The translations under genes were made by a program, and so were the position numbers. The notes under the pieces are model-generated. The model saw only the letters and a list, made by a program, of their open reading frames with translations, was not told the origin of the DNA and did no database searches. This document shows positions 1 through 64,000 of a stretch of DNA of 64,000 nucleotides, piece after piece. Where the stretch lies: positions 200-64,199 of the forward strand of contig CALRNG020000001.1 in the NCBI GenBank assembly GCA_943369495.1, given 5' to 3'. This DNA is from Rhizobium sp. Q54. GTDB taxonomy: Bacteria > Pseudomonadota > Alphaproteobacteria > Azospirillales > Azospirillaceae. How positions within the stretch are numbered: position 1 is the stretch's first letter; each line of letters opens with the position of its first letter.

Positions 1-26
1 ATAATGTAGCGCCTACCAACAGCGAT

Positions 27-1127
27 TTATCCTGATCTGTTGGCAGCCGGTCGCAACGACCGGATCAGACGGTTCAGGGCGGCGTGGCGCAGACTATATA
101 GCAGCCGCAGGGCCCGCCATCCCTCGTAAAGCCCTATATCGGCGTGGGCAAGTTGCAGGGCGCCCAGATGACGTGCCGCTTCCTGGTCTGTACTGGGAGG
201 CTGTGCCCACAGAGCGAGGGTTACCGCTTCTGCCCGACGCAGGGCCGACAGGACCCCGCCCTGCGTCGGTAATGGCAGCGGGGGGGCGATCCCCATCAGG
301 CGCTTGGCCAGCCATAGGGCCAGCCACAGATGTCTTTCGCAGCCCACTTGGCGCGCAATATCCATCGCTTCCCGCCAGTCGATAACCGGGCGATGGATTG
401 CCGCTGCGGCCAGATCAGCCAGCCAGTAAAGCCGGGACCAGCGATGGCGCCCCGCATGCCAGGCCGCATAGGCAATCGTCGCAGCTGGTGACAAGGTGGG
501 GACACCCTGCCCCGCCACCATGACGGTCACAGCATGGGAGAATGGATCGAAGTCAGCTGCGGCAAAAGCGATGTCGGGATTGGAAAGGCGCATGTGCAGC
601 TCTACCGGGGGACCACCATCCCGGTGGGCCAGCAGCAAGGCGTTGACATGGGCATGTATGGTGTCCGGTCCCGTGCCATAGCCGATATCCCGCAGCAGAC
701 CGATGGCCCGATCCTTCTGCGCGGGCCTGATAAGCAGGTCGATATCGCGGCACGACCGTGCATGCAGGTTTCCGAACAGCAATATCGACTGTGGCATTCC
801 TTTCAGGACCAGCAGGTCAATGCTGGCTTCCTGGAACCGTTCAGCGATCATCCGCAGCCGGCTGCCCAGCAGCAGCGTTTCCTGGGCCGCTCTGGTGCGC
901 AGGTCCTTCAGCTGGGTCTGGATTGCGGGTGAAAAGCCCTGGATACCGGCCAGATATGGAAGCAGGCGATGATGCCGGACCAGGGGCGCAACTTCAGTCC
1001 AGTCAAGGCCCGAAGCGCGAGGGGGAGAGCCGTCCGTCAGCCGGGCCGTCACAAGGTCGAGCAAGAACCGCATGACGGGGGAAAGAGGGCCAGTCGTCTG
1101 ATCATGGCCATGGGATAGCCCCGTCAT
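27..1127 (-). CDS. Nucleotidyltransferase family protein (NTP_transf_5-like; type found with lasso peptide clusters)
   Basis: 366-aa ORF with 'LLVLKGMPQS...ARSCRDIDLLI' (KG...R..xDxD pol-beta NTase motif), 'VELHMRL' and 'HAGRHRWSRLYWLADL'. Confidence 0.8.
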   Translation of the reverse strand: MTGLSHGHDQTTGPLSPVMRFLLDLVTARLTDGSPPRASGLDWTEVAPLVRHHRLLPYLAGIQGFSPAIQTQLKDLRTRAAQETLLLGSRLRMIAERFQEASIDLLVLKGMPQSILLFGNLHARSCRDIDLLIRPAQKDRAIGLLRDIGYGTGPDTIHAHVNALLLAHRDGGPPVELHMRLSNPDIAFAAADFDPFSHAVTVMVAGQGVPTLSPAATIAYAAWHAGRHRWSRLYWLADLAAAAIHRPVIDWREAMDIARQVGCERHLWLALWLAKRLMGIAPPLPLPTQGGVLSALRRAEAVTLALWAQPPSTDQEAARHLGALQLAHADIGLYEGWRALRLLYSLRHAALNRLIRSLRPAANRSG

Positions 1128-1175
1128 GGAACGCCATCCGGCATTTCCGGCAGGCGGCGGCGGGTGATGCAGATA

Positions 1176-1556
1176 TCAGCCACGGCCCGTATCGTCCCGA
1201 CCAGCCCGCTCCCGCTCCAGCGCCGCCACGGCATGTTCCAGCACCTCGCCCAGGACCCACCCCTCCCGGTCGGCAATGGCCAGGAAGCTGTCGATCGTCT
1301 CCTGACGCGCCCGGATGTTGAACTGCACATTGCGACCGGTGCGGTGTCGGCGCTGTTCGCGCCGCGCGGATGGTGGCGGGACGGCGGGCGCTGGAATGGG
1401 CTTTGCCTCCCGGCTGGGGAAGCGGGCGGCTTCCGACACGGCGCGGATAGCATCGGCGGGCGGGGCCTGGATATCGCGGGCGGCCTTGGGCGCGAAGCCG
1501 GACAGGTCCAGCCCCTCCTCCCCTTCCCCGAAAATGCTGGCGCGGGACTTGGTCAT
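1176..1556 (-). CDS. Small plasmid partition/stability protein, putative ribbon-helix-helix ParA partner
   Basis: Directly downstream of parA; C-terminal 'RRHRTGRNVQFNIRARQETIDSFLAIADREGWVLGEVLEHAVAAL' is RHH-like. Start MTKSRAS chosen. Confidence 0.75.
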   Translation of the reverse strand: MTKSRASIFGEGEEGLDLSGFAPKAARDIQAPPADAIRAVSEAARFPSREAKPIPAPAVPPPSARREQRRHRTGRNVQFNIRARQETIDSFLAIADREGWVLGEVLEHAVAALERERAGRDDTGRG

Positions 1557-1579
1557 GCTTGTCGCTCCCTCGGTCATGC

Positions 1580-2263
1580 TCAGGCCACGGACGCCTTCAT
1601 GCCACCCTTCAGGACCGCCACCACCTCACCCGCGAAGGCCAGGGCATTGGCGATGGCGGCTTTGATATTGGTGACCTGGGACGGGTCCAGATCGGCCAGC
1701 GTGCCGCCAAAGGCGAAGATGGCCCGGAAGGCGTCGCGCTCATGCAGTTGCGTCTCGAAGACGGGCACGTCATTTTCCGCGAATTCTGCGGCGATGCTTT
1801 GCAGAGAGCGCGGGCGGATGGCGGCACTGGTGCGGGTGAACAGCACCGCGAAGGGGATGTCGCGGCGGAAGGCGCGTTCCTGACTGCGCACCAGCCGGAT
1901 GGCCTTTACCGCTTCACCGGCATCCAGCTGCGATCCCTGGCTGGGGATCACCACCAGGTCCGCCCGGCTCATGGCGTAACCGACCATCATGGAGGCCGTA
2001 CCCTCCAGATCGACAATGACGAAGGCTGTCTTCTGTGCCGCCTCGTCAATGGCGTCGGTCACCGTCTCTTCCGTCACATCGGCCAACACGGTGAGGTTCG
2101 CGGGCTTGCCCGGCAGCCGGGCCCAGCGCGAAACCGGCTTGTTCGGGTCGGCATCGATGATGGTGACACTGGCCCCCTGCCCGGCCAGGGCCGTGGCCAG
2201 CAGAACCGCGGAAGTGGATTTGCCGGCCCCACCCTTGGGGCTGGCGAAAACGATGGTAGGCAT
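1580..2263 (-). CDS. parA: ParA family partition ATPase (short type, no N-terminal HTH)
   Basis: Deviant Walker A '[10 protein letters not shown]', 'IIDADPN', Walker B 'VIVDLEG'; 227 aa. Confidence 0.93.
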
Positions 2264-2300
2264 AGCGGCGAACCCGATGCGTTCAATCTGCGATCAAAGT

Positions 2301-2387
2301 GATAGCATGTTGGTATCTGTCAGAAATATAGTAATCAAAGTGCTATCTAATAGCTATATGATATCACATAGATAACTCATGGTTATC
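2301..2387. promoter_or_regulatory. parS-like centromere/operator array upstream of parA
   Basis: GATATC-like hexamers at 2301, 2312, 2331, 2342, 2353, 2360, 2371 and 2382, mostly 11 bp apart, in an AT-rich stretch. Confidence 0.65.
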
Positions 2388-2405
2388 ATATAAAGAGCGA
2401 TGCGG

Positions 2406-3293
2406 CTACCAGGGCAGACTACGATAGAAGCGCTGCACCACCCTCAGCCGTTCGTCGAAATCGGGCAACTCACCGACCTCCTGTTCCAGTGTATGCCAAT
2501 CGGCCCTGGCACGACGGATCAGGTCGGGGTCCTCAAGGGAGTTGACGGTCGCTGTGATATTCCGTGCCTGACTTTTGTCATGCAGCGTGGTCAGGATCAG
2601 TTGCCGTTCCGCGGCATCCAGGTGGAACTGCTCGACCAGATGGGCCAGATCATAGATATCCTGACGCCGCCCGCGATTACGCTGTGTCTGCTGCAGGAAT
2701 GCGCGCAGTTTTTCTGCGATCAGTTCAGTGAGGGCGTAGGCGTTGACGGTCGGCCCATCCAGGCTGAGCCGGATCGGTTCCACGGCATGCATCGGCTCAT
2801 TGAAACTGATCTCGACCGTGACTGTGTCGGGAGATGCCCCCGTTTCCAGATGGCGGGCCGCCGAATGTCCACGGCGGGCATAGGCGATGCCAACTACCAA
2901 GGCCGGAAAGGACAGTTTGCGTGGGCCTGCGAATGCGTAGGGCCGCTCTTTCACCGTCTGAACCCGCAGCAGCATGTCGGGATAACCCAGCCGCGCGGTC
3001 ACCAGTGGGAAAGCCCTATACAGCCCGCTCCGCAGTCTTTCCCCGAAGCCTGGATCGGGTGGCAGGTCGGTCGTGAAATCAAGATCGCCCGTATTGCGCG
3101 GGCTGCTATAGACAACAGCCATCAGGATGCCGCCCTTCAGGAAAAAATGGCCGCCGAAGCCGGGCAGTGTGCCAATCGCCGACAGAACGATTTCTGTCGC
3201 CTGACGTTCGGTATAGGCGTGCGGGTCCTGCCGTGCCCGTTCGATCCAGGCGCTGATATCGACGGTGCGGGCCGGGATCGGGTGGTCAGACAT
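2406..3293 (-). CDS. AbiEii/AbiGii-family nucleotidyltransferase toxin (type IV TA)
   Basis: 'FFLKGG', 'SPRNTGDLDF', 'IAEKLRA', 'RRQDIYDL'; start overlaps the antitoxin stop (ATGTCTGA). Confidence 0.85.
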   Translation of the reverse strand: MSDHPIPARTVDISAWIERARQDPHAYTERQATEIVLSAIGTLPGFGGHFFLKGGILMAVVYSSPRNTGDLDFTTDLPPDPGFGERLRSGLYRAFPLVTARLGYPDMLLRVQTVKERPYAFAGPRKLSFPALVVGIAYARRGHSAARHLETGASPDTVTVEISFNEPMHAVEPIRLSLDGPTVNAYALTELIAEKLRAFLQQTQRNRGRRQDIYDLAHLVEQFHLDAAERQLILTTLHDKSQARNITATVNSLEDPDLIRRARADWHTLEQEVGELPDFDERLRVVQRFYRSLPW

Positions 3294-4212
3294 TGATAGA
3301 AAGCATCCACTTTTCTGAATAGGTGGGGGCAAAGGGCTGTGATGGATCCAGCACGCGCGATCCGCCGCGCTGTGCATGCGCCAGCCAACCCTGGATGCGC
3401 GCGTCCCCCGTCAAACCCAGCGCCTCGTCCAGCAGATAACCGGCCCGTACCTTGGTTATGGGGGAGCCATCGGCCTCAATCACCCGGATGATTTCCGGCA
3501 GATAGGTGGGGGCGTGGTCACGCCAGACATCGCGGACATGCGCCATGCCGCCGCACAGGTCCGGACGGTCCAGCATGTCATGGAAGGTTTGGCCGATGGT
3601 GGCCAGCCGGGTGGCTGTGCCGCGAACAGTCAGCCAAGCGCCGGGATGGGCTGTCTTCGTCACCTCCACGGCCCGACCGCGTAATTTTGCGGGGGGCACC
3701 ATGTTTACCAACCGCACCCCGGCTTCAACGGGCAACCGATCAAAGGGCGGGGGGAAATCCATCCCCATTTGTTCCATCGCCATCCGGCGCGCCACTGCAT
3801 CCGCCGGCAAGGTCAGATGCAGTGCCACGGGGTGCCTGTCGCTTAACCCCCAGCGTTGCATGGCGGACAGGTGCGAGACATAGCCGAACGGGGTGACCAG
3901 CGCGAAAGCCTCTTCCGCAGTGGCATCGCCCATGGAAAGCACGCGATAGACATTCCGGCCATAATCCGGGTCGGAAATCAGTCCCCTGGTCGCGATCAGA
4001 TTGCCGATCACTCTTTGCACATGGACTTTCCCAAGCGGCTCCTTACGGAACAGCTTATGGCCAGCCGTATCCTGATAGATACGCAGCAGACCCTTCAGAA
4101 TGCCGTAACGGGTGACAAGCGCCTGCTGTGGGGCGACAACTGTTTCCAGGAGGGAAGTCGCCAGTCTTGTGCGTTTGATCGCGCGGATGGGGCTTGAGAG
4201 GCGTTCTGCCAT
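3286..4212 (-). CDS. AbiEi-family antitoxin (type IV TA)
   Basis: 'PFGYVSHLSAMQRWGL', 'TFHDMLDRPDLCGG', 'YSEKWMLSIN'; lies upstream of the AbiEii-like gene. Confidence 0.82.
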   Translation of the reverse strand: MAERLSSPIRAIKRTRLATSLLETVVAPQQALVTRYGILKGLLRIYQDTAGHKLFRKEPLGKVHVQRVIGNLIATRGLISDPDYGRNVYRVLSMGDATAEEAFALVTPFGYVSHLSAMQRWGLSDRHPVALHLTLPADAVARRMAMEQMGMDFPPPFDRLPVEAGVRLVNMVPPAKLRGRAVEVTKTAHPGAWLTVRGTATRLATIGQTFHDMLDRPDLCGGMAHVRDVWRDHAPTYLPEIIRVIEADGSPITKVRAGYLLDEALGLTGDARIQGWLAHAQRGGSRVLDPSQPFAPTYSEKWMLSINV

Positions 4213-4226
4213 AGGCGGTCCCGTTA

Positions 4227-4273
4227 TGTATACCTGATATATATGTCCTTAGGACATATATATCAGGTATACA
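4227..4273. promoter_or_regulatory. Perfect 23-bp inverted repeat, probable abiE operator
   Basis: TGTATACCTGATATATATGTCCT-T-AGGACATATATATCAGGTATACA, just upstream of the antitoxin start (4212). Confidence 0.8.
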
Positions 4274-4434
4274 GCTTTAAGCTATTTTAGCTGTTCTGGA
4301 CTGATTGTCAAGCCGGTCGGGCGATCCGCTACCCCTTCAGCTCCGCACCTGTTTGCTTGCCCAGCAGGACCTGCTGAGTGGCCTTCTCCTCCTTGCTTCC
4401 TGCCAGTTGAGGAAGCTCAGTTTAGAAGCAGATA

Positions 4435-4458
4435 GCTATCATGTAGATATCTGATATC
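4435..4458 (+). repeat. 24-bp parS-like motif copy
   Basis: GCTATC-ATGTA-GATATC-T-GATATC, same architecture as 2342-2365. Confidence 0.6.
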
Positions 4459-4461
4459 ACA

Positions 4462-5451
4462 TCACCCTTCAGCCACACCGCGATACGTCTTGAACCAGTC
4501 GATGAAGCGCGGAATGCCGTCATCCAGGCTGGTACGGGGCTGGTAGCCCAGGTCGTGGGTACTGGCGTCGATATCGGCGCAGGTGGCGGCGACGTCGCCC
4601 GGCTGGATCGGTTCCAGCACCATCTCGGCCTTGCGGCCCAGGGCCTGTTCAATCAGGCCGATGAAGCGCAGCAGCGGTTCGGGGCGGTGGTTGCCCAGAT
4701 TATAGACCCGGTGAGGCACCACATCCTGCCCAGGCGTGGCCGGGCGGTCCAGGGCAGCCAGCACGCCCGCCACGATGTCATCGACAAAGGTGAAGTCGCG
4801 GGCCATGTCGCCATGGTTGAACACCCGGATGGGCCTGCCTTCCAGAATGGCTTCGGCAAACAGCATCGGCGCCATGTCGGGCCGGCCCCAAGGTCCATAG
4901 ACCGTAAAGAAACGCAGGCCCGTGGCTGGCAGCCCGTAGAGATGGCTGTAGGTGCGGGTGATCAGTTCATCGGCGCGCTTGGTGGCGGCATAGAGCGAGA
5001 CGGGCCGGTCGACGCGGTGGTCGATGGAGAAGGGGATATCCTGATTGGCGCCATAGACGGAAGACGAGCTGGCATAGACGAAATGCTGCAGGCCCGGCAG
5101 CAGGCGCGCCGCCTCCAGCATCACCACCTGCCCCATCAGGTTGGTCTGGATATAGGTGTAGGGGTCGATCAGCGAATGCCGCACCCCGGCCTGAGCTGCC
5201 AGATGGATGATGCCGGTGATATCCGGATGTGCTTGAACCAGGGCCGTCATGGCGTCGCGGTCGGCGATGTCGGTATTCTGGAAGCGGAAGCCGGAACGGG
5301 GGGTGAGAAGGTCCAGCCGCGCCTGTTTCAGGCGGATATCGTAATAGGGGGAGAAATTATCCACCCCCAGCACCTGCTCCCCCCGGTCCAGCAGCGCCCG
5401 GCAGGTATGGTATCCGATGAAGCCGGCAGCGCCGGTGACCAGGATCGGCAT
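4462..5451 (-). CDS. UDP-glucuronate 4-epimerase (extended SDR)
   Basis: 'ILVTGAAGFIG', 'HLAAQAGVR', 'YASSSSVYG', 'YAATK', 'RFFTVYGPWGRPDMA'. Confidence 0.92.
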   Translation of the reverse strand: MPILVTGAAGFIGYHTCRALLDRGEQVLGVDNFSPYYDIRLKQARLDLLTPRSGFRFQNTDIADRDAMTALVQAHPDITGIIHLAAQAGVRHSLIDPYTYIQTNLMGQVVMLEAARLLPGLQHFVYASSSSVYGANQDIPFSIDHRVDRPVSLYAATKRADELITRTYSHLYGLPATGLRFFTVYGPWGRPDMAPMLFAEAILEGRPIRVFNHGDMARDFTFVDDIVAGVLAALDRPATPGQDVVPHRVYNLGNHRPEPLLRFIGLIEQALGRKAEMVLEPIQPGDVAATCADIDASTHDLGYQPRTSLDDGIPRFIDWFKTYRGVAEG

Positions 5452-5534
5452 GACATGTCCTTACATCGCCAGGTGCGTTGGAAAGGTGGCTATGAGCGAT
5501 CCGGCGGGGGATGGCAAGGGGTTGGCATTAAGAT

Positions 5535-5558
5535 GATATCAGATAGCTTTCAGATATC
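5535..5558 (-). repeat. 24-bp parS-like motif copy (inverted)
   Basis: Reverse complement reads GATATC-TGAAA-GCTATC-T-GATATC. Confidence 0.6.
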
Positions 5559-5651
5559 ATCCTGTTAGGCAGGATCAGGCCGATGGCGACCGCCCTTTCC
5601 AGGACAGGAGCGGAGGGGGCATAGTGGCACCACAAACGCCAGGGATTGGAA

Positions 5652-6644
5652 ATGGACACGGTACTTGTCACAGGCGGTGCGGGCTATATCGGCAGTCATG
5701 CCGTCCTGGCCTTGCGGGCGGCGGGGCGCGCGGTCGTGGTTCTGGATGACCTTTCCACGGGCGCCCGGGGGCTGGTGCCCGCCGATGTGCCGCTGATCCT
5801 GGGCGATGTCGCCGATGCTGACCGGGTGGGCAGCCTGCTGCGCGATCACCGTGTCGGCACCATCATGCATTTCGCCGGCTCCATCATCGTGCCGGAATCG
5901 GTGGCCGATCCGCTGAAATATTACCGGAACAATACCGCCGCCAGCCGCAGCCTGATCGAGGCCTGTGTGAGGGCGGGGGTGGGGCGCTTCATCTTTTCTT
6001 CCACGGCCGCCGTCTATGGCAATCCGCCCACCCGGATGGTGACGGAACAGACCCCGGCTGCCCCCGTCAGCCCCTATGGCTGGTCAAAGCTGATGACGGA
6101 GCAGATGCTGGCCGATGTGGCGGCAGCGCATCCGGGCTTCCGCTCCATCGCGCTGCGCTATTTCAACGTGGCGGGCGCCGATCCGCACGGGCGGGCGGGG
6201 CAGGTGACACCCAACGCCACCCATCTGATCAAGCTGGCCTGCGAGACGGCCCTGGGACGGCGCGACGCGCTGAACATCTTCGGCACCGATTATCCCACCC
6301 CGGACGGGACCTGCGTGCGCGACTATATCCATGTCAGCGATCTGGCCGACGCGCATGTCTGCGCCCTAGAGCATCTGGAAAGGGGCGGGGACAGCCTGGT
6401 GCTGAATTGCGGTTATGGGCGCGGCTATTCCGTGCGTCAGGTGGCGACGGCCATGGAGCGCGCCGCAGGCCTGCCCCTGCCGCAGGTGGAGGCCCCACGC
6501 CGCACCGGCGATCCGGTCGAGCTGGTGGCCGACAGTACCCGGCTGCGCGACCTGCTGGACTGGCGGCCCCGTCTGGACGACCTGGACCTGATCGTGCGGC
6601 ACGCGCTGGAATGGGAGCGGGGGCGGGCCGGTGCCCAGGAATAG
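5652..6644 (+). CDS. galE: UDP-glucose 4-epimerase
   Basis: 'VLVTGGAGYIGSH', 'FSSTAAVYG', 'YGWSK', 'LRYFNVAGADP', 'TPDGTCVRDYIHV'. Confidence 0.95.
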   Translation: MDTVLVTGGAGYIGSHAVLALRAAGRAVVVLDDLSTGARGLVPADVPLILGDVADADRVGSLLRDHRVGTIMHFAGSIIVPESVADPLKYYRNNTAASRSLIEACVRAGVGRFIFSSTAAVYGNPPTRMVTEQTPAAPVSPYGWSKLMTEQMLADVAAAHPGFRSIALRYFNVAGADPHGRAGQVTPNATHLIKLACETALGRRDALNIFGTDYPTPDGTCVRDYIHVSDLADAHVCALEHLERGGDSLVLNCGYGRGYSVRQVATAMERAAGLPLPQVEAPRRTGDPVELVADSTRLRDLLDWRPRLDDLDLIVRHALEWERGRAGAQE

Positions 6645-6896
6645 GCCCTGAAGCGAAATTCAGGAGTTAGCGAGCATATATGCATACCTATTATTAGAAT
6701 TGCTTAGGTGGCATTGATGTGGATTCTTTAAAATTAATGTAATATCGTAATGTGTAAATATGAAATCATGACAAAGAATGTATGAATACAAATGAAGTCA
6801 TGAAGAGGATATTTAAATATAACAGTCGCATTGGTCATTGAATTTGTAGTAATTAACAATTACCCTCCTGGCCGTGGGAAAGCCAAGGGGGTGATT

Positions 6897-9800
6897 GTGT
6901 CAAATTTTTTCAATATTTCTAACGAATCCGTTATCAATTCTTATACGAATTCCGATCAGTATCAGCCCGCCACGGCGCGCTGGGGAGGCAGCCCGAACGG
7001 GCGTGTCACCGTCTGGGCCTCCAACGGCCAGGATGGCAGCGGCTTCGGCATCTATGGTCAGCGCCTGGATGAGAATGGCAACAAGGTCGGGGCTGAATTC
7101 CGCGTCAACAGCACCACCGCCAATGCCCAGGAGACCCCTGCCGTCACGGAAATGGCCGATGGCGGTTTCATGGTGTTCTGGACGGGTCTGCGCACGGCGA
7201 CCACCACCACCTGGCGCACCTATGGTCAGCGCTATGACGCCAATGGTAACAAGGTCGGGGCGGAGATCGCCCTGTCGGTGCCGGGCGATTCAGCCGTGCG
7301 CAGTTACCCCTCTGCGACTCTGCTGAGCGACGGCAAGGTAGCTGTCGCCTATGGCTACACAGCTGGAAGCGCAAGCGACATCTTCGTGCAGCTTTATGAC
7401 AGCAGCGGCGCCGCTGTGGGTGGTCGCCGGTCGGTGGCCCTGCCCAAGGTGAATGCCGCTGCCATCACCGACATCCCGGCCATCACGGCCTTGAACGGCG
7501 GCGGCTTCGTCGTGGCCTGGGGCGAGGATTACGGCACCAACGGTTATGAGGTGAAAGCCCAACGCTTCGACAATGCCGGCAGCAAGCAAGGCGGAAGCTT
7601 CTATGTCCAGTCGGCGGTACGCGCGCTGGATCAACGCGTCCCTAATATGGCGGGCCTGGAGGATGGCGGCTTCGTTGCGGTCTGGGCCGATCAAGCGGCC
7701 GAGCGTGATGGTGATTTCTACACCGTGCGCCTGCAGCGCTTCGATGCCGGTGGCACCAAGGTCGGCGGCGAGGTCCGGGTCAACAGCTATACCTACAATC
7801 ACCAGACCTCGCCCGACGTAATCGGGCTGAAAGACGGCGGATATCTGGTCATCTGGCCGTCCATGGGGCAGGACGGGGATCAGTACGGTATTTATGGGCA
7901 GCGTTATCGCGCTGATGGCACTGCTGCAGGCAACGAGTTCCGGCTGTCCCAGACCAGCGTGGGCAGCCAGACCCAGGTCGATCTGTCCCTGTCCGCCGAT
8001 GGCGATGTCATCGCCACCTGGGGTTCCACCGGCGGCGAGGATGGCAGCGGCTATGCCGTCATCTCCCGCACCTTGTCGATCAGCAATGATGCGCCCGTCA
8101 TCGATGGTCGTGAAATCCATGTGGCGCAGGGCGGCCAGAGCTTCGCCGCTGCCTTGCTGCTGCCCGGCCATCCGCAGGGGCTGACGGCGGCCACGCATCT
8201 GCAGGTGCTGGACCGGTACGAGTTCATCGATAACAGCAGCGATCCTGGCAGCGGCTATTTCGTGCTGAACGGCGCGGTACAGGCGGCGGGGACCGTGATC
8301 AACATCGCCGCCGCCGATCTGAACAAGCTGAAATTCGTGGGGGGCAGTGCAGCCGGCACCGACAATATCAGTGTACGCGCCTTCGATGGTACCAACTGGA
8401 GCGCCTGGGAAAATGCGACAGCGGTGACGGAGGCCAGGGCGGCCGCCTTTGTCCGTGGCGACGAGGTGCCCGTCAACACCTATACCAGCAGCAACCAGGA
8501 ACAGCCCACGCTGGCGGTTATGGCCGATGGCGGCTTTGTCATCACCTGGATGTCCAACGGCCAGGATGGCAGCCAGTACGGCATCTATGCGCAGCGCTTC
8601 AACGCAGCCGGCCAGAAGATCGGAGACGAGTTCAAGGTCAACAGCCTGACTGCCGCTACCCAGCTCTATCCTGTTGCTGCCGCCCTGCCCGATGGCGGAT
8701 TCACGATCCTGTGGGTGACGACCACGGGGGCGGGAACCGCCAATTACGGCGTGCATGGGCAGCGCTATGATGCCAGCGGCGTGGCGGTCGGCGGTGAATA
8801 TACGGTCTTCGATACAAGCGCCGTCTCCACCTATTACACCATGCCAAGGGTGACGGTTCTGCAGGATGGAACCATCAAGGTCGCCTATGCCTATAATCCG
8901 AACAGCGCCGCCGCTTCCGACATCCGGGTCTATACGGTTGACAGCGATCTGGCGCGACCGGGAACAACCGTGGCCGGCGTCTCCACCCCAAAATATACGA
9001 GCGGTGCCGCCCAGATGGCGGGCGACATCATCACGCTCACCAATGGCCGCTATGTCCTGACCTGGGCGGAATATGACAGCGCCAGCGCCAACGCACACGA
9101 GGTGCGCGGTCGCGTCTATAATGCCGACGGCACAGCCGTCAGCGCCCCGTTCCTGGTCAATACATCCGTCGCCTACACCCAGCGCAATTCCGATATCGCG
9201 GCCACCCCGGATGGCGGCTTCGTGGTCGTTTTCGGCAGTGCTGGCGCGGAACCCAGTGGCGATGGCGATGCCAATATCCTGATCCAGCGCTTCGACGAAA
9301 ATGGCACCAAGGTCGGTGCAGCTGTCCGGGTGAACAGCTTTGCCTGGGGCAATCAGGAATATCCTCAGATCGTCGCCCTGACGGGTGGCGGCTACATGGT
9401 TTCCTGGATGTCGGAGAACCAGGACGGCGCGGCCGGTGGAATCTTTGCCCAGCGTCTGGACGCCAACCTGCGCCCCCTGGGGCCTGAGTTCCAGGTGAAC
9501 AATGATGGGGCAGGGGATCAGAACCGGGTCGAGATGGCGGCTTTGCCGAATGGCGGCGTGGTTTTCACCTGGTCGGCGACCAATGTGGATGGCAGCGGCT
9601 ATGGCATCGTCAGCAAGGTCTACAACCCGTCCAATGCGGCCCCCGTCATTGATGCCCGCGATATCCTGCTAGGCGTGGGCAAGGAATGGTCAGCCGGCGC
9701 GCTGGTCCATCATGTCCAGCCGCAGGGGGCGGGCCACATGCCTGCCGCCCTGACCCAGTATGAATTCATCGATACCAACGCCACCGCCGGCAGCGGCCAT

Positions 9801-12800
9801 TTCGAACTGAACGGCATCGTCCAGGCCGCCAACAGCACCATCAGCGTGTCCGCCGCCGACCTGCACACGTTGAAATTCGTGGCCGGCACGGGCGATACGG
9901 TTGACGCCATCAGCGTGCGCGCCAGCGACGGCGTACGCTGGAGCGCCTGGGACAATGCCCAGGCCCGTACGGTTGTATCATCGGCGGGCACGCTGCTCGC
10001 CGGCGGCGAGGTGGGGATCAACGAGTACACGACGTCGACCCAGTATGATCCTTCCGTCGCCTTCCTGGCCGATGGCGGCTATGTCATCACCTGGGCGTCC
10101 GACGGCCAGGATGGCAGCGGGTACGGCATCTATGCCCGGCGGTTCGACAAGGATGGCCATGGCATCGGCGGGGAGTTCCAGGTGAACACCCTGACCGCCT
10201 GGCGTCAGGACGCCCCCATTGTGACGGCCCTGCCCGATGGCGGCTATGTCATCGTCTGGGAAAACACCAAGGCGGCCGACAATACCGGCATCGGCGCCTA
10301 TGCCCAGCGCTTCGACGCGCTGAACCAGAAGGTCGGCCCGCAACTGGTGATATTCGATACCGGCAGCACGTCGGTCTATCGCACCACACCGCAGGCCCTG
10401 GTTCTGGAGGATGGCCGGGTCGTCTTTACCTATGGCTGGCATGATGGCGCCAGCGTGAACAGCCGGATCGACATCCGGCTGGCCGATGCCGATCTGAACT
10501 GGCTGACCAGCACCATACAGGTCGCCAATGTCAGCGCTGCGGCCGGCAACGCCGTCTCCAAGGCCGGTGACATCACCCTGCTGGATAACGGGAATTTCGT
10601 CGTCACCTGGATGCAGTATACGGCAAGCAGCACATCATGGCTGACACGTGCGCGCGTCTATGACAGCAACGGCAACCCGGTGACGGCACAGTTGAATGTG
10701 GGTCCGTCTTCCGACCTTGGCATTCCCGCCCAGTCCAGCGCTGTCGCCCTTGCCGGTGGGGGCTTTGCCGTCTTCACGGACAAAGTGCTGGATGAATATA
10801 CCGGCACTTACCGGGCCGTCCTAATGCACCGTTTCGCCGCCGATGGCACGGAGATCGGCCCGTCAGGCGGACTGCGCGTCAACAGCTTCAATGATGACAG
10901 CCAGTTTGTGCCCGACGCTGTTTCCCTGCCGGACGGCGGCATGCTGGTGGCCTGGGTATCGCAGAACCAGGATGGCAGCGGCTACGGTGTTTATGCCCAG
11001 CGGTATGATGCCAATGGCGGGCTGGTTGGCGATGAATTCCGCCTGTCTGAAACAGTGCTGGGTGACCAGCAGCAAGTACGTCTGGCGGTCAGGCCTGATG
11101 GTGCCATCCTGGCCACCTGGGCGTCCGATGGCCAGGATGGCAGTGGTCTGGGCATCATCACCCGGCTGTTCTACCCGTCCGACACCGGCCCGATACTGGA
11201 AGCCCGCGACATCCTCCAGGCCAGCACTATCCGCACCGTCCCGCTGGCCGGCATGGTCTGGGAAGGGCATCCGCAGGGGCAGACCAATGCCGGGCACCTG
11301 CAGGTGATCCAGAAATACGAGTTCATCGATACGACCCCGGGCGGCGGCTATCTGGGCCTGAATGGCGTCGTCAAGGCCGAGGGGCAGGTCTTCACGGTGG
11401 ATGGAAACAATCTGGACGGGCTGTTCATCTCCACGCCAACAGTGAACTCCACCGACATCATCATGTTCCGCGGCTTCGACGGGGTGCGCTGGAGTGATTG
11501 GGATGCGGCCCGCGTCACCAACTTCGTGGCCTCCAGCAGCATGACGCCCGGCAATGAGGTGGTGGTGAATGATTATGCCACCGGCAATCAGTACCGGCCC
11601 GCCGTGGCGGTACTGGCCGGGGGCGGCCATGTCGTCACCTGGGTGTCGGAAGGGCAGGATGGCAGCGACATGGGCGTCTATGCCCAGCGTTTCGATGCGG
11701 CCGGCAACAAGGTGGGCGGGGAATTCCTGGTCAACAGCCTGAAAACGGCGGGGGCGCAGGATAATCCCGACATCACCGCCACACCCGATGGTGGTTTCGT
11801 CATCACCTGGAACAGCAGCGCCAGTGCCGCGTCCGGTCCCTGGGCAGGCTATGGCCAGCGCTATGACGGCAACGGCAACCCGGCTGGTACCCAGTTCATC
11901 CATGCGGAAGGCGGAAACGGCAGTGTCGTCCGCATTTACCCCAAGGTCGCGGTTTTGACCAATGGCACCTTGATCATCGCGAAGACCATTCAGGAAGATA
12001 CAGCTGCCAGCAACGGGGTGGCCGTGTCGTTGTTCGATGATCAGGGCAACCCGATGATCGGACCCAATACCTTTGTCCATCAATGGCTGTCCGACCCGAA
12101 ACTGACGGCCAATGGCCTGACCGTGATGCTGGGCGAGGTCTTGCCCCTGTATCATGGCGCGTCCACCTTCGTCGTCACCTGGGCTGAACAATCGGCTACC
12201 GCCGGCAACGGCTATGAAATCCGGGGCCGCGTGATGCTGCCCGACGGCTCGCCTTACACGGCCCCCTTCCTGATCCATACGGCGCGGACGGGGGACCAGC
12301 AGGCTTCCTCCATCGCCCCGCTCTATGATACGGGCGGCGGGTTCCTGGTGGCCTGGGCCGAACCCAACGGCACCGGATCGGATATCCGCTATCAGCGCTT
12401 CACCATGGAAGGCACAAAGCTGGGACCGGAAATCACGGCCAACAGCGTGCTTGCCGGCGACCAGACACAGCCGCGTATCGTCACCCTGGCCGATGGTTCC
12501 TATCTGATCACCTGGATATCCGCCGGCCAGGATGGCAGCGGCAACGGCATCTATGCCCGCCGCTTCGCCGGGGACGATACGCCCTGGGGGCCGGAATTCC
12601 TGCTGGCCCAGACGACGGACGGCCACCAGACCCACCCGGATATCGCGGTGCGGCCGGATGGCGGCATCGTTGCCGTCTGGGCGTCCGAGAATGTGGATGG
12701 CAGCGGCTATGGCGTCGTGACCCGCCTGTACAAGGGGGATGGCATCAGCTTCCCCGTCATCAATAATTTCAGCGGCGCTGCGGGCCATGACAGCCTGACC

Positions 12801-14762
12801 GGCACCGCCAGTGACGACCGCATCACGGGCCATGACGGCAATGACACGCTGATGGGCGGAACCGGCAACGACATCCTGTCGGGACGGGCCGGCAATGACA
12901 GTCTGGTCGGCGGGTCCGGTGATGACGTGATGCTGGGCGGGGCCGGCGACGATGTCTATGTCGTGGATGAGACGGGCGATCAGGTCACGGAATTTGACGG
13001 CAATGGCCGCGACCGCGTGGAAACCAGCTTGTCCGCCTATGGGCTGGGGGCCTTCATCGAGGACCTGACCTATACCGGCACCGGCAGCTTCACGGGCACC
13101 GGCAATGATCTTGCCAACAGCATCACCGGCGGGGCCGGCAGCGATACATTGGATGGCGGGGCCGGGGTGGACACGCTGGCCGGCGGTCTGGGCGATGACA
13201 CCTACATCATCGCCGATGCCGGCGAGACGGTGACCGAAGTCGCCGGCGCCGGCAGCGACCGTGTGCTGACCAGCCTCAACAGCCTGACCCTGGCCGGTAA
13301 TGTGGAGGAACTGATCTTCACGGGTACCGGCAATTTCAGCGGCACGGGCAACGCGCTGGCCAACAGCATCACGGGCGGCACTGGTAATGACAGTCTGAAT
13401 GGCGGGGCCGGGGCCGATACCCTGACCGGTGGGACCGGCAACGATGTCTATACGGTCGATAATGCCGGCGATGTCGTCGTGGAACTGGCCGGTGAAGGGA
13501 CCGCCGACCGGGTGCAATCCTCCATCAGCTACGTGTTGGGTGCCGGGGTGGAGAACCTGACCCTGACGGGCGGGGCGGCCATCGACGGGACCGGCAATGA
13601 CGCCGCCAACCAGATCACGGGCAATGGAGCCGCCAACAGTCTGACCGGCGGGCTGGGTAATGACAGCCTGAACGGCGGGGCCGGGGCCGACACGCTGGTG
13701 GGGGGTGACGGCAACGACCTCTATACGGTGGACAATGCCGGGGACCAGGTGGTCGAGGCGGCGGGCGAGGGAACCGATACGGTGCAAGCCTCGGTCAGCC
13801 ATGCCCTAGCAGATGAGGTGGAGAACCTGACCCTGACCGGCAGTGCTGCCATTGACGGTACCGGCAATGGCTTGGCCAACGTCCTGACCGGCAATGGTGG
13901 CACCAACCGGCTGGATGGGGGGGCCGGGGCCGATACGCTGAGCGGCGGGAACGGCGACGACACCTATATCGTCGACGATGCCGGTGATATCGTGACCGAA
14001 GCGGCCGGGCAGGGAACGGACGGGGTGGAAACGGCCCTGTCCGCCTACAGCCTGTCCTTGAATGTCGAGCGGCTCACCTATACGGGGGCCGGCAATTTCA
14101 GCGGTACCGGCAATGCCGCCGCCAACAGCATCACCGGTGGGCTGGGGGCGGATACGCTGGCCGGTATGGACGGCGATGACACGCTGGATGGCGGTACTGG
14201 TGCCGATACGCTGACGGGTGGCATCGGCGATGATCTCTATATCGTCGATGATGCCGGCGACCAGGTGGTCGAGGCGGCGGGGGAAGGAACGGACACCATC
14301 ACCACCAGCCTGGGCAGTCTGACCCTGGCTGACCATGTCGAGGTCCTGACCTTTACCGGCACAGGCGGTTTCGCGGGCACCGGCAACGGGCTGGCCAATG
14401 CCATCACCGGCGGGGCCGGCAATGATACGCTGGGTGGCGGGGCCGGGGCCGATACGCTGATGGGTGGTGCCGGGGCCGACACCTATGCCGTCGATGACGG
14501 GGACGTCGTGACGGACTTCGCCGCCATCGACGGCGACAGGCTGGACCTGACGGGGCTCGATGCCGACGGCACCCTGGCTGGCATGCAGGCCTTCACCTGG
14601 ATCGACAGTGCCGCCTTCAGCAATGTCGCGGGCGAACTGCGCTGGGAACTGGTGGGCAGCGATGTGAACCTGCTGGCCGATCTAGATGGGGACGGGGATG
14701 CCGATATGACCGTGATGTTGAACGGCGTGGCCAGCATCACGGGGGCGGACCTGATCCTATAA
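6897..14762 (+). CDS. Giant (~2620 aa) RTX-repeat surface protein/adhesin, probable T1SS substrate
   Basis: Four ~400-aa modules of 'GGFVVxW..QDG.GYGIYAQRYD..G..VG.EF.VN' blades, separated by three ~115-aa linkers ('APVID...YEFID...ISVRAFDG..WSAW'). These are followed by GGxGxD RTX repeats and a serralysin-type C-terminus ('AFSNVAGELRW...GADLIL'). No N-terminal signal peptide. GTG start chosen after a G-rich RBS; the frame is open from 6831. Confidence 0.88.
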   Translation: MSNFFNISNESVINSYTNSDQYQPATARWGGSPNGRVTVWASNGQDGSGFGIYGQRLDENGNKVGAEFRVNSTTANAQETPAVTEMADGGFMVFWTGLRTATTTTWRTYGQRYDANGNKVGAEIALSVPGDSAVRSYPSATLLSDGKVAVAYGYTAGSASDIFVQLYDSSGAAVGGRRSVALPKVNAAAITDIPAITALNGGGFVVAWGEDYGTNGYEVKAQRFDNAGSKQGGSFYVQSAVRALDQRVPNMAGLEDGGFVAVWADQAAERDGDFYTVRLQRFDAGGTKVGGEVRVNSYTYNHQTSPDVIGLKDGGYLVIWPSMGQDGDQYGIYGQRYRADGTAAGNEFRLSQTSVGSQTQVDLSLSADGDVIATWGSTGGEDGSGYAVISRTLSISNDAPVIDGREIHVAQGGQSFAAALLLPGHPQGLTAATHLQVLDRYEFIDNSSDPGSGYFVLNGAVQAAGTVINIAAADLNKLKFVGGSAAGTDNISVRAFDGTNWSAWENATAVTEARAAAFVRGDEVPVNTYTSSNQEQPTLAVMADGGFVITWMSNGQDGSQYGIYAQRFNAAGQKIGDEFKVNSLTAATQLYPVAAALPDGGFTILWVTTTGAGTANYGVHGQRYDASGVAVGGEYTVFDTSAVSTYYTMPRVTVLQDGTIKVAYAYNPNSAAASDIRVYTVDSDLARPGTTVAGVSTPKYTSGAAQMAGDIITLTNGRYVLTWAEYDSASANAHEVRGRVYNADGTAVSAPFLVNTSVAYTQRNSDIAATPDGGFVVVFGSAGAEPSGDGDANILIQRFDENGTKVGAAVRVNSFAWGNQEYPQIVALTGGGYMVSWMSENQDGAAGGIFAQRLDANLRPLGPEFQVNNDGAGDQNRVEMAALPNGGVVFTWSATNVDGSGYGIVSKVYNPSNAAPVIDARDILLGVGKEWSAGALVHHVQPQGAGHMPAALTQYEFIDTNATAGSGHFELNGIVQAANSTISVSAADLHTLKFVAGTGDTVDAISVRASDGVRWSAWDNAQARTVVSSAGTLLAGGEVGINEYTTSTQYDPSVAFLADGGYVITWASDGQDGSGYGIYARRFDKDGHGIGGEFQVNTLTAWRQDAPIVTALPDGGYVIVWENTKAADNTGIGAYAQRFDALNQKVGPQLVIFDTGSTSVYRTTPQALVLEDGRVVFTYGWHDGASVNSRIDIRLADADLNWLTSTIQVANVSAAAGNAVSKAGDITLLDNGNFVVTWMQYTASSTSWLTRARVYDSNGNPVTAQLNVGPSSDLGIPAQSSAVALAGGGFAVFTDKVLDEYTGTYRAVLMHRFAADGTEIGPSGGLRVNSFNDDSQFVPDAVSLPDGGMLVAWVSQNQDGSGYGVYAQRYDANGGLVGDEFRLSETVLGDQQQVRLAVRPDGAILATWASDGQDGSGLGIITRLFYPSDTGPILEARDILQASTIRTVPLAGMVWEGHPQGQTNAGHLQVIQKYEFIDTTPGGGYLGLNGVVKAEGQVFTVDGNNLDGLFISTPTVNSTDIIMFRGFDGVRWSDWDAARVTNFVASSSMTPGNEVVVNDYATGNQYRPAVAVLAGGGHVVTWVSEGQDGSDMGVYAQRFDAAGNKVGGEFLVNSLKTAGAQDNPDITATPDGGFVITWNSSASAASGPWAGYGQRYDGNGNPAGTQFIHAEGGNGSVVRIYPKVAVLTNGTLIIAKTIQEDTAASNGVAVSLFDDQGNPMIGPNTFVHQWLSDPKLTANGLTVMLGEVLPLYHGASTFVVTWAEQSATAGNGYEIRGRVMLPDGSPYTAPFLIHTARTGDQQASSIAPLYDTGGGFLVAWAEPNGTGSDIRYQRFTMEGTKLGPEITANSVLAGDQTQPRIVTLADGSYLITWISAGQDGSGNGIYARRFAGDDTPWGPEFLLAQTTDGHQTHPDIAVRPDGGIVAVWASENVDGSGYGVVTRLYKGDGISFPVINNFSGAAGHDSLTGTASDDRITGHDGNDTLMGGTGNDILSGRAGNDSLVGGSGDDVMLGGAGDDVYVVDETGDQVTEFDGNGRDRVETSLSAYGLGAFIEDLTYTGTGSFTGTGNDLANSITGGAGSDTLDGGAGVDTLAGGLGDDTYIIADAGETVTEVAGAGSDRVLTSLNSLTLAGNVEELIFTGTGNFSGTGNALANSITGGTGNDSLNGGAGADTLTGGTGNDVYTVDNAGDVVVELAGEGTADRVQSSISYVLGAGVENLTLTGGAAIDGTGNDAANQITGNGAANSLTGGLGNDSLNGGAGADTLVGGDGNDLYTVDNAGDQVVEAAGEGTDTVQASVSHALADEVENLTLTGSAAIDGTGNGLANVLTGNGGTNRLDGGAGADTLSGGNGDDTYIVDDAGDIVTEAAGQGTDGVETALSAYSLSLNVERLTYTGAGNFSGTGNAAANSITGGLGADTLAGMDGDDTLDGGTGADTLTGGIGDDLYIVDDAGDQVVEAAGEGTDTITTSLGSLTLADHVEVLTFTGTGGFAGTGNGLANAITGGAGNDTLGGGAGADTLMGGAGADTYAVDDGDVVTDFAAIDGDRLDLTGLDADGTLAGMQAFTWIDSAAFSNVAGELRWELVGSDVNLLADLDGDGDADMTVMLNGVASITGADLIL

Positions 14763-14771
14763 AAGGAAAAG

Positions 14772-14801
14772 GGACGGTGGCAAGCATGCTTGCCACCGTC
14801 C
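14772..14801 (-). terminator. Perfect 30-bp palindrome, likely intrinsic terminator
   Basis: GGACGGTGGCAAGCATGCTTGCCACCGTCC preceded by an A-rich run (U-rich tract on minus strand), between convergent genes. Confidence 0.7.
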
Positions 14802-14889
14802 ACATACAGGACACCCACCCTCATGCACCTGAGGGGGTGCCGCCCTCAAGAATCTCTACAACCCCATGAATGACAAAGGCCGCCAAGGC

Positions 14890-14962
14890 GGCGCGGATAC
14901 CACCGGTCAAGAATTTTGACCGTTAGTATGATACCGTCGGTCAAAACTCCTAACCGACAGTA
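14890..14962. repeat. Hairpin-ended intergenic repeat (partial family member)
   Basis: GGCGCGGATACCACCGGTCAAGAATTTTGACCGTTAGTAT closely matches 36383-36422, followed by a second hairpin. Confidence 0.7.
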
Positions 14963-14991
14963 GGCGTCACCTCCGATTGGGGGGTAGACGG

Positions 14992-15699
14992 TTATGGCAA
15001 GGTCTCCTGGTTGGCGTCGACAGGCACCTCCAGCAGGCAGATACCGTCGCGGGCGACGATGTCCAGGTCAGCCTCCAGCACCCGCCAGCCTGCACGCTCA
15101 CAGAGGCGAGCCATATCCCCCACCGTATTGCGTGGCCACCATATCGCCGCATCGGGCTGGTCGCGGAACGCTGTCGGCACGCCGCCCTTGTCCCAACCAA
15201 ACCGATCCAGCTTGTCCCAGGCCGCATAGCCGCAGAAGGCCCGTCCGCCCGGTCGCAGCTTGCCGCGAAGCCGTCTCAAGATGGTTTCAATGTCGTCCTG
15301 AGCCCAATGACACAATACCCCCCAGGCAAACAGGAAGTCAAAATGCCCGTCCGGCAGCACATCGTAGTTATTATCGGTGACCTGATGCGGGATCAGGCGT
15401 CCTCCGTAATCCGCCGGGTTGAGCCAACGGGTAATGTCCTGGAAATCGACAGTATGCAAAGTACCCGTGGTCAGGTGTGACAAGAGCGCCCGCGTCCAGG
15501 ATCCGCGGCCCGGCCCAAGCTCAAGCACCCGCGATCCCGGCGAGATGCCCGCCGTGAGCGCCGCTTGATAAACATCGTGATAAGAGCCGCCGATCCGCTC
15601 TTCCTCCAGGCGCCGCCGTTCATCGGCAATGACCGGCAAGACATCGCCGCTGTCATAGCCATAATGGAATTCAGTACGCATCCAATCCAGTGTCGGCAT
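14992..15699 (-). CDS. Class I SAM-dependent methyltransferase
   Basis: 'RVLELGPGRG', 'FDFLFAWGVLCH', 'KLRPGG'; GAGGGA RBS before MPTLDW. Confidence 0.85.
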   Translation of the reverse strand: MPTLDWMRTEFHYGYDSGDVLPVIADERRRLEEERIGGSYHDVYQAALTAGISPGSRVLELGPGRGSWTRALLSHLTTGTLHTVDFQDITRWLNPADYGGRLIPHQVTDNNYDVLPDGHFDFLFAWGVLCHWAQDDIETILRRLRGKLRPGGRAFCGYAAWDKLDRFGWDKGGVPTAFRDQPDAAIWWPRNTVGDMARLCERAGWRVLEADLDIVARDGICLLEVPVDANQETLP

Positions 15700-15939
15700 C
15701 AGTCCCTCACTCGCTTCGCCCGAACCCTGTTGGCCGGCGGCTGATAGGCCGACCCAAGAGACCCCGACAAGGGGGAGGCGGATACACTGTCTCGCAGGAG
15801 ATATCGCGGCGACAAGGATAAAGCCACGCCAGCGGCGGTCGACATAGACATCGACACGATAGTCCGGGTGCTTGCGCTTGCCGTTGTGACCGAACAATGT
15901 CAAATGCGTTCAGTATGATCCGTACGACCATCCGGTCTA

Positions 15940-16971
15940 TTGTACGGGAATGAGCAAAGGAGGCGGGCGTTGCAATCAGCCGGGGACTTGTCAGAGGTCG
16001 TCATTGACCAATGGCGGCAGCGTATACGCATCAGCACCTTTGCCAACTACCATTACGAAATGGGGCTGGCGCTGGCCAGGGCCGGCCACAAGGTCCATGC
16101 CATCGGGCAGATGCGCAAGGCTGCTGCTCTGATGTACGACCACGCCGCCGCCCGTTTCGAACTGGAATCCTTGCTGCTTTCCACAGGCCAGAACCCGACT
16201 GCTACAGAACGGCTTGATCCGGAGCTGCGCTTCAAAGGCTTTGTCGAGCATGTCGCCCGGGCCCTCGCGGATGGACGGCTCGATGATGCCGAGAAAGATC
16301 TGTCCACCGCTCCAGACCCAGGGGAGAATGGCGCCGTTGTCAGCTGGTTGCGGGTTCTGACGCTCACGGCCAAGGGAAAGGCTTGCGACAAACCCGATGA
16401 GCCCCTCACGGATGCCATGGTGCCGCTGTTACGGCCTGTGGGCAATTTCCTGCTGACGACAGCACAGAAATATCAAAGTAACGCCGATCCGGCGGCTCTG
16501 AATTTTTTGCGTCTGTATATGATGCTGGACCCCGACAATCCGGTAGCTATGCAGGGGCTGACAACCGCCCTGCTGATGACTGGGCACCATGATGAGCTGC
16601 GTGACTATATCGGCAAACTGCCGGTTACGGACACACAGTCGTTCCGCCACCGGGCGCTCCTATGGATCGGCCTGGAAGAGGCGGAAGCGGCATTGGCCGA
16701 ACTGGATCGCATGCAGGAGGAAACGCCGCACTGCATGAGTCTGGTTCTGCGTGCCTGTGCCTTGCTGTTACTGGATCGTCGTGAAGAGGCAGAACCCCTG
16801 ATCCGGCGGGCGGAAGAACTGGGGACGAACCCGACTTGGATAACCGTTGCACGGGCCTGGTACGAAACGGGCGGACAGCAGCCCGTCCGGGTGGATGCGG
16901 GTGCGCAGGGTATAGGTTTCATCCTGGCCAGACTGCCGGCCCGGATATCCGCTTTACTGGAGCTGCAATGA
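15940..16971 (+). CDS. Tetratricopeptide repeat protein
   Basis: Helical repeats such as 'ANYHYEMGLALARAGHKVHAIGQMRKAAAL' and 'LDPDNPVAMQGL'; stop overlaps the next start. Confidence 0.6.
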   Translation: MYGNEQRRRALQSAGDLSEVVIDQWRQRIRISTFANYHYEMGLALARAGHKVHAIGQMRKAAALMYDHAAARFELESLLLSTGQNPTATERLDPELRFKGFVEHVARALADGRLDDAEKDLSTAPDPGENGAVVSWLRVLTLTAKGKACDKPDEPLTDAMVPLLRPVGNFLLTTAQKYQSNADPAALNFLRLYMMLDPDNPVAMQGLTTALLMTGHHDELRDYIGKLPVTDTQSFRHRALLWIGLEEAEAALAELDRMQEETPHCMSLVLRACALLLLDRREEAEPLIRRAEELGTNPTWITVARAWYETGGQQPVRVDAGAQGIGFILARLPARISALLELQ

Positions 16972-18071
16972 GCCGGGCCGGGATAGGCAACGGCCCTGCA
17001 TTTGACGATATCGATGCCCGGATCGACCTTGCACATGCCCTGACCCGGGACGGACAGTATGAGGAAGCGCTGGATATCTTCCGGCATCTGTCCGGTATCT
17101 CAAGCAGATATGACGTTCTAGTCGGGTTGGCCCGCGCTTATGAGTATATCGGCAAGCTGGACGAGGCGGTCTTCTGGTATAAGAAGGCGCAAGCGGCTGC
17201 TCCCGGCCATGCCCGTGCGTTTTCCAGGCTGGCCATGATCAATGCCCGTCGGCTGTTCGGCCCTCCCCGGGCGACCGGCCGCGCGCAAGAGGGCGCTGGC
17301 CGGATCGGCATGACCAACCTGGGCCAGAATGGGCGCTTCGGGAACCAGATTTTCCAGTACGGGTTCCTGCGCCTGTTGGCGGAACGGCAGGGACTGCGTC
17401 TGGAATTGCCTGACTGGCTCGGACGCGATCTGTTCAACGCCGATGAACCCCTGCCGGGTCCCCCCCTGCCTGAAATGCAGGAAGATGCGGATATGATGAT
17501 CGCGGCCCTGGAAGGACGGGCCTATGTCGGCGATGTCGATCTCCGGGGATTCTGCCAGTATCATACGGCCTGCCTGCGTCCCTATCGCACGCAATGGCGC
17601 GAGATGCTGGCTTGGCGCCCGGCTGTGACGCAGTTGCTGAATGACTATCTGGCCCCCGTGACAAGCAGCAGCTCCACCCTGGTCGCAATCCATATTCGGC
17701 GCGGCGATTTCGGTTATGGACCCTTCTGGATCGCACCAACCGCCTGGTATCTCTCCTGGCTTGCGGAATTGTGGCCGCGGTTGTACCGGCCTCAGCTTTA
17801 TGTCGCCACCGACGATGCCGGCATCGTCGGTGATTTTGCCGCCTACGATCCCATGACAGCTGCCGACCTGCCGCCACTTCCCCCTGGGTTGGAATTCCTG
17901 CTAGATTTTGAATGCTTGCGGCGGGCCGACCATGTCGCTGTTTCCAACAGCAGTTTTTCGGTCGCGGCCACATTGTTGAATGAACGGGCTGCTTCTACCC
18001 GCCGGCCGGATCTTGCGGCGGGTGGTTTAGTGCCTTTTACCCCATGGGACACGCCGGTGCTGCTTCGTTAA
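16968..18071 (+). CDS. TPR + GT11 (alpha-1,2-fucosyltransferase-like) glycosyltransferase
   Basis: N-terminal TPRs; GT11 motifs 'GRFGNQIFQY', 'AIHIRRGD', 'SNSSFS'. Confidence 0.82.
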   Translation: MSRAGIGNGPAFDDIDARIDLAHALTRDGQYEEALDIFRHLSGISSRYDVLVGLARAYEYIGKLDEAVFWYKKAQAAAPGHARAFSRLAMINARRLFGPPRATGRAQEGAGRIGMTNLGQNGRFGNQIFQYGFLRLLAERQGLRLELPDWLGRDLFNADEPLPGPPLPEMQEDADMMIAALEGRAYVGDVDLRGFCQYHTACLRPYRTQWREMLAWRPAVTQLLNDYLAPVTSSSSTLVAIHIRRGDFGYGPFWIAPTAWYLSWLAELWPRLYRPQLYVATDDAGIVGDFAAYDPMTAADLPPLPPGLEFLLDFECLRRADHVAVSNSSFSVAATLLNERAASTRRPDLAAGGLVPFTPWDTPVLLR

Positions 18072-18122
18072 GCTGAAAGCATATTTCCAACCAACAGATT
18101 AATCCGTTCGGAGTTACCTAGA

Positions 18123-19031
18123 ATGACCATCGATCTGCGCTTGGTATTGGGGGTCGGACGCAGTGGAACGACCTGGCTGGCATCCCTGATAGGGCGGACA
18201 TCAACACCTCTGCGCTTCCTGATGGAAGGCCTTTATGGCTTCACGCCCCGGCTGGATATGGCGCCGCCTCCGGACCATACGGCGGCTCCTTGGGTGCCGG
18301 CACTGAGCGATGATCATCCGCTGCGCCGCTTCTACAACGCGGCCCTGGCGCCGGACTTTGATGCGACCGCCCATAATGTGGCCAGCAACCTGGTACGCAA
18401 TGACACGGCGCCGCACTATGTCCTGGTCAAGGAGGTACATGGGCTGCTGTCCACGGGAGCTCTGCTGTCGGCTTTCCCGGCCAAGGCCTGCTTCATTCAC
18501 CGCAATCCGATTTACAGCGCCGACAGCCTGTTTCACCGCGACGGGCTTGGATCCATCTATCTTGACAATGAAGCCCGCCATGTCCGGTCACCGGACTTTC
18601 TCGACCGCTATTTCGGCCCCGTGCAACCGGCCTTGGAACAGGCCTTCGCCACCATCGCGGATACAGCCGACCCCCGCCGCCGCACCATCCTGGAAAAGAC
18701 CCTGACCATGGTCATGATCAACGTCATGATGGAGCAGATCGCGGCTTCCAATCCGGATTGTCTGTCGATCCGGTACGAGACCTTGTGCCTTGAGACGATC
18801 GGCACGCTTGGACGGATCATGGCCTTCATGGGACTGACCTGGGGGCAGGAGGTCGATCTGCTCATTGCGGAAACGTCCGATCCAGCGGCCCAGAAAGGGT
18901 CTCTTTCCAGCCATTATCCGATCTTCCGTGACAGCCGCCGGAATTCCGAACGCCCTCTTGGCTTCATCACTGATATGGAAGTCCACGCGATCAATGATCT
19001 GATAGGCCAGATCGATCCGGATTGGGTTTAA
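18123..19031 (+). CDS. Sulfotransferase family protein
   Basis: PAPS-binding 'GVGRSGTTWL', 'IHRNPIYSADS', 'IRYETL'. Confidence 0.82.
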   Translation: MTIDLRLVLGVGRSGTTWLASLIGRTSTPLRFLMEGLYGFTPRLDMAPPPDHTAAPWVPALSDDHPLRRFYNAALAPDFDATAHNVASNLVRNDTAPHYVLVKEVHGLLSTGALLSAFPAKACFIHRNPIYSADSLFHRDGLGSIYLDNEARHVRSPDFLDRYFGPVQPALEQAFATIADTADPRRRTILEKTLTMVMINVMMEQIAASNPDCLSIRYETLCLETIGTLGRIMAFMGLTWGQEVDLLIAETSDPAAQKGSLSSHYPIFRDSRRNSERPLGFITDMEVHAINDLIGQIDPDWV

Positions 19032-19074
19032 CGAGGCACACCTCGCTTTCCCCGGAAGTGTCGAGGCAGGAGGG

Positions 19075-19734
19075 ATGATGAGGGTCGAGCATATCGTGGC
19101 TGAACTGATCGCCACGCAAAGCCTTGTTCTGGATGTCGGAGCCTATAATGGCGACAAGGCCGCGTGGTTCGCCGCGCGCGGGGCACGGGTGATCTGCGTC
19201 GAGCCGCAACCCGGATTGGCGAAGGCCCTGCGCAACCGCTTTGCGGATAATCAACGGGTCACGGTCATCGAGAAAGGCGTTGGCGCCACCTCTGGTAACG
19301 CCATTCTCCATATCTGCGAAACCGATCCGGTGTTGAGCACTTTCAAGGAACATTGGCAGCAAGGCCGGTTCCTGGGAAAGCGCTGGGACCGGCAGCACGA
19401 AGTCGCCATCACCACGCTGGCCGATCTGGTCGAACAGCATGGCGTGCCCGACTACTGCAAGATCGATGTCGAAGGGGCGGAGGTCGATGTATTGCGGGGT
19501 CTGGACCGTCGGATCGGGATCATATCGTTCGAATTCACGACCGAATATCTGGCCCATGCAGCGGAAGCGGTCCAGTTGCTGAGGGCCCTCGGCTATGCCC
19601 AATATAATTTCTCCATCGGTGAGTTGCCGACATTCCACCTGGAGGATTGGATAGACGAGGCCACTCTGCTGGCCCGGCTTGCCACGGCCTGTACCGCGAA
19701 CGCGAAGCTCTGGGGCGATATCTACGCCCGCTGA
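19075..19734 (+). CDS. FkbM family methyltransferase
   Basis: 'LDVGAYNG', 'VEPQP', 'KIDVEGAE'. Confidence 0.9.
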   Translation: MMRVEHIVAELIATQSLVLDVGAYNGDKAAWFAARGARVICVEPQPGLAKALRNRFADNQRVTVIEKGVGATSGNAILHICETDPVLSTFKEHWQQGRFLGKRWDRQHEVAITTLADLVEQHGVPDYCKIDVEGAEVDVLRGLDRRIGIISFEFTTEYLAHAAEAVQLLRALGYAQYNFSIGELPTFHLEDWIDEATLLARLATACTANAKLWGDIYAR

Positions 19735-19758
19735 AACCCTCCCCTTGGAGAAGCGACG

Positions 19759-21075
19759 ATGGTCACTCAGGCCGAAATCAATGTCATCAAGCGGCATATC
19801 AAGCCGGGCGATACCGTCATCGATGTCGGTGCGAACCGGGGCGAATGGACCCGGGAGGTCCTGGCCCATGCCCCAGGCTGTCGTCTGCTGGCCCTTGAGC
19901 CGCTGGTCAATGTTGATCCGGCCATCCAAGCGGGGCTGACAAGCCTGGACGAGCGGGTCACGGTCCTGCCCATCGGTCTGGGGGATCAGGAAGGCCGGCG
20001 TCAATTCACCTATTATGCGACCCATTCGAGTTTCAGCGGCTTCTACAAGCGCAGTGCGCCCATTTTCGATACGCTGCCTGCCCCGGACATCGTGAATGTC
20101 GATGTCCGACGGCTCGACGCGCTGTGCGCCGAACAGGGCATCCGTCACGTCCATTTTCTCAAGATCGATGTAGAAGGCGGGGAGTGGGAAGTGGTCCGGG
20201 GGGCAGCAGACCTGCTGCGCCGGGCCCGGGTTGATTTCGTCCAGTTCGAATATGGCGGCACCTATCCGGACGCCCATACAAAACTGGAATGGGTCTTCAC
20301 CTATCTGAGCGAGCAGGGGTACGACCTTTACAAGGTCGAGGACACGCTGCGGGGTCCGCTCACCTGGGAAGCCAGCCTGGAGGATTTCACCTACTCCAAC
20401 TTCCTGGCCATCAACCAGCGCCTGCGGGGCCTGTTGCGGGGGGACAAGCCCCGCATGTTGGATACGGCCACCCTGCTGGCGGAGTACGGGATCCAGCCCG
20501 CCAGCGTCCTGCATGTCGGTGCACATCTTGGGAAGGAGGCGGTCCAGTATCTGGAACACGGGATCAACCGCATCCTGTTGGTGGAGGCCAATCCGGATCT
20601 CGCGGCGGAACTGCGCCAACGGTTCGCCGACCGTCCTGAAATAGAGATCGCTGCCTGTGCGGCTGGCGACCGGAACGGCACCACCACTCTGCGCATCACA
20701 TCCAGCGACCAGAGCAGTTCCATCCTGCCCCTGCACCGGCATCTGGTCTTCTACCCCAGCATCACGGAAACACGGCAGGTCGAGGTAGAGTTGGCGCGTT
20801 TGGACGATATTGTGCGCCGCCATGGCTGGCAGCCGGCGGAGATTGATTTCCTGAACATGGATATTCAGGGGGCGGAGCACCTTGCCCTGGCCGGCGCGCC
20901 GGAAATCCTGCGCCATGTCCGTGCCATCAATATCGAGGTGAATTTCGACGAGCTTTACGCGGGCTGTGCTCAGATTGAGGAGATTGAGGAGATCCTGGGA
21001 GCAGCCGGTCTGCGCCGGGTGGCCATCACCTGCCCCTATCATTCCAGCTGGGGGGACGCCTTCTATGTCCGGTGA
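19759..21075 (+). CDS. Tandem double-FkbM methyltransferase
   Basis: Two domains: 'IDVGANRG...LKIDVEGGE' and 'LHVGAHLG...LNMDIQGAE'. Confidence 0.88.
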   Translation: MVTQAEINVIKRHIKPGDTVIDVGANRGEWTREVLAHAPGCRLLALEPLVNVDPAIQAGLTSLDERVTVLPIGLGDQEGRRQFTYYATHSSFSGFYKRSAPIFDTLPAPDIVNVDVRRLDALCAEQGIRHVHFLKIDVEGGEWEVVRGAADLLRRARVDFVQFEYGGTYPDAHTKLEWVFTYLSEQGYDLYKVEDTLRGPLTWEASLEDFTYSNFLAINQRLRGLLRGDKPRMLDTATLLAEYGIQPASVLHVGAHLGKEAVQYLEHGINRILLVEANPDLAAELRQRFADRPEIEIAACAAGDRNGTTTLRITSSDQSSSILPLHRHLVFYPSITETRQVEVELARLDDIVRRHGWQPAEIDFLNMDIQGAEHLALAGAPEILRHVRAINIEVNFDELYAGCAQIEEIEEILGAAGLRRVAITCPYHSSWGDAFYVR

Positions 21076-21094
21076 CGGTCAGAAGGCCTGAAGG

Positions 21095-22180
21095 CTATAT
21101 GGCCGCGCGGATCAGGCGGTCCAGCCAGGCGGCCCGGCCTGGCCGGCTGTGATCGGCCAGACAGCGCCGATGGCCAGCCGCTGCCAGGGTATCCCGTTCA
21201 GAAGGGTGGTCCAGATACCAGTCAATCTTCTCCAGCAACTCGCCATCTGACCGGAAGGTGGCGACTTCCCTGCCAGCCTCGAACAGGCTGGTCAGGTTCG
21301 GATCCTCTTCGGTCAACAGGAAGGCTCCGCTCCCCGTCGCCTCGAAAACGCGCATGTTCTGGCCGCGACCGCCCAATATGTCGATATGATTGTTGAGGCA
21401 AAGGCGGGCATCCCGCAATGCGCGGTACATGGGCCGACCGAACAGGGCGGGTGACAGCACGGTCGACAGGGCCGGTGGCAACACCAGCCCGGCCGCCACA
21501 GCCACATGGAAACGCAGATTCCATCCTCGATCCAATGCCGTACGGGCCACAAGGTCGAGCATTTGGATGCGGCTGCCATGCTCATGGCTCAACTGCCCGC
21601 AGAAGACCAGGTCCGGCAGGGGCTCTGCCATACCGGAGCCCAGGTGCGATGTGAAATCCGCCGGCACGCCAGGCAAGAACAGTTCTGCCCGTTTCGCACC
21701 CCGCGCGATGCCTTCAGCCCTGCACCCCGCGTCACTGGACAGAAGCACATCGATGCCGCGCCAGTCGGTCGCCTTATCGATGGCGGCCGCCCGCCAGCCC
21801 AGGACAAGCCGGGGTTTTGCCGGCAGGGTCGCCAGGAAGCGGGCGTCGAAGGAGAACGTGTCCTGGAGATAGAGAATTTCCGGTCGGTAATATTCCATCT
21901 GCGCCAACAGGATCGCCGGCAGGCCCGCAGGACCATCGGCCACGGTCAACCCGTTCTCGCGCGCCCAGGCATGCTGCAGGGACAGCGCATTGGCGACGAT
22001 CAAGGCGGGGGCATAGCCATGTGGCCCCATGTCGAGCCCGACCAGATGCAGGCAACTATAACCATCAGCCATGAGCACGCGCATCTGCTCGGCATAGGTC
22101 CCTTGGGCCAGCCCCGGGCGGGCCATGTAGAACTCCCGAAGATACTGATCATAGAAGGTTGTCAGCTGCACGAAGCGCAC
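21095..22180 (-). CDS. Glycosyltransferase, CgeB/Glyco_trans_1_2-like
   Basis: 'LNNHID...NMRVFEATGSGAFLLT...FEAGREV'; start uncertain (frame open to 22228). Confidence 0.85.
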   Translation of the reverse strand: MRFVQLTTFYDQYLREFYMARPGLAQGTYAEQMRVLMADGYSCLHLVGLDMGPHGYAPALIVANALSLQHAWARENGLTVADGPAGLPAILLAQMEYYRPEILYLQDTFSFDARFLATLPAKPRLVLGWRAAAIDKATDWRGIDVLLSSDAGCRAEGIARGAKRAELFLPGVPADFTSHLGSGMAEPLPDLVFCGQLSHEHGSRIQMLDLVARTALDRGWNLRFHVAVAAGLVLPPALSTVLSPALFGRPMYRALRDARLCLNNHIDILGGRGQNMRVFEATGSGAFLLTEEDPNLTSLFEAGREVATFRSDGELLEKIDWYLDHPSERDTLAAAGHRRCLADHSRPGRAAWLDRLIRAAI

Positions 22181-22323
22181 TGTGCCGGACTCCGGAGGAG
22201 AAATGGATCTGTCATGGTTAGATAGCACAATAAAGCTGTCACGTCGGCTCCGGTTGGGGGACTGGTCCCGGTACAGGCAGGCATGATAGGAAATGTTTTT
22301 TCCTGTTCGCTGCCGGGATTGCG

Positions 22324-23040
22324 ATGGTGGATCTGCCCCCCGATTATGATCCGGACTTCCTGCCTGTCTTCGCAGCAGCCCATCACGCCACCATGACCTC
22401 GTCGTCGCGCATGTACGCCCTGTACAAGGCCGTGCGCTACATTGTCGAAGCGGGCATTCCGGGCGATTTCGTGGAATGCGGCACCTGGATGGGTGGATCG
22501 GTCATGGTCATGGCCCTGACCCTGCGTCAGTGCGGGGTGGAGGACAGGACCATCCATGCCTATGACACGTTCGAAGGCATGCCCCCGCCGACAGCGGCGG
22601 ACAGGGATGTGAGCGGGGTACCGGCGGCAAGCCTGCTGGCGGGGGCGGATGCGGGCGATCCCACCTCCATCTGGTGCCGGGCGGGAATGGAGGCGGTTCG
22701 CGCCAACCTGGACAGTACCGGATACCCATCCGACCGGCTGCATCTGGTGAAGGGCCTTGTGGAGGAGACGATCCCGGCCCAGGCGCCGGACCGTATCGCC
22801 CTTTTGCGTCTGGACACAGACTGGTACACTTCCACCAAACACGAGCTGGAACAGCTTTATCCCCGGCTGTCGCCCGAAGGGGTACTGATCATCGATGATT
22901 ACGGGCATTGGCAGGGGGCCCGGCGGGCTGTGGATGAGTATTTCGGAAAAGACCGCCCCCTGCTGCTCAACCGGGTCGATTATACAGGCCGCATCGCGGT
23001 AAAGCCGCTCTCCCACGGGTTTCAACGCGGAGGCGTGTGA
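22324..23040 (+). CDS. TylF/MycF/NovP family sugar O-methyltransferase
   Basis: 'PGDFVECGTWMGGS', 'YDTFEG', 'LRLDTDWYTST', 'IIDDYG'. Confidence 0.92.
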   Translation: MVDLPPDYDPDFLPVFAAAHHATMTSSSRMYALYKAVRYIVEAGIPGDFVECGTWMGGSVMVMALTLRQCGVEDRTIHAYDTFEGMPPPTAADRDVSGVPAASLLAGADAGDPTSIWCRAGMEAVRANLDSTGYPSDRLHLVKGLVEETIPAQAPDRIALLRLDTDWYTSTKHELEQLYPRLSPEGVLIIDDYGHWQGARRAVDEYFGKDRPLLLNRVDYTGRIAVKPLSHGFQRGGV

Positions 23041-25079
23041 CGGTAGCGGCCGATCTCCATATAGGGGGGATCATCGCCACGTTCGGTAATGCCCAGATAA
23101 TCCAGTTCCCAGGCGTGACTGTTCTTGGCCAGCCGCATCTTCAGCCCGTGATCGGCCTCCAGCCAGGTAAGAAGCCCGTCCAGGCAGGCCTGACGGTAGA
23201 GACCGAGATCGGCTGGCGCACAGAGATAGGCCTTGCCCAGGCCGCACAGGAACAGACGCAGCCGGTGGGGATGGTCGCGCAGATGATCGAACAGGGCGTG
23301 GGTCACACAGAGACTGTCGGCCCGCAGGACATCATCCACACTGATCACAGCGCCGGGCGCCATCAGGTCGGTGCACCAGTCCAGATCATTGCGTACGGCG
23401 TCGTAGGAATGCTCCCCGTCGATATGCAGGAAGCGGCAGGTCCCGCGCCAGGACGCGGCGGCATCGGTGCGGCGCAGTTGGCGTGAGCAGCCTTCCAGCC
23501 AGTCGATACGGGCGGCATCCAGGCCAAAGCCGACCAGATGCCCGGCCACCAGATCGCGCTGTGGGGCGATATCGATGGCCAGAACCCGTTCATCGGGGCG
23601 CAGATACGGGGCCATCGCGGCCAGCCCGCTGCCCCGGAAAACCCCGATCTCCAGCCCATGACCCGTGATGCCCCGGCGCTGCTGCTCCGCCAGCAGAAAA
23701 TCCCAAATGCCAAACGACCCGTCGGACAGACCGCCATGACGCGGGGTCAGGGTCTGAATGGCCGTACGCCGGGCGTCATTGGCCTGTCGGCGGGCCGCCG
23801 TGGCGGGAACGGTAGCGGCCCCGCCCCGGGCCTCGGCCAGGGCGGCGGCATAGAGGGCGGCATAACGGCCGGCATGACGCTCCAGAGTGCATTCCTGTTC
23901 CACGAAGGCGCGGCCCGCGTGACCCCAGGCGGCCAGCCGGGCGCGGTCCCCCAGGGCGTCGGCCAGGGCGTGGGCGAAGGCGGCGGCATCGGTACCGCCG
24001 GCAAGGCGGCCACGCTCCCCGTCTCCCGTGATCTCAGACAGGCCACCGATGGGCAGGCCAACGATGGCGGTACCGCAGGCCATCGCCTCCAGGGCCGTGT
24101 TCGGGTAATTGTCCTGAAGGCTGGGCACCGCGACCAGATCGGCCAGGGCATAGAGGGGGACGAGGTCGGCATCAGCGTCGAGCGGCCCCATGGCGAGGGT
24201 TCGGATGCCGACCGGGGCCGGGACATCCCCCTGACCCACGGTCACCAGCACAATGCCGGCAGGATCGGGCAGAGCCGACAGACCCGCCTGCAAAAGTGCA
24301 TAGCCTTTGCGCGGATCGGTCAGCACATGGGCGACGAACAGCACGACGCGGTCATCGGGCGCGATCCCCAGCTTCTGACGCAAGAGACCGGTATCGACGG
24401 GACGGAACAGGCCGGTATCAAGGCCGGGGGGAACGACATGCACGGGCCGGTCGGCAAAAAGCCGGCTGCGCTGCGCCGCCGCCGCCATCCAGCGGGTGGG
24501 CGTCACGAAATGCAGCGGCGTCCGAAGCGTCGACAGCGCCTGCTCCTTACGCGCCATCACCTGGGCCGACAGATCGTCTGGCCGGTCGGACCCCAGCACG
24601 GGACAGCGCCCGCACCCTGCCGTGAAGCCCGCACAATCGCCCGCATAATGGCAGCCACCCGTGAAAGGATGCTGATCGTGCAGGGTCCAGACCAGGGCCT
24701 GTCCAGGCCGTCGGGCGGGCATGAAGGTGGACCAGTCGACCAGACCGCGCGTCCAATGCAGATTGAACACATCGACCGGACCCAGCCTTTGTTCCAGCAA
24801 CTGCGCGCGCGACGCCCGTTCGGAATGAAAGGGGCCCCAGCCCCGCAGCACCGCGTAGGGCGCTTCCTCGCCCCGCACCTGCGCTTCCCGCCGCTGCCAG
24901 TCGGCCAGCTCATCCGGCGTGTCGGGCTTGACCTCCACCATGGCCGGGTCCGTGCCCCAGGCCCGGGAGACATAGAGGGTATTGTCGATGCCGATCCGGC
25001 CCAGCCCCTGGCGGAGACGCTGCATCGCCCGCGCGGCACCGCCATTGATGTCAAAGCTGTTCAACAGGGCGACGCGCAT
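23022..25079 (-). CDS. GT4 glycosyltransferase fused to a C-terminal class I (Methyltransf_24-like) methyltransferase
   Basis: 'GGAARA', 'WTLHD..PFTGGCHY', 'DNYPNTALEAMACG'; C-terminal 'LEIGVFRG', 'LHIDGEHSY'. Confidence 0.85.
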   Translation of the reverse strand: MRVALLNSFDINGGAARAMQRLRQGLGRIGIDNTLYVSRAWGTDPAMVEVKPDTPDELADWQRREAQVRGEEAPYAVLRGWGPFHSERASRAQLLEQRLGPVDVFNLHWTRGLVDWSTFMPARRPGQALVWTLHDQHPFTGGCHYAGDCAGFTAGCGRCPVLGSDRPDDLSAQVMARKEQALSTLRTPLHFVTPTRWMAAAAQRSRLFADRPVHVVPPGLDTGLFRPVDTGLLRQKLGIAPDDRVVLFVAHVLTDPRKGYALLQAGLSALPDPAGIVLVTVGQGDVPAPVGIRTLAMGPLDADADLVPLYALADLVAVPSLQDNYPNTALEAMACGTAIVGLPIGGLSEITGDGERGRLAGGTDAAAFAHALADALGDRARLAAWGHAGRAFVEQECTLERHAGRYAALYAAALAEARGGAATVPATAARRQANDARRTAIQTLTPRHGGLSDGSFGIWDFLLAEQQRRGITGHGLEIGVFRGSGLAAMAPYLRPDERVLAIDIAPQRDLVAGHLVGFGLDAARIDWLEGCSRQLRRTDAAASWRGTCRFLHIDGEHSYDAVRNDLDWCTDLMAPGAVISVDDVLRADSLCVTHALFDHLRDHPHRLRLFLCGLGKAYLCAPADLGLYRQACLDGLLTWLEADHGLKMRLAKNSHAWELDYLGITERGDDPPYMEIGRYRHTPPR

Positions 25080-25168
25080 GAATTTCCAATCTCGGCACAA
25101 GGCTAACTGGCTGTGGATTCTGCCCAATCCCCGGGCTGAGAAGAAGCGGATTCTCGCGGATGCGGCCT

Positions 25169-25321
25169 TAATACCAAGAGCCATGGAGCATGACTCTTGG
25201 TACGTGCACTCGCCTTCAGTCGCCGGGCGCCGCCATCCGGCGGCTTGGCTTGCGCGCGCAGGGGTGCGCGGGCCGCCGGTCGGCGTCCTCCAAGGGTCAT
25301 GGTCCATGACCCTTGGTATAA
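25169..25321. repeat. ~153-bp hairpin-ended intergenic repeat
   Basis: Ends TACCAAGAGCCATGGAGCATGACTCTTGGTA and CCAAGGGTCATGGTCCATGACCCTTGGTAT; core CATCCGGCGGCTTGG resembles the 52853/60626 elements. Confidence 0.75.
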
Positions 25322-25388
25322 GCCCCTGACGCAACGGTCGAAAGTTCGCACCATTCCATGGCATGCTGGGGACAAAGAGGGGCAAAAG

Positions 25389-26306
25389 ATGATGAGCAGG
25401 AAAGATGTCGCGGCCCTGCTGGCCGAGGGGAGGGCCGCCGTGGCGGGCGGGGACGAGGCGGGGGCGCAGATCCTGTTCGCCCAGGCCGTGGCAGCCGCAC
25501 CCGATGATCCGGAGGGCCATGTCGAACTGGGCCGCTGCCTGAACCGGCAGGGTGACAGGCCTGGCGCCATCCGGTGCATGAGCCGGGCCGTTTCCATCGA
25601 TCCCGACGCCCATGCTGCCCTGAAACGGCTGCGCTGGCTTTTGCGGGACGACACGCTGGAGACCCCCTCGGCGCTGGCCCGTATCCAGGCGCGCGGGGTG
25701 AAGGTGGCCAGCGTCCTGGATGTCGGCGCCTCGGACGGAACCTGGTCACTCAAGGCCCGGCCCTGCTGGCCGCAGGCCCGTTATCATCTGGTGGAAGCCT
25801 TCGGCCATTGGCGGGAAAAGCTGGAGGCCCTGTGCGCGACCGAGCCCGCCTTCAGCCATGTCATCGCGGCGGCGGGTGCCACGCAGGGCGAGGTCTGGTT
25901 CTCCAACGATCCCGACGCCCCCTATGGCGGCGCCGCCAGCACGGAACCGGGGCAGGGACGCTGGCCGGTACCACAGGTGTCGCTGGCCGGTGAGGTCGAG
26001 CGCCTGGGCCTGCCCGGCCCCTATCTGATCAAGCTGGACACGCACGGGTTCGAACGGCCCATCCTGGAAGGGGCGGCAGCACTCCTGCCGCAGACCAGCC
26101 TGGTGGTGATCGAGACCTATCTTTTCCATATCCATCCCGATGCCATGCTGTTCCATGAAATCTGCGCCTATATGGCCGAGCGCGGCTTCCGCGTCATCGA
26201 CATGTCGGAGCCGCAATGGCGGACGCATGACCGGGCATTGTGGCAGATGGATTTGTTCTTCGTGCGGGATGACCGCCCGGAATTCGCCACCAGCAGCTAT
26301 GCCTGA
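25389..26306 (+). CDS. TPR + FkbM methyltransferase
   Basis: N-terminal TPRs ('APDDPEGHVELGRCL'); 'LDVGASDG', 'IKLDTHGFE', 'LWQMDLFF'. Confidence 0.85.
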   Translation: MMSRKDVAALLAEGRAAVAGGDEAGAQILFAQAVAAAPDDPEGHVELGRCLNRQGDRPGAIRCMSRAVSIDPDAHAALKRLRWLLRDDTLETPSALARIQARGVKVASVLDVGASDGTWSLKARPCWPQARYHLVEAFGHWREKLEALCATEPAFSHVIAAAGATQGEVWFSNDPDAPYGGAASTEPGQGRWPVPQVSLAGEVERLGLPGPYLIKLDTHGFERPILEGAAALLPQTSLVVIETYLFHIHPDAMLFHEICAYMAERGFRVIDMSEPQWRTHDRALWQMDLFFVRDDRPEFATSSYA

Positions 26307-26309
26307 CCC

Positions 26310-28370
26310 ATGTCGGCTCCCCGGACAGCCCTGCGCCTGGCGCTTCTGAACCCCTACGGCCCCAGCCATCCCATTGCGGAGCAGGAGCTGGCCCTGCGTC
26401 TGGCACGGGCCATCACGGGCCTGGGCTGGCAGGCGGCAATCCTCAGCCGGTCGGATGAGGTGGAGGCGATGAACCCCGATGCGGTGCTGTGCCTGCATCC
26501 CCAATCGTCGGGCAAGCTGACAGCCCATCCCTGGCTGGCCTGCTACTGGAACCCGCCATCGCTCCTGAAAGGGGCGGGCATGATGGTACGGAGCCTTGGG
26601 GAGGCGTTTGAGCTGACCCATGACGCCTATCTCGTCTCCGGACCGCAGCTGGCGGCGCATCTGGCGGGGCTGATGGCCGGGGTTGGGCGCGATCCCCCGA
26701 CCCTGCCTTTCCATGTCAGTTCCCCACGCTCCATCCTGGCTCCCCAACTGGGACCGGACAGCCGGCTGTTCTATGTCGGGTCCAACTGGGACGGGCGGCG
26801 TTATCCCATGTTGCTGCGCCGCCTGTCGGAGGCCGGCGTTCTCGCCCTGCACGGTACGGCGGAACGCTGGTCGCATCTGGCCGAGGCCTGGCAGGGTCCG
26901 CTGCCCTTCGACGGCATATCGGTGATCCAGGCCGCCCACCGCTGGGGCATGGGCCTGTGCCTGCATCTGCCGCAGCACCGGGCCGACGGCGTACCCAATA
27001 TGCGCGTGTTCGAACTGGCCGCCGCCGGCGCCGTGATCATCGCCGACCGCCATCCCTTTATCAGGCACTGGTTCGGGGACAGCGTGCTTTATGTCGATAC
27101 CGAGGGGGGAGAGGAAGAGACAGCCGAACGCATCCTGGAGCGCGTGGCCTGGATCCGCACACACCCCACCGAGGCCCGTGCCATGGCGGCGGAGGCCCAG
27201 GCCATCTTCAACCGCTCGCTCTGCCTGGAAACCCTGCTGGAGCCGCTGCCCGGCCTGCTCGATCGGCTGTGGCACGACCGCGCCAGGACGCATCCTGCCC
27301 GCGTCGGCGTACTGCTGCCCGGCCAGGACGATCTGCCGGGCCGGCTGCAGCAGCTGGCCGGGCAGGCGGGCGGGGGTCTGTCGGTCACGGCCCTGCTGCC
27401 TGCCGACAGCCCAGACATCCCGACAGCCGGCATCGTCCAGCGCCGCCTGTCCGGTCCCGTCGGGCTGGAGACGCTGCAAACGGGTCTGGCGGGACTGGAC
27501 GCCCTGGCCATCCTGCCCGAGGGGGTGGCCTGGCATCCGGGTCATCTCGCTTCCCTGGCCACCGCCCAGGACGGGGCCCAGGACGGGGCCCCCCGCATCG
27601 CCGCCGGCCTTTGGCCTGTTCCCGAGGGGGCGGCGGTGTTTCCCGTCAATGCGGAGGAGCGGCTGATCCTGCCGCCGCCCGATGAGGCCGATAGGGGGGA
27701 AGACAGGCCGCTGGCCCGAGCCTGGCTGCGGGCCGGCGGCCTTTATTGCCCCACCGCCCAGCTGATGTCCCTGGAGGAAGGGGAAGGATTCCAGAAGGCA
27801 GAGGCGGACGGGGGCTGGATGGGGCTGACCCTGGACCTGCCCGCCCGGTTGGCCGCCGCCGGCCCCGTGGCCCTGCCGCCGGTTCCCAGCCTGACCCTGG
27901 TCCGGGTGCCGGATATGGACTATACGCCCCGGCCTTGGCCTGCCGCCAGCAGCGACAGGGCCTGCGACCGACCTCACCAGCTGACGGGAATCAACGACAT
28001 GGATCCGGCCCTGGCTGGCAGCCTGCCCTGGCTCTGGCGGGATGACGATCTTGCACAATTGCCAGAAACGGGGCCGATCTGGCTCTATGGCGCGGGGCAG
28101 GGCGGGGAACTGGTCTGCGACGGGCTGCCATTGGCGGCGCGCAGCCGGTTGCGCGGTTTCCTGGACAGCCGCCGGCAAGGGGAGATGCGGGGCCTGCCCT
28201 TGTGCCGGCCCGGCGACCTGGACCCCGCCGAGATGGAGGCCGCCACCATCATCATCGCAGCCCAGTATGTCAGCGACATCCTGCTGACCCTGCGTCGGGA
28301 GCCGGTGACGCCCGCTCATATCCTGAACGCCTATCCCTATATCGCAGCCCGTATTGAGGCTGGGGGATAG
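26310..28370 (+). CDS. Multidomain glycosyltransferase with C-terminal Rossmann-like domain
   Basis: 'LFYVGSNWD', 'PNMRVFELAAAGAVII'; C-terminal 'IWLYGAGQGG...GFLDS...IIIAAQY'. Confidence 0.78.
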   Translation: MSAPRTALRLALLNPYGPSHPIAEQELALRLARAITGLGWQAAILSRSDEVEAMNPDAVLCLHPQSSGKLTAHPWLACYWNPPSLLKGAGMMVRSLGEAFELTHDAYLVSGPQLAAHLAGLMAGVGRDPPTLPFHVSSPRSILAPQLGPDSRLFYVGSNWDGRRYPMLLRRLSEAGVLALHGTAERWSHLAEAWQGPLPFDGISVIQAAHRWGMGLCLHLPQHRADGVPNMRVFELAAAGAVIIADRHPFIRHWFGDSVLYVDTEGGEEETAERILERVAWIRTHPTEARAMAAEAQAIFNRSLCLETLLEPLPGLLDRLWHDRARTHPARVGVLLPGQDDLPGRLQQLAGQAGGGLSVTALLPADSPDIPTAGIVQRRLSGPVGLETLQTGLAGLDALAILPEGVAWHPGHLASLATAQDGAQDGAPRIAAGLWPVPEGAAVFPVNAEERLILPPPDEADRGEDRPLARAWLRAGGLYCPTAQLMSLEEGEGFQKAEADGGWMGLTLDLPARLAAAGPVALPPVPSLTLVRVPDMDYTPRPWPAASSDRACDRPHQLTGINDMDPALAGSLPWLWRDDDLAQLPETGPIWLYGAGQGGELVCDGLPLAARSRLRGFLDSRRQGEMRGLPLCRPGDLDPAEMEAATIIIAAQYVSDILLTLRREPVTPAHILNAYPYIAARIEAGG

Positions 28371-28480
28371 AGCATTTTCCTCAAACGCCGCCGCTGCATC
28401 CGCCGCTTGGGCGACGCCGCACAAGCGGCGCGGCGGCCGTCGCCGCCAAAGCAGGTTCCGGTTAACCGGAACCTGCTTTG
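28368..28480. repeat. Intergenic repeat ending in a perfect 34-bp palindrome
   Basis: Starts TAGAGCATTTTCC, has the family core GCATCCGCCGCTTGG...GCGGCGCGGCGGCCGTCGCCGCC, and ends CAAAGCAGGTTCCGGTTAACCGGAACCTGCTTTG (28447-28480). Confidence 0.72.
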
Positions 28481-28934
28481 AACCCTGCGCAACCGGAGGC
28501 AACGGGAAAAATGGTTCTGTTTCATCCAGGGATGAAGGCCACGCGACATCGTGGAACCGGTCGAAGCGGACCGTTTCAAAATCCGCCTCCGAAATCTCCA
28601 GCAGCTCGGCTGCGCACAGCAGGGTCCGGATATCTCCGGCCTGCACCGCCAATTCCAGCCCGCGCAGGAAACCCTGGCGCAAGGGGGCCAGATCATCATC
28701 CGGGGCCGGCATCGGCGGCGGGGCCGGATGGCACAGACGGTCAAAGGCGGGACAGCGCCGCCGCGCCCGCCACAGGGCCCCGCGCGACAATCCGCACCAG
28801 GAAGCGACCCGCCCCACCGGCACGCCGTCGGCCAGGGCCAGCGCCACGGCATGCCAGCCTTCATCATCCAGTGTCCGGGAATCCAGTCCTGGGAAACGAC
28901 TGGTCAAACGGGGGCTTGGGGCAGGTGACGGCAT
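28481..28934 (-). CDS. Hypothetical HTH-like protein, 3' end obscured by the repeat (possible pseudogene)
   Basis: 'VALALADGVPVGRVASWCGLSRGALWR' is HTH-like. The frame has no stop until 25746 and reads antisense through two genes, so the true end is unknown. Confidence 0.35.
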
Positions 28935-29057
28935 GGGAAAGGCTCCCGGCAGCAGGACTTAGGATTTTATACTTATCACGGGAGGTGGGGGTAAGGCCAG
29001 AAATCGGCACGGCCGGCACCGCCCCCCCTGGGGGCAAGCCCTTGATTGGCGGGGAGA

Positions 29058-29314
29058 AGTCGGGACTCTACTCGCGCCCCTCCCGACCGCGCCTTGCTTG
29101 CACAGGCGCAGCAGCACCCTGTTCGCGATTCGGGGGGCAAAAGAAAACAAGGAGACGCCTGGAAAATTCGCGGGCCGATTCTGTCCCCGGGACTCTACTC
29201 GCGCCCCTTCGGGACTCTACTCGCGCGACTCGGACTTATCCCCGGGACTCTACTCGCATAACTATAAGTTAGAATCTAAAAGCCTTTCTAATAGCTAGCG
29301 CGAGTAGAGTCCCG
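29058..29314. repeat. Iteron-containing replication origin (oriV)
   Basis: CGGGACTCTACTCGC at 29061, 29188, 29210 and 29243 (direct; last three spaced 22 and 33 bp), then an AT-rich segment 29258-29297, then an inverted copy at 29299-29314. Confidence 0.88.
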
Positions 29315-29351
29315 GTTGCATTCATAGAAAGCCGGCGTAATCTTCCAGGCC

Positions 29352-30281
29352 ATGGGAACAATACATCAGCTCATCCGGCAGCACGGCAAGGATACCGCCA
29401 AGCTGTATGCCGACCCGGACGAGAAGCATCTCGTCGATATCGCCGCCGAAGTCATGGCCGGCGAGCGGGAGGATTTGGGCTGGGCCTATACAGGCTGGGC
29501 ATTCACCGCCCTGCCGCACAAGCGGGTTCCCGACGATGCTGTCTGGCAGCGCGAAATGGGGCAGGTCACCTTGACCATCAGTCCGGGCCATCTGCCCGGC
29601 AAGACGCGCAGCGAACTGGTGAAAGTGGGCGTGCCATTCGGGGCGCATGCACGACTGGTCATGCTCTATCTACAAACCCAGGCCATCCGCACGGGCAGCC
29701 GGGAGGTGCAGGTAGGCCGGACCATGAACGCCTTCCTGGAACGGATCGGCGTGGCACCGGGCGGCAAGACACGGGCGTCGGTCAGCGAGCAATTGCGCCG
29801 GATTGCCGCCTCTACCGTCATGTTCAGCTGGCAGCAGACGCCCGACAGCGCGCCCGGCTTCATGCGACAGACCATCATCAAGGGCGGCCAGCTGGGCGTG
29901 CGGATGACGGACGATACGCAGGGCGCGCTCTGGGAAGAGCACATCGTGCTGTCGGAGGATTTCTACGACAATCTGCGCAAATACCCGATCCCGCTGCTGG
30001 AACAGGCCATTCGGGCCATCGGCGCCAGCAGTCTGGCGCTTGATCTCTATGTCTGGCTGTCTTACCGGCTGCGCAGCCTGTCCAAACCAACCACCATTTC
30101 CTGGCAGGCCCTGCATGCCCAGCATGGCGCGGAATATGCGCGGATCCGCGATTTCAAGCGCTTCATGATCCCGCAATTGAAGCTGGCGCTGGCAGCATAT
30201 CCGCAGGCGCATGTGACGCTGGAGGATGAGGGGCTGATGCTGTACCCGTCAGCCCCGCCGATCAGCAAGCTGGGCGGATAG
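29352..30281 (+). CDS. repA: Plasmid replication initiator, RepA_C-like family
   Basis: 'ALPHK', 'GVPFGAHARL', 'SSLALDLYVWLSYRL', 'AYPQA'; flanked by iterons. Confidence 0.88.
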   Translation: MGTIHQLIRQHGKDTAKLYADPDEKHLVDIAAEVMAGEREDLGWAYTGWAFTALPHKRVPDDAVWQREMGQVTLTISPGHLPGKTRSELVKVGVPFGAHARLVMLYLQTQAIRTGSREVQVGRTMNAFLERIGVAPGGKTRASVSEQLRRIAASTVMFSWQQTPDSAPGFMRQTIIKGGQLGVRMTDDTQGALWEEHIVLSEDFYDNLRKYPIPLLEQAIRAIGASSLALDLYVWLSYRLRSLSKPTTISWQALHAQHGAEYARIRDFKRFMIPQLKLALAAYPQAHVTLEDEGLMLYPSAPPISKLGG

Positions 30282-30306
30282 TCGGGACTCTACTCGCGCC
30301 CCTCCC
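30280..30306 (+). repeat. Downstream iteron; 27-bp exact repeat of 29058-29084
   Basis: AGTCGGGACTCTACTCGCGCCCCTCCC overlapping the repA stop codon. Confidence 0.85.
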
Positions 30307-30311
30307 TGTCT

Positions 30312-31457
30312 TCAACGCACCCGCATCCAGAAAGAGCCCCCCCGGCCATTGTGGAACGTGGCCGGCAGCAGGTCATTGACAGCGGGCAGGTCGGCTGTAA
30401 AGGCGCCGGGCCAGAGAATGTCATAGCGGGTCTGACCGGCCAGCAGCAGGGCTGCCAGCAGATATTGCTCATTATAAAGCCGGCCCAGCCAATCGGGCGG
30501 ATAGTCGTAGGGCAGGAAGATGTCGTGGATATGCACGATGACGCCCGAGGCCAGCTCCGGCAGGATTTCCGTGAAGAAAACGGTGACATCGCTGTTCTGG
30601 AAGGAGCGGTGGGAACCGTCAAAGAACAGGATGTCACCGGCCTGAAGGCCCGTGAACAAGCCGATATCCGCCTGTTCCAGGCCGCAGCGGGTGATCTGAT
30701 CGCAAAGCGTGTCGATCTCGGCCCTGGGTTCAGGATCGATGCTGTGCAGATGGGTGCCGGTCGCAAAACGGGTGATGGCCCAGCGGGCAAAGCGCGTAGA
30801 CATGCCCGACCCGATTTCCAGCAACCGGGCCGGGCGATGGCGGGCCAGCATGGCGCAGAGCATGCCAGCGTCACAGGAGAAGAACCAGGCATTGTCCCAC
30901 CAGGGCAGTTCCGGGTGGGCCGTATCCTCGCTATGCCCGATCATGGCCAGGTCTGGCGCAATGCGGGCCAAGTCACTGGCGGCCGCCCGGTAATCCCCGG
31001 CGGCCAGCAGGGCGGCCAGACGTGGATGGGCGGGCGCACCATAGCCATGGCGCACACGCGGGGCCGGTGGATAATCGATCTGGATCACATCGCCCCGCCG
31101 CCAGAACCGGCCCAGATAATCGAGATTGGTCTGGGCATAGGTATGGCCCGGGGCCAGTTCCAGGGCTTTCTCCAGCGCGTCCCCGGATTCCGGCATGCGG
31201 TTCAGCAGGCGCAAGGTCGTACCCAGATGCGCCCAGGCATCAGCATTGGCTGGATCATGGGCCAGCACCTGGCGGAGAACCTGTTCAGCCTGAAACGGTC
31301 TGGCATGAGCGCGCAGCGTGATGGCGTGGCCGATAAGCGCGCGGGGATCGCCAGGGGCCATTTCAACAGCACACTGGAACAGTTTCGTCGCTTCCGGCAG
31401 GCGACCACCTGCTGCCAGCGCCGCGTACCCATCGGCAAGGATACGGTCCAGGGTCAT
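30312..31457 (-). CDS. TPR + class I SAM methyltransferase (Methyltransf_24-like)
   Basis: About three TPRs, then 'LLEIGSGMST', 'LFFDGSH', 'HIHDIFLPYDYP', 'NEQYLL'. Confidence 0.85.
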   Translation of the reverse strand: MTLDRILADGYAALAAGGRLPEATKLFQCAVEMAPGDPRALIGHAITLRAHARPFQAEQVLRQVLAHDPANADAWAHLGTTLRLLNRMPESGDALEKALELAPGHTYAQTNLDYLGRFWRRGDVIQIDYPPAPRVRHGYGAPAHPRLAALLAAGDYRAAASDLARIAPDLAMIGHSEDTAHPELPWWDNAWFFSCDAGMLCAMLARHRPARLLEIGSGMSTRFARWAITRFATGTHLHSIDPEPRAEIDTLCDQITRCGLEQADIGLFTGLQAGDILFFDGSHRSFQNSDVTVFFTEILPELASGVIVHIHDIFLPYDYPPDWLGRLYNEQYLLAALLLAGQTRYDILWPGAFTADLPAVNDLLPATFHNGRGGSFWMRVR

Positions 31458-31471
31458 AGCATGGTTCTCCT

Positions 31472-33016
31472 TCAGCCCGGCAACGCCGTGTAGAGGCGGA
31501 TATGCGGGGTGGCATTATGGATCTGGACGGCGCCAAGCGCCCGCAAGGTCGCGCTCATGACATCCACATATTCGCTGGCGATGATGAAGACACCGTCGCG
31601 CAGATGGTCGGGCGGCAGATCGGCAGGGTGCAGCAGGGGCAGGCCAAAGGCCATGCCGGTGGCATTACTGTCTAGAAAGGCCGTCACCGAGAGGTGGGCA
31701 TGTTTCGAGACCTCGCCGAGCACAATGCGCCCACCCTTGCTGCTGCCATAGATGTAGACAGGGCGACCGCCAGGCAGAGCATGAAAGTCGGCAGGACGGG
31801 TCAAGAGGGGCAGGTCAGCCGGTACTGCGCCCTGTCCCCAGGCAGGGGCCAGGGGAAGGTCAGCCCGGTCACCATAGCGCAGTGTGGCGATGACAGGATC
31901 CAGCCTTTCGCGATCATCTATACGGAGTCTGGCCTCGATCCGGCCATCGCCGGTGAAGGCTGTGTTATCGCTTCCGCCCTGCCGCCAGTGGAAATCCGTG
32001 CTGACGCGCCAGGAAGAAGCAAAGGGCGCCACACGCATCAGACGCCGGAGCAGCCAGGTGTCCTCGGTGACGTCCAAAGCCGGATCAGGGCCAATGGCCG
32101 GTATCAGGAAGGATGGCGCCAGGAAGGCGCTGGAATGCACGGCCAGGTTCCAGGCCAGGAAGGCGCTGCGGTCGGGCGGCGGCAGGACATGGAAGGCGCG
32201 ATGTTCAAAGAAAGGATCGGCGGGTGGCGTCGGCCCGGTTGCATCGTCCCAAACCTGCACCGATCCGGCGATGGCGACAGAACCGGCCAGCGCCAGGGGG
32301 GCAAGGCTGGCGACATGGTTGGGATGCAGCGCGTCGTCATCGTCCAGCATGCCGAACAGATCGGCCTCTACCGACCGCAGGCCGGCCCACAGGCAGGTGC
32401 TGCGGGTCACGGGGGCGGGCACGTCGATCAGGTCGAGGCGGCGGAAGTGCGGGCGCTGACGCTCCATCTCCGCCTCCAGCCCCGGCACGGGCGCGTAGCG
32501 GACCAGGATGACGCCGATGCCAGGGGCCGTCTGGGCTGCCAGACTGTCCAGGCAGCGGCGGATGAAGCCGATATCGCGGCCGCCGACCCGCACGACATAA
32601 TCGACCGACGGGCCGGTGGCGGCGGGGATGAAGCCCGATGTCGCGCGGATCTCCGCCAGCAGGCTGGCCAGCAGGTCGGGTGCCAGCCCATCGCTGGGCA
32701 GGATGTGGGGCGCGCGGTCGGTGGCGGCCAGGATGTCGGTCAGGAACCGGGCCTGAGCCGGGCTGTCGACGATGAACCCGTCATGGGACAGAAGGCAATC
32801 CAGGCGGCGGCGGTCGCGACGCAGCAGGTCGGGATCATCGCGCAGCCAGCCCAGCCAGGGATGGCCCGTGCGTTTGGCATCGGCGGCATCGGCGGCGATC
32901 ACCAGATCGGGGGCCAGGTCCGTCAGCTGGCGCGACAAGGTGCAGACAGGCCCGTCCCAGCCGGCGGGAACCGGCAGACCGGCGGGATTGAACAGGGCAA
33001 AGCGGCCCGTGCTCAC
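31472..33016 (-). CDS. GT2-like glycosyltransferase with C-terminal Rossmann-like domain
   Basis: 'FGMLDDDDALHPNH', 'TEDTWL'; C-terminal 'VYIYGSSKGG...AFLDS...FIIASEY'. GTG start after GGAGG. Confidence 0.75.
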   Translation of the reverse strand: MSTGRFALFNPAGLPVPAGWDGPVCTLSRQLTDLAPDLVIAADAADAKRTGHPWLGWLRDDPDLLRRDRRRLDCLLSHDGFIVDSPAQARFLTDILAATDRAPHILPSDGLAPDLLASLLAEIRATSGFIPAATGPSVDYVVRVGGRDIGFIRRCLDSLAAQTAPGIGVILVRYAPVPGLEAEMERQRPHFRRLDLIDVPAPVTRSTCLWAGLRSVEADLFGMLDDDDALHPNHVASLAPLALAGSVAIAGSVQVWDDATGPTPPADPFFEHRAFHVLPPPDRSAFLAWNLAVHSSAFLAPSFLIPAIGPDPALDVTEDTWLLRRLMRVAPFASSWRVSTDFHWRQGGSDNTAFTGDGRIEARLRIDDRERLDPVIATLRYGDRADLPLAPAWGQGAVPADLPLLTRPADFHALPGGRPVYIYGSSKGGRIVLGEVSKHAHLSVTAFLDSNATGMAFGLPLLHPADLPPDHLRDGVFIIASEYVDVMSATLRALGAVQIHNATPHIRLYTALPG

Positions 33017-33048
33017 CGTTTCCTCCGCCGCTTCGCTTGCCGGCCCGC

Positions 33049-33276
33049 TCACAAACCATTGCCGGCGACCGTGCCGTCCTTGCGCCGAGACAGCTGCACC
33101 TGGCCCTCCACGCATTTGACATAGGTGGTCTTGCCGAGCGCCAGATTGTCACAAATGGTGATCAAAGCGCGGGGCAGGGAGACGAACTCCTTCGACCCGC
33201 GCACCCCGGCATTGTAGGTGGCCAGATAGGTCTTCAGGGCGGGCTTGGTCACGGGCTGGCCGTTCTGGTCAATCAT
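33049..33276 (-). CDS. Small hypothetical protein (75 aa)
   Basis: Fills the gap upstream of the GT2 gene on the same strand; non-shadow amino-acid composition; no recognised motif. Confidence 0.45.
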   Translation of the reverse strand: MIDQNGQPVTKPALKTYLATYNAGVRGSKEFVSLPRALITICDNLALGKTTYVKCVEGQVQLSRRKDGTVAGNGL

Positions 33277-33357
33277 TGCGCGAAAGGCTCCGGGTGGATG
33301 GCGGGCCTGATCATGGAGCAGGGCGGGGGGGAAGGGCCAGCCCTGATTGGATGCGCA

Positions 33358-33386
33358 TTGACGTGTGTATCAACCATACACATAGT
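33358..33386 (+). promoter_or_regulatory. Putative ccdAB promoter/operator
   Basis: TTGACG-17 bp-CATAGT with inverted repeat TGTGTAT-N5-ATACACA in the spacer. Confidence 0.6.
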
Positions 33387-33413
33387 TCAAGGGCATCAAC
33401 CAGGAAGGCCAGC

Positions 33414-33653
33414 ATGACGCGAGAGACGGCGGGTGTGCGTCAGCGCACCAATGTGACCTTGCCAGAAGCGCTGCTGCGTGAGGCACGCCAACTCAACATC
33501 AACCTGTCGCAGGCCTGTGAGCGCGGCTTGTCTGCCGTCGTTCTGGAAATGAAGGCGGCGCAATGGCAGCAGGAAAATCAGGCGGCCATGGATGCCTGGA
33601 ACGCCCATGTCGAGGAAAAGGGGTTGCCGCTCGCCGAATACAGGCAGTTCTGA
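33414..33653 (+). CDS. ccdA: CcdA family antitoxin
   Basis: 'RQRTNVTL...ARQLNINLSQACE...WQQENQAAMDAWN..VEEKGLPLAEYRQF'. Confidence 0.9.
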   Translation: MTRETAGVRQRTNVTLPEALLREARQLNINLSQACERGLSAVVLEMKAAQWQQENQAAMDAWNAHVEEKGLPLAEYRQF

Positions 33654-33955
33654 TGGCGCGTTTCGATGTCCATGCCATGCCCGGGCAGCGGCCCGGTTAC
33701 CTTCTGGATGTGCAGGCCAACCTGCTGGACCGGCTGGATACAAGGGTTGTCGTCCCCCTGTTTCCAGAGAAGGAAGCACCACCGCCCATGATGGGCCTGA
33801 ACCCGGTATTCGATCTCCGGGGGCAACGCTATGTCATGTTCACCCAGTCCATCGCCACCCTGCGGCGGCGGGATCTGGGCAAGGCCGTTCTGTCGCTTGA
33901 TGACCAGCATCAGCGGATCACGAACGCCCTGGACATGCTGTTGACCGGATACTGA
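33653..33955 (+). CDS. ccdB: CcdB family toxin
   Basis: 'MARFDVH', 'YLLDVQANLL', 'TRVVVPL', 'ITNALDMLLTGY'; TGATG coupling with ccdA. Confidence 0.9.
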   Translation: MARFDVHAMPGQRPGYLLDVQANLLDRLDTRVVVPLFPEKEAPPPMMGLNPVFDLRGQRYVMFTQSIATLRRRDLGKAVLSLDDQHQRITNALDMLLTGY

Positions 33956-33965
33956 GGCAAGAACT

Positions 33966-33989
33966 GATATCAAAAAGCTATCTGATATC
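33966..33989 (+). repeat. 24-bp parS-like motif copy
   Basis: GATATC-AAAAA-GCTATC-T-GATATC inside inverted repeat GAACTGATATC...GATATCAGTTC (33961-33994). Confidence 0.6.
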
Positions 33990-35703
33990 AGTTCTGGACG
34001 ACCCGCCCCGCCGCCAGTTCCAGGACCCGGTCGGCGGCGCGGCGGGTCGCCTCGCGGTGGGTGACGGCCAGGATGGTCAGTTTGCCGCGCAGCCGGTCGA
34101 GCGTTTCCAGCACCAGTGCCTCCGACCCGCCATCCAGGGCCGAGGTGGCCTCATCCAGGATCAGCAGGCGGGGGCGGCGCAGCAAGGCACGGGCGATGGC
34201 GAGGCGTTGGCGTTCCCCACCGGAAACCGAATTGCCCCGGTCACCGACGATGGTATCCAGCCCCTGGGGCAGGGCGCGCACGAAGAGGGCGGCGCCGGCA
34301 TCCTCCAGCGCGGTCCAGAGGGCGGCCTCCGTCGCTTGCGGATCGGCCAGCAGCAGATTGGCCCGGATCGTGTCATGGAACAGGAACGGGTCCTGCGGCA
34401 CGACGGCCACCTGACGGCGCCAGGCGGACAGGCGCTCGGGGGTCAGGACATGTCCATCGACCGCTATCGTGCCGGCAGTCGGCAGCGTCAGTCCCGATAC
34501 CAGATCCGCGAGACTGGATTTACCCGCCCCCGATGGGCCGGTAACGGCCAGCAGGATGTTGCAGGGCAGGTCGAGGTCAATGCCCTCCAAGGCCAGGCGC
34601 CCATCGGGCATGCGCAGGCTGACGCCTTGCAGGGCAAGGTGGTGGGAAAAGGGGGGCAGGTCGGACCCGGCCGGTGGTTCCGCCCCGGCCCGCAGCCGGT
34701 CGCGCATCTGTTCATAAAGCCCCACGGCGGGCAGGGCGCTTTCCAGCTGCCGCCAGACCCGCATGCCGCCCAGTCCCCGCTGCGCCAGACGCGCGAAAGC
34801 CAGGATCACTACCAGGGCCTCGCTCAAAGGCTGGTCCAGCCACAGGGCTGCCGTCGCCACGGCCAGGGCCGCCAGCCCCGCTGCTGTCAGCATCAGGGCG
34901 GCCTGTTCATAGGCCATGATGCGGGCATGGCGGGCCTGGAGATGGCGCAGATCGGCAAAATGCTGGGACAGGACACCCTGTCGAACCTTCTCGGCCCCCA
35001 GCCCCTTGATGATGCGCAGGCCCGCCAGATCATCGCTCAGGTCGGCCATCATCGCCTGCTGCGCCCGGCCCAGGCGCACCCCGATATCAAAGCCGCTTTT
35101 CCCGATGCGCCGGATCAGCAGCAGCGCCAGCAGGGCGGCTGCCAGGGTGGCCAGGGTCAGAGGCGGTGACAGCAGCAGGGCCGCCAGCAGCAGGGTGGGC
35201 AGGGTCAGGGCCGCAATGCCGAGATTGACCAGCGCGTCATGGCACAGGCCCAGACGGTTCACCTCGATCGTCAGGATCTGCTTCACATCACTGGCGCGCA
35301 GCGTCTGGAATATCGGCCAGCAGACATGCAGCAGGGCCTTATGCAGGTCGCTGCGCAAGCCATCCACGAAGCGGTTGCGCTGGTCATTGCCGATGATGGA
35401 GCGCGCGGCGGTCACAGCGGCGGCGGCGGCGACCAGCAGCAGATAAAGCCCCAGCCCCCCCAGCAAGGGGCCGGCGGCCCGCGACCCGCCACCGCCCACC
35501 CCCACTACCTCCAGCACGGGCACCAGCAGCAGCAGCCCCGCCCCTTCGGCCAGCGTGGCGGCCAGCCCCAGGCCCAGCAGCAGTGCCCCCCGTCGCCGCC
35601 CATAGGAGGCGGCCAGCAGGGCCAGCAGGCGGCGGGCGGTGGCAGGGGCTGTCAGGGCGGGTGACGGCATGGGGGCCAGCAGGACGGTTGGGCGGGGGAT
35701 CAT
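33988..35703 (-). CDS. ABC exporter (fused TMD+NBD), putative lasso peptide transporter
   Basis: Hydrophobic N-terminal half; 'GPSGAGKS', 'VSGGERQR', 'ILDEATS'. No C39 domain; divergent from the lasso B2 gene. Confidence 0.88.
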   Translation of the reverse strand: MIPRPTVLLAPMPSPALTAPATARRLLALLAASYGRRRGALLLGLGLAATLAEGAGLLLLVPVLEVVGVGGGGSRAAGPLLGGLGLYLLLVAAAAAVTAARSIIGNDQRNRFVDGLRSDLHKALLHVCWPIFQTLRASDVKQILTIEVNRLGLCHDALVNLGIAALTLPTLLLAALLLSPPLTLATLAAALLALLLIRRIGKSGFDIGVRLGRAQQAMMADLSDDLAGLRIIKGLGAEKVRQGVLSQHFADLRHLQARHARIMAYEQAALMLTAAGLAALAVATAALWLDQPLSEALVVILAFARLAQRGLGGMRVWRQLESALPAVGLYEQMRDRLRAGAEPPAGSDLPPFSHHLALQGVSLRMPDGRLALEGIDLDLPCNILLAVTGPSGAGKSSLADLVSGLTLPTAGTIAVDGHVLTPERLSAWRRQVAVVPQDPFLFHDTIRANLLLADPQATEAALWTALEDAGAALFVRALPQGLDTIVGDRGNSVSGGERQRLAIARALLRRPRLLILDEATSALDGGSEALVLETLDRLRGKLTILAVTHREATRRAADRVLELAAGRVVQN

Positions 35704-35777
35704 GAGCCCGGCCGGCGTGGGAACGCCAGCCCCTTGTTGCAGGCTTCGGGTCCTGGCGTTCTGGTCGGTCCGGTCCT

Positions 35778-36230
35778 ATGGTGCCCGTTGGAGCAGCAGG
35801 GACGGGGATCATGGTGGTCGGTCGGCTACGCAGACTGGAGGCGGCCTTGGCGCTGATACTGGCCTGGATGCTGGTCTTTCTGGTGCCGCTGCGCCTGCTG
35901 GGAACTGTGAACGCCCCTGGTGCCCGACCGGAGAGCCCTGACGATCCCCGCTTCCTGGCGCGGGCCCAGAGCGTGGCGCGGCGTGCCGACCGGGTCGCAG
36001 ACCGGCTGCCCTGGCGCAGTACCTGTCTGGTCCGGGCCGTGGCCGTCTGGCTGCTGTTGCGCCGGCGCGGCAGCCGGGGAGCGGCGATCCGGCTTGGCGT
36101 GCGCAGACAGGACGGTCTTCTGCAGGCCCATGCCTGGCTGCTGCTGCACGGCACCATCCTGACCGGCGGGGAGGAGGCGGATGGCTATGTGCCACTGGCT
36201 GACTTTTCGGTTGACCGGAAACAGTTCTAG
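35778..36230 (+). CDS. Lasso peptide leader peptidase B2 (transglutaminase-like)
   Basis: 'STCLVRAVA...IRLGV...AHAWL' Cys-His signature; alternative start 35811. Confidence 0.88.
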   Translation: MVPVGAAGTGIMVVGRLRRLEAALALILAWMLVFLVPLRLLGTVNAPGARPESPDDPRFLARAQSVARRADRVADRLPWRSTCLVRAVAVWLLLRRRGSRGAAIRLGVRRQDGLLQAHAWLLLHGTILTGGEEADGYVPLADFSVDRKQF

Positions 36231-36271
36231 CTTTCAGTTCGTCCAAGCGCCGGGCTGGCAGTCGCCAGCCT

Positions 36272-36423
36272 CCAATCCGACAAAGGTCAAACCTTCGGCG
36301 GATTGGTATAATACCAGCGGCTTGAAATACTGACAGGTCAGCATTTCAAGCTTCGGCGGCATGGGCCGCCGCCGCGCCAGTCGGCGCGGATACTAACGGT
36401 CAAAATTTTTGACCGTTAGTATA
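36272..36423. repeat. Two adjacent hairpin-ended intergenic repeats
   Basis: CCAATCCG...CGGATTGGTAT hairpin, then ATACCAGCGGCTTGAAATACTGAC/GTCAGCATTTCAAGC ... ATACTAACGGTCAAAATTTTTGACCGTTAGTAT. Confidence 0.75.
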
Positions 36424-37083
36424 ATGATCTTCAGGCGCCGATCCCCGGGCGCGGTAATGGGCCAGCAGGTGAGGGCACAGGCTTTCCAGCGCTTCCTCCA
36501 GGCCGGGCGGGCGCTTCTGATCCCGGAACCGGTCGGTCAGGCCCTTGGTCCGGGCATTGCCGAAGACCACCTCCATCTCCTCCTGCAAGGCGGGTTCCGC
36601 CGCCCAGAGGCTGCCGAGCAACTCATCATAGGAGCGGCGGAACTGGAAATAATCCTCTGTGATGGGCCAGTCGAGGGCGGCCATGGTGGCCAGAATGGCG
36701 GGGTCGCGGGCCACCAGATCCTCGTAATGGATGACGGCGTCGAACCGGTCGCGCGCCAGGAACAGCCCTTCCAGAATCTGGAATTTCTCATGCATGAGGC
36801 CGCTGTAATGGCGGTAGGGCTTGGTGCGCAGGCTGGCGTAATTGTCGCGCGGGTCGCGCAGCAACAGCACGGTACGGTCGGGGCGGAACCGCTCCACATG
36901 CACCGCCAGGGGATAGGCCGTGGTGATCACGGCCTTGGCCACGAAATCCAGGGACGTCGTCACGCGCGGGGCTGCGAAATTGTTGGGAATATCGACCAGC
37001 GCCACGCAGCCTGGCCGTTGTGCCAGCACCTGGGTGAAGGCGGTGGCACCGCTGGACTGCATGCCATGGACCAGCAATCTCAT
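36400..37083 (-). CDS. Sulfotransferase-like P-loop protein
   Basis: 'HGMQSSGAT', 'LLRDPRDNYAS', 'IHYEDLV'; start overlaps the upstream stop. Confidence 0.7.
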   Translation of the reverse strand: MRLLVHGMQSSGATAFTQVLAQRPGCVALVDIPNNFAAPRVTTSLDFVAKAVITTAYPLAVHVERFRPDRTVLLLRDPRDNYASLRTKPYRHYSGLMHEKFQILEGLFLARDRFDAVIHYEDLVARDPAILATMAALDWPITEDYFQFRRSYDELLGSLWAAEPALQEEMEVVFGNARTKGLTDRFRDQKRPPGLEEALESLCPHLLAHYRARGSAPEDHYTNGQKF

Positions 37084-37874
37084 GTCGGCTCTCCGGCGCC
37101 GGTCAGCCAGTCCCTGTTGATCTCGGCGGTGATGAAGACATAGCGGCGGGTATGCGGCGTGGGCCAGCGCATCCCGACCCCGTGCAGGGCGTGGATGTTC
37201 TGCGGGAACAACACCAGCTGATTGGCGCGGTAGGGGATGCGCGCCACTTCCTCCACCGCCGTTTCCGGCAGCTGCTCGACAAAGGGTGAGGTGGCTACCA
37301 CCCCGTCCCGCCAGCGATAGAGGCACAGTTCGCCGCCCTGGCTGTCATCTTCCGGCGCGCGCAGGTAGAACAGGCCCGAGAACAGCCGGTTGGGCGTGTC
37401 CAGATGGGGACCCCGCGCGCGGGACGGTCCGTCCCGCACAGGCGTGTTGATTTCCAGCCTTGCATCCTGGCGGATCTCCAGCCCCGTGGCCGCAGGAGGC
37501 TGTGTCAGGTCGTACAGGCTGGTCGGATGGCCCGTCAGGCGACCGCCGAGCGCCGCCAGCATGGAAGGCTGCCAGTAGCCGTCGAACAGGGTCGCCACTT
37601 CCGCCAGGAAGTCCGGGCTGGTGTGGTAAGCCGCGAAGCGTTTCCAGCCGTCAGGCACGTCGTCCAGCATCGCCAGCATGCGGGCCGGCAGCACATAGCG
37701 GCGGTTGCCGCGCCCCCGGTCACTGGACAGGCCGGGGGCGATGCGACCGGGTGCCGGGAAGCCGGCGGCCAGTTCCGCATAGAACCTTGCCTCCAGTACA
37801 TCGGGAATGACGATATGGGGAAAGGGGTCGGTGCGGATATCAGCATGCGTCACATGGGCGAGCAGTGAACGCAT
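37080..37874 (-). CDS. 2OG-Fe(II) oxygenase
   Basis: 'DPFPHIVI', 'GPHLD' (HxD), 'GGEL', 'ALHGV', 'RRYVFI'. Confidence 0.82.
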   Translation of the reverse strand: MRSLLAHVTHADIRTDPFPHIVIPDVLEARFYAELAAGFPAPGRIAPGLSSDRGRGNRRYVLPARMLAMLDDVPDGWKRFAAYHTSPDFLAEVATLFDGYWQPSMLAALGGRLTGHPTSLYDLTQPPAATGLEIRQDARLEINTPVRDGPSRARGPHLDTPNRLFSGLFYLRAPEDDSQGGELCLYRWRDGVVATSPFVEQLPETAVEEVARIPYRANQLVLFPQNIHALHGVGMRWPTPHTRRYVFITAEINRDWLTGAGEPT

Positions 37875-37878
37875 GCGG

Positions 37879-39723
37879 TCATTCCCCCCGACCGGTTCCG
37901 GCCTTGCCCGCCGCCCATTCCCGCAGGGCCGCTTCCACTTCCGGTATGACATCGGACCAGTCGGCCCAACGCTTCTGCCGGAACAGGCGCATGCGTGGAT
38001 ACCAGGGGGTCGTGTCCCCCTTCTGCATCCAGCGCCAGCAGCCATCATAGCGCGACAACAGCAGCACGGGAATGTCGAGGCCGCCCGCCAGATGCGCCGT
38101 CGAGGTATCGACGCTGATCACCAGATCAAGGTGGCTGACCAGGGCAGCGGTATCGGCGAAATCCGACAGTTCCGCCGTCCAATCATGGATGGGGAAGGGC
38201 GGGTCGGCCATCTGGGCGGCACCGGCCCCTTTCTGCAGGCTGACGAAGCTGACGCCGGGAACGGTCCCCAGCGAGGCCAGTTTCTTCAGGGCGACGCTGC
38301 GTCGCCGGTCGATGGCGGCGGAAATGGGATCATGGGGGCGCGGATCGCCGGCCCAGACCAGTCCCACCTTCAGCCCCGGCAGGTCCGCCAGGCGCTGCCC
38401 CCAGACATCCTTGTCGGCGGGCGGGCAGGACAGATAGGGCGGGTCATAGAGGATGTTGTCGGGTCGCACCCCCAGCCGGTAGGGCAGCGACATCATGGAG
38501 ATGCCGCAATCCCATTCCGCCGGGTCCTCGTCCCTCGTCACCAGCCGGATGCGTGGATCGCTGAGGCCGAACAGCCGGACCAGGGGTTCGTTGGTGAGCA
38601 GACCTACCTGGGCCCCCCTGTCGGCCAGCAGGCGGACATAGCGGAAGAAATGCAGGCTGTCGCCCAGCCCCTGTTCGCTTTCCACCAGGATGCGGCGACC
38701 GGCCGGATCATCGCCGACCCAGGGGCGCAACTTGTCGATCTTGTACCATTGCAGGGTATAGTGGAAATGCTGGTCGCGCTTTTCATAGACGGCCCAGCCC
38801 CGTTCCCAATCACCCGACCGCAACAGATCACAGGCCAGCAGGAAGGCCGTGGTGACGGGATGATCCTCCCCCAGGGCCGCTTCCAGGGCCATGGTCTTCT
38901 CATAGAGCGGAAAGCTCTTGTCGAACCGGCCTTCAAAGGAATGGATGGTCGCCAGATTGGCCAGGCCGGGCACCATGTCAGGTTCCCGTTCCAGCCCCTT
39001 CTCCAGAGCCTCTACCGCCTCCACAAACCGCCCCTGCGAGCGCAGGACGGCGCCCAGGGTGCACCAGGCCGTTCCCAGTTCCGGCGCCAGTTCCGTGACG
39101 ACCCGCCGGGCCAGCGCCTCGGCCTCCTCAAACTCACCCACTGTTTCCAGGACCGACGCCAGATTGGTCATGGCGACGGGATCGTTGGGATAGAAGGCCA
39201 GTGATTGGCGCAGATTGGTGATGCCGCTGGCATAATCCCGCATGTTCGCCTGGATCAGGCCCAGGGCGCCCAGGACCTGCGGATAGGCGGCATTGATATG
39301 GGCCGCCTCCATGACATAGGGATAGGCGTCGGCATAGGCGAGGCGGGCGATCAGTCCCCGCGCCTCCTCCATCAGCAGATCCAGCAGCAGGCCGCCGGCG
39401 GAATGGGCGGGTACCTGTGCGACCACGGCCCGCAGCAGCCCTGCCGCCCGGCTCCTGTCGCCGGTATCGATCAGGGCGCGGGCCAGTTCGGCCATGGCGT
39501 TGACATGGTCTGGCCGCCGTTCGATCAACCGCTCCAGCACGGCCACCGCCTCGACCGACCGTTCCAGGTGACGCAGGGCGATGCCGTAAAGGAACAACCC
39601 ATCGTCACTACACTGACCTTCTGCATCCAGGGCCGCATACAGGGCGGCCACCCGGGGCTGGTCATCCTCACGGCAGGCCTGCTCGGCGGCCTGATGGCGG
39701 GCGGCGATATCCATGGGGGTCAT
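37879..39723 (-). CDS. TPR-repeat glycosyltransferase (GT9-like C-terminal domain)
   Basis: Many TPRs; 'EQGLGDSLHFFRY', 'VGLVWAG', 'DLVISVDTSTAHLAGGL', 'WRW', 'PWYPRMRLFRQ'. Confidence 0.9.
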   Translation of the reverse strand: MTPMDIAARHQAAEQACREDDQPRVAALYAALDAEGQCSDDGLFLYGIALRHLERSVEAVAVLERLIERRPDHVNAMAELARALIDTGDRSRAAGLLRAVVAQVPAHSAGGLLLDLLMEEARGLIARLAYADAYPYVMEAAHINAAYPQVLGALGLIQANMRDYASGITNLRQSLAFYPNDPVAMTNLASVLETVGEFEEAEALARRVVTELAPELGTAWCTLGAVLRSQGRFVEAVEALEKGLEREPDMVPGLANLATIHSFEGRFDKSFPLYEKTMALEAALGEDHPVTTAFLLACDLLRSGDWERGWAVYEKRDQHFHYTLQWYKIDKLRPWVGDDPAGRRILVESEQGLGDSLHFFRYVRLLADRGAQVGLLTNEPLVRLFGLSDPRIRLVTRDEDPAEWDCGISMMSLPYRLGVRPDNILYDPPYLSCPPADKDVWGQRLADLPGLKVGLVWAGDPRPHDPISAAIDRRRSVALKKLASLGTVPGVSFVSLQKGAGAAQMADPPFPIHDWTAELSDFADTAALVSHLDLVISVDTSTAHLAGGLDIPVLLLSRYDGCWRWMQKGDTTPWYPRMRLFRQKRWADWSDVIPEVEAALREWAAGKAGTGRGE

Positions 39724-40280
39724 TCAGGCTGTTCACGGGTGGCGCCGGGATGGCGCAGATGCAGGCGCGAGACGTCACGACCGGTTGCCACGAAGCCGAG
39801 GCGCGTGTAAAGGGCCAGGGCCCGGCCATTCAGGGGATCGACGGAAAGTGCCAGCCCCTTGCCGACCGCAGCTGCCTGCCGGATGAGATCGCCCAGCAGG
39901 GCGCTGCCGCTGCCCCGACCGCAGGCCGAGGGCAGGAACGCGATATCAACGACCCGCCAGTCGGGGCCGTCCATATCCAGATAAAGCCGACCGACAGGAT
40001 CGGTGCCGCGCAGCAGCAGCCGCCGGGCCGCGTCCGGGTAGCGGCGGCTCCAGTCCTGGCACTGGGCGTCGAACTGCTGGTCACAGAACCAGCGGCACAT
40101 GGCCTCGTCCCAGCCGGTGGCGGCCAGTTCGGCGGCGCGGGTGCTGCGGTAGAGCCGGCGCAGAAAAGGCAGATCGGCGTCCCGTTCGGGACGGACCCGC
40201 AGCCCGGGCGGACGAAGGGCAGGCCCCCTTGCGGTTGCCTGCCCTCCTTCCTTCCGGTCCATTGCGGACGATGGCGTCAT
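39720..40280 (-). CDS. GNAT family N-acetyltransferase
   Basis: 'FLRRLYRSTR', 'QQFDAQ', 'VDIAFLP..CGRGSG', 'LYTRLGF'. Confidence 0.88.
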   Translation of the reverse strand: MTPSSAMDRKEGGQATARGPALRPPGLRVRPERDADLPFLRRLYRSTRAAELAATGWDEAMCRWFCDQQFDAQCQDWSRRYPDAARRLLLRGTDPVGRLYLDMDGPDWRVVDIAFLPSACGRGSGSALLGDLIRQAAAVGKGLALSVDPLNGRALALYTRLGFVATGRDVSRLHLRHPGATREQPE

Positions 40281-40283
40281 GCG

Positions 40284-40844
40284 TCAGTTCCGGGATGGCC
40301 ACGTCCCATCAAAGCAGATGCAATAGCGCATGACCAGCATCGGGGAGCGGTTTTCATGCGCCGTATTGCCGCCAGCCACCGACAGTGCGCTCGGCGCCAT
40401 CGTACTCAGGGTCGGGCTCAGCGTCGAATTGATATACATGCCCAGCCCGTAGGCGCGGGTGCCCGGCGGCCGATACTGTGGGTTGGAAGGAACAGCGGTC
40501 GAACCGGGAGCCGTCACGCGCACCACGGAGAGCTGCGATACCATGCTGTGGTCATGGGACGGGATCTGAGCGATGTTCAGGGTCACTATGGCCTGACCCA
40601 GGGTCGCGGCCACCGGGTAGGGACCACCGGCGGCGGTGCTCGTGCCCGAATAGCCCAGAACCACCCGCCCGTTCAGGTTGGGAACGGCGAAGGTGGTCTT
40701 ACCGTCGCCGCCATATGTGATGCCAAGGATGGCGGCCAGCGCCTGATACTGTTGGATGGAGTGGAGAGACCCATCGCATGTCAGCCAGCCGGCGGGCGTG
40801 AACATATACGGGAAGGCCCGGATTTCACCAATGAACGCGTCCAT
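40284..40844 (-). CDS. Phage tail-collar domain protein (microcystin-dependent-protein-like), paralog 3
   Basis: 'FIGEIRAF', 'GWLTCDG', 'TFAVPNLNGR', 'IPSHDH', 'HENRSP...YCI'. Confidence 0.9.
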   Translation of the reverse strand: MDAFIGEIRAFPYMFTPAGWLTCDGSLHSIQQYQALAAILGITYGGDGKTTFAVPNLNGRVVLGYSGTSTAAGGPYPVAATLGQAIVTLNIAQIPSHDHSMVSQLSVVRVTAPGSTAVPSNPQYRPPGTRAYGLGMYINSTLSPTLSTMAPSALSVAGGNTAHENRSPMLVMRYCICFDGTWPSRN

Positions 40845-40860
40845 TTATGCCTCCCTTTGC

Positions 40861-41394
40861 TCACGCCGCCGGATATAAGCCGTTCAGCGCGATGATGTAA
40901 CGCATGGCCATGGACGGCATCATGTTCATATGCGCCTGTCCGCCGCCGTTCGGCAGGATGACCCCCGCCGCCATGGTCACCGAGACGTTGGTGGCGTTGG
41001 CGGGAGTGTAGAGGTTGAAGCTGTCGCTGGGATCGGCCAGGACGGCATTGATGGGGGACGTGCTGGTGGCCGCGTTGGTCGTCGCCATCTCCGGATGGCT
41101 ATGCAGCGGCAGCTGCGCCTCGGTCAGGGTGACGGCGGTGACGCCACCGGCCTGGCCCAGTTTATAGGGGGAAATACCGGTCCCGCCGCTGGTGCCATAG
41201 CCGATGGGCAGGCGGCCCCGCAGGTCCGGTACCGCGAAGGTCGTTGAGCCGTCCCCGCCATAGACGGTACCCAGCAACGCGAACAGCTCCTGATGGGAGG
41301 CAATATTCAGGATGCTTCCGTCACATTCCTGCCAGTCGGCAGGAACATAAGTGCCGGCGAACAGTCGGATTTCGCCAATATAATAATCGCTCAT
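40861..41394 (-). CDS. Phage tail-collar domain protein, paralog 2
   Basis: 'YIGEIRLFAG', 'WQECDG', 'TFAVPDLRGR', 'LPLHSH', 'HMNMMP...YII'. Confidence 0.9.
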   Translation of the reverse strand: MSDYYIGEIRLFAGTYVPADWQECDGSILNIASHQELFALLGTVYGGDGSTTFAVPDLRGRLPIGYGTSGGTGISPYKLGQAGGVTAVTLTEAQLPLHSHPEMATTNAATSTSPINAVLADPSDSFNLYTPANATNVSVTMAAGVILPNGGGQAHMNMMPSMAMRYIIALNGLYPAA

Positions 41395-41417
41395 GACATG
41401 TCTCCCTTGCCAGGCGG

Positions 41418-41981
41418 TCAGTTGCGGGCCGGATAAATGCCGTTAGTGGCGATGCAATAGCTGAGGGCCAGGAACGGCTGCCGGTTCTCATGCCCGCCAC
41501 TGCCGCCGGCATTGCCGACGATCGACGTGCTCAGCGTCGTCATGGGCGACGCCGCGGGGCCATATAGGGCCGGCGGTGCTGGCTGCGGTGCCGGTACCTG
41601 CGACGGGATGGACGTGATGGCGAAATAACTGTTGGCCGGGTTCGCCGATGCATTGGCTGTGAGGGCCTGCTGATTGGCGGCGACAACCGTGTGGGTATGG
41701 GCCGGCATCTGGGCAACCGACAGGGTCACCGTTTCGGCGCCCGCCGTGTTGCCGACAGTGGGCGGCATGCCCAAGGCGCTGCCATTCATGCCGGCGATGG
41801 CCCGGCCATTGAGGTTCGGCAGATTGAAATTTGTGCCGTTGCCTCCGAACTGGATCCCCAGCAGGGAGTACAGGGCCGTATTCTGCTGGATCACCAGCGA
41901 CTGACCATTGCAGGCCACCCATCCATGGGGGATGTTCTGGTACGGGAAAAGACGGATTTCACCAATGAAATAGTCGGACAC
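41418..41981 (-). CDS. Phage tail-collar domain protein, paralog 1
   Basis: GTG start; 'FIGEIRLF', 'GWVACNG', 'FNLPNLNGR', 'MPAHTH', 'HENRQP...YCI'. Confidence 0.9.
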   Translation of the reverse strand: MSDYFIGEIRLFPYQNIPHGWVACNGQSLVIQQNTALYSLLGIQFGGNGTNFNLPNLNGRAIAGMNGSALGMPPTVGNTAGAETVTLSVAQMPAHTHTVVAANQQALTANASANPANSYFAITSIPSQVPAPQPAPPALYGPAASPMTTLSTSIVGNAGGSGGHENRQPFLALSYCIATNGIYPARN

Positions 41982-42386
41982 GGTTGCCTCCCTATTAGGC
42001 ATAGCCTGACAACCAACCTTGCGACGAACAGGGTTGTTCCGTACAAGGAAGATTGTTGCCAGGAAGTCATATATCCACCCCTGGATGCAAGCGGTATGAA
42101 GATTTAAGGTTGTTTTTCCTGGAAGGGACATAATACAATAATCATTACATGATCGCTGACCGTCCGTTCATAAACGGTATATGAACAACCATATATCTGG
42201 CCGCTCTGCCGGCTCCCGATGCCCCTGCGGCCCTGTCTCCCCGAGTCTGGTATGGCTGAACCGGAAGGGACGCCACCCTTGTCAGGGACGGGTGTATCCT
42301 TTATGATCGCAATCAGTAGAAGAGTGGCTGGGGTCTGCTTCTTCACCCTGCCCCCGCTGTCGTGCAGACACGTACAGGATATGGAT

Positions 42387-42548
42387 ATGAACGCTCCCAA
42401 GACGGTCGGAACCTCCGATCATGCCGCCGGCCAGGATGCGGATCGTCTTCCCTGGACGGCACCCGTCCTGGGCGTCTATGATGCCGCCCGCCTGACGCTG
42501 GGTACCAGCGACCAGACAAATGATAGCGGTCTGAACACCCATTCCTGA
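42387..42548 (+). CDS. Lasso peptide precursor (53 aa; predicted core GTSDQTNDSGLNTHS)
   Basis: Leader 'WTAPVL' ([Y/W]xxPxL), Thr at -2, core Gly1 and Asp8; 12 bp upstream of the cyclase; AGGA RBS. Alternative ATG at 42381. Confidence 0.88.
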   Translation: MNAPKTVGTSDHAAGQDADRLPWTAPVLGVYDAARLTLGTSDQTNDSGLNTHS

Positions 42549-42560
42549 GCCGTTCCTCCC

Positions 42561-44459
42561 ATGTTTCTGGCAGCAACGGGCCCAGTGACGCGTGGTCTCA
42601 GCCACCATGTTCCATCCGGCCTGAGAGCTGTTGGCCTTCACCAAGATGCCGACTGCGGCATCGTCGGTTTTGACCATGAGCCCTCGTCCCCCGGACGAGG
42701 GCGCCCTCAGCCGCGTTCCCTTCCTCGCAGCCCCTCCGGGGCGGTAACCCTGATCAGCGGGGCGCTCTACAATCTTCCCGATCTGGCGTCCGCCCTGGGG
42801 ATGGACCCGTCTTCGGCTCCCGCATTGCTGGTCGATGCCGTCATCGACCGTTGGGGGACGGAGGGACTTGCCCGCCTCAATGGCGATTACGCCCTGGTCC
42901 GCTGGTCGCCGCATAACCGCTCGCTGCTGCTGGCGGCCTGCCCCATGGGTTGGAACAGCCTTTATCATGCGGCCACGCCCGACGGTATCCTGGTGGCCAG
43001 CCGCCCCAGCTGGCTGCTGGCCTTTCCCGAAGTCGATGCCGAACCGGACATCGATACGCTGGCCCTGCGGTTGGCCAAGATGGAGAACCGGGTCGGCGAC
43101 CGCACCCCCTGGCGCCATATAAGGCGCCTGCAGCCGGGTCAGTATCTGGAATGGCGGGACGGGTCCACGCGCATCGCCCCCTTCTGGTCACCGGTGCCGC
43201 GCCGCACCCTGCGCTTGCCCCGCGATGGGGATTATGTGGAGGCCGCGCGCGAGCATCTGGACCGCGCCGTCGCCGCCCGCTGTCCCACGGGGACGCCCAT
43301 CCTGTGCCTGCTGTCGGCGGGGCTGGATTCCCCCGGCATCGTTGCCACGGCGGCCCAATGCCACGACGCGCCCATCCATACGCTGACGGTCCGCGCCGAC
43401 CCAACGGCTCCCCTGCTGGAACCCGGTGCCTGGCACTTCGGGGATGAATGGGAACGCCTGCAGCCCTTCCGGGACCGCTACCCATCCCTGACGGCGCATG
43501 TGGCCGATGCCTGGCAGCCCGATCTGGCCATGGAATTTCCAGGCGGGATGTTGCAAAGCCGTGACTGGCCCTTCAAGAGCCCGTATCAGATCGCCTGGGC
43601 CACGCTTCCCTTGGAACGGGCGGTCCGCGAGCAGGGCATCCAGGTTGTCATAAGCGGTGATGCGGGTAATGTCACGCTGAGCTATACGGGCAGCCATGTG
43701 GCCGCCGACCAGATGCTGGCGGGGCGCTGGTTGCCGGCCTGGCGCAACCTCATTCCCTATCGGGATGATTGGACCGGACGTCCCCGTGCGCTCTGGAACC
43801 AGGGATTGCTTCCCTTGCTATCTCCCGCCATACGCCGGCAGGTGCGCCGTCTGCGTGGCAAGACTGATTACTGGTGGCAGGAATGGAGCAGCATCCAGCC
43901 AGAGGTGGCGCAACGCCTGCAACTGGACGACCATGACCGGCCTGGGATCCGGACGGGTTCCCCTGACCTGGACAGGCATATCCATATCCTTGACCGCCAC
44001 CGTCATAACACCGCCCAATATGCCCATTTCCTGCAAGGGCAGAGCTGGTCCTGGCGCGACCCCTATACCGACCTGGCCCTGGTGGAATTCTGCCTGTCGC
44101 TGCCGCGCGATCAGTTCCGCCGGGACGGGGTCAACCGCCTGCTGGCCCGCCGGACCCTGGCCGACCGCGTGCCGGACACGATCCTGAATGAACGCCGTAT
44201 CGGGCTGCAACATGCCGACTGGTATGGCTGGATGAGCCGGCGGCGCGGCTGGATGGCGGCCGAGATCGACCGGATCGAACGCTCGCCCCTGGCCTGTTCC
44301 ATCCTGGACACGCGCCATATGCGCGCCATCCTGGACGCCTGGCCCGCCACGCCGGCAGACGCCGGGCGCTTCCCCACCTCCCACCGGCTGCGCAAGGGGC
44401 TGGGTGAGGCCTTGCGGGTGGGGCAGTTCATCTTGATGCAGGAAGGCCGCAATGAGTGA
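42561..44459 (+). CDS. Lasso peptide cyclase (asparagine synthetase-like, C protein)
   Basis: 'LNGDYALVRW', ATP motif 'LSAGLDS', 'SGDAG', 'DPYTDLALVEFCLSLP'; lacks the N-terminal Cys of true AsnB. Confidence 0.88.
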   Translation: MFLAATGPVTRGLSHHVPSGLRAVGLHQDADCGIVGFDHEPSSPGRGRPQPRSLPRSPSGAVTLISGALYNLPDLASALGMDPSSAPALLVDAVIDRWGTEGLARLNGDYALVRWSPHNRSLLLAACPMGWNSLYHAATPDGILVASRPSWLLAFPEVDAEPDIDTLALRLAKMENRVGDRTPWRHIRRLQPGQYLEWRDGSTRIAPFWSPVPRRTLRLPRDGDYVEAAREHLDRAVAARCPTGTPILCLLSAGLDSPGIVATAAQCHDAPIHTLTVRADPTAPLLEPGAWHFGDEWERLQPFRDRYPSLTAHVADAWQPDLAMEFPGGMLQSRDWPFKSPYQIAWATLPLERAVREQGIQVVISGDAGNVTLSYTGSHVAADQMLAGRWLPAWRNLIPYRDDWTGRPRALWNQGLLPLLSPAIRRQVRRLRGKTDYWWQEWSSIQPEVAQRLQLDDHDRPGIRTGSPDLDRHIHILDRHRHNTAQYAHFLQGQSWSWRDPYTDLALVEFCLSLPRDQFRRDGVNRLLARRTLADRVPDTILNERRIGLQHADWYGWMSRRRGWMAAEIDRIERSPLACSILDTRHMRAILDAWPATPADAGRFPTSHRLRKGLGEALRVGQFILMQEGRNE

Positions 44460-45417
44460 GCCCGATCTGCCGCTGATGCCGGTAACGGCCGCACCCTCGG
44501 CGGAGGGGGGGCGCTTCCTGCTGCGCCCCGTGGGGCCGGCGGATTTCCTATTCGGCCTGCATAATCGTCCGCCGGGCGCCAATCACCCCCCCCTCTTGCT
44601 GCAAGAGGTTGCCATCCGCGCCCATGTGCCGGTGGGCCCCATCCTGCCGCCGATCCTGTCCATCTGGCACCTGACGCGCTGCGGTTCCACCCTGACGGCC
44701 CGCATGCTGTCCTGCATCGAGGCGTTGCAGGTGACGGACGAGCCGGGGGCGCTGGTCGATATCTGCGGTGCCTTCTGGGGCCTGGTGCCGGCCGCCGACC
44801 GGCTGCCGGCGCTGGATATGACCCTGCGGTCGCTGGGGCAGCGGCTGCGGCCGGGGGCGCGCCATCTGGTGGTGAAACAATCGCTGCGCAGCGGGCAGGA
44901 ACTGGACCTGTTCACGCGGCTGCATCCCGACATGCACCGGCTGCTGATCATCCGCGATCCCCTGGAAATCCTGGTGTCGAACCTGCGCAAGCCGCCCGGC
45001 TGGCTGAAATTGCGTAACGTGGTCTGGTCGCCGCTGCTGTCGGGCGTGGGGATGGCTACGCAGCGCGGCCTCAGCGACGCGGAATTCATCGCCCGCTGCC
45101 TGGGCCGCGCCTTCACCGCCATGGCCCGGATGGTGGAAAAGGACCCCGCTGCCTGGCTGATCCTGGATTACACGGAGCTGCCGGGGGCCGTGACGACCCG
45201 GTTGCTGCCGCGCCTGGGCATCACGCCCGGCCCGGACGAACGGGCAGCCATGGAGGAGGCCACGCGTTTGGAGGCCTGGAACCGCAAGGGCCGCCAGCCC
45301 TTTCAGGACGACCGCGCTGACAAGCAGGCCGCCGCCACCCCGGAAATGCACGCCCTGTGCGACCGGTTCCTGCGGGAACCCTGGCAGCGGCTGGCGCTGT
45401 TGCGGCAGCCGTCATGA
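44452..45417 (+). CDS. Sulfotransferase-like protein
   Basis: 'WHLTRCGSTL', 'IIRDPLEILVS', 'LDYTELP', 'FQDDRADKQ'; overlaps the cyclase stop. Confidence 0.7.
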   Translation: MSEPDLPLMPVTAAPSAEGGRFLLRPVGPADFLFGLHNRPPGANHPPLLLQEVAIRAHVPVGPILPPILSIWHLTRCGSTLTARMLSCIEALQVTDEPGALVDICGAFWGLVPAADRLPALDMTLRSLGQRLRPGARHLVVKQSLRSGQELDLFTRLHPDMHRLLIIRDPLEILVSNLRKPPGWLKLRNVVWSPLLSGVGMATQRGLSDAEFIARCLGRAFTAMARMVEKDPAAWLILDYTELPGAVTTRLLPRLGITPGPDERAAMEEATRLEAWNRKGRQPFQDDRADKQAAATPEMHALCDRFLREPWQRLALLRQPS

Positions 45418-46320
45418 AGGATGGCCGGTGACCAGGGCCTCCACGGCGGTGGCCAGGGCCGGCAGGTCGGCCAGATCATCGGTCCGTTCCAGCCGGAAGA
45501 CAGGCGTGGCGCGTGCCAGCGTCACCGCCCAGTCCAGGGCGGTACGGCCCTGGTCCAGCGCACGGCTGAATTCGGGCCGGTAGAGACAGCGCAGCAGCAG
45601 GGCGGCCGCCGCGTGCGGATCGGCCCGTTCCAGGTGCTGTTCCATCCCCCGTGACAGGACCAGCACCAGGCCCAAGGGCATGGGGGCGGGATGGAACCGG
45701 TCCGGCATCGGGATGATGTATTTCTCCAGCCCGTCGCGCACGCGCCGACCAGGGTCCACCGCGTCGCCGGCCAGCGCCGCGGTCCCTGCCCATAGTTTCA
45801 TGGCCGGAAAGCCGGGATGCACTGCCCGTGTGCCGGGGTCGATCACGGCCTGATCATCGCTGACCAGCTCATGGCCCCGCGCGATCAGGGTACGGGCCAG
45901 GGTCGATTTGCCCGCCCCGCTGTCACCGGCCAGGGCCACGGCCATCGGACCTATCGCCACCACGCAGGCATGCATCGGTGGCCGCCCGCGCTGGCACATC
46001 AGCCAGCCGAGCGGCGGCCCGCAGAGCAGGGCATGCAGTTCGGCATCACTGATCTCCGGCGGCAGGTCCGCCGTGATTTCCCGACCCTCCCGGATCAGGA
46101 AACGCGCCCCCCGCACAGCCTGATGCAGGCCGGTGCCATCGGCATAGATAGACAGGCGCCGTGCCTGACGGGTTGGGCTTCCCGCCGGAACCGCCACCGG
46201 GGCGAAGCGCAGCACAACATCCACGGGACGCGCCGGATCGGGTTCCGGCCACTGGAAAGGCAAGGGGCACGGGCTGGACAGGGTCAGCCCGTAAATCCGG
46301 TACCGGTGCTCGCCGGTCAT
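45412..46320 (-). CDS. HPr-kinase-like kinase (lasso peptide kinase type)
   Basis: 'YRIYGL', 'MHAC', Walker A 'GDSGAGKST', 'VSDD', 'PGFPAMKLW'. Confidence 0.88.
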   Translation of the reverse strand: MTGEHRYRIYGLTLSSPCPLPFQWPEPDPARPVDVVLRFAPVAVPAGSPTRQARRLSIYADGTGLHQAVRGARFLIREGREITADLPPEISDAELHALLCGPPLGWLMCQRGRPPMHACVVAIGPMAVALAGDSGAGKSTLARTLIARGHELVSDDQAVIDPGTRAVHPGFPAMKLWAGTAALAGDAVDPGRRVRDGLEKYIIPMPDRFHPAPMPLGLVLVLSRGMEQHLERADPHAAAALLLRCLYRPEFSRALDQGRTALDWAVTLARATPVFRLERTDDLADLPALATAVEALVTGHPS

Positions 46321-46432
46321 CTCGCCTCTTTCCACCCCGGTCAGGCCACCCTTGAGCCATGACATTTACAGCGCCGCTCTGGCTCTGCCATAAATGCCGG
46401 TCTGTTGCCATGGTGAAAAGCAGGCCGCCTTC

Positions 46433-46717
46433 ATGAGCTTCCTCCCCGATACGATCTTCATCCGCGCGTCCGGTCCGCTGACCACCGAGGTGGATGGCGA
46501 ACTGGTGATGCTGGATGTCGAGAGCGGCAGCTATTTCAACCTGGACCGTATCGGTACCGCCATCTGGGGGCTGCTGGCAAATCCCGTGCATTTCGAGGAT
46601 CTGTGCCAGGACCTGCACGCCCGCTATGACGCGCCGCTGGAGACGATCCGTGCGGATGTCGCGGCCCTCTTGTCCCGGATGCTGGAGCATAAGCTGGTGA
46701 GGACGGAGATGCCGTGA
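46433..46717 (+). CDS. PqqD-family RiPP recognition element (lasso B1)
   Basis: 'EVDGELVMLDVESGSYFNLDRIGTAIWGLL...LHARYD...DVAALL'. Confidence 0.92.
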   Translation: MSFLPDTIFIRASGPLTTEVDGELVMLDVESGSYFNLDRIGTAIWGLLANPVHFEDLCQDLHARYDAPLETIRADVAALLSRMLEHKLVRTEMP

Positions 46718-47649
46718 CCGATGCCGCTTCCCCGGATATGGCTGCCCTTGCCCGGCAGGCGGCCTTCCTGCTGCTCCAGGGTCAGGCCGCTCAGGCAGCC
46801 GGGCTGTGCGAGCGCATACGGGACATTGATCCCAATCTGGAGCGGTTCGGCGCCTTTATCGATCTGCTGACCTGGGCTCGACCGCGCGAGCGGCTCTATC
46901 CTCTCATTCGTGATCTGGTGGATGCGGGTTTCGCCAATCCCCGCAGTTTCGATCTGCTGGCCGCCGCCGCCATCTGGGCCGGCGACAGCAAGGCCGCCCG
47001 GGTCCTGACCGATCCCGACCGTTTCCTGTCCATCCTCCCCCTGCACGGGCCCGATGATCCCGATCTGGCGCTGCTGACCCGTGAACTGGGCAGCGGGCTG
47101 GACCATTACGACCGGCCCGGCGACCGGTCCATACGCATGGGATGGCGGCGTAACCATCTGGAGACGGCGGACAGTCCTGTGCTGCGCCGTATGTTCGACC
47201 GGTTATGGCGGGCAGCATTGGATTATGTCGGGCGGCTGCCAGTCGATCCGGACAACCCGTTTCTGCGCTCCAGGCCCGCCGGCCTCAGCCTGCGGGCCTG
47301 GAGTGTGGTGTCGGGCGCCGATACCCATCATCTTTCCCATCTGCATGCCACCAGCTGGGTCAACGGCGTCTATTATGTGGCTGTGCCGCCCGTGACAGGC
47401 GACGAGGTGGGCAAGCCTGGCTGGCTGCGTGTCGGGCCGGCGGCGGGCCGGGGTTTCAATGCCGGCAATGGCTGGGACGAGCGCTGGGTCCGCCCGGAGC
47501 CCGGCCTCGTCGTCCTGATGCCAAGCCATTTCAGCCATGAGACCGTGCCCCTGGGCTGTGACGGGCCGCGGATATGTGTGGCCTTTGAACTATACGCCGC
47601 ACCGGTGGAAACGGCTGATCAGCGGCTGCCGCCGGCCAGCAGTCGATAG
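46714..47649 (+). CDS. Putative 2OG-Fe(II) oxygenase with helical N-terminus
   Basis: 'HLSHLH..SWVNGVYYV', 'PEPGLVVLMPSHFSHETVP', 'RICVAF'; GTGA coupling with B1. Confidence 0.78.
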   Translation: MTDAASPDMAALARQAAFLLLQGQAAQAAGLCERIRDIDPNLERFGAFIDLLTWARPRERLYPLIRDLVDAGFANPRSFDLLAAAAIWAGDSKAARVLTDPDRFLSILPLHGPDDPDLALLTRELGSGLDHYDRPGDRSIRMGWRRNHLETADSPVLRRMFDRLWRAALDYVGRLPVDPDNPFLRSRPAGLSLRAWSVVSGADTHHLSHLHATSWVNGVYYVAVPPVTGDEVGKPGWLRVGPAAGRGFNAGNGWDERWVRPEPGLVVLMPSHFSHETVPLGCDGPRICVAFELYAAPVETADQRLPPASSR

Positions 47650-48170
47650 ACCGAAGCCCGCCCGATGCCCAGATATCGGGCGATGGCGGCCCCCCCCATG
47701 CCCTCGGCCTTCAGCCGCCGCACGGCCTCGGCATCGATGCGCGGTTTGCGGCCTTTATAGACGCCTCTAGCCTTGGCGGCCTTGATCCCCTCCATCTGGC
47801 GTTCCCGGCGCAGGTTCGTCTCGAACTCCGCAAAGACGCCCAGCATGTCGAGGAAGGCCTTGCCGGCGGCGGTGCTGGTATCGATGGGCTGTTCGGTGGC
47901 GCGCAGGTCCACACCCTTGGCCCGCAGCTCCGCCACGATATCCTGAAGGTCCTTGATGGACCGCGCCAGCCGGTCGATGCGGGTGACCAGCAACGTGTCG
48001 CCCGGGCGCAGGAATTCCAGCAGCAGGGCCAGCTCCGTGCGGCCCTTGCGGCTGGACCCGCTGGCCTTCTCGGCACGCACGACCGCACAGCCGGCCCGGG
48101 TCAGCGTCTCCACCTGGATTGTCACATCCTGGTCGGTGGTGGAGGCGCGGGCATATCCGTACAAAGCCAT
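47619..48170 (-). CDS. Serine resolvase/invertase
   Basis: 'YGYARAST', 'EKASG', 'TRIDRLARS', C-terminal HTH 'IARYLGIGRASVYR'. Confidence 0.95.
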   Translation of the reverse strand: MALYGYARASTTDQDVTIQVETLTRAGCAVVRAEKASGSSRKGRTELALLLEFLRPGDTLLVTRIDRLARSIKDLQDIVAELRAKGVDLRATEQPIDTSTAAGKAFLDMLGVFAEFETNLRRERQMEGIKAAKARGVYKGRKPRIDAEAVRRLKAEGMGGAAIARYLGIGRASVYRLLAGGSR

Positions 48171-48290
48171 GATTTGTCCCGTTAGGGTCTAGACCAGGGC
48201 AGGATAGCGTCTCGGAAGTCGCAAATATACCCTTTTGAGACGGTGGGCGCCGTCTCATGTGATTGTCTTGTCAGGGTATACCCAAATAAA
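48171..48290. promoter_or_regulatory. Putative res (multimer-resolution) site/resolvase promoter
   Basis: Upstream of the resolvase with short inverted motifs (CGTCTC/GAGACG, GGGTATACCC); role inferred from position. Confidence 0.45.
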
Positions 48291-48304
48291 GCAGAGCCGA
48301 CATG

Positions 48305-48345
48305 AAAAAGCCGGCCAGGATGCGACGGCATGCCGGGCCGGCTTT
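48305..48345 (-). terminator. Intrinsic terminator of the 48363-49439 gene
   Basis: AAAAAGCCGGCC...GGCCGGCTTT stem with U-tract on the minus strand. Confidence 0.6.
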
Positions 48346-48362
48346 GACGATGAAAGCGGGGA

Positions 48363-49439
48363 TCAGCGCGGAGAGGTGTTTACCGGCGGCTCTTCAGTGA
48401 TCACCGGGGGAGGGGTGACCGGGTTTTGCACCGTCTGGGTCGGCTGCTGCTGGGTGACGGCCTGCTGCGGGGTTTCGGCCTGCTGGGTCGTGGTCGTCGA
48501 TCGGGCCAGGATGGCGTTGACCTGGGCCGCGTTGGTGGTGTTGGACTGCGACAGGCTCGCATTTGTGCTGGCCTGGTTCAGGGACTGGGTCACGGTCTGG
48601 GTTGCCTGTGGGACGGCGGTCGTCACCGCCTGGCTGGTCACCGCCGTATAGGCGTTCGACATGACCGAGATGGCCGCCTGAGGCGAGGACTGATAAACGA
48701 CGGGGTTGGAGACAACCTGAACCACCGTGGTGGAAATGCTGGCCACCCCTTCAGGCGCGGCCTGCTGGGCCGCCGGCTGCACGATGATGCGGGCGGCGGC
48801 GGTCACCACCTCCACCGTCTGCTGTGGCGCGCTCTGCGATACGGGCTGTGCCGCGACCGCCTGTACCGCAGCAGACGCCAGCTGTACCGCGGCGGCCGGG
48901 TTCGTGGCCACAAGCCGTTCGGCGGTGGTCACAGCGGCGGTGGCCACCGTGGCGATGGTCGCGGAATTGCCGGTGGCCCGGGCCACTGCCAGGGTCTGGG
49001 TCGCGACGCTGGCGGCCAGGGTCGGGTTGACCTGCTGCACGGGCGGCGACACGAAGATACGGGCGGCGGTCGTCACCACGGTCTGGGTCTGCTGCGGCGC
49101 GCCGGTCTGGACCGGTGTGTTCTGCACGATCGAAACGGCGGCGGAAGCTGCCTGGATGGCGGCCTGCGGATTGACGGACAGCATCTGTTCAGCGGCGGCC
49201 ACTACCTGTGCTGCCAGAGCGCCGGCGCGCACCGCGCTGCCGCCGCTCAACGTGTTGATGGCGGTGGTGACGCTCTGGCCGTTGCCGGACTGCACGGCGG
49301 CCCGCAGGGCGGGCGGCAGGGCGGCCATGGCGTTGCTGCCCTGGGCCGCCTGTTGTGCCTGTGCCATGGCCGTCACGGTGAAAGGCGCGGCCAAAGCCGC
49401 GGCGATCACCAGTCCCGAACGCAGATGACGGATCGACAT
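48363..49439 (-). CDS. Secreted Ala/Val/Gln/Thr-rich repeat protein of unknown function
   Basis: Signal peptide 'MSIRHLRSGLVIAAALAAPFTVTAMA-QA'; internal repeats; Pro/Thr-rich tail; own terminator. Confidence 0.8.
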   Translation of the reverse strand: MSIRHLRSGLVIAAALAAPFTVTAMAQAQQAAQGSNAMAALPPALRAAVQSGNGQSVTTAINTLSGGSAVRAGALAAQVVAAAEQMLSVNPQAAIQAASAAVSIVQNTPVQTGAPQQTQTVVTTAARIFVSPPVQQVNPTLAASVATQTLAVARATGNSATIATVATAAVTTAERLVATNPAAAVQLASAAVQAVAAQPVSQSAPQQTVEVVTAAARIIVQPAAQQAAPEGVASISTTVVQVVSNPVVYQSSPQAAISVMSNAYTAVTSQAVTTAVPQATQTVTQSLNQASTNASLSQSNTTNAAQVNAILARSTTTTQQAETPQQAVTQQQPTQTVQNPVTPPPVITEEPPVNTSPR

Positions 49440-49678
49440 GGCTTTTTCTCCCCAACACGGATACCCGGCACCCCAGGCCATCTATGGCATGGACCCACGG
49501 GTAAGATCAGCGCCCTGATGCCGGGCCCGGCGCACAGCCTTGTATGACGCGAATTTTATACGACTTTAAGGGTAAAAACGGTAGCTATCAACAACATGAA
49601 GCGTGGGGTGTGCCGATGGTCCGGCGCATGGATGCTGTGACCCCCGTCTTCTTTTCCTTATCCTCAGGTTTACCGGCG

Positions 49679-50890
49679 ATGCGCCATGTCCTGATCCATG
49701 ATTTCGGTGGTTATGCTTTCATTGCCCAACTGGGCCGCTGGCTGGCGCGGCGGGACATCCGGGTGACCCATGCCTTTGCTGCGGGACTGAACGGGCCGAA
49801 TCAAGGGCTTCATCCCCAACCCGACGATCCGCCCCTGTTCTGCCCCGCCCCCATCGGCCGGCCCGACGCGCCGTTCGACCGGTATGGCCTTGTCCGTCGC
49901 CTGGGACAGGAAATGGTCTATGGCCAGGCATTGGGCCGGATGATCCGGCAGGTGCGGCCCGATATCGTGCTGGCCGCCAATACGCCGCCGCTGATCCAGG
50001 CCGCCGCCATGACCCATGCCAGGCTGGCCGGGGCCGGTTATGTCAACTGGGTGCAGGATATATTCGCGCTGGCCGCTGCCCGGCTGGGACCCGGTGGCGG
50101 GGTGGCCCGTCGGTTGCTGGGCCGGACCGTGGGCGCCGTGGAGTTCGCGACCATGCGTCAGGCCGATGCCCTGGTCCTGATCGCCCCGGCCTTTCAGGAT
50201 GTCCTGGCCGCGCATGGCGTGCGCCACGCCCATATGACGGTCATCGGCAACTGGGCCCCGATCGACCATATCCGCCCCTTGCCCCGGCGCAATGCCTGGT
50301 CGGCGGCCCAGGGGCTGGAGGACCGTTTCGTCTTCCTGTGTGCCGGCACCCTAGGGCTGAAACATGATCCCGGCATGATCCTGGATCTGGCCCGCGCCTT
50401 CGCGGACGATCCGGCGGTGGCCATCGTCGTGGTCAGCCAGGGGCCGGGGCGTGATTTCCTGGAGCAGGCCAAACGGACAGGGGACTATCCGGGCCTGAGG
50501 CTGCTGGATTACCAGCCTGCCGACCGCGTGGCCGAAATGCTGGCCAGCGCCGACGTCACCCTTGCCCTGCTGCGGGCAGAGGCGGGGGGCATGTCGGTGC
50601 CTTCAAAGGTGGCCAGCTATCTGGCGGCGGGCCGGCCGATCCTGGCGGGCCTGCCGCTGGATAATGAGGCGGCGATCCTGATCATGGACAGCGGGGCCGG
50701 TATCTGTGTCGATAGCCGTGACCGGGCCGGTTTTGTCGCCGCCGCCCGGACCCTGCGCCAGGATCAGGATCGCCGCCAGGGCCATGCCGCCGCCGCCGTG
50801 GCCGCCGCCCGTCATTTCGATATCGACCAGATCGGCGGCACCTTCCTGGACCTGCTGCAACAGGCCGTTGTCAGGCGGCGGGCCGGCTGA
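49679..50890 (+). CDS. GT4 glycosyltransferase (WcaI/WbuB-like)
   Basis: 'NWVQDIF', 'AGTLGLKH', 'SVPSKVASYLAAGRPI'. Confidence 0.88.
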   Translation: MRHVLIHDFGGYAFIAQLGRWLARRDIRVTHAFAAGLNGPNQGLHPQPDDPPLFCPAPIGRPDAPFDRYGLVRRLGQEMVYGQALGRMIRQVRPDIVLAANTPPLIQAAAMTHARLAGAGYVNWVQDIFALAAARLGPGGGVARRLLGRTVGAVEFATMRQADALVLIAPAFQDVLAAHGVRHAHMTVIGNWAPIDHIRPLPRRNAWSAAQGLEDRFVFLCAGTLGLKHDPGMILDLARAFADDPAVAIVVVSQGPGRDFLEQAKRTGDYPGLRLLDYQPADRVAEMLASADVTLALLRAEAGGMSVPSKVASYLAAGRPILAGLPLDNEAAILIMDSGAGICVDSRDRAGFVAAARTLRQDQDRRQGHAAAAVAAARHFDIDQIGGTFLDLLQQAVVRRRAG

Positions 50891-51686
50891 ACAGCAGATC
50901 GGCCTGCAGAAGGGTGCCATCGATCCCAAAGGATTGATGCGAGATACCCGCCCGCTTCAAGCCCCGCTCCATCAGACAGGCTTCCAGCTGATCGCCCAGG
51001 ACCTGGCCCTGGTAAAGCTCCACATAGCTGCATTCGACCAGCACATGGTCGATATGGTCCAGCAGCGATCCGCAACCCTCCAGCACTTCGCGCTCATGCC
51101 CCTGCACATCGATCTTCAGCAGGCAGGGCCGGGGCAGGTCGACCGGCGACAGGATCTCGTCCAGCCGGGCCAGCCGCACCATCATGCTGTCCACCAGCGG
51201 GGTCGCCGGATATTCGGCGAGCTGCCGGTCCGTGGGCTGGTGCAGCGAGGAATTATCGTCCGACAGGGACAGATGCATCAGCACCTGTCCGGACATGGCC
51301 CCCAGCGCCAGGTCATGCAGGCTCAGCCGGCTTTCCCCCACCGCCCAGGCGCGCAGCCGGCGCAGCGGTCGGGGCGTGGGTTCGAAGGCATGGACATGCG
51401 CGCCAGGGAAAAGCGACAGGGCCAGCAGCGCGAACTGTCCCCGGTTGGCCCCGACATCCACGACACTGGCCACCCGCAACGGCGCCAGCAGGGACCGGTG
51501 TTCAATGGCGGCCCCCACGCCATGGCGCAATCCCCGCCGGAAATACCGATCCGGCAGCAGCCGAACAAGCTTGCGCAACCGCCGCCATGAATGCCACAGG
51601 AACCCGGGCGGGCGGCGCGCATGCCCTGTGGCGGCATCGCCCCTGGCGGCGGGATCAGGCGGACGGGGCATCGTGGATTCTGACAT
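50871..51686 (-). CDS. FkbM family methyltransferase
   Basis: 'VDVGANRGQF', 'AFEP', 'LKIDVQGHE', 'LYQGQ'; start uncertain. Confidence 0.88.
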   Translation of the reverse strand: MSESTMPRPPDPAARGDAATGHARRPPGFLWHSWRRLRKLVRLLPDRYFRRGLRHGVGAAIEHRSLLAPLRVASVVDVGANRGQFALLALSLFPGAHVHAFEPTPRPLRRLRAWAVGESRLSLHDLALGAMSGQVLMHLSLSDDNSSLHQPTDRQLAEYPATPLVDSMMVRLARLDEILSPVDLPRPCLLKIDVQGHEREVLEGCGSLLDHIDHVLVECSYVELYQGQVLGDQLEACLMERGLKRAGISHQSFGIDGTLLQADLLFSRPAA

Positions 51687-51699
51687 GACGGGGAAGGGA

Positions 51700-52782
51700 A
51701 TGGACATCGTTTATGTCGGCGACCTGGACAAGAATGGAACATGTCTGACCCGGTTGCACGCTTTCCAGCGCCTGGGCTTTCAGGTCCGGCCCGTCGATAT
51801 CGGTCCCTTCCTGCGGGCGGGCGGGCCATTGCTGCGCCGGCTGCGCGCCCGGACCATGGCCGGTCCCGCCATCAGCCGCCTGAACAAGGCCGTGGTGGAG
51901 GCCTGTCTGGAAGGGTCGGCGCCGCGCGTCTGGTTCGACAAGCCGCTCTGGATGCAGTCATGGGCCCTGGAACGGCTGCGCCGGGCAGGCTGCCGACTGT
52001 ACAGCTTCACCCTCGACAATCCCTTTCATGTCATGAGTGAGCCCGGCTGGCACCGGTTCCGCCGCACCATCCCTCTGTTCGACGTCAATATCGTGCCGCG
52101 CGACATGAGTTTTGCCGAATACCGGGCGGTCGGGGCCGGCATGATGGCCCTGTTCCCCGTACCCTTCGATCCGTTCACGAACTATCCGGCCCGGCCCTGG
52201 CCCCCGGCCCGGCCCGTCGATGTCTCCTATGTCGGGTCCCCTTATGAGCAGCGGCCCCGTTTCCTGGCGTCCCTGGCCGGACAGGGGATCCGGTTGCGTG
52301 TGGGCGGTGAATGCTGGCACCGCCACCCGGCCGTGCGCCGGGCCGGCGTGGAGCTGACGCCCGCCCGGTATGGCGATGCCTATCGGCAGGCCATCTGGGA
52401 GGCCAAGGTCAATCTGGCTTTCCTGACCCTGACGCACCATGACCCTATTGCCCATAAATCCATGGAGATCACGGCCAGCGGCTCCTTCCTGCTGGCCGTG
52501 CGCAGCGACGGGCATCAGGCTGCTTTCGAGGAGGGGCGCGAGGCGGAGTTCTTCGCCAGCGCCGAGGAGGCGGCGGACAAGATCCGGTTCTACCTGGCCC
52601 ATGACACGGCGCGCGAGCGCGTCGCGATGGCCGGATGCCGCCGCGCCTGGCACGCCGGCTATTCCCAGGAGGAACGCATCGCCGCCGTTTTCCAGGAAAC
52701 CGACCCCGAGATCGGGCCGGAACTGGTCCGTCGCGCCGCCACCGCCATGGCGGCGAGACGGCGAGAGGTCGGGCTGGACTGA
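51700..52782 (+). CDS. Glycosyltransferase, CgeB/Glyco_trans_1_2-like
   Basis: 'DVSYVGS', 'KSMEITASGSFLL', 'FEEGREAEFF'. Confidence 0.85.
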   Translation: MDIVYVGDLDKNGTCLTRLHAFQRLGFQVRPVDIGPFLRAGGPLLRRLRARTMAGPAISRLNKAVVEACLEGSAPRVWFDKPLWMQSWALERLRRAGCRLYSFTLDNPFHVMSEPGWHRFRRTIPLFDVNIVPRDMSFAEYRAVGAGMMALFPVPFDPFTNYPARPWPPARPVDVSYVGSPYEQRPRFLASLAGQGIRLRVGGECWHRHPAVRRAGVELTPARYGDAYRQAIWEAKVNLAFLTLTHHDPIAHKSMEITASGSFLLAVRSDGHQAAFEEGREAEFFASAEEAADKIRFYLAHDTARERVAMAGCRRAWHAGYSQEERIAAVFQETDPEIGPELVRRAATAMAARRREVGLD

Positions 52783-52796
52783 TCAGCAGCCTGTAA

Positions 52797-53030
52797 CATC
52801 AGCGCCGACTCAGCGTCGGCGGCGGCTCATGCCGCCGACGCTTGAAATGCCGACTTATACCAGCGGCATGAAATCTTGACCTTTGGTCAATCTTTCCTGC
52901 CCCTCAATCGCCGGCGCCAGCATCCGCGGGCTTGGCTACGCCGCATGTGCGGCGCGGCGGCGGTCGCCGCCGTACCAACGGTCATAAATTATGACCGTTG
53001 GTATTATCGGTATTTCAAGCCGCCGATATA
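52797..53030. repeat. Nested repeat: 155-bp element (52853-53007) inserted in an inverted copy of the 36310-type element
   Basis: 52853-53007 is nearly identical to 60626-60780; the flanks match the reverse complement of 36310-36390. Confidence 0.8.
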
Positions 53031-54169
53031 AGTTTGCGCAAGGCGGTATAAAGTGTGTCACCATACCCATTCCAGCCGCCAAAAAGACGTATCCGGTCAC
53101 GCGCAGCCTGTCCCATTTCAGCCCTTAGGCCCGGATTGGCGGCCAGATGCGTCAACCGGTCGGTCAGGGCGTCGGGATCGCGGATGGGCACGATGAACCC
53201 CTCTACCCCATCGCTGAACAGGTCGGCCGCGCCTGTATTGGTGCTGGCGATGACCGGGGTGCCGCAGGCCATGGCCTCGGCCATCACCATGGCCAGCCCC
53301 TCTTCCACCGAGGGCAGCACCAGGACGGAGGCCCGCGACATTTCCCGCACCAGCTCCTCCCCCTGCAGCACGCCAAGCCGTTCCACGGCCAAGCCTGTTT
53401 CGCGGGCCAGCAGGGCGGCGGTTTCCGGCTGCTCAAGCCCGGCCAGCACCAGCCGGGCCCCCGGAATGGCGGCCCGGCGCACGGCCTGGAACAGGTAGGT
53501 CAGGCCCTTGCGGATGGCCAGCTGACCCACGAATAGGATGCGGAATTCCCGGTCCTTCGTGCCCAGGGGCCGGAAGCGGGACAGATCGCCGCCATAGGGG
53601 GCCAGGATCAGCTTTTCCGCCGGCACGCCGCGGGCGATGAAACTGTCCCGCACGAAACCCGAGGGCACCGTGATGGCGTCGGCGCTGTCATATTCGGCCA
53701 GTTCCCGGGCCTTCACGCGCGGATCAATGCCCCTCCAGACAAAGCCCTGCCGCTCATACTCCTCCCGCAGAACCTCGTCCTGATACTCGATATGGCTGGA
53801 CCCCCGGTCGCAGACATGGCGCCCGCCCCGCGCCTGTATAGCCCGCCCCGTCCGCAGCCCCATGCCCGACAGGGCGATCACGGCATCGCAGGGCGGCAGG
53901 TGGGCTGCGACATGCCGGTCGTGCAGGCCTTGCGCCCACCAGGACCAGTCATCGCCCAGATGCCGCTGGAACCAGGGAAAGCGGATCAGCCCCATATAGG
54001 GGGCCTGCAGCCAGGGCCAGGTGCGCAGCAATCCGGGATCAATGCCGCTGTCGGCCAGCTTGAACCGGGGATATCCCGTGAACAGGGCTGCCAGCGCCCC
54101 CCGTGACTGCAATTGCCGGCCCTGGTTGAGGGAGTGGAACCGCCCGATGGTGGAGACAACGACCTTCAT
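53015..54169 (-). CDS. GT4 glycosyltransferase
   Basis: 'LFVGQLAIRKG', 'PSVEEGLAMVMAEAMACG'. Confidence 0.92.
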   Translation of the reverse strand: MKVVVSTIGRFHSLNQGRQLQSRGALAALFTGYPRFKLADSGIDPGLLRTWPWLQAPYMGLIRFPWFQRHLGDDWSWWAQGLHDRHVAAHLPPCDAVIALSGMGLRTGRAIQARGGRHVCDRGSSHIEYQDEVLREEYERQGFVWRGIDPRVKARELAEYDSADAITVPSGFVRDSFIARGVPAEKLILAPYGGDLSRFRPLGTKDREFRILFVGQLAIRKGLTYLFQAVRRAAIPGARLVLAGLEQPETAALLARETGLAVERLGVLQGEELVREMSRASVLVLPSVEEGLAMVMAEAMACGTPVIASTNTGAADLFSDGVEGFIVPIRDPDALTDRLTHLAANPGLRAEMGQAARDRIRLFGGWNGYGDTLYTALRKLISAA

Positions 54170-55452
54170 GACCGGGAAACCCCGGTACAGGCCGCGATAC
54201 GGGCGGTGCGGGCGGCGGGCGTGGGCGCAAACCGCTCCAGCAGCGTGGCCGCCGCCGACAGCACGTCATCGGGCGTGATCCGCTGCATGCAGGTGCGCTG
54301 CGGACAGGAAAGACGGGTACAGCCCCGGCACCAGTCCCCGGCCCCGGAGACGATATGGCAGGTTTCCACCCCCAGCGGCAGCCAATGGTGCGGTTCCTGC
54401 CAGCCGGACGCGATGACCACCATCGGCACCCGCGTGGCGCGGGCCACATGCATGGCCCCGCTGTCCAGGGCGATGGCCAGGTCGCCCCCGGCCAACAGGG
54501 CGGCCAGATCCTGGACGCCTGTCCTGCCAGCCAGGGCGGCGGCGGGGTGGCGCATCCGGCCCCGGATATCATCAATCAGCTCTGCCCCCGCCTGCGTGCC
54601 GACAAAGACCGCTTGCAGCCCCAGCCTGTCGGCCAGCCCGTCCGCCACCTGGGCGAACCGATCCGCGAACCAGTCGGTCGGCTGTCCGCCACTGGTCTGG
54701 GCGGCCAGCACGGCGATCGGGCGATCGGGATCCACCCCTTCGCCGCGCAGCAGCCGGCGCATTTTTTCGGGTGTCGCAGCGGGGAAATAGATTTCCGGCT
54801 CACCCCCGGCGGGGGACAGGCCCATGGGGTTCAGGATATTGAGATTATTGGCCTGTATGGAGATGGTGGGATCATAATCGACGGGGCCGTCATAATCCGC
54901 CAGGGCCGCCGACAGCCCCAGGCCGATACGATGATTGGCCGGGACCATGGCGGCCATCAGGCCGTTGCGCGCCCGCCGCGCCGCCATTGTCGTCGCCAGC
55001 CAGTCAAAATCACCGCCATCATCGGCCCGCAGCCGGCGCGCGGCGCGCAGCGCGCGCAGCGGCGTCAGATGCGGGTCGGGCAGGACATGCAGATGGTCGA
55101 TATGCGGGTTGCTCGTCACCACCTGCCCCATCACTGCCGGCCCGGCCAGGGCGATGACCGCGTCCGGTCTGCCCTGGCGCAGCATCGCCAGCAGCGGGGT
55201 CACCGCCATTGCCGACCCCAGTTCCTTTTCAAAGGCCAGGACAAGGATATGGGGGCGCCGTCCTGGAATGGCGGTGGCAGGGAGCGGACGGTACCCGAAC
55301 AGACGATGAGCAAAGCCTATGGTGATCCTTCGCACGTCGGTTTGGTTCCCTGACCGCAATTGCGCCCGGATCATCGGAAGGTGCCGCAGACCTGTCAAAC
55401 GAAACCGCCTTCCCACGCTGCCGGGGGCGGTTGCCGACAAGGGGCATTTCAT
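54166..55452 (-). CDS. GT9 (heptosyltransferase-like) glycosyltransferase
   Basis: 'ELGSAMAVTP', 'LAGRT', 'ALDSGAMHVA', terminal Cys cluster 'CRGC..LSC...CM'. Confidence 0.85.
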   Translation of the reverse strand: MKCPLSATAPGSVGRRFRLTGLRHLPMIRAQLRSGNQTDVRRITIGFAHRLFGYRPLPATAIPGRRPHILVLAFEKELGSAMAVTPLLAMLRQGRPDAVIALAGPAVMGQVVTSNPHIDHLHVLPDPHLTPLRALRAARRLRADDGGDFDWLATTMAARRARNGLMAAMVPANHRIGLGLSAALADYDGPVDYDPTISIQANNLNILNPMGLSPAGGEPEIYFPAATPEKMRRLLRGEGVDPDRPIAVLAAQTSGGQPTDWFADRFAQVADGLADRLGLQAVFVGTQAGAELIDDIRGRMRHPAAALAGRTGVQDLAALLAGGDLAIALDSGAMHVARATRVPMVVIASGWQEPHHWLPLGVETCHIVSGAGDWCRGCTRLSCPQRTCMQRITPDDVLSAAATLLERFAPTPAARTARIAACTGVSRS

Positions 55453-55512
55453 TGTCTTGCCCCTTGTCTTTCACATAGGATCGGTGCCCTTGTCCCCCGC
55501 CCCTGTTCGCGC

Positions 55513-57045
55513 ATGAATCCGCCATCCACCGGCCTTGCCGCCCGCCTGATTTCCGGAACCGGCGCCCTTGGTCTCACCATGGTGGGCTGGAGCGTGCTGC
55601 AGATTATCGCGGTCCCGGTCTTCCTGCTGCATTGGGGACCGCAGCGTTATGCCGACTGGCTGGCGCTGAACGCGGCTGCGGGCCTGCTGGCCCTGCTGGA
55701 ACTGGGGATCAATGCCCATCTGGGTGCCCGGATGATGGCAGCGGCGGGGCGTGATGACACCAGTGCCGTTGATCAGACCCTGTCGGTGGCCCTGACCCTT
55801 TATGGCGCCGCCCTGGTTCTGGGGGGGCTTCTGGTCCTGGGGGCCTGGCTTTACGGACTGGATCGCCTGCTGTCCGTGACTGCGCCCGATGCCGTGCCGG
55901 CGGGGCTGATACTGGCCCTGTCCACCTTGCTGCTGGTGCCGAGGCCGATTCTGGGCAGCGTGCTGTCGGCCTTTGGGCGGTTTTCGCTGGCCATCTATCT
56001 GGGCGGCCTGCAGCAGATCCTGGGATTGGGGGCACAGCTTTGCGCGGTGGCGACCGGTGGCGGGCTGCTGGCCGCCGCACTTGCCCATCTTGGCATGGTG
56101 ATCCTGGCCGGCTGGGCCTTGCCCGTCATCCTGATCTGGCGGGACCATCCCGCCATCACCTTCCGGCTCCGGTGGCCTGGGTTGGATGAAGTCCGGCATA
56201 TTCTGTACCGCTCCGGCCTGCATGCCGTGTCGGGAGCGACCACGCCGCTGCTGCTGCATCTGCCCGTCCTGTTCCTGCAACGTCTGGCCCCTGACGGATC
56301 GGCCCTGATCCTGTTCACCACCATGCGCACCTATGCCGGTGCGGTGCGCCAGATCGTGTCGCAGCTTGTGCTTTCCTCGGCCATGGAGATGACGCGCCAG
56401 CATCATCGGGGGGACAGCGGGGGACTGGCGCTGCTCTTCGCCTTGACGGGCCGGATTGCGGGTGGTGCTGCCGGCTTGCTGGCGGGTCTGCTGCTGGTGG
56501 CGGGTGGTCCGATCTTCCAGGTCTGGACACAGGGTGCCCTGGTCTTTGATCCGGTCCTGGCCATGGCTTTCCTGGCAGGTGCCCTGCTGGTCGTGCCGGG
56601 ATTGCTGGGCAGCACCCTGTTGCGGCTGACCGATCATGCCGACACGCTGCTGCGCGCTTCGTTTGTGCAGGCAGGCTTGTGCCTGATCCTGTGTCTGGTC
56701 CTGATCCCGGGGCTGGGGGCCCTGGGGGCTGGACTGGCCGTTATGGTGGCGGAACTGCTGAGCGTGGGCTGGCTGGTCCTGATGCGGGCCTGCCGGCTGT
56801 TCGGGTTGCGGGCAGGGCTGCTGGTCCCCGCCTTCGCGGCGGGGTTGGGCGGTCTCATCCTGGGCGGGGTGATCGCGGCGGGCAGTTTCCTGCTCTACAG
56901 GCCCGACAGCCTGCCGGCACTGGCTTTGGCGGGGTCGGCCTGGGCCTTGCTGACACTTGTTCCCGCCGTGCCGATCCTGTTGCCCCCCGTCCGGCGGCGC
57001 CTGCTGCTGGAGATGGTTCGCCGCTCAGTACGTCGGCGCCCCTGA
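55513..57045 (+). CDS. Polysaccharide flippase (Wzx/MATE-like)
   Basis: About 12-14 hydrophobic segments; 'PVFLLHWG..RYADWL', 'LGALGAGLA'; lies among GTs. Confidence 0.8.
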   Translation: MNPPSTGLAARLISGTGALGLTMVGWSVLQIIAVPVFLLHWGPQRYADWLALNAAAGLLALLELGINAHLGARMMAAAGRDDTSAVDQTLSVALTLYGAALVLGGLLVLGAWLYGLDRLLSVTAPDAVPAGLILALSTLLLVPRPILGSVLSAFGRFSLAIYLGGLQQILGLGAQLCAVATGGGLLAAALAHLGMVILAGWALPVILIWRDHPAITFRLRWPGLDEVRHILYRSGLHAVSGATTPLLLHLPVLFLQRLAPDGSALILFTTMRTYAGAVRQIVSQLVLSSAMEMTRQHHRGDSGGLALLFALTGRIAGGAAGLLAGLLLVAGGPIFQVWTQGALVFDPVLAMAFLAGALLVVPGLLGSTLLRLTDHADTLLRASFVQAGLCLILCLVLIPGLGALGAGLAVMVAELLSVGWLVLMRACRLFGLRAGLLVPAFAAGLGGLILGGVIAAGSFLLYRPDSLPALALAGSAWALLTLVPAVPILLPPVRRRLLLEMVRRSVRRRP

Positions 57046-57738
57046 GGCGTCCCGCTTGCGCAGGACCGCCTGGATCTGGGCCAGGGCCGGGCCGTCTGTC
57101 TGTGCGACGGGACGGCCCAGCCCCTGTTCCAGGCGGGTCAGGATGCGATCAAGCCAACGGATCATGCCGGAAGTGCCGAACAGCCGGAACAGCACAGCCG
57201 AGCGCCAGGAACCGGCCCTGTAGAGCCAGCGCCCCCAGGGGCCGATGGGCCGCCGCAGGCGATGATCATAGCCGTGATCCTGGATCGTGATCTCCTCGAT
57301 CTCCGCTTCCGGCAGGGCGGACAGCAGCGCCCGCAACTCATGGGAGACGGGCGACCAGCTGTGCGCGCTGTCAAGCCGGAAGGTGGCCTTGTGATCGGTG
57401 TTGAACAGGGAAGGCCAGACCCCCTGTTCGTACAGATCCTCATGCGGGACGACCAGCACCAGGAACCCGCCCGGCCGCACCAATGCCCACCATTGGGCCA
57501 GTGAACCAGGGACATCGGCCATATGTTCCAGGCAATGCGAACTGTGGACGCAGTCGAACTGCCCCGGCACCAGATAGTCCAGGATATGTTCCGCATCGCC
57601 ATGCTGCCGGTCGAAAGGCTGGGCATGCTGCACCACGGGGTCGTTCCCGCATCCAATATCCAGGACGCTGCCCGCAAAACATCTCTGTATGAAGGCGGGG
57701 CTGCGGATGGCGTTGGTTTTGCGTGCTTCGGTGACCAA
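57025..57738 (-). CDS. Class I SAM methyltransferase
   Basis: 'VLDIGCG', 'FDCVHSSHCLEH', 'VRPGGFL'. Confidence 0.85.
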   Translation of the reverse strand: MVTEARKTNAIRSPAFIQRCFAGSVLDIGCGNDPVVQHAQPFDRQHGDAEHILDYLVPGQFDCVHSSHCLEHMADVPGSLAQWWALVRPGGFLVLVVPHEDLYEQGVWPSLFNTDHKATFRLDSAHSWSPVSHELRALLSALPEAEIEEITIQDHGYDHRLRRPIGPWGRWLYRAGSWRSAVLFRLFGTSGMIRWLDRILTRLEQGLGRPVAQTDGPALAQIQAVLRKRDASGAPTY

Positions 57739-58007
57739 TTGCTGTTTGCCTGATATGGGGAGACGGGATGCGCATCTTCGGCGGGAGGGGCGTCACAATC
57801 CATTCCGTCCGGAGGCGGCATTGTAGCGACAGCCGCCCTTTCATCCACGCATTTCCAATCCTGGCATTAATCATTTCGATATAGAATTAATCCTTTCTGA
57901 TCCTTGTATCTCCTTGGCGCGCGCCGTCCAGGCGGGCAGGAACGTTCGATTGACGCTTAACCATAATCCAGATCATATCTGCGCGGGCCGATTGGAGAGG
58001 ATGGTCG

Positions 58008-58928
58008 ATGAATGTGTTCTTCCGCTTCTTGCGCTGCTTTGGCCATCAGCACTGGATCCCCTCGGGCCGTGACCGTGTAATCCGCCTGCTGGTGTCACCG
58101 GATACAATCAGGCCAACCCCTTTCCGTATTCCCTTCTTCGGGCATGTCTATGAAGGGGATCTGTCCAATTTCATTGACTGGAGCGTTTATTTTTATGGCG
58201 CTTTCAGCCGGTATGAACTGGACCTCCTGGCGGATCTCTGTGCGCTGACCCCCCCGGGGCGTCGGCCCCACATGCTGGATATCGGAGCCAATGGGGGCCA
58301 TCATACGCTGTTCATGGCTGGCCGTTGCGAGAGGGTGGATGCGTTCGAACCCTTTCCCCCCGCCATTGCGCTTATGGAATCGCGCCTGCGGGCCAATAAT
58401 ATCGGCAATTGCCGGGTACATCCCGTCGGACTGGGGGATCGTACTGGTACCGGAACATTCATGCCGCCTGCTGGTTCCAACCCAGGCGTCGGTTATTTCG
58501 ATATGCAATCGATCAGGACCGATGAGGGGCATCCATCAATGGACCGCCTGTCCCTGGTCAGGGGAGATGATTATCTGGACGCCCATGATATCCCCGCGAC
58601 CGATATCGTGAAGATGGATGTGGAAGGGGCGGAGGGGGCGGTTCTGGCCGGGCTTGTCGACCGTCTGCGCCGCGACCGGCCCGCCATCCTTATGGAACTG
58701 TCGGACCGGTCGCGGGTCGCCTTTGGTGATGCGGAGGGGTTCCGGGCGGCCCTCTACCCCGATGCCGTCATCCTGGCCGTCACACCGGTGAGCGTGTCGG
58801 GCACTTACCGCTTGTCTGCGTTCGACTTCCAGCGGGCTGCGGAGATCCTGGTTCTGCCTGCTGAGTATCTGCGTGACCGCACCGACAGGCTGCCCCGCCG
58901 GTTGGCAGCCGCCCTTGCCTCATCATGA
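58008..58928 (+). CDS. FkbM family methyltransferase
   Basis: 'LDIGANGG', 'AFEP', 'KMDVEGAE'. Confidence 0.9.
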   Translation: MNVFFRFLRCFGHQHWIPSGRDRVIRLLVSPDTIRPTPFRIPFFGHVYEGDLSNFIDWSVYFYGAFSRYELDLLADLCALTPPGRRPHMLDIGANGGHHTLFMAGRCERVDAFEPFPPAIALMESRLRANNIGNCRVHPVGLGDRTGTGTFMPPAGSNPGVGYFDMQSIRTDEGHPSMDRLSLVRGDDYLDAHDIPATDIVKMDVEGAEGAVLAGLVDRLRRDRPAILMELSDRSRVAFGDAEGFRAALYPDAVILAVTPVSVSGTYRLSAFDFQRAAEILVLPAEYLRDRTDRLPRRLAAALASS

Positions 58929-58992
58929 TGCTTGCATCCGGGAGGTTGCGGGCCGACATTGCCGGAAATCCAGCGGGGAATGGTGCAGACGG

Positions 58993-60471
58993 ATGGCTCC
59001 GGCACGGGAAGGGCAAGGTAATCGGGTATTCCTCAGCCTGTGGGGTGTGATCTCCCTCCTGACGTTCCTGTGGCAACTGGTTCTGGGGACGTCACCCCTC
59101 TACGCCTTCACTGCCCTGGCCATCTTCTTATTGTCCCCTCTGGTCATCCAGATGAATGGCGGCATTTCCAGCATGGGGTCGCTGCTGTTCATCGCCTCAT
59201 ACGCCAAGCTTTTCTTCATTTCGCAATGGCTGAAAATCCTGATGGGTCAGCCGGCCGACACCCATCTGCAGGCCCCGCAGCAGACGGTCTTCGTCCTGCT
59301 ATTGGGATTGGGCGTCTTCATGGTCGCCGGCCTTGCCGTCCAGTTCCTGTTCAGGCGGACAAAGCAATCCCTGCTCATTTCCCAGGATCCCGCCTTTCTG
59401 GCCCGGCTGTCCATCGCGGTGGTGGGGTTGACCCTTGTATCCATCGTCGGGCGTCATCTGGCGGGTCTCAGCCGCGCCAGTGACGGTGAGTATGAGGAGG
59501 GGCAGGGGCTGGTGCTGCTGATGTACATGGCCAATCTGATGCCCCTGGCGGTAGCTGCGCTGACGGCGCGCTGCGCCATCCTTTCCGATGGCCGCCGCTT
59601 TGTCGACCGATGGGTCGTACTGCTGTTGCTGCTGACGGTCGCCCAGGGTTTCTGGGAAAATGTCCGCATGATCATGCTTGCCGGTGCTGTGGCTTTCGCG
59701 GCCACCTATCTTGCCTATGGCGGGATTATCCGGTTCCGCCATGCGGTGATGATCGGCGTCGTGGGCGCCCTGCTGCAGGTCCTGGTCTTCCCTCTGATCG
59801 ATATTCAGCGTGGTATCGAGCGCGGACTGGGGGCCGGGGGATTCTTTAGTGAAACGTTCGATATCGCGTCCGAGCTTTTGGATCCCGAAGCCCGCGCCCA
59901 AAGGGCAGAGGGGCTGGAGAATGTTTATTACAGCTGGGATACGCGATTATATTACGGCACGCCCCTGGGCTTCCTGGACCGTTTCGCCCCCAGTCCGCTG
60001 GATGAGACCATTGCGTATGTCGAGGATATGGGCACCTTTGGCGGCGAGGGGTTCCTGGGCCAGTTCCTCTATGCCATTCCCAATGTCATTCTGGCGCTTT
60101 TCGGCATTGAGCGCCCGATCCGTGGGGGCGAGGTGCTGGAGGTCCACATTCTTGGCACCTTCACCAACATGAATTACGGCGTATTCGCCGAAACCTATGC
60201 CTATTTCGGTCCCCTCTGGTTCCTGCCCGTCAATATCGTGGTGCTGTTCCTTTATCTGGTGGGATTGCGCCTGCTCTATGGGCCGGGGCAGCGAAGCTAT
60301 TTCGTGCCGTTCGGCTTCTCCACCCTGTATTTTTCCTACTGCAATGCCGATCTCGCGGATATCTGGCCGCAGGTCACTATCCAGGCATTGATGAATTTCC
60401 TCATCCTCATGACCGTCTCCGTTCTGACCAACCAGTTCGGGCCGCGCCGTCTCAGGCTCCAGACAGCCTGA
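58993..60471 (+). CDS. Polytopic membrane protein, putative polysaccharide polymerase (Wzy-like)
   Basis: About 11 hydrophobic segments with a large late periplasmic loop; 'FAETYAYFG'; context; start uncertain. Confidence 0.6.
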   Translation: MAPAREGQGNRVFLSLWGVISLLTFLWQLVLGTSPLYAFTALAIFLLSPLVIQMNGGISSMGSLLFIASYAKLFFISQWLKILMGQPADTHLQAPQQTVFVLLLGLGVFMVAGLAVQFLFRRTKQSLLISQDPAFLARLSIAVVGLTLVSIVGRHLAGLSRASDGEYEEGQGLVLLMYMANLMPLAVAALTARCAILSDGRRFVDRWVVLLLLLTVAQGFWENVRMIMLAGAVAFAATYLAYGGIIRFRHAVMIGVVGALLQVLVFPLIDIQRGIERGLGAGGFFSETFDIASELLDPEARAQRAEGLENVYYSWDTRLYYGTPLGFLDRFAPSPLDETIAYVEDMGTFGGEGFLGQFLYAIPNVILALFGIERPIRGGEVLEVHILGTFTNMNYGVFAETYAYFGPLWFLPVNIVVLFLYLVGLRLLYGPGQRSYFVPFGFSTLYFSYCNADLADIWPQVTIQALMNFLILMTVSVLTNQFGPRRLRLQTA

Positions 60472-60590
60472 TGATCGAGATGAGGGAGCGCCATCGTCCT
60501 GGGGGCCATGATCCCGTCTCCCTCCTGCGGGACCCGCCCGGGTCACCCGGCGATATCAACAACAACTTCTTCTTTCATAAGCAGGATATA

Positions 60591-60780
60591 AGTGTAACCA
60601 GTCACGGCAAATCGTGACCGGTTACACTTATGCCAGCGGCATGAAATCTTGACCTTTGGTCACTCTTTCCTGCCCCTCAATCGGCGGCGTCAGCATCCGC
60701 TGGCTTGGCCACGCCGCATGTGCGGCGCGGCGGCGGTCGCCGCCGTACCAACGGTCATAAATTATGACCGTTGGTATTAT
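60591..60780. repeat. 155-bp hairpin-ended repeat (60626-60780) plus adjoining hairpin
   Basis: Near-identical to 52853-53007, ending TACCAACGGTCATAAATTATGACCGTTGGTA; preceded by AGTGTAACCAGTCACG...CGTGACCGGTTACACT. Confidence 0.85.
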
Positions 60781-61949
60781 ATTCGCAGTGCCTGACGCAG
60801 GCCCCGGATGTCGGCCTCGAAGTCCCATCCGGAAATGATCTCCAGACTGCGCCGTCCCATGGCCAAGGCCCGGTCCTGGTCGCGGCAGGTCTGTTCCAGG
60901 GCGTCGGTCAGGGCGGCGATATCGCCGACGGGAAAGATGAAGCCATTTTCCCCGGGACGCACAAGGTCGGGGCCACTGCCGACCTGGTCGCTGACAATGA
61001 TGGCCTTGGCCCGGTTCATGGCTTCGTTCACCACCAGCCCCCACGGTTCACCGGAGGAGGGCAGAACGAAGACGTCGCACATGTCATAATAGGCGACCAG
61101 TTCACGCTGACCCCTGAACCCCTCCAGATGGATATCCGTGGCCCCCGCCGCCATGGCCCGGATCCGGGGCAGCAATTCGCCATCCCCGACCACGACCAGA
61201 TGCGCCGCCTGGGCCAGCGACCGCTGACGCAGGCGGGCAAAGGCCTCCAGCAGATGATCGGGATGCTTGCGCTGCTGCAGCTTGGACGCATAGAGGATCA
61301 CAGGCGCTGTCGCCGGGATGCCCAGCCGCCGGCGCAGCGCCGGGCCCGTCTCATCCCCCGCGCGGCGGAAGAAGTCGTTATCCACGGCATAAGGCATGGG
61401 ATGGATACGCTCTGGCGCGACCCCGTTCTGCCGGTAATAGTTCCCGTTCAGGCTGCCGATGGCCATCACCCCGTCCGCCAGACCCCCCACGCCTGTGAAG
61501 AACAGCCGCTTCAAGGCGCGCTTCAGCGGCCCGCGCCGCTTGCTGATGGGCGTTGCTTCGTCCCGGATCAGGACTTTGACCCCGCCGATCCGTGCCGCCA
61601 GCATGGCAAGCATGTGGGCCGGACGGCTGTAGCCATGGATCAGCACCCAGTCGAAGCGCCGCCGCGTCAGATGTCCGAACAGGCCGCGCGGAAACGGGTG
61701 CCACAGATCGACCCGGTCCGCCGGTCCCAGGCAAGGCAGGAATTCGCTTTGGTATCCGTCCAGCAGGGGCACATCCCAGGTGATGGTCCGCCCGAAACCG
61801 GGATCATGGAATGCCCGCGCCGACAGGTCGGTCTGATACAGCACGGTCAGGTCGATATCCGGCTCCCGCGCGATGCGCCGGAACAGGGGGGCCGCGTACT
61901 GGACCGGATGGGTCATCAGGAATGCCAGTCGGACAGGCTGCCGGGTCAT
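60777..61949 (-). CDS. GT4 glycosyltransferase
   Basis: 'THPVQY', 'YAVDN', 'EPWGLVVNEAM'. Confidence 0.92.
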   Translation of the reverse strand: MTRQPVRLAFLMTHPVQYAAPLFRRIAREPDIDLTVLYQTDLSARAFHDPGFGRTITWDVPLLDGYQSEFLPCLGPADRVDLWHPFPRGLFGHLTRRRFDWVLIHGYSRPAHMLAMLAARIGGVKVLIRDEATPISKRRGPLKRALKRLFFTGVGGLADGVMAIGSLNGNYYRQNGVAPERIHPMPYAVDNDFFRRAGDETGPALRRRLGIPATAPVILYASKLQQRKHPDHLLEAFARLRQRSLAQAAHLVVVGDGELLPRIRAMAAGATDIHLEGFRGQRELVAYYDMCDVFVLPSSGEPWGLVVNEAMNRAKAIIVSDQVGSGPDLVRPGENGFIFPVGDIAALTDALEQTCRDQDRALAMGRRSLEIISGWDFEADIRGLRQALRI

Positions 61950-63086
61950 GGGTCCCCCGCCGCGAGCCAGGTATCGAGCAGGGACCCTGCCCGTTTTCTG
62001 AAGGCGTCATGGCCGAAGGTGGCGGCCAGCCCGGGGGGGACATGGGGGCGGGACCGGCCCAAAGCCCGATCCACCGCCGCCGCCAGATCCGCGATATCGT
62101 CGGGGTCAGCCAGTTCACCCAAGGCACCGTCCAGGATCGCCTCCCGGCTGCCATCGATACGCGACGCCACCACGGGCACGCCACAGCCCATCGCCTCCAG
62201 CAGGACGATGCCGAACCCTTCCTGACGGCCACACAGCACAAAGGCGTCGGCCAGCCGGTAATGGTCGGCCTTCTCCGCCTCGGGCACATAGCCCGCGAAG
62301 ACGACATGATCGCCCAACCCCAGACGCCCGACCTCCGCCATCAGCCGCGGCCGGTCGGTTCCATCGCCGCAGATCAGGTATTTCAGCCGGGGATGCCGGG
62401 CGATCAGCAGGGGCAGGGCCGCCAGCATCTCGTCGAAGCCCTTCTGCCGTTCCTCGGCCTGCAGGCGGGCGAAGCCCAGGACCGTGGTCGCACCCGCCAG
62501 CCCATAGCGCGCCTCCAGCGCCGCCGGGCGCGGACCCGGCACAAAAAGGCTGGTATCGGTGGTGTTCGGCAGCACAAAGCAGCGGTCGGCGGGGATGGAA
62601 TGCCAGGAGCGGAAGGCATCCAGGGTGAACTGGCTGACCGACAGAACGTAATCGACGCAAGCCAGGCCGGATACGGGTATTGGCTGCCAGGCATCCACCC
62701 CATGGATCATCAGCACCACCCGGGGTCGCCGCCCGCCCCGCCGCGCCAGCCGCTGGGCCACGGCCGCCACGGGCAGCAGGTTGATATGGCCGCAGAGGAT
62801 CAGGTCATGCCCCTTCAGCGCCTCCAGGGCGGCAGCGGCGGCGAAGCCCAGCTTGCCGGGTGCTGCTGCGCGCTGCACGGTCCGCTGGGGCAGGCCCGTC
62901 ACGGGATGCGGTACCCGGCGCGGTAGAATGGTCAATGCCCCCAGGGCCGGCGAGGCGGCAAGCGCATTGGCCAGATCGCAGTTGAAGCGCGAGATGCCGC
63001 CATGGCCGCCGAAGGCGTCACTGACCAGGAAAAGAAGGCGCGCCGGATGGCCGGTCAGGTTGTCGGCAGGCATGCTTTTCTTCATC
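61946..63086 (-). CDS. GT4 glycosyltransferase
   Basis: 'GGISRF', 'RQKGFD', 'EGFGIVLLEAMGCG'; start uncertain. Confidence 0.9.
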
Positions 63087-63244
63087 AACCTCTTGTCAGG
63101 GCGCCCACCATAGTGGATGCAAACCCGGTACGGCAACCGCCGGACAGCCTTGGACGTTGCCGCTCCCGCCCGCCCGCGTCGGCATGCTATGACGGGCGCC
63201 GGTCGGCCACAGGCGCGGCACAGCGATCAGATCTACGGACAGAA

Positions 63245-64000
63245 ATGCCCCCGACAGCCATCAGCCCCCGCGCCCGCGTGGCGATCATCGCGACCCATAT
63301 CGCGCCCGCCCGTGGCCATGGCGGGATCGCTGAATGCACGGCGCGCGTCGCCCGTGCCTGGGGCGATGCTGGTATCGACGTCATCCTGTGCGCCAGCGAC
63401 GCCTCGGAAGGCGGCCCGCTGCGGGTCGAACAGCTGGATATGCCGGCCTGCGTCAGGTCTGTGCTCTACCGGTCTTCCTTCCTGTCCCGCTGGGGGTTCG
63501 GCCTGGGGGCGGTGCCGGCCCTGTGGTCGGCCTGCCGACAGGCCGACCGGGCCTATATCAGTGGTGTGGGAACCTGGCCCACCAGCTTGGCCGGGCTGTT
63601 CTGCCGATGGCTGGGGCGGCCCTTCACCATTGGGGTGCATGGCGGACTGATGGCCGGGCATGTGGCCCATATCCGGACCCACAAACCATTGAAATGGCTT
63701 TTTTATCAACTGATCACCCTGCCGACCCTGCGCCGCGCCCGCGCTATCCATGCCACCAGCCGGATCGAGGCGGACGGGGTTGCAGCCCTGGTGCCCGCCG
63801 CCGCTGTCGCCATCATTCCCAATGCCGTCGATATCCATAGCTGGCGGCCGTCCCCGCCCAGGGTGCCCGACGGCGGCCTGGTCATCGGGTATGTCGGCCG
63901 CGTGTCGCCGGAAAAAGGCATCCTGCCCTTTCTGGAAATCTGGCTGGCCACCCGTCGCCCCTGCGACCGGTTGATCATCGCCGGCACCGGCGAGGGCGAT
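63245..64000 (+). CDS. GT4 glycosyltransferase (truncated by window end)
   Basis: Read directly from sequence (absent from the ORF track because it has no stop): MPPTAISPRARVAIIATH...GHGGIAE...IIPNAVD...GYVGRVSPEKG. Confidence 0.85.
   Translation, partial: MPPTAISPRARVAIIATHIAPARGHGGIAECTARVARAWGDAGIDVILCASDASEGGPLRVEQLDMPACVRSVLYRSSFLSRWGFGLGAVPALWSACRQADRAYISGVGTWPTSLAGLFCRWLGRPFTIGVHGGLMAGHVAHIRTHKPLKWLFYQLITLPTLRRARAIHATSRIEADGVAALVPAAAVAIIPNAVDIHSWRPSPPRVPDGGLVIGYVGRVSPEKGILPFLEIWLATRRPCDRLIIAGTGEGD

What the first reader, a model, noticed from the sequence alone, without database searches (positions are those of the whole stretch)
33988..47649. Hybrid locus: lasso-peptide machinery interdigitated with a tail-collar/GNAT/glycosyltransferase/sulfotransferase operon
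Seen: all lasso core genes are present (precursor, cyclase, B1, B2, kinase, ABC exporter). They surround a tightly coupled minus-strand operon: 3 tail-collar proteins, GNAT, TPR-GT, 2OG oxygenase, sulfotransferase-like protein. That operon is divergent from the precursor-cyclase operon across one ~400-bp intergenic region. A second sulfotransferase-like gene is coupled to the cyclase, and a second 2OG oxygenase to B1. Known: kinase-containing lasso clusters (paeninodin type) and tail-collar-triplet + GNAT cassettes each occur separately. Inference: here they may form one co-regulated surface/biofilm system, in which a modified lasso peptide serves as a signal, anchor or glycan carrier alongside fibre-like proteins, rather than as an antibiotic. 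I know of no characterised system with this combination, but could not search for one.
Basis: partly seen in the sequence, partly recalled or inferred. Interest (0 to 1): 0.9.

Follow-up and report, generated by a model that had tools for sequence, protein, structure and literature searches.

The report
Lasso peptide replaces adhesin beside fibre-tips
A plasmid gene island joins a pathway predicted to make a small, knotted, phosphorylated "lasso" peptide to three proteins resembling a phage tail-fibre tip; the same fibre-tip genes sit beside a giant surface protein in other bacteria, which suggests the peptide likely has an undescribed cell-surface role, not an antibiotic one.

Summary
All listed genes are present. 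The locus is two modules on a plasmid-like contig rich in glycosyltransferase genes. The lasso module is kinase-type: precursor (Gly1-Asp8, C-terminal Ser), cyclase, B1, B2, kinase, exporter. The other module is collar x3 + GNAT, here followed by TPR-glycosyltransferase, oxygenase and a sulfotransferase-like gene. The pairing is not chance. In 122 genomes of the family, 35 of 49 collar clusters lie within 4.3 kb of a lasso-type cyclase; across all loci mapped there are 36 gene orders in 48 loci, and the pairing recurs in six other families. Elsewhere the cassette usually flanks a giant surface protein. A congener (G014) carries this very operon, 87% identical, facing a >4,300-residue adhesin-like gene in place of the precursor and cyclase. 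The halves co-diverge only weakly, and the core has no Lys, so the GNAT probably does not modify the peptide. Best reading (0.4): a fibre-tip heterotrimer works at the cell surface with the anionic lasso as interchangeable partner. My paper searches found no description. This scan noted the pairing before in four other genomes.

The parts
33988..35703 (-). ABC exporter (lasso D-type); first gene of the island
   Evidence: PF00005+PF00664; 77-80% identical copies on related replicons; G014's homologous backbone stops at 33955
35778..36230 (+). Lasso leader peptidase B2 (true start may be a little downstream)
   Evidence: NF033537 above cut-off, PF13471; CL..AV and AHAW motifs in the sequence
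36246..36425 (.). Multi-copy intergenic repeat at the junction between B2 and the collar operon
   Evidence: 92 blastn pieces in the own genome; many copies in G014; G014 operon homology starts at 36441
36400..37083 (-). ST1, sulfotransferase-like by motif only; travels with OG1
   Evidence: No Pfam or PDB hit; 208 relatives, some fused to glycosyl-, methyl- or sulfotransferase domains; motif match
37080..37874 (-). OG1, 2OG-Fe(II) oxygenase
   Evidence: PF13640; 90% identical in the adhesin-linked G014 operon
37879..39723 (-). TPR + GT9-like glycosyltransferase
   Evidence: Pfam TPRs, weak PF01075; 87% identical in G014; paralogues elsewhere in the own genome
39720..40280 (-). GNAT of the collar cassette
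   Evidence: PF00583; present in 41 of 48 lasso-linked loci and in adhesin-type loci
40284..40844 (-). Collar protein 3 (fibre-tip-like, HxH 97-99)
   Evidence: PF07484; invariant HxH
40861..41394 (-). Collar protein 2 (HxH 98-100)
   Evidence: PF07484; matches to T4 gp12/gp37 and cyanophage fibre by sequence and fold
41418..41981 (-). Collar protein 1 (GTG start; HxH 95-97)
   Evidence: PF07484; invariant HxH
41982..42380 (.). Divergent intergenic region; the adhesin-for-lasso switch point of G014 lies near 42120-42135
   Evidence: one sigma70-like match at 42279-42307(+), not above chance overall (5 found, 2.5 +/- 1.5 expected)
42381..42548 (+). Lasso precursor; leader WTAPVL...T(-2); core 42501-42545 GTSDQTNDSGLNTHS (predicted Gly1-Asp8 ring, C-terminal Ser)
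   Evidence: family profile E 1.7e-11, with 1 hit in the reversed-sequence control; dN/dS 0.28
42561..44459 (+). Lasso cyclase (asparagine-synthetase-like)
   Evidence: PF00733; SxGxDS and GxxGN conserved; NF033535 best hit but below cut-off
44452..45417 (+). ST2, sulfotransferase-like; travels with the lasso block here
   Evidence: PF13469 E 0.002; a homologue in L087 scores over the cut-off; syntenic in L022 and L023
45412..46365 (-). HPr-kinase-like lasso kinase
   Evidence: PF07475; His, Walker-A Lys and Asp-Asp motif in the sequence
46394..46717 (+). B1 (PqqD/RRE)
   Evidence: PF05402; NF033536 67.9 bits, cut-off 80
46714..47649 (+). OG2, 2OG-Fe(II) oxygenase (TIGR02466-like)
   Evidence: PF13759; syntenic in L022 and L023
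47619..48170 (-). Serine resolvase at the right border of the island
   Evidence: PF00239; 90-95% identical copies flank different lasso+collar cassettes in G005, G006, G009, G015
27..1127 (-). Nucleotidyltransferase (PF14907), 33 kb away on the same contig; possible PsmN-like part
   Evidence: PF14907 150 bits; this family lies in 7 of 48 lasso-collar loci

Best explanation
The island joins two mobile modules, a kinase-type lasso pathway predicted to export a small anionic cyclic peptide and a collar cassette predicted to build a phage-like fibre-tip heterotrimer, and the peptide likely serves as the tip's cell-surface partner in place of the giant adhesin that flanks the cassette in other bacteria. 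Shown: gene content, recurrence, the partner swap and purifying selection. Inferred from known families: the kinase phosphorylates the C-terminal Ser of the precursor, B1/B2 remove the leader, the cyclase closes Gly1-Asp8 and the ABC protein exports the product. ST2/OG2 and the distant nucleotidyltransferase are the likely extra tailoring enzymes. Inferred from homology: the three collars assemble 1:1:1 into a metal-locked needle with a variable tip that binds a surface glycan, helped by the GNAT; TPR-GT, OG1 and ST1 act on that module or on the glycan, not on the peptide. Speculative: the modified peptide, possibly tied to the surface polysaccharide through its phospho-Ser, docks or presents the tip. 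The fit is loose, not lock-and-key.
For: 35 of 49 family collar clusters lie within 4.3 kb of a lasso-type cyclase (hand count), against about 0.09 expected (rough). In one genus all 16 of 65 genomes with such a cyclase have adjacent collars. 9 of 39 collar loci in a 400-genome phylum sample are lasso-linked, in 6 families. 36 gene orders in 48 loci; core lasso genes on both sides of the collars in 12. Related replicons hold different lasso+collar sets between the same ABC and resolvase genes. Same slot: G014's operon is 86.8% identical over 36441-42117, then faces a DUF4347/Ig/PATR protein of >4,300 aa and nests among lasso-linked triplets (99% and 98% support). At least 7 partner switches; one adhesin clade rejected, p-AU 2e-29. 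Lasso-collar genomes lack DUF4347 more often, 15 of 38 against 9 of 84. Collars match T4 gp12/gp37 tips with an invariant HxH and a variable tip. A virophage triplet of this fold is a proven LPS-binding heterotrimer (PMC12724248). Cores are Ser/Gly/Thr/Asn/Asp-rich and 43 of 48 precursor hits end in Ser.
Against: Collars have no signal peptide and no export route is evident in lasso-type loci. Collar and cyclase distances correlate weakly (r 0.17; 0.13, p 0.08 without close pairs) and collar and kinase not at all (r 0.00), whereas each module is internally coherent (r 0.29-0.59). 17 of 54 family cyclase loci have no collar cluster seen within about 4 kb (some lie at contig ends), including five in G010 and G013; G033's close copy of this lasso block (L023) has none in 20 kb. 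G014 keeps a separate B2-less lasso-like cassette on another contig, so it is not a clean lasso-free control. The window's contig also encodes a 2,623-aa RTX protein 19 kb from the island that could be the tip's partner in trans, and the own genome is only 71% complete.
Confidence: 0.4

Rival explanations
1. Co-travelling but physically independent tools: lasso and collar modules both serve envelope or biofilm building, share regulation and an insertion hot spot on surface-glycan plasmids, and are selected together without touching. The collars would then use a giant protein encoded elsewhere, for example the RTX protein.
For: Weak co-divergence and frequent reassortment. Each module occurs alone (L023, L109). 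Paeninodin-type clusters are reported to co-localise with capsule loci with no known role (PMC13381572). 23 of 38 lasso-collar genomes do hold DUF4347 proteins. RTX gene on the same contig.
Against: Collars lie between core lasso genes in 12 of 48 loci. Unrelated lasso+collar sets replace each other in the same plasmid slot. No lasso-linked locus showed an adjacent DUF4347 gene in the loci scanned with that profile.
Confidence: 0.3
2. Phage or competitor defence: the fibre-tip trimer masks or decoys a surface-glycan receptor, and the lasso peptide acts as a second arm or as a signal.
For: Fold of a phage receptor-binding tip. The tip region is the least conserved part (0.32 against 0.52-0.65). 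The contig carries ccdAB and AbiEii loci and many glycan-modifying genes.
Against: No phage genes nearby, and no defence evidence was tested (PADLOC not scanned). The commoner partner is an adhesin-like protein. Only one short region in one pair shows dN/dS above 1 (48 codons).
Confidence: 0.12
3. Metal handling: the phosphorylated, hydroxylated, acidic peptide chelates Fe or another metal and loads or communicates with the His-x-His site of the collar trimer.
For: HxH is invariant in 43 of 43 rows at each position. Cores are rich in Asp/Asn/Ser. 2OG/JmjC oxygenases recur in these loci. That beta-hydroxy-Asp binds iron, and that gp12/gp37 HxH sites bind Zn/Fe, is recalled, not from a call.
Against: No TonB receptor or isopeptidase among the window's neighbouring genes. 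Adhesin-type collars keep the HxH in genomes with no PqqD/RRE match (23 of 39).
Confidence: 0.1
4. One tailoring pathway, as in the first reader's adduct list: GNAT, TPR-GT and both sulfotransferases and oxygenases all decorate the lasso peptide.
For: All the enzymes lie inside the island; GNAT-, GT- and 2OG-tailored lasso peptides are known (PMC8498205, passages).
Against: No Lys in this core, and Lys in only 12 of 41 collar-linked cores. Known lasso GNATs need Lys and were found only in Actinomycetes (bioRxiv 10.1101/2024.12.31.630886, section 5). The five-gene block moves to an adhesin locus. OG1+ST1 also lie about 40 kb from adhesin-type collars in 3 of 3 genomes looked at.
Confidence: 0.05
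5. Chance insertion of a collar operon into a lasso cluster.
For: A multi-copy repeat marks one junction, and the operon is demonstrably mobile.
Against: Recurrence in 35 of 49 family clusters and in six other families, with many gene orders.
Confidence: 0.03

Closest known systems
Kinase-containing lasso clusters: paeninodin (PadeK), ThcoK, SyanK of Sphingobium yanoikuyae, pseudomycoidin (PsmK/PsmN) (PMC8498205 and PMC9266682, passages read)
   Same: Split B1/B2, cyclase, ABC exporter, HPr-kinase homologue with His-Lys-Asp-Asp, precursor ending in Ser; putative sulfotransferase and nucleotidyltransferase genes are already noted in such clusters; location among polysaccharide genes (PMC13381572).
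   Different: Short polar core (8-residue ring, 7-residue tail); a collar x3-GNAT operon inside the cluster; two oxygenase/sulfotransferase pairs. 'Collar' does not occur in the main text of PMC9266682 or PMC13381572.
Receptor-binding tips of T4 gp12/gp37 (PDB 1ocy, 2xgf) and cyanophage A-1(L) fibre (8kec); tripartite tail proteins of virophage DSLV2 (PMC12724248, abstract and section 20 read)
   Same: Collar domain, HxH motif, about 180-residue tip-only length, three consecutive paralogues. DSLV2's three form an LPS-binding heterotrimer.
   Different: Cellular and plasmid-borne with no virion genes; coupled to a GNAT; assembly and ligand untested here. I did not compare sequences with DSLV2.
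Collar triplet + GNAT + DUF6916 cassette beside giant secreted proteins (uncharacterised; seen in annotated records of Ruegeria, Sinorhizobium, Paenibacillus, Deinococcus and others)
   Same: Same cassette; in several records the giant gene is divergent from the collars exactly where the precursor-cyclase operon lies here.
   Different: Here the partner is a lasso pathway, and DUF6916 is missing from the window and was not found in the 71%-complete genome.
GNAT-acetylated lasso peptides (albusnodin AlbT, IatT; bioRxiv 10.1101/2024.12.31.630886, abstract and section 5 read)
   Same: A GNAT gene inside a lasso cluster.
   Different: Those GNATs act on core Lys and occur in Actinomycetes; this core has no Lys and the GNAT belongs to the collar cassette.

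Membership tests
Lasso peptide cluster | Precursor with RRE-binding motif, Thr at -2, small residue 1 and Asp/Glu at 7-9 | tested here: met
   WTAPVL...TL|G1...D8
Lasso peptide cluster | Asparagine-synthetase-like cyclase with ATP-binding motif | tested here: met
   PF00733; G254/D256 invariant in 19 rows
Lasso peptide cluster | Cyclase passes a curated lasso-cyclase model | tested here: inconclusive
   NF033535 is the best hit at 107 bits, cut-off 525
Lasso peptide cluster | B1 (RRE) and B2 (Cys protease) | tested here: met
   PF05402 over cut-off; NF033537 over cut-off
Lasso peptide cluster | Product is cyclised and threaded | not testable with these tools
   Needs LC-MS, protease/heat tests or NMR; several relatives have short tails without bulky residues
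Kinase-type (paeninodin/SyanK) lasso cluster | HPr-kinase homologue with His-Lys-Asp-Asp | tested here: met
   PF07475; motif residues seen in the sequence; motif defined in PMC9266682
Kinase-type (paeninodin/SyanK) lasso cluster | C-terminal Ser of the core | tested here: met
   Core ends in Ser; 43 of 48 collar-linked precursor hits do
Kinase-type (paeninodin/SyanK) lasso cluster | Phosphorylation of that Ser | not testable with these tools
   Needs an enzyme assay
Pseudomycoidin-type (phosphoglycosylated) lasso | Nucleotidyltransferase in the cluster | tested here: inconclusive
   PF14907 gene on the same contig but 33 kb away
GNAT-acetylated lasso (AlbT/IatT) | Lys in the core | tested here: not met
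   No Lys in the 15-residue core
Phage fibre receptor-binding tip (gp12/gp37, DSLV2 triplet) | Collar domain plus HxH metal site | tested here: met
Phage fibre receptor-binding tip (gp12/gp37, DSLV2 triplet) | Trimer assembly | not tested
Phage fibre receptor-binding tip (gp12/gp37, DSLV2 triplet) | Part of a virion or tailocin gene set | tested here: not met
   No phage structural gene among the window proteins scanned
PAPS-dependent sulfotransferases (ST1) | Family match or intact 5'-PSB and 3'-PB motifs | tested here: inconclusive
   No Pfam/PDB hit; two short motif matches, with the 5' loop lacking the Arg seen in the comparison protein

The most novel reading that the evidence does not exclude
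A ribosomal peptide acts as a structural stand-in for a multi-thousand-residue adhesin: a phosphoglycosylated lasso peptide, tied to the surface polysaccharide, anchors a domesticated phage fibre-tip heterotrimer. Bacteria would swap between a giant-protein stalk and a peptide anchor for the same binding head. This would be a first physical partner, and a first biological role, for kinase-type lasso peptides.
Probability: 0.25. Interest if true: 0.92.

Novelty: new variant of a known kind. Interest (0 to 1): 0.72.

Why it matters
A 2026 paper states that the biological role of paeninodin-type lasso peptides is unknown and that their clusters often lie by capsule loci (PMC13381572). This locus supplies a concrete, testable partner. 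It also comes with natural controls: G014 has the same operon facing an adhesin and the same replicon backbone without the island, and G033 has the same lasso block without nearby collars. The locus thus links two unexplained things, phosphorylated lasso peptides and a widespread non-viral fibre-tip cassette, and says which enzymes belong to which module, so expression and knock-out tests can be aimed. The family includes plant-associated Azospirillum, where surface attachment matters.

Tried and rejected
Complex prediction of the three collars was not available, so trimer formation stays open. The ESM Atlas look-up for ST1 and ST2 did not complete. The metagenome scan with the cyclase alignment did not run (no conserved stretch), so metagenomes were not sampled. 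RNA: one run holds the region at a small share. It is kept as contigs; one 6,456-bp piece about 90% alike spans 38066-44507, which shows another copy of the arrangement, not expression or co-transcription. 'G014 is lasso-free' was rejected: it has a separate cassette without a B2 match on C26. 'Adhesin-type loci hide an RRE beyond the adhesin' was rejected: the PqqD about 30 kb away in genus g3 is the real PQQ operon. Promoter and terminator scans were near chance. Apart from the collar paralogy, the repeat search gave only weak GC-rich matches, and no terminal repeats stood out. Positive selection on the tip is not supported beyond one 48-codon comparison. Two primary papers (Tietz 2017; Zhu 2016) were not held, so their co-occurrence tables and supplements, which could list PF07484, were not seen; bioRxiv supplements are closed. 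Literature searches that found no description of the pairing: (0 papers with 'lasso peptide' + 'tail collar'); I saw listings only, except where a passage is cited.


Full report
OBSERVATION. The precursor at 42381-42548 has a WxxP leader motif, Thr at -2, and the core GTSDQTNDSGLNTHS: predicted Gly1-Asp8 ring, C-terminal Ser, no Lys. Weak points: ST1 is sulfotransferase-like by motif only, ST2 is under the Pfam cut-off, and the cyclase is far under NCBIfam's lasso-cyclase cut-off. All genes compared are under purifying selection (dN/dS 0.04-0.48). Each island gene except the ABC, TPR-GT and collar paralogues is single-copy in the 71%-complete genome.

SETTING. The 74-kb contig looks like a plasmid: ParA-like, AbiEii, RepA_C, ccdAB and resolvase genes among many glycosyl- and methyltransferases. 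The closest named relative is Niveispirillum sp. KHB5.9 (cyclase 83% identical). G009 has the same island on a contig whose ends overlap. G014 has the same backbone, and its homology stops exactly at the ccdB stop (33955), followed by unrelated genes. That fixes the left border; the resolvase marks the right. G005, G006 and G015 carry closely related resolvases (90-95%), and G006 and G015 related ABC genes (77-80%), around different lasso+collar sets whose cyclases are about 30% and collars about 35-45% identical to the window's, in other orders.

RECURRENCE. Family (all 122 genomes of the order held at 85% completeness or more, plus the window's own; hand count): 54 cyclase matches in 38 genomes, and 49 clusters of two or more collars (four single hits left out). 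35 of 49 lie within 4.3 kb of a cyclase. Four more adjoin other lasso genes (G483, G499, G511, G023), seven face a DUF4347 giant (G014 and six of genus g3), and three are unclear (G004, G456, G510). In genus g7, 16 of 65 genomes have the cyclase and all 16 have adjacent collars; 19 have collars (Fisher 1.5e-12, overstated because kin are not independent). The query profiles were built partly from these genomes, but cyclase seeds were chosen by similarity, not by neighbours. Phylum sample (400 genomes): of 39 collar loci read, 9 are lasso-linked (six families, three outside the class), 21 flank a giant or surface-anchored protein (16 by Pfam domain, 5 by size alone) and 9 have no clear partner. 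Of the 20 best cyclase loci fetched (of 34 matches), 7 hold collars. Of 10 annotated plasmid records read (of 79 with a collar match), Azospirillum oryzae NZ_CP054615 has the lasso form with a divergent precursor-cyclase and nine have a large surface-type protein. The 48 lasso-linked loci with a full triplet show 36 orders of the core genes; collars lie between core lasso genes in 12.

TWO MODULES. Pairwise distances of collar triplets track GNAT (r 0.31) and DUF6916 (0.44); the cyclase tracks B1 (0.54), the common sulfotransferase (0.59), kinase (0.39) and B2 (0.29). Across modules the signal is weak: collar-cyclase 0.17 (0.13, p 0.08 without close pairs), collar-B1 0.20, collar-kinase 0.00. 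The collar tree (86 triplets, quick search) needs at least 7 partner changes, and a single adhesin clade is rejected (p-AU 2e-29; 79 rows after leaving out 6 unclassified and 1 duplicate). The clearest case concerns this locus. G014 carries window 36441-42117 at 86.8% DNA identity (proteins 76-92%), but about 140 bp upstream of collar1 it switches to a gene of more than 4,300 codons with DUF4347, Ig and passenger repeats. That triplet nests inside lasso-linked clades (99% and 98% support), so lasso-to-adhesin is the likelier direction. Conversely, G033 has precursor-cyclase-ST2-kinase-B1-OG2 at 48-79% identity with no collar in 20 kb. Against a clean reading: G014 keeps a separate B2-less lasso-like cassette, G033 has collars beside another cyclase, and 23 of 38 lasso-collar genomes hold DUF4347 proteins elsewhere. 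Still, 15 of 38 lack them, against 9 of 84 others (four no-match genomes were inferred from the genus tallies). 23 of 39 other collar-bearing genomes have no PqqD/RRE match at all, so the cassette works without any lasso pathway.

WHAT THE PARTS ARE. The collars match the T4 gp12 tip and a cyanophage fibre by sequence (E 6e-9 to 8e-7) and by fold, where the gp37 needle also appears (monomer models, mean pLDDT 54 and 72, confident only in the collar). HxH is invariant and the segment after it is the most variable. Best hits keep their position in the triplet in 4,994 of 8,586 comparisons, as expected for three distinct subunits. They have no signal peptide. A virophage triplet of this fold is a purified LPS-binding heterotrimer (PMC12724248, abstract and section 20; lead from the scan's notes, read here). 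Precursors of collar-linked loci are short and polar, and 43 of 48 hits end in Ser; so do 19 of 22 from loci without collars, so the cores do not distinguish the two. Kinases of this type phosphorylate that Ser before cyclisation, and a nucleotidyltransferase adds hexose in pseudomycoidin (PMC8498205, PMC9266682, passages). A PF14907 gene lies at 27-1127 on this contig.

MECHANISM. Most likely (0.4): the lasso module exports an anionic phospho-peptide, the collar module builds a glycan-binding fibre tip, and the peptide fills the role that the giant surface protein has in the other form. The peptide chemistry and the trimer are inferred from homologues; the contact between them is speculation that rests on the shared, mutually exclusive genomic slot. 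The main rival (0.3) is co-selection without contact. Defence (0.12), metal handling (0.10), a single tailoring pathway (0.05) and chance (0.03) follow.

KNOWN AND NEW. The lasso half is a new member of the kinase-type family; threading and modification are untested. The collar half works like a phage fibre tip but is not part of a phage. Nine searches of the held library found no description of the pairing; subscription papers and two primary papers were not visible. The scan's own notes report the pairing in four other genomes and the adhesin form in seven; these are unchecked AI notes and were not used as support. What this window adds is a near-identical operon caught in both states, an empty-site backbone, and a measured split between the modules.

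VERDICT. Real, conserved and unexplained; a new variant of a known kind; interest 0.72.

Noticed in passing
window 27-1127 (-): PF14907 nucleotidyltransferase of the family found in lasso clusters, 33 kb from the island on the same contig; G009 has one too (L163).
   Followed up: partly
window 6891-14762 (+): 2,623-aa RTX-repeat protein; a possible in-trans partner for the collars. My large-ORF caller found no such gene in G009's matching contig parts (L162, L163).
   Followed up: partly
window 1176-4212, 29352-30281, 33414-33955: Plasmid functions: ParA/VirC1-like gene with a small partner, an AbiEii pair, RepA_C (95-97% identical across congeners), ccdAB.
   Followed up: partly
window 36246-36425 and 28371-28488: Two multi-copy intergenic repeat elements (92 and 59 blastn pieces in the own genome; many in G014); the first marks the edge of the mobile collar operon.
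   Followed up: partly
L108:11065 onward; L073, L074, L080, L092, L095, L101, L103, L110: DUF4347 domains of the giant proteins show a hydrophobic strand + SHG-like motif and an LYGC motif, which recalls caspase-fold cysteine proteases (recalled, not tested); the giants may self-process.
   Followed up: no
L114:9931-10209 (G009): B2 of G009's copy of the island appears truncated or frameshifted (only profile positions 63-115 match); G009 has an intact B2 in another lasso cluster.
   Followed up: no
L160:1337-8327 (G014:C26): Lower-GC lasso-like cassette (cyclase, JmjC, precursor, ST2, kinase, B1, methyltransferase) in a genome with no B2 match.
   Followed up: partly
L109 (G004:C38) and L123 (G510:C20): Collar-GNAT-DUF6916 cassettes with neither a cyclase nor an adhesin nearby; both are close kin of lasso-linked triplets and may be remnants.
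   Followed up: no
L164-L169: Single or double collars also face DUF4347 giants divergently in several family members, so the triplet is not obligatory in the adhesin form.
   Followed up: partly
L035, L036, L107, L034 precursors: Several cores have only 5-8 small residues after the ring Asp and little steric bulk; the modified terminal Ser might act as the plug, or the products may be unthreaded.
   Followed up: no
window 48363-49439 (-): Ala/Val/Gln/Thr-rich protein with a signal-like N-terminus and no Pfam hit, next to the resolvase; 74% identical in G015.
   Followed up: no
window 33049-33276 (-): Conserved 75-aa protein of no family on the plasmid backbone (also in G006, G009, G014).
   Followed up: no

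What the first reader, a model, noticed from the sequence alone, without database searches (positions are those of the whole stretch)
39720..41981. Three diverged tail-collar paralogs plus GNAT, with no phage genes and no signal peptides
Seen: three 177-187 aa paralogs, each with an N-terminal collar motif, a central HxH (HTH, HSH, HDH) and a C-terminal H.N..P motif. No capsid, tail or lysis genes are in the window. Known: HxH motifs bind metal at the three-fold axis of trimeric T4 tail-fibre tips. Inference: a domesticated, possibly heterotrimeric, metal-stabilised adhesive tip whose partner could be the giant RTX protein, with the GNAT acting in maturation.
Basis: partly seen in the sequence, partly recalled or inferred. 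Interest (0 to 1): 0.7.

Follow-up and report, generated by a model that had tools for sequence, protein, structure and literature searches.

The report
Three-chain phage-tip knob, swappable partners
Three neighbouring plasmid genes encode copies of a phage tail-fibre tip that are predicted to lock into one three-chain, likely metal-held binding knob, and related cassettes sit beside either a lasso-peptide pathway (as here) or a giant surface protein, which suggests a phage part reused by the cell for a job nobody has yet tested.

Summary
Three Collar-domain (PF07484) paralogs of 187, 177 and 186 aa each carry one HxH and one H.N..P, followed by a GNAT, on a plasmid-like contig without phage genes. 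They open a seven-gene block (36400-41981). The family spans many phyla, mostly as triplets. A 1:1:1 model scores 0.89 against a best control of 0.27, but likeness to solved T4 trimers may explain this and homotrimers were not tested. The RTX partner is not supported: its N-terminal region was not found in 9 of 9 other cassette genomes. Instead the cassette lies inside a phospho-lasso-type cluster. In the window's family, 39 of 42 lasso-B2 genomes carry the cassette, 31 within 10 kb. Across 80 loci the neighbour is a lasso cluster (32) or a giant Thr-rich protein (22), never both, and a GNAT (43) or a formyltransferase (13), never both. The nearest relative keeps the block at 87% DNA identity but has a giant protein instead of lasso genes. 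Best reading: a domesticated fibre-tip binding head for an exported product; export route, ligand and acyl substrate are unknown. This scan found the cassette before on other DNA (four notes).

The parts
41418..41981 (-). Collar paralog 1, 187 aa (GTG start); Collar 7-62, HTH 95-97, HENRQP 164, ends GIYPARN
40861..41394 (-). Collar paralog 2, 177 aa; Collar 7-63, HSH 98-100, HMNMMP 155, ends GLYPAA
40284..40844 (-). Collar paralog 3, 186 aa; Collar 6-62, HDH 97-99, HENRSP 163, ends GTWPSRN
39720..40280 (-). GNAT acetyltransferase of a cassette-specific subfamily; the glycine-rich acetyl-CoA motif looks intact (motif recalled)
   Evidence: (PF00583, 34 bits)
37879..39723 (-). TPR protein with a C-terminal glycosyltransferase-9-like part (weak RfaQ hit only, E 0.008); overlaps the GNAT stop by 4 nt
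37080..37874 (-). 2OG-Fe(II) oxygenase, same predicted operon
36400..37083 (-). 227-aa protein with a sulfotransferase-like N-terminal motif (recalled motif; no Pfam hit); last gene of the block shared with L004
41982..42117 (-). Upstream stretch conserved in L004 and L005; probable promoter region of the collar operon (inferred)
42387..42548 (+). Predicted lasso precursor, 53 aa: leader with Thr at -2, 15-aa core starting Gly1 with Asp8 and a C-terminal Ser; divergent from the collar operon
42561..44459 (+). Asparagine-synthetase-like lasso cyclase (below the NCBIfam cut-off of the named lasso cyclase model)
44452..45417 (+). Sulfotransferase-like protein (weak PF13469, E 0.002)
45412..46365 (-). 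HPr-kinase-related kinase
46394..46717 (+). PqqD/B1 leader-binding protein
46714..47649 (+). Putative 2OG-Fe(II) oxygenase (PF13759)
35778..36230 (+). Lasso B2 leader peptidase (NF033537, 76 bits, cut-off 33)
33988..35703 (-). ABC exporter of the lasso-cluster type

Best explanation
The three Collar proteins are shaft-less copies of a T4-type fibre tip that are predicted to fold together into one 1:1:1 knob, likely held by one metal ion through their three HxH motifs, and that likely serve as a binding head for a product the cell exports. Shown: fold family, tandem triplets, conserved base and variable head, and a neighbouring N-acyltransferase in most loci. Inferred: the conserved base (N-terminal GEIR and C-terminal G-x-Y/F-P) docks on a partner; three different chains let a three-fold knob meet an asymmetric single-chain partner; the variable middle binds a surface glycan or protein; and the GNAT (a formyltransferase in Bacteroidota) N-acylates the subunits or the partner in the cytoplasm. 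On this replicon the partner is most likely the product of the surrounding phospho-lasso-type pathway; in other genomes it is most likely a giant Ig-repeat surface protein. How the knob leaves the cell is unknown (lysis or piggy-back export).
For: Fold: best structural match T4 gp12 1OCY, Z 10.0, rmsd 2.2 A over 73 residues, then A-1(L) fibre 8KEC and T4 gp37 2XGF. Three as the unit: 81 of 94 tandem groups have three genes, with arrays of 2, 4 and 6 triplets; the best outside match keeps the same position for 195 of 234 proteins; position labels need 32 tree changes against 111 shuffled. Complex model with Zn: ipSAE 0.89, best of 3 controls 0.27, runs agree in at least 98% of contacts, partner pLDDT at least 92; this mark was reached by 116 of 157 solved complexes and 2 of 215 mismatched pairs, and may come from likeness to solved trimers. 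Precedent: three DSLV2 Collar proteins co-purify as a ~55 kDa complex (PMC12724248, section 20). Mean identity to 48 homologs is 54-58% in the collar, 45-53% in the return strand and 18-25% in the head. GNAT in 43 and formyltransferase in 13 of 80 loci, never together. Lasso cluster in 32 and giant Thr-rich protein in 22 of 80 loci, never together; at least 3 context switches are forced on the GNAT tree. In 130 genomes of the window's family, lasso B2 is in 39 of 49 cassette genomes and 3 of 81 others; within genus g3, 19 of 21 against 1 of 48. L004 keeps the block at 87% identity with a 3152-aa DUF4347 protein in place of the lasso genes and has no B2 match in its genome.
Against: No export signal exists on any subunit, and the giant neighbours use unrelated routes (SLH/Sec, T9SS, autotransporter, DUF4347), none of which obviously carries a folded trimer. 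The usual accessory proteins (GNAT, formyltransferase, a PBP-fold protein that starts directly at its domain) look cytoplasmic. Three is not obligatory: an even Bacteroidia sample gave 13 triplets, 5 pairs and 7 singles, so homotrimers must work in some lineages. The three positions are not three clean clades (18-21 changes each). No homotrimer control was run. A 15-aa peptide is an odd scaffold for a ~57 kDa knob. 26 of 80 loci have neither neighbour in the DNA held (many are cut by contig ends), and 0 of 20 Bacteroidia loci have lasso genes. The gene-neighbour counts include close kin and could partly reflect one shuffled mobile island.
Confidence: 0.45

Rival explanations
1. The trimer stays in the cytoplasm and acts with the acyltransferase and the signal-less PBP-fold protein as a sensor, chaperone or maturation scaffold for the neighbouring exported product.
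For: No export signals; the PBP-fold neighbour begins at its domain and is in 17 of 20 Bacteroidia loci; one cassette serves neighbours with unrelated export routes; the operon is often divergent from the partner gene.
Against: The fold is a receptor-binding tip in the solved relatives; the head is the most variable part; arrays of 4-6 diverged triplets fit a binding repertoire better than a housekeeping role.
Confidence: 0.22
2. The trimer is a tip supplied in trans to a contractile injection system (eCIS) or tailocin encoded elsewhere in the genome and released by lysis.
For: In 201 Bacteroidia genomes a tail sheath is in 17 of 23 genomes with a full-length cassette gene and 13 of 178 without; most of the 20 sheath loci fetched are eCIS-like operons. 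G000 has one sheath gene on contig C220. It would solve the export problem.
Against: In the window's family the eCIS cap Pvc16_N is in only 14 of 49 cassette genomes (7 of 81 others), and within genus g3 in 3 of 21 against 4 of 48. G000 (71% complete) gave no Baseplate_J, portal, terminase or Pvc16_N match and no tube or baseplate hit. The genome of L004 has no Pvc16_N match. The proteins leave no room for the N-terminal anchors described for eCIS fibres (PMC12923769, passages). Shared environmental lifestyle may explain the Bacteroidia overlap; I did not control for it.
Confidence: 0.12
3. The knob is a free decoy or competitor that occupies phage receptors or poisons phage fibre assembly (defence).
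For: Phage-tip fold, variable head, plasmid location beside toxin-antitoxin genes.
Against: No PADLOC match for the Collar proteins or the GNAT; the recurring neighbours are surface proteins and peptide-modifying enzymes, not defence genes.
Confidence: 0.08
4. The partner is the 2643-aa RTX-repeat protein at 6831-14762.
For: Same contig; giant surface proteins are real neighbours of the cassette elsewhere.
Against: 25 kb away; N-terminal 568 aa not found in 9 of 9 other cassette genomes including the two nearest relatives, with G000 as positive control; only weak single-module hits in 3 fetched loci.
Confidence: 0.07
5. A prophage remnant or hitch-hiker without a role in its neighbours' function.
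For: Free-standing ~180-aa Collar tail proteins exist in Microbacterium phages; the region is mobile.
Against: Intact triplets with the same acyltransferase partners across many phyla; only 7 loci in the viral collection, most of them cellular-type cassettes; shuffled gene order with kept linkage.
Confidence: 0.04

Closest known systems
Tripartite tail proteins of virophage DSLV2 (PMC12724248; passages and section 20 read)
   Same: Three consecutive Collar (PF07484) genes of gp37-tip size, position-specific lineages, 1:1:1 complex shown by co-purification; binds Synechococcus cells.
   Different: Virion part beside the minor capsid protein; the passages read mention no acyltransferase, lasso cluster or giant surface protein. 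Sequence relationship to the window's proteins was not tested.
T4 short tail fibre gp12 receptor-binding domain (PDB 1OCY), T4 gp37 tip (2XGF), cyanophage A-1(L) fibre (8KEC)
   Same: Collar fold with the C-terminal strand returning to the collar (Z 8-10); HxH, which binds iron in gp37 (PMC11705849, passages; zinc in gp12 is recalled).
   Different: Homotrimers (recalled for gp12; stated for gp37 in PMC12724248) at the end of a long shaft on a virion; here no shaft, three different chains, one HxH per chain and an added conserved G-x-Y/F-P tail (225 of 237).
COG4675 'microcystin-dependent protein' (MdpB) / RhiB annotation family
   Same: Cellular Collar proteins of unknown function; RhiB is filed under COG4675 (PMC6969944, passages); COG4675 proteins were detected in soil metaproteomes (PMC5579227, passages).
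   Different: An annotation label, not a mechanism. That the window's proteins fall in COG4675 is recalled, not tested; RhiB lies in rhiABC, not in a triplet with an acyltransferase.
Kinase-containing lasso clusters (paeninodin, SyanK, pseudomycoidin; review PMC8498205, passages)
   Same: Precursor with C-terminal Ser, cyclase, split B1/B2, HPr-like kinase, ABC exporter, sulfotransferase-like and nucleotidyltransferase genes.
   Different: No Collar cassette is mentioned in the passages read, and searches pairing the terms found none; gene order here is scattered on both sides of the collar operon.
eCIS tail fibres (PMC12923769, passages)
   Same: Collar and needle domains occur at the end of eBAP1 fibres; genome-level overlap in Bacteroidia.
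   Different: eCIS fibres carry an N-terminal baseplate anchor and lie next to baseplate genes; these proteins have neither.

Membership tests
Collar domain proteins (PF07484) | Pfam score above gathering cut-off | tested here: met
   75-90 bits against 24
T4 gp12/gp37-type fibre tip | Collar fold with returning C-terminal strand | tested here: met
   Predicted model of paralog 2 (mean pLDDT 75.7) aligns to 1OCY at Z 10.0, rmsd 2.2 A, 73 residues; head region low confidence and not matched
T4 gp12/gp37-type fibre tip | Intertwined trimer | tested here: inconclusive
   Model supports a heterotrimer (0.89 against 0.27) but may pass by likeness to solved trimers; no homotrimer control
T4 gp12/gp37-type fibre tip | Metal bound by six His of three HxH motifs | not testable with these tools
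   HxH present in 234 of 234; Zn was included in the model but is not scored or reported
Phage tail fibre (virion part) | N-terminal shaft or anchor, and head/tail genes nearby | tested here: not met
   Collar starts at residue 6-7; no phage family among 51 ORFs scanned; only these three Collar hits in G000
eCIS tail fibre | N-terminal eBAP anchor and position downstream of baseplate genes | tested here: not met
   No room for an anchor; no baseplate gene in the window or matched in G000 (genome 71% complete)
DSLV2-type tripartite tail proteins | Three consecutive Collar genes with position-specific lineages | tested here: met
   (positions clustered, not three clean clades)
DSLV2-type tripartite tail proteins | Virophage genome, beside minor capsid protein | tested here: not met
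   Plasmid-like bacterial contig with RepA_C, ParA, CcdAB, resolvase
DSLV2-type tripartite tail proteins | Binding to bacterial surface or LPS | not testable with these tools
   needs a binding assay
GNAT acetyltransferase | PF00583 above cut-off | tested here: met
   34 bits against 20.7; substrate unknown; RimI model far below its cut-off
Kinase-containing lasso cluster (neighbour) | Precursor with Thr(-2), Gly1, Asp/Glu at 7-9, C-terminal Ser; B1, B2, cyclase, kinase | tested here: met
   B2 passes NF033537; cyclase and B1 score below the cut-offs of the named lasso models
Kinase-containing lasso cluster (neighbour) | Threaded, phosphorylated product | not testable with these tools
   needs expression and mass spectrometry
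Known anti-phage systems (PADLOC 2.0) | Match to a system protein model | tested here: inconclusive
   No match for 6 of 7 proteins; only a generic 2OG model for the oxygenase; the library dates from 2023

The most novel reading that the evidence does not exclude
A widespread cellular system in which a heterotrimeric, phage-derived fibre tip is N-acylated and mounted on interchangeable cargo, either a phospho-modified lasso peptide or a giant Ig-repeat surface protein, giving bacteria a swappable targeting head. It would give kinase-type lasso peptides a structural or delivery role, with tandem arrays of triplets acting as a repertoire of specificities.
Probability: 0.2. Interest if true: 0.88.

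Novelty: new variant of a known kind. Interest (0 to 1): 0.62.

Why it matters
These genes are annotated 'tail fiber protein' in records with no phage around them and occur in 49 of 130 genomes of the window's family. No paper describing the bacterial cassette turned up in ten searches. Its either-or partners give direct tests: what a phage tip does for a cell, what kinase-type lasso peptides are for (their function is open in the review passages read), and whether acetyl and formyl groups do the same job. A shaft-less, self-assembling 57 kDa binding knob with a variable head would also be a compact scaffold for binding studies.

Tried and rejected
RTX partner: rejected as above. DUF6916 and the PBP-fold neighbour, common elsewhere, were not found in G000, nor DUF4347 (no control rang; genome 71% complete). 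Rfam: no match in the window at gathering scores. Promoter scan: 4 consensus sites, none convincingly upstream of paralog 1. Expression: RNA-labelled runs held only 5-8% of the words, were contigs of relatives, and one contig spanned both divergent operons, so transcription is not shown. Idea that formyltransferase loci always keep the initiator Met: tendency only (second residue D/E in 26 of 33 against 45 of 141 in GNAT loci), with MST- starts in several formyltransferase loci; dropped. Giant proteins further from lasso-linked triplets: 2 of 13 lasso-linked family loci had a Thr-rich ORF over 800 aa, 11 of them read with one or two extra 20-kb flanks. Maximum-likelihood tree timed out; FastTree used instead. 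The protein atlas did not answer. The original T4 gp37 structure paper was not held. Paper searches: tail collar + GNAT 0; tail collar + microcystin-dependent 1 (a Brucella phage, listing only); five-term search 535, none relevant among 30 listed; 'microcystin-dependent protein' 4; 'microcystin dependent' 0; tail collar + lasso peptide 0; tail collar domain + autotransporter 1 (listing only); HxH search 38; lasso five-term 1; contractile injection five-term 188. PMC8213781 has no 'collar' in its main text. No supplements were read; the Pfam enrichment tables of the two eCIS papers could bear on the eCIS rival.


Full report
Observation. Paralog 1 starts at a GTG behind GGGAGG. Each paralog has one Collar domain from residue 6 or 7, one HxH and one H.N..P. 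These are the only three Collar matches in the genome G000, which is 71% complete. The contig looks like a plasmid: RepA_C, ParA, CcdAB, AbiEii and a resolvase among many glycosyl- and methyltransferases. No phage family was hit among the 51 ORFs scanned.

The unit. Gaps of 23, 16, 3 and -4 nt link the paralogs, the GNAT and a TPR protein, followed by a 2OG oxygenase and a sulfotransferase-like gene down to 36400. The nearest relative L004 shares 36441-42117 as one 5.7-kb block at 87% identity. The seven-gene block lies inside a lasso-type cluster: precursor, cyclase, kinase and B1 on one side, B2 and an ABC exporter on the other. The precursor ends in Ser, the residue phosphorylated in kinase-type lasso pathways (PMC8498205, passages).

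Family. A scan of GTDB genomes with patterns from the three paralogs found 130 relatives and returned 79 loci from Pseudomonadota, Bacteroidota, Bacillota, Chloroflexota, Verrucomicrobiota, Spirochaetota, Campylobacterota and others. With the window, 81 of 94 tandem groups have three genes, and some loci hold 2, 4 or 6 triplets. This sample leans towards the query. An even sample of 201 Bacteroidia genomes gave 13 triplets, 5 pairs and 7 singles in 23 genomes (counted by hand; 20 of these 25 places fetched), so three is the commonest number but not a rule. In 78 clean triplets the best outside match keeps the same position for 195 of 234 proteins; on the tree the positions cluster (32 changes against 111 shuffled) but do not form three clades. 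The viral collection gave 7 loci, mostly cellular-type cassettes. Isolated Microbacterium phages carry a free-standing relative as a minor tail protein, single in the one record opened.

Structure. A model of paralog 2 (mean pLDDT 75.7) matches T4 gp12 (Z 10.0, rmsd 2.2 A, 73 residues), the A-1(L) fibre and the T4 gp37 tip; profile search gives the same relatives. The three chains with Zn score ipSAE 0.89 against a best control of 0.27, with at least 98% of contacts shared between runs and partner pLDDT at least 92; the mark was reached by 116 of 157 solved complexes and 2 of 215 mismatched pairs. The pass may come from likeness to solved trimers, and no homotrimer was run. Three virophage DSLV2 Collar proteins co-purify as one complex (PMC12724248), and HxH binds iron in gp37 (PMC11705849). 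The metal site here is inferred. Conservation is high in the collar and return strand and low in the head. A short N-terminus and a C-terminal G-x-Y/F/W-P (225 of 237) mark a conserved base where a phage fibre would continue into its shaft.

Neighbours. Of 80 loci, 43 have the GNAT and 13 a two-domain formyltransferase, none both (one search counted 42 after dropping L030). In the 20 Bacteroidia loci, 14 have the formyltransferase, 1 the GNAT, 17 a PBP-fold protein without a leader, 13 a Thr-rich protein of 500 aa or more and none lasso genes. An unrelated enzyme doing the same chemistry suggests that N-acylation is the required step (inference). Of the 80 loci, 32 have at least two lasso core genes, 22 a Thr-rich protein of 1000 aa or more, none both and 26 neither. 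The 13 giants scanned with Pfam mostly carry Ig-like, cadherin or TIG repeats with SLH, T9SS, autotransporter or DUF4347 parts. On a tree of 50 GNATs (loci with neither context or no GNAT left out) the context changes 7 times, at least 3 forced by well-supported branches. The reverse test in the 130 genomes of the window's family: lasso B2 is in 39 of 49 cassette genomes and 3 of 81 others, within 10 kb of a Collar gene in 31 of the 42 B2 genomes, and within genus g3 in 19 of 21 against 1 of 48. Kin are not independent, so these are counts, not a test. L004 is a natural swap: same block, a divergent 3152-aa DUF4347 protein, and no B2 match in its genome.

RTX. Its N-terminal 568 aa were not found in 9 other cassette genomes, with G000 as positive control, so it is unlikely to be the conserved partner.

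Injection systems. G000 has one sheath gene, between phoB and a CBS-domain gene on C220 (names read from the sequence), but no matched baseplate, tube, portal, terminase or cap. In Bacteroidia a sheath occurs in 17 of 23 cassette genomes and 13 of 178 others, mostly in eCIS-like operons. In the window's family the link is weak (Pvc16_N in 14 of 49 against 7 of 81) and absent within genus g3 (3 of 21 against 4 of 48). I keep it as a rival.

Mechanism. I commit to a cytoplasmically assembled, N-acylated, metal-centred 1:1:1 knob whose conserved base docks on an exported product and whose variable head binds a surface ligand (0.45). The heterotrimer alone I put near 0.75. The weak points are export and the mismatch in size between a 15-aa peptide and a 57 kDa knob; a cytoplasmic role is the main rival.

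Novelty. The fold and a heterotrimeric version are known from viruses, and the proteins are a known annotation family. Ten paper searches found no description of the bacterial cassette or of its link to lasso clusters; the library lacks most subscription journals and no supplements were read. This scan noted the cassette four times before, once inside a lasso cluster.

Noticed in passing
window 1580-4212, 29352-30281, 33276-33955, 47619-48170: ParA, AbiEii-type pair, RepA_C, CcdA/CcdB and a resolvase: the 74-kb contig looks like a plasmid loaded with glycosyltransferases, FkbM and other methyltransferases.
   Followed up: partly
G000:C220:4089-5666: Lone tail-sheath gene (525 aa, 53% to a sheath in L167) with no tube or baseplate genes matched in the assembly.
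   Followed up: partly
L152-L171: In Bacteroidia, genomes with the Collar cassette usually also hold an eCIS-like operon elsewhere (17 of 23 against 13 of 178); not corrected for phylogeny or habitat.
   Followed up: partly
L028:3699-14917, L038, L142: Tandem arrays of 6, 4 and 3 diverged triplets, suggesting a repertoire of heads.
   Followed up: no
L010:41-610, L020:8120-8779: A fourth, collar-only gene with a twin-arginine-like leader (motif recalled) precedes the triplet in some Bacteroidota loci; a possible piggy-back export route.
   Followed up: no
L124-L140, L046:7282-8550: A ~380-aa Peripla_BP_6-fold protein without a leader sits next to the Collar genes in 17 of 20 Bacteroidia loci.
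   Followed up: partly
window 6831-14762: 2643-aa RTX-repeat protein with four internal repeats of about 500 aa and no informative Pfam match outside the RTX tail; no type I secretion genes seen in the window.
   Followed up: partly
window 48363-49481: 372-aa Ala/Gln/Thr-rich protein with a hydrophobic leader and no Pfam or NCBIfam hit; a relative lies in L058, another lasso-linked locus.
   Followed up: no
window 27-1127: NTP_transf_5 nucleotidyltransferase of the kind found inside related lasso clusters, here about 33 kb from the cluster.
   Followed up: partly
L005 (G130:C27): The 64.7-kb contig breaks inside paralog 3 and has a B2 match near its other end, consistent with a circular plasmid; there the epimerase found at window 5646 lies beside the resolvase.
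   Followed up: no
L045:12070-12398, L051:12128-12661: Three or four tandem lasso-type precursors between the formyltransferase and the cyclase.
   Followed up: no
L072:9684-10841: One 385-aa frame holds two whole Collar units, a possible fusion of subunits 1 and 2 or a lost stop codon.
   Followed up: no
L149:3923-4471: Small Microbacterium phages encode a single free-standing 182-aa Collar minor tail protein about 38% identical to paralog 2.
   Followed up: partly

What the first reader, a model, noticed from the sequence alone, without database searches (positions are those of the whole stretch)
42387..42548. Short lasso precursor with a 15-residue core ending in His-Ser
Seen: MNAPKTVGTSDHAAGQDADRLPWTAPVLGVYDAARLTL|GTSDQTNDSGLNTHS, hidden at the 3' end of a longer ORF call. 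Known: [Y/W]xxPxL and Thr(-2) are lasso leader hallmarks, and PadeK-type kinases phosphorylate the C-terminal Ser. Inference: Gly1-Asp8 macrolactam with a 7-residue tail and phospho-Ser15. The core is very polar, has no Phe/Tyr/Trp, and offers only Leu11/Asn12/His14 as plugs, so C-terminal modification might help lock the thread.
Basis: partly seen in the sequence, partly recalled or inferred. Interest (0 to 1): 0.8.

Follow-up and report, generated by a model that had tools for sequence, protein, structure and literature searches.

The report
Lasso peptide, possibly sulfated and phosphorylated
This tiny conserved gene encodes a precursor predicted to become a 15-residue knotted (lasso) peptide, and a predicted sulfate-adding enzyme stays beside it in relatives more consistently than the kinase does, so the product may be a sulfated lasso peptide, a kind I found no report of.

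Summary
The sequence is as described. It is the precursor of a complete kinase-type lasso cluster: cyclase, kinase, B1, B2 (6 kb away) and an ABC exporter. Across 14 orthologues, Thr(-2), Gly1, the ring acid (position 8 in 13, 9 in one), Thr13 and the terminal Ser never change, so the predicted Gly1-Asp8 ring is well supported. The 'no plug' point is weak. Position 14 is His, Lys or Arg in 14 of 14, and solved 15-residue lassos with an 8-residue ring exist, one with no aromatic residue. The idea that a terminal modification locks the thread is already published (PMC6993621). Both sit in 7 of 7 orthologous loci, against 4 of 7 for the kinase. Kinase-type clusters also often adjoin a fixed trio of tail-collar genes (9 of 21 against 0 of 20), which does not co-evolve with the cyclase. 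Verdict: a real precursor of a known class with an uncharacterised tailoring set; no chemistry is shown.

The parts
42387..42548 (+). Precursor gene A (53 aa)
42387..42500 (+). Leader, 38 aa, with W(-16)xxP(-13)xL(-11) and Thr(-2)
   Evidence: Thr(-2) in 14 of 14 orthologues
42501..42545 (+). Core GTSDQTNDSGLNTHS; predicted Gly1-Asp8 macrolactam, His14 as likely lower stopper, Ser15 as likely modified residue
   Evidence: conservation; the chemistry is inferred
42561..44459 (+). Lasso cyclase C (632 aa; AsnB-like, SAGLDS at 252, no N-terminal Cys)
   Evidence: PF00733 E 7e-26; best NCBIfam match NF033535, 107 bits against a cut-off of 525; motif counts
44452..45417 (+). Sulfotransferase-fold protein ST2 (321 aa), overlapping the cyclase stop by 8 nt; Arg76, Glu97, Lys142, Arg168, Ser176
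45412..46365 (-). HprK-like kinase K (His132, GDSGAGKS at 147-154, Asp170-Asp171)
   Evidence: PF07475; motif matches the spacing in PMC10368454
46394..46717 (+). B1, PqqD-type leader-binding protein
   Evidence: PF05402 E 9e-18; the only match in the genome; NF033536 67.9 bits against a cut-off of 80
46714..47649 (+). 2OG-Fe(II) oxygenase OG2, overlapping the B1 stop by 4 nt
   Evidence: PF13759; HxH...H motif; present in 7 of 7 orthologous loci
35778..36230 (+). B2 leader peptidase (Cys83, His118)
   Evidence: PF13471 77.5 bits, the only match over cut-off in the genome; Cys and His in 34 of 34
33988..35703 (-). ABC exporter, candidate D
   Evidence: PF00005 + PF00664; close homologues in related clusters
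40284..42131 (-). Three tail-collar-domain genes (ORF calls 41418-42131, 40861-41394, 40284-40844), transcribed away from A
   Evidence: PF07484; T4 short-tail-fibre match; fixed order in 28 loci
39720..40280 (-). GNAT acetyltransferase of the collar cassette
   Evidence: PF00583
37879..39723 (-). TPR protein with a weak glycosyltransferase-9 match
37080..38048 (-). Second 2OG-Fe(II) oxygenase-like protein (OG1)
   Evidence: PF13640; paired with the next gene in L040, L073, L082, L116, L128
36400..37326 (-). Unassigned protein (ST1); a sulfotransferase-like N-terminal motif seen by eye only
   Evidence: no Pfam or NCBIfam match; not tested further

Best explanation
The gene encodes a conserved lasso-type precursor whose 15-residue core is predicted to be cut from its leader, closed into a Gly1-Asp8 ring with the tail likely threaded and held by His14, and likely made anionic at its Asn-Thr-His-Ser end by a kinase and possibly by a sulfotransferase and an oxygenase. 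Steps: B1 would bind the WTAPVL leader. K would phosphorylate Ser15 on the linear precursor, as known kinases of this kind do. B2, encoded 6 kb away, would cut after Leu(-1). C would adenylate Asp8 and join it to Gly1. The ABC transporter would export the product. ST2 would move sulfate from PAPS to a tail hydroxyl: Ser15 itself, Thr13, a hydroxyl made by OG2, or the phosphate. Shown here: the sequence, its conservation, the gene set, catalytic motifs, the predicted fold and the gene linkage. Inferred: every reaction. My odds: ring formation 0.9; stays threaded 0.65; phospho-Ser15 0.75; ST2 acts on the peptide 0.45; OG2 does 0.35. Most likely role (about 0.3, inferred from context only): an exported, charged cell-surface or signalling peptide rather than an antibiotic.
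For: Complete A/B1/B2/C/K/ABC set, with single B1, B2 and A in the genome. Invariant Thr(-2), Gly1, ring acid, Thr13 and terminal Ser in 14 distinct orthologous cores; ring+6 is His 12, Lys 1, Arg 1. Cyclase SxGxDS: G, D, S in 55 of 55; B2 Cys and His in 34 of 34; the kinase motif matches BsfK residue for residue. Proteobacterial kinases of such clusters phosphorylate the C-terminal Ser of the linear precursor (PMC8498205 passages). ST2: 69 of 80 homologues match PF13469; the model (pLDDT 92) has tyrosylprotein sulfotransferases as its top five PDB matches, E 2e-6 to 7e-6; Arg/Glu/Lys align with the TPST catalytic residues and are kept in 18 of 18 lasso-linked copies; the window's ST2 falls in a 15-row branch that is wholly lasso-linked. 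ST2 and OG2 are in 7 of 7 orthologous loci, K in 4 of 7. The genome has an APS kinase. Size precedent: PDB 2N5C and 7JS6 are 15-mers with an 8-residue ring.
Against: No reaction, product or transcript is shown. The cyclase scores far below the NCBIfam lasso-cyclase cut-off (107 against 525), B1 scores below its cut-off, and no leader model matches. The cluster lies on a plasmid-like contig full of glycosyl-, methyl- and sulfotransferase genes, so ST2 and OG2 could serve glycans. 10 of 28 ST2 homologues had no cyclase nearby (two on short contigs). The core has no Tyr, the acceptor of the enzymes ST2 most resembles, and the fold match is loose (TM 0.45-0.55). The three kinase-less loci are close kin, so they count as one loss, and those genomes have other, distant kinase homologues that could act in trans. 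Unmodified pseudomycoidin was isolated unthreaded, and His is a modest stopper. The genome is 71% complete, so other copies may be missing.
Confidence: 0.65

Rival explanations
1. Plain phosphorylated lasso peptide. ST2 and OG2 are passengers that act on the surface glycans encoded around the cluster, and the product is an ordinary proteobacterial relative of paeninodin.
For: Glycan-modifying neighbourhood. Only 11 of 52 cyclase-plus-kinase loci carry ST2 and 9 of 52 carry OG2. 10 of 28 ST2 homologues are not near a cyclase. No Tyr in the core.
Against: ST2 overlaps the cyclase stop and OG2 overlaps the B1 stop. The A-C-ST2-B1-OG2 block is intact in T. mobilis pTM1 among unrelated housekeeping genes. 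The ST2 branch holding this protein is lasso-linked in 15 of 15.
Confidence: 0.35
2. The ring closes around the tail, but the tail slips out to a branched-cyclic form unless a bulky group is added at Ser15.
For: Shown in part for pseudomycoidin (PMC6993621 section 9). In the wider family 11 of 38 cores have no F/Y/W/R/K/H/L/I/M/Q/E from ring+4 on, against 0 of 47 solved lassos (counted by eye in Table S5 of PMC12214591).
Against: This lineage keeps a large basic residue at ring+6 in 14 of 14 and an aliphatic one at ring+3 in 13 of 14. The ring is 8 residues, smaller than pseudomycoidin's 9. Three orthologous loci have lost the cognate kinase without changing the Thr-His-Ser end.
Confidence: 0.25
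3. Sulfate is the primary mark on the terminal Ser. ST2 is the dedicated terminal-Ser enzyme and the kinase is optional or competes for the same hydroxyl.
For: 7 ST2-bearing cyclase loci have no kinase nearby, yet their precursors end in Ser (L165, L166, L189-L193). The ST2-linked cores mostly lack Tyr, and a Ser at or next to the C-terminus is the hydroxyl they have in common.
Against: Those 7 loci come from two lineages (six are close kin), and all the genomes checked have kinase homologues elsewhere. 11 loci keep both enzymes.
Confidence: 0.2
4. The peptide is the ligand or decoration of a heterotrimer made by the three tail-collar proteins, the two forming one surface system.
For: Collar genes lie near 9 of 21 kinase-bearing and 0 of 20 kinase-less B2 loci (Fisher p 0.0013), and near 7 of 22 loci in a separate kinase-anchored sample. 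The link is spread over the cyclase tree (19-20 changes). The three paralogues keep their order in 84 of 84 comparisons. Precursor genes sit directly before collar trios with no enzymes in L103 and L110.
Against: Collar and GNAT distances do not track the cyclase (r 0.01, 0.18, 0.09, -0.11), whereas K, B1 and B2 do (0.43-0.48). 4 of the 7 orthologous loci have no collar genes in the stretch held (L036, L165, L190, L191). Collar trios also flank giant adhesin-like genes with no lasso genes (6 of 20).
Confidence: 0.2
5. A chance or silent ORF beside an asparagine synthetase.
For: No curated model matches the peptide. RefSeq calls the T. mobilis cyclase an asparagine synthetase B family protein, and the gene table held lists no precursor.
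Against: Leave-out profile E 1e-5. 14 conserved orthologues. Changes fall mostly on third codon positions (11 of 21 and 22 of 40). The enzyme lacks the N-terminal Cys of glutamine-dependent AsnB.
Confidence: 0.03

Closest known systems
Kinase-containing lasso clusters: paeninodin (PadeK), ThcoK and proteobacterial SyanK of Sphingobium yanoikuyae (Zhu et al. 2016; seen only through review passages in PMC8498205)
   Same: Split B1/B2, AsnB-like cyclase, HprK-like kinase, ABC exporter, precursor ending in Ser.
   Different: Shorter core (15 aa, 8-residue ring). Scattered gene order with B2 6 kb away. A coupled sulfotransferase and 2OG oxygenase, and an adjoining collar/GNAT cassette. The review notes putative sulfotransferase genes only in some Firmicutes clusters, uncharacterised.
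Pseudomycoidin (psmCAKB1B2ND, Bacillus pseudomycoides; PMC6993621, passages and section 9 read)
   Same: Kinase, terminal Ser, weak steric lock; source of the idea that a terminal modification locks the thread.
   Different: 9-residue ring and a longer core. Has the nucleotidyltransferase PsmN, for which no match was seen here. This lineage keeps His/Lys/Arg at position 14.
Solved 15-residue lassos with an 8-residue ring: chaxapeptin (PDB 2N5C) and PDB 7JS6 (Table S5 of PMC12214591)
   Same: Same length, ring size and 7-residue post-ring segment; 7JS6 has no aromatic residue.
   Different: Different sequences, richer in large side chains. No terminal Ser.
Canucin A / CanE (2OG-Fe(II) lasso hydroxylase; review passages, PMC8498205)
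   Same: A 2OG-Fe(II) oxygenase in a lasso cluster acting near the C-terminus of the linear precursor.
   Different: CanE hydroxylates a terminal Asp, which is absent here. Homology of OG2 to CanE was not tested.
Tyrosylprotein sulfotransferases TPST1/TPST2 (PDB 3ap3, 5wrj, 8w5z; PMC10951654 passages)
   Same: Sulfotransferase fold, 5'-PSB and 3'-PB motifs, and the Arg/Glu/Lys catalytic set in ST2.
   Different: Eukaryotic Tyr-specific enzymes at 16-18% identity. The peptide here has no Tyr in its core, so the acceptor would be another hydroxyl.

Membership tests
Lasso peptide cluster (class II) | Leader with [Y/W]xxPxL and Thr(-2) | tested here: met
   W(-16), P(-13), L(-11); Thr(-2) in 14 of 14. 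No NCBIfam leader model matches.
Lasso peptide cluster (class II) | Small N-terminal core residue and Asp/Glu at position 7-9, with at least 5 residues after it | tested here: met
   Gly1 in 14 of 14; acid at 8 in 13 and at 9 in one; 7 residues follow; criteria from PMC12214591.
Lasso peptide cluster (class II) | RRE (B1) and cysteine peptidase (B2) with catalytic Cys and His | tested here: met
   PF05402 and PF13471 over cut-off; Cys83 and His118 in 34 of 34. The third catalytic residue was not pinned down.
Lasso peptide cluster (class II) | AsnB-like cyclase with an intact ATP-binding SxGxDS motif | tested here: met
   PF00733; SAGLDS at 252. The best NCBIfam model is the lasso cyclase, but at 107 of 525 bits.
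Lasso peptide cluster (class II) | Macrolactam actually formed and tail threaded | not testable with these tools
   Needs MS, carboxypeptidase digestion and NMR.
Kinase-type (paeninodin/SyanK) lasso peptides | HprK-like kinase with H-G-G-GKS-DD motif | tested here: met
   His132, Gly147, Gly150, Gly152, Lys153, Ser154, Asp170, Asp171; same spacing as BsfK.
Kinase-type (paeninodin/SyanK) lasso peptides | C-terminal Ser in the precursor | tested here: met
   14 of 14 orthologues.
Kinase-type (paeninodin/SyanK) lasso peptides | Phosphorylation of that Ser | not testable with these tools
   Other kinases of this family modify Ser3 instead (PMC10368454, PMC13381572). This core has Ser3, which is not conserved across orthologues.
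Pseudomycoidin-type phosphoglycosylated lasso | Nucleotidyltransferase gene in the cluster | tested here: not met
   None among the 24 ORFs scanned between 30 and 55 kb.
Glutamine-dependent asparagine synthetase B | N-terminal nucleophilic Cys | tested here: not met
   The protein begins MFLAATG; TIGR01536 106 of 267 bits.
PAPS-dependent sulfotransferase (ST2) | Sulfotransferase fold with 5'-PSB and 3'-PB motifs and catalytic Arg/Glu/Lys | tested here: met
   The window protein itself scores below the Pfam cut-off (18.9 of 27 bits).
PAPS-dependent sulfotransferase (ST2) | The peptide is its substrate | not testable with these tools
   Only gene linkage is available.

The most novel reading that the evidence does not exclude
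This is the first sulfated lasso peptide: a lasso-dedicated branch of TPST-like sulfotransferases puts O-sulfate on the terminal Ser (or on Thr13, an oxygenase-made hydroxyl, or the phosphate) of an Asn-Thr-His-Ser tail, interchangeably with the kinase. It belongs to a widespread class of short, polar, often plug-less Ser-ending cores that depend on anionic capping and work with a phage-fibre-tip-like collar heterotrimer at the cell surface.
Probability: 0.3. Interest if true: 0.75.

Novelty: new variant of a known kind. Interest (0 to 1): 0.45.

Why it matters
The peptide alone is one more predicted member of a known class, and a 15-mer with an 8-residue ring is precedented. Its value is as a small, complete and testable cluster for two open points. 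First, sulfotransferase genes in lasso clusters were noted in 2016 but I found no characterised sulfated lasso peptide (searches; not in the modification list of a 2026 review). A bacterial Ser/Thr peptide O-sulfotransferase would be new enzymology and a useful tool. Second, why these clusters put charge on the last Ser is unknown. Natural variants here (kinase present or lost; His, Lys or Arg at position 14) give a direct test of 'built-in plug' against 'terminal lock'. The repeated pairing with a collar-protein trio is not in the papers searched and hints at a non-antibiotic surface role.

Tried and rejected
Complex prediction of the three collar proteins with precursor residues 18-53 gave no verdict (score 0.00, controls not folded); it is not evidence either way. 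B1-leader binding was not modelled. Expression: one RNA run held 5% of the words. A single contig of a relative (about 90% alike) spans 38066-44507 across both divergent operons, which cannot show transcription. The ESM Atlas gave no answer for ST2 or a collar protein. The two Zhu 2016 papers were not read: the JBC paper is not held and the FEBS Lett paper was not looked up. Their cluster figures may already show collar or sulfotransferase genes in Proteobacteria. The genome-contig scan found only one locus, L055, a duplicate of a locus already held and left out of counts. L117 duplicates L116 and was counted once in the orthologue and tree counts. A ring through Asp4 was rejected (too small; the residue is Asn 6, Asp 5, Glu, Ser, Val). 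The 109-aa upstream start was rejected (orthologues align from Met 42387). Co-evolution of the collar trio with the lasso enzymes was tested and not found. The promoter scan found a 10/12 sigma-70-like site at 42279-42307, with 2 sites found against 0.5 expected, too weak to use. A phmmer search of ST2 alone found no PDB match; a profile was needed. Look-ups of earlier scan notes by place and by sequence, and the first by words, returned nothing.

Full report
Observation. window:42387-42548 (+) reads MNAPKTVGTSDHAAGQDADRLPWTAPVLGVYDAARLTL|GTSDQTNDSGLNTHS*, at the 3' end of a 109-aa ORF call. The ATG at 42387 has AGGA 7 nt upstream and aligns with Met1 of ten other sequences. A profile of 27 related precursors, with this one and its two close orthologues left out, finds it at E 1e-5 among 64,603 closed frame ends of the genome; the next best is E 1.0. 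Over the last 36 codons, differences from two orthologues fall mostly on third positions (11 of 21 and 22 of 40).

Anatomy. Twelve bases after the precursor comes an AsnB-like protein without an N-terminal Cys (PF00733; best NCBIfam model is the lasso cyclase NF033535, at 107 of 525 bits). Next is a 321-aa protein overlapping its stop (ST2), a convergent HprK-like kinase, a PqqD-type B1 and a 2OG-Fe(II) oxygenase overlapping B1. B2 is not adjacent. It lies at 35778-36230, beyond a divergent operon of three tail-collar genes, a GNAT, a TPR protein, a second oxygenase and an unassigned gene, and next to an ABC exporter. B1, B2 and A each have one match in the genome, which is 71% complete. Catalytic motifs are intact: SxGxDS in the cyclase (G, D, S in 55 of 55 kinase-linked cyclases), Cys and His in B2 (34 of 34), and the kinase motif with the same spacing as BsfK (PMC10368454 passages). 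The contig looks like a plasmid (RepA_C, ParA-like, CcdB, AbiEii, resolvase) rich in glycan-modifying genes. The closest named record is Niveispirillum sp. KHB5.9 (cyclase 83% identical).

What orthologues say about the core. I gathered 14 distinct orthologous precursors. P0002 is the window's own sequence and P0008 equals L116, so neither was counted twice. Thr(-2), Gly1, Thr at ring+5 and the last Ser are invariant. The ring acid is at 8 in 13 (Asp 12, Glu 1) and at 9 in one; Asp4 is not kept. Ring+3 is Leu/Ile/Val in 13, ring+4 is Asn in 13, and ring+6 is His 12, Lys 1, Arg 1. This supports the Gly1-Asp8 ring. It also points to His14 as a selected large residue, either the lower stopper or a charge partner of the modified Ser. 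Six of 14 cores contain an aromatic residue, so its absence here is not a trait of the lineage. In Table S5 of PMC12214591 (supplement read; my counts by eye) 8 of 47 solved lassos lack Phe/Tyr/Trp after the ring. 15-mers with an 8-residue ring include chaxapeptin (2N5C, named) and the aromatic-free 7JS6. Size and polarity are therefore unusual but precedented. The lock-by-modification idea is in print for pseudomycoidin, whose unmodified form was isolated unthreaded (PMC6993621 passages and section 9).

The wider family. Around related cyclases I found 38 distinct cores of 13-21 residues, 73% Gly/Ser/Thr/Ala/Asn/Asp, of which 36 end in Ser. That count is biased, because the profile seeds were required to end in Ser. 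In a held-out kinase-anchored sample 17 of 18 ended in Ser, 7 of them from one genus, against 796 of 8,584 frame ends in general; the profile still favours a terminal Ser. Eleven of the 38 have no large residue from ring+4 on, against 0 of 47 solved lassos. The family is already in prediction sets: one close relative of other loci is in the 4,749-row LassoPred table, but no precursor of this lineage matched three motifs searched.

ST2 has no Pfam hit at E 0.001 on its own, but 69 of 80 homologues match Sulfotransfer_3 at E 0.01. The profile hits sulfotransferases in PDB, and the model (pLDDT 92) has tyrosylprotein sulfotransferases as its five best matches, with loose overlap (TM 0.45-0.55). 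Its Arg76, Glu97 and Lys142 align with the TPST motif residues that PMC10951654 names as catalytic (passages), and all 18 lasso-linked copies keep them. The window's ST2 lies in a 15-row branch in which every row is beside a lasso cyclase; 10 of 28 homologues in all are not. Of the seven distinct orthologous loci with context (window, L035, L036, L116, L165, L190, L191), all have ST2, B1 and OG2, and four have the kinase. The three without it include T. mobilis pTM1 and are close kin, so this is one loss, and distant kinase homologues exist elsewhere in those genomes. Four more ST2-bearing cyclase loci lack a nearby kinase yet have Ser-ending precursors (L166, L189, L192, L193). The genome encodes an APS kinase. 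Against a peptide role: the glycan-rich neighbourhood, and no Tyr in the core. Sulfate and phosphate differ by 0.0095 Da.

The collar link. One search gave 43 B2 matches in 401 alphaproteobacterial genomes. I dropped one weak match and merged two that share a locus, leaving 41 loci including the window. Collar genes lie within about 10 kb of 9 of 21 kinase-bearing and 0 of 20 kinase-less loci (Fisher p 0.0013). Kin are not independent, and 10 of the 20 kinase-less loci are cut short by contig ends. A separate sample anchored on the kinase gave 7 of 22, including three from other classes. Of 20 collar sites I picked by hand because no B2 was near, 3 still had cyclase, kinase, B1 and precursor, 2 had only a precursor gene, 2 had B1 plus GNAT, 6 flanked giant Thr/Ser-rich ORFs and 7 had none of these. 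The link is scattered over the cyclase tree (19-20 changes, FastTree, 88 rows). The three paralogues keep their order in 84 of 84 best-hit comparisons. But collar and GNAT distances do not track the cyclase, while K, B1 and B2 do, and four of seven orthologous loci have no collar genes in the stretch held. These are two modules that keep meeting; a shared function is inferred, not shown.

Mechanism. Most likely B1 presents the leader, K phosphorylates Ser15 on the linear precursor (by analogy with PadeK and SyanK; PMC8498205 passages), B2 cleaves, C closes Gly1-Asp8 around the tail with His14 below the ring, and the ABC transporter exports it. ST2 and OG2 probably add sulfate and a hydroxyl within the conserved Asn-Thr-His-Ser end, at lower odds (0.45 and 0.35). 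All reactions are inferred.

Comparison and novelty. It meets every sequence-level test for a kinase-type lasso cluster and fails the tests for pseudomycoidin-type clusters and for asparagine synthetase B. Proteobacterial kinase clusters and putative sulfotransferase genes in Firmicutes clusters are noted in PMC8498205. I found no characterised sulfated lasso peptide (search listings; PMC13352647 section 15 parts 1-2 read; PMC13381572 passages). I found no paper holding both 'lasso peptide' and 'tail collar' (listings only). The library lacks most subscription papers, and I could not read the Zhu 2016 papers or their figures. Other AI notes of this scan report the same sulfotransferase and collar pairings in other genomes. 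I saw them after my own analysis; they are not independent evidence, and they show the pattern is common rather than special to this window. Verdict: real, correctly read in outline, a new variant of a known kind; interest 0.45.

Noticed in passing
L103:8909-10958 and L110:8973-10932: A lasso-type precursor gene (identical core in both, ending in Ser) lies directly upstream of a collar trio on the same strand, with no cyclase, kinase, B1 or B2 within about 9 kb; L110 has a second precursor at 12813-13070.
   Followed up: partly
L102:7001-11062 and L108:8963-13072: B1 (PqqD) plus GNAT plus a collar trio with no cyclase or precursor found nearby; these collars group with those of the full lasso locus L096.
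   Followed up: partly
L051, L052, L083, L089, L094, L096 and others: Predicted cores whose post-ring segment is only 5-8 small residues (for example L083 and L089). No solved lasso in the table read has so little bulk; these are better tests of the terminal-lock idea than this window's peptide.
   Followed up: partly
window 1179-4212, 29352-30281, 33563-33955, 47619-48170: ParA-like, AbiEii, RepA_C, CcdB and resolvase genes: the contig looks like a plasmid carrying the lasso cluster inside a surface-glycan island.
   Followed up: no
window 6831-14762 (+): 2,643-aa protein with RTX calcium-binding repeats and a weak glycoside hydrolase 43 match, a possible surface protein.
   Followed up: no
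window 48363-49481 (-): 372-aa Ala/Gln/Thr/Val-rich protein with no family match; a 71% identical copy sits beside the resolvase at the edge of another lasso-collar locus, L053.
   Followed up: no
window 36400-38048 (-): The OG1 + ST1 gene pair recurs beside lasso-collar loci L040, L073, L082, L116, L128; ST1 has no family match.
   Followed up: partly
G045, G089, G343, L079: Some genomes hold many kinase homologues (12, 8 and 9 matches) and several lasso loci; L079 packs three cyclases, three kinases and three precursors into 20 kb.
   Followed up: no
H16 (NZ_CP039640.1:131720-132484) and L165:11854-11967: An ST2 homologue is annotated as 'aspartyl/asparaginyl beta-hydroxylase', and the T. 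mobilis pTM1 precursor is absent from the gene table held; both would hide such clusters from annotation-based mining.
   Followed up: no
L200 and L202: Bacillota kinase-type lasso clusters (Paenibacillus, Butyrivibrio plasmid records) also lie among glycosyltransferase or sugar-nucleotide genes, but with no collar genes in the stretch held.
   Followed up: partly
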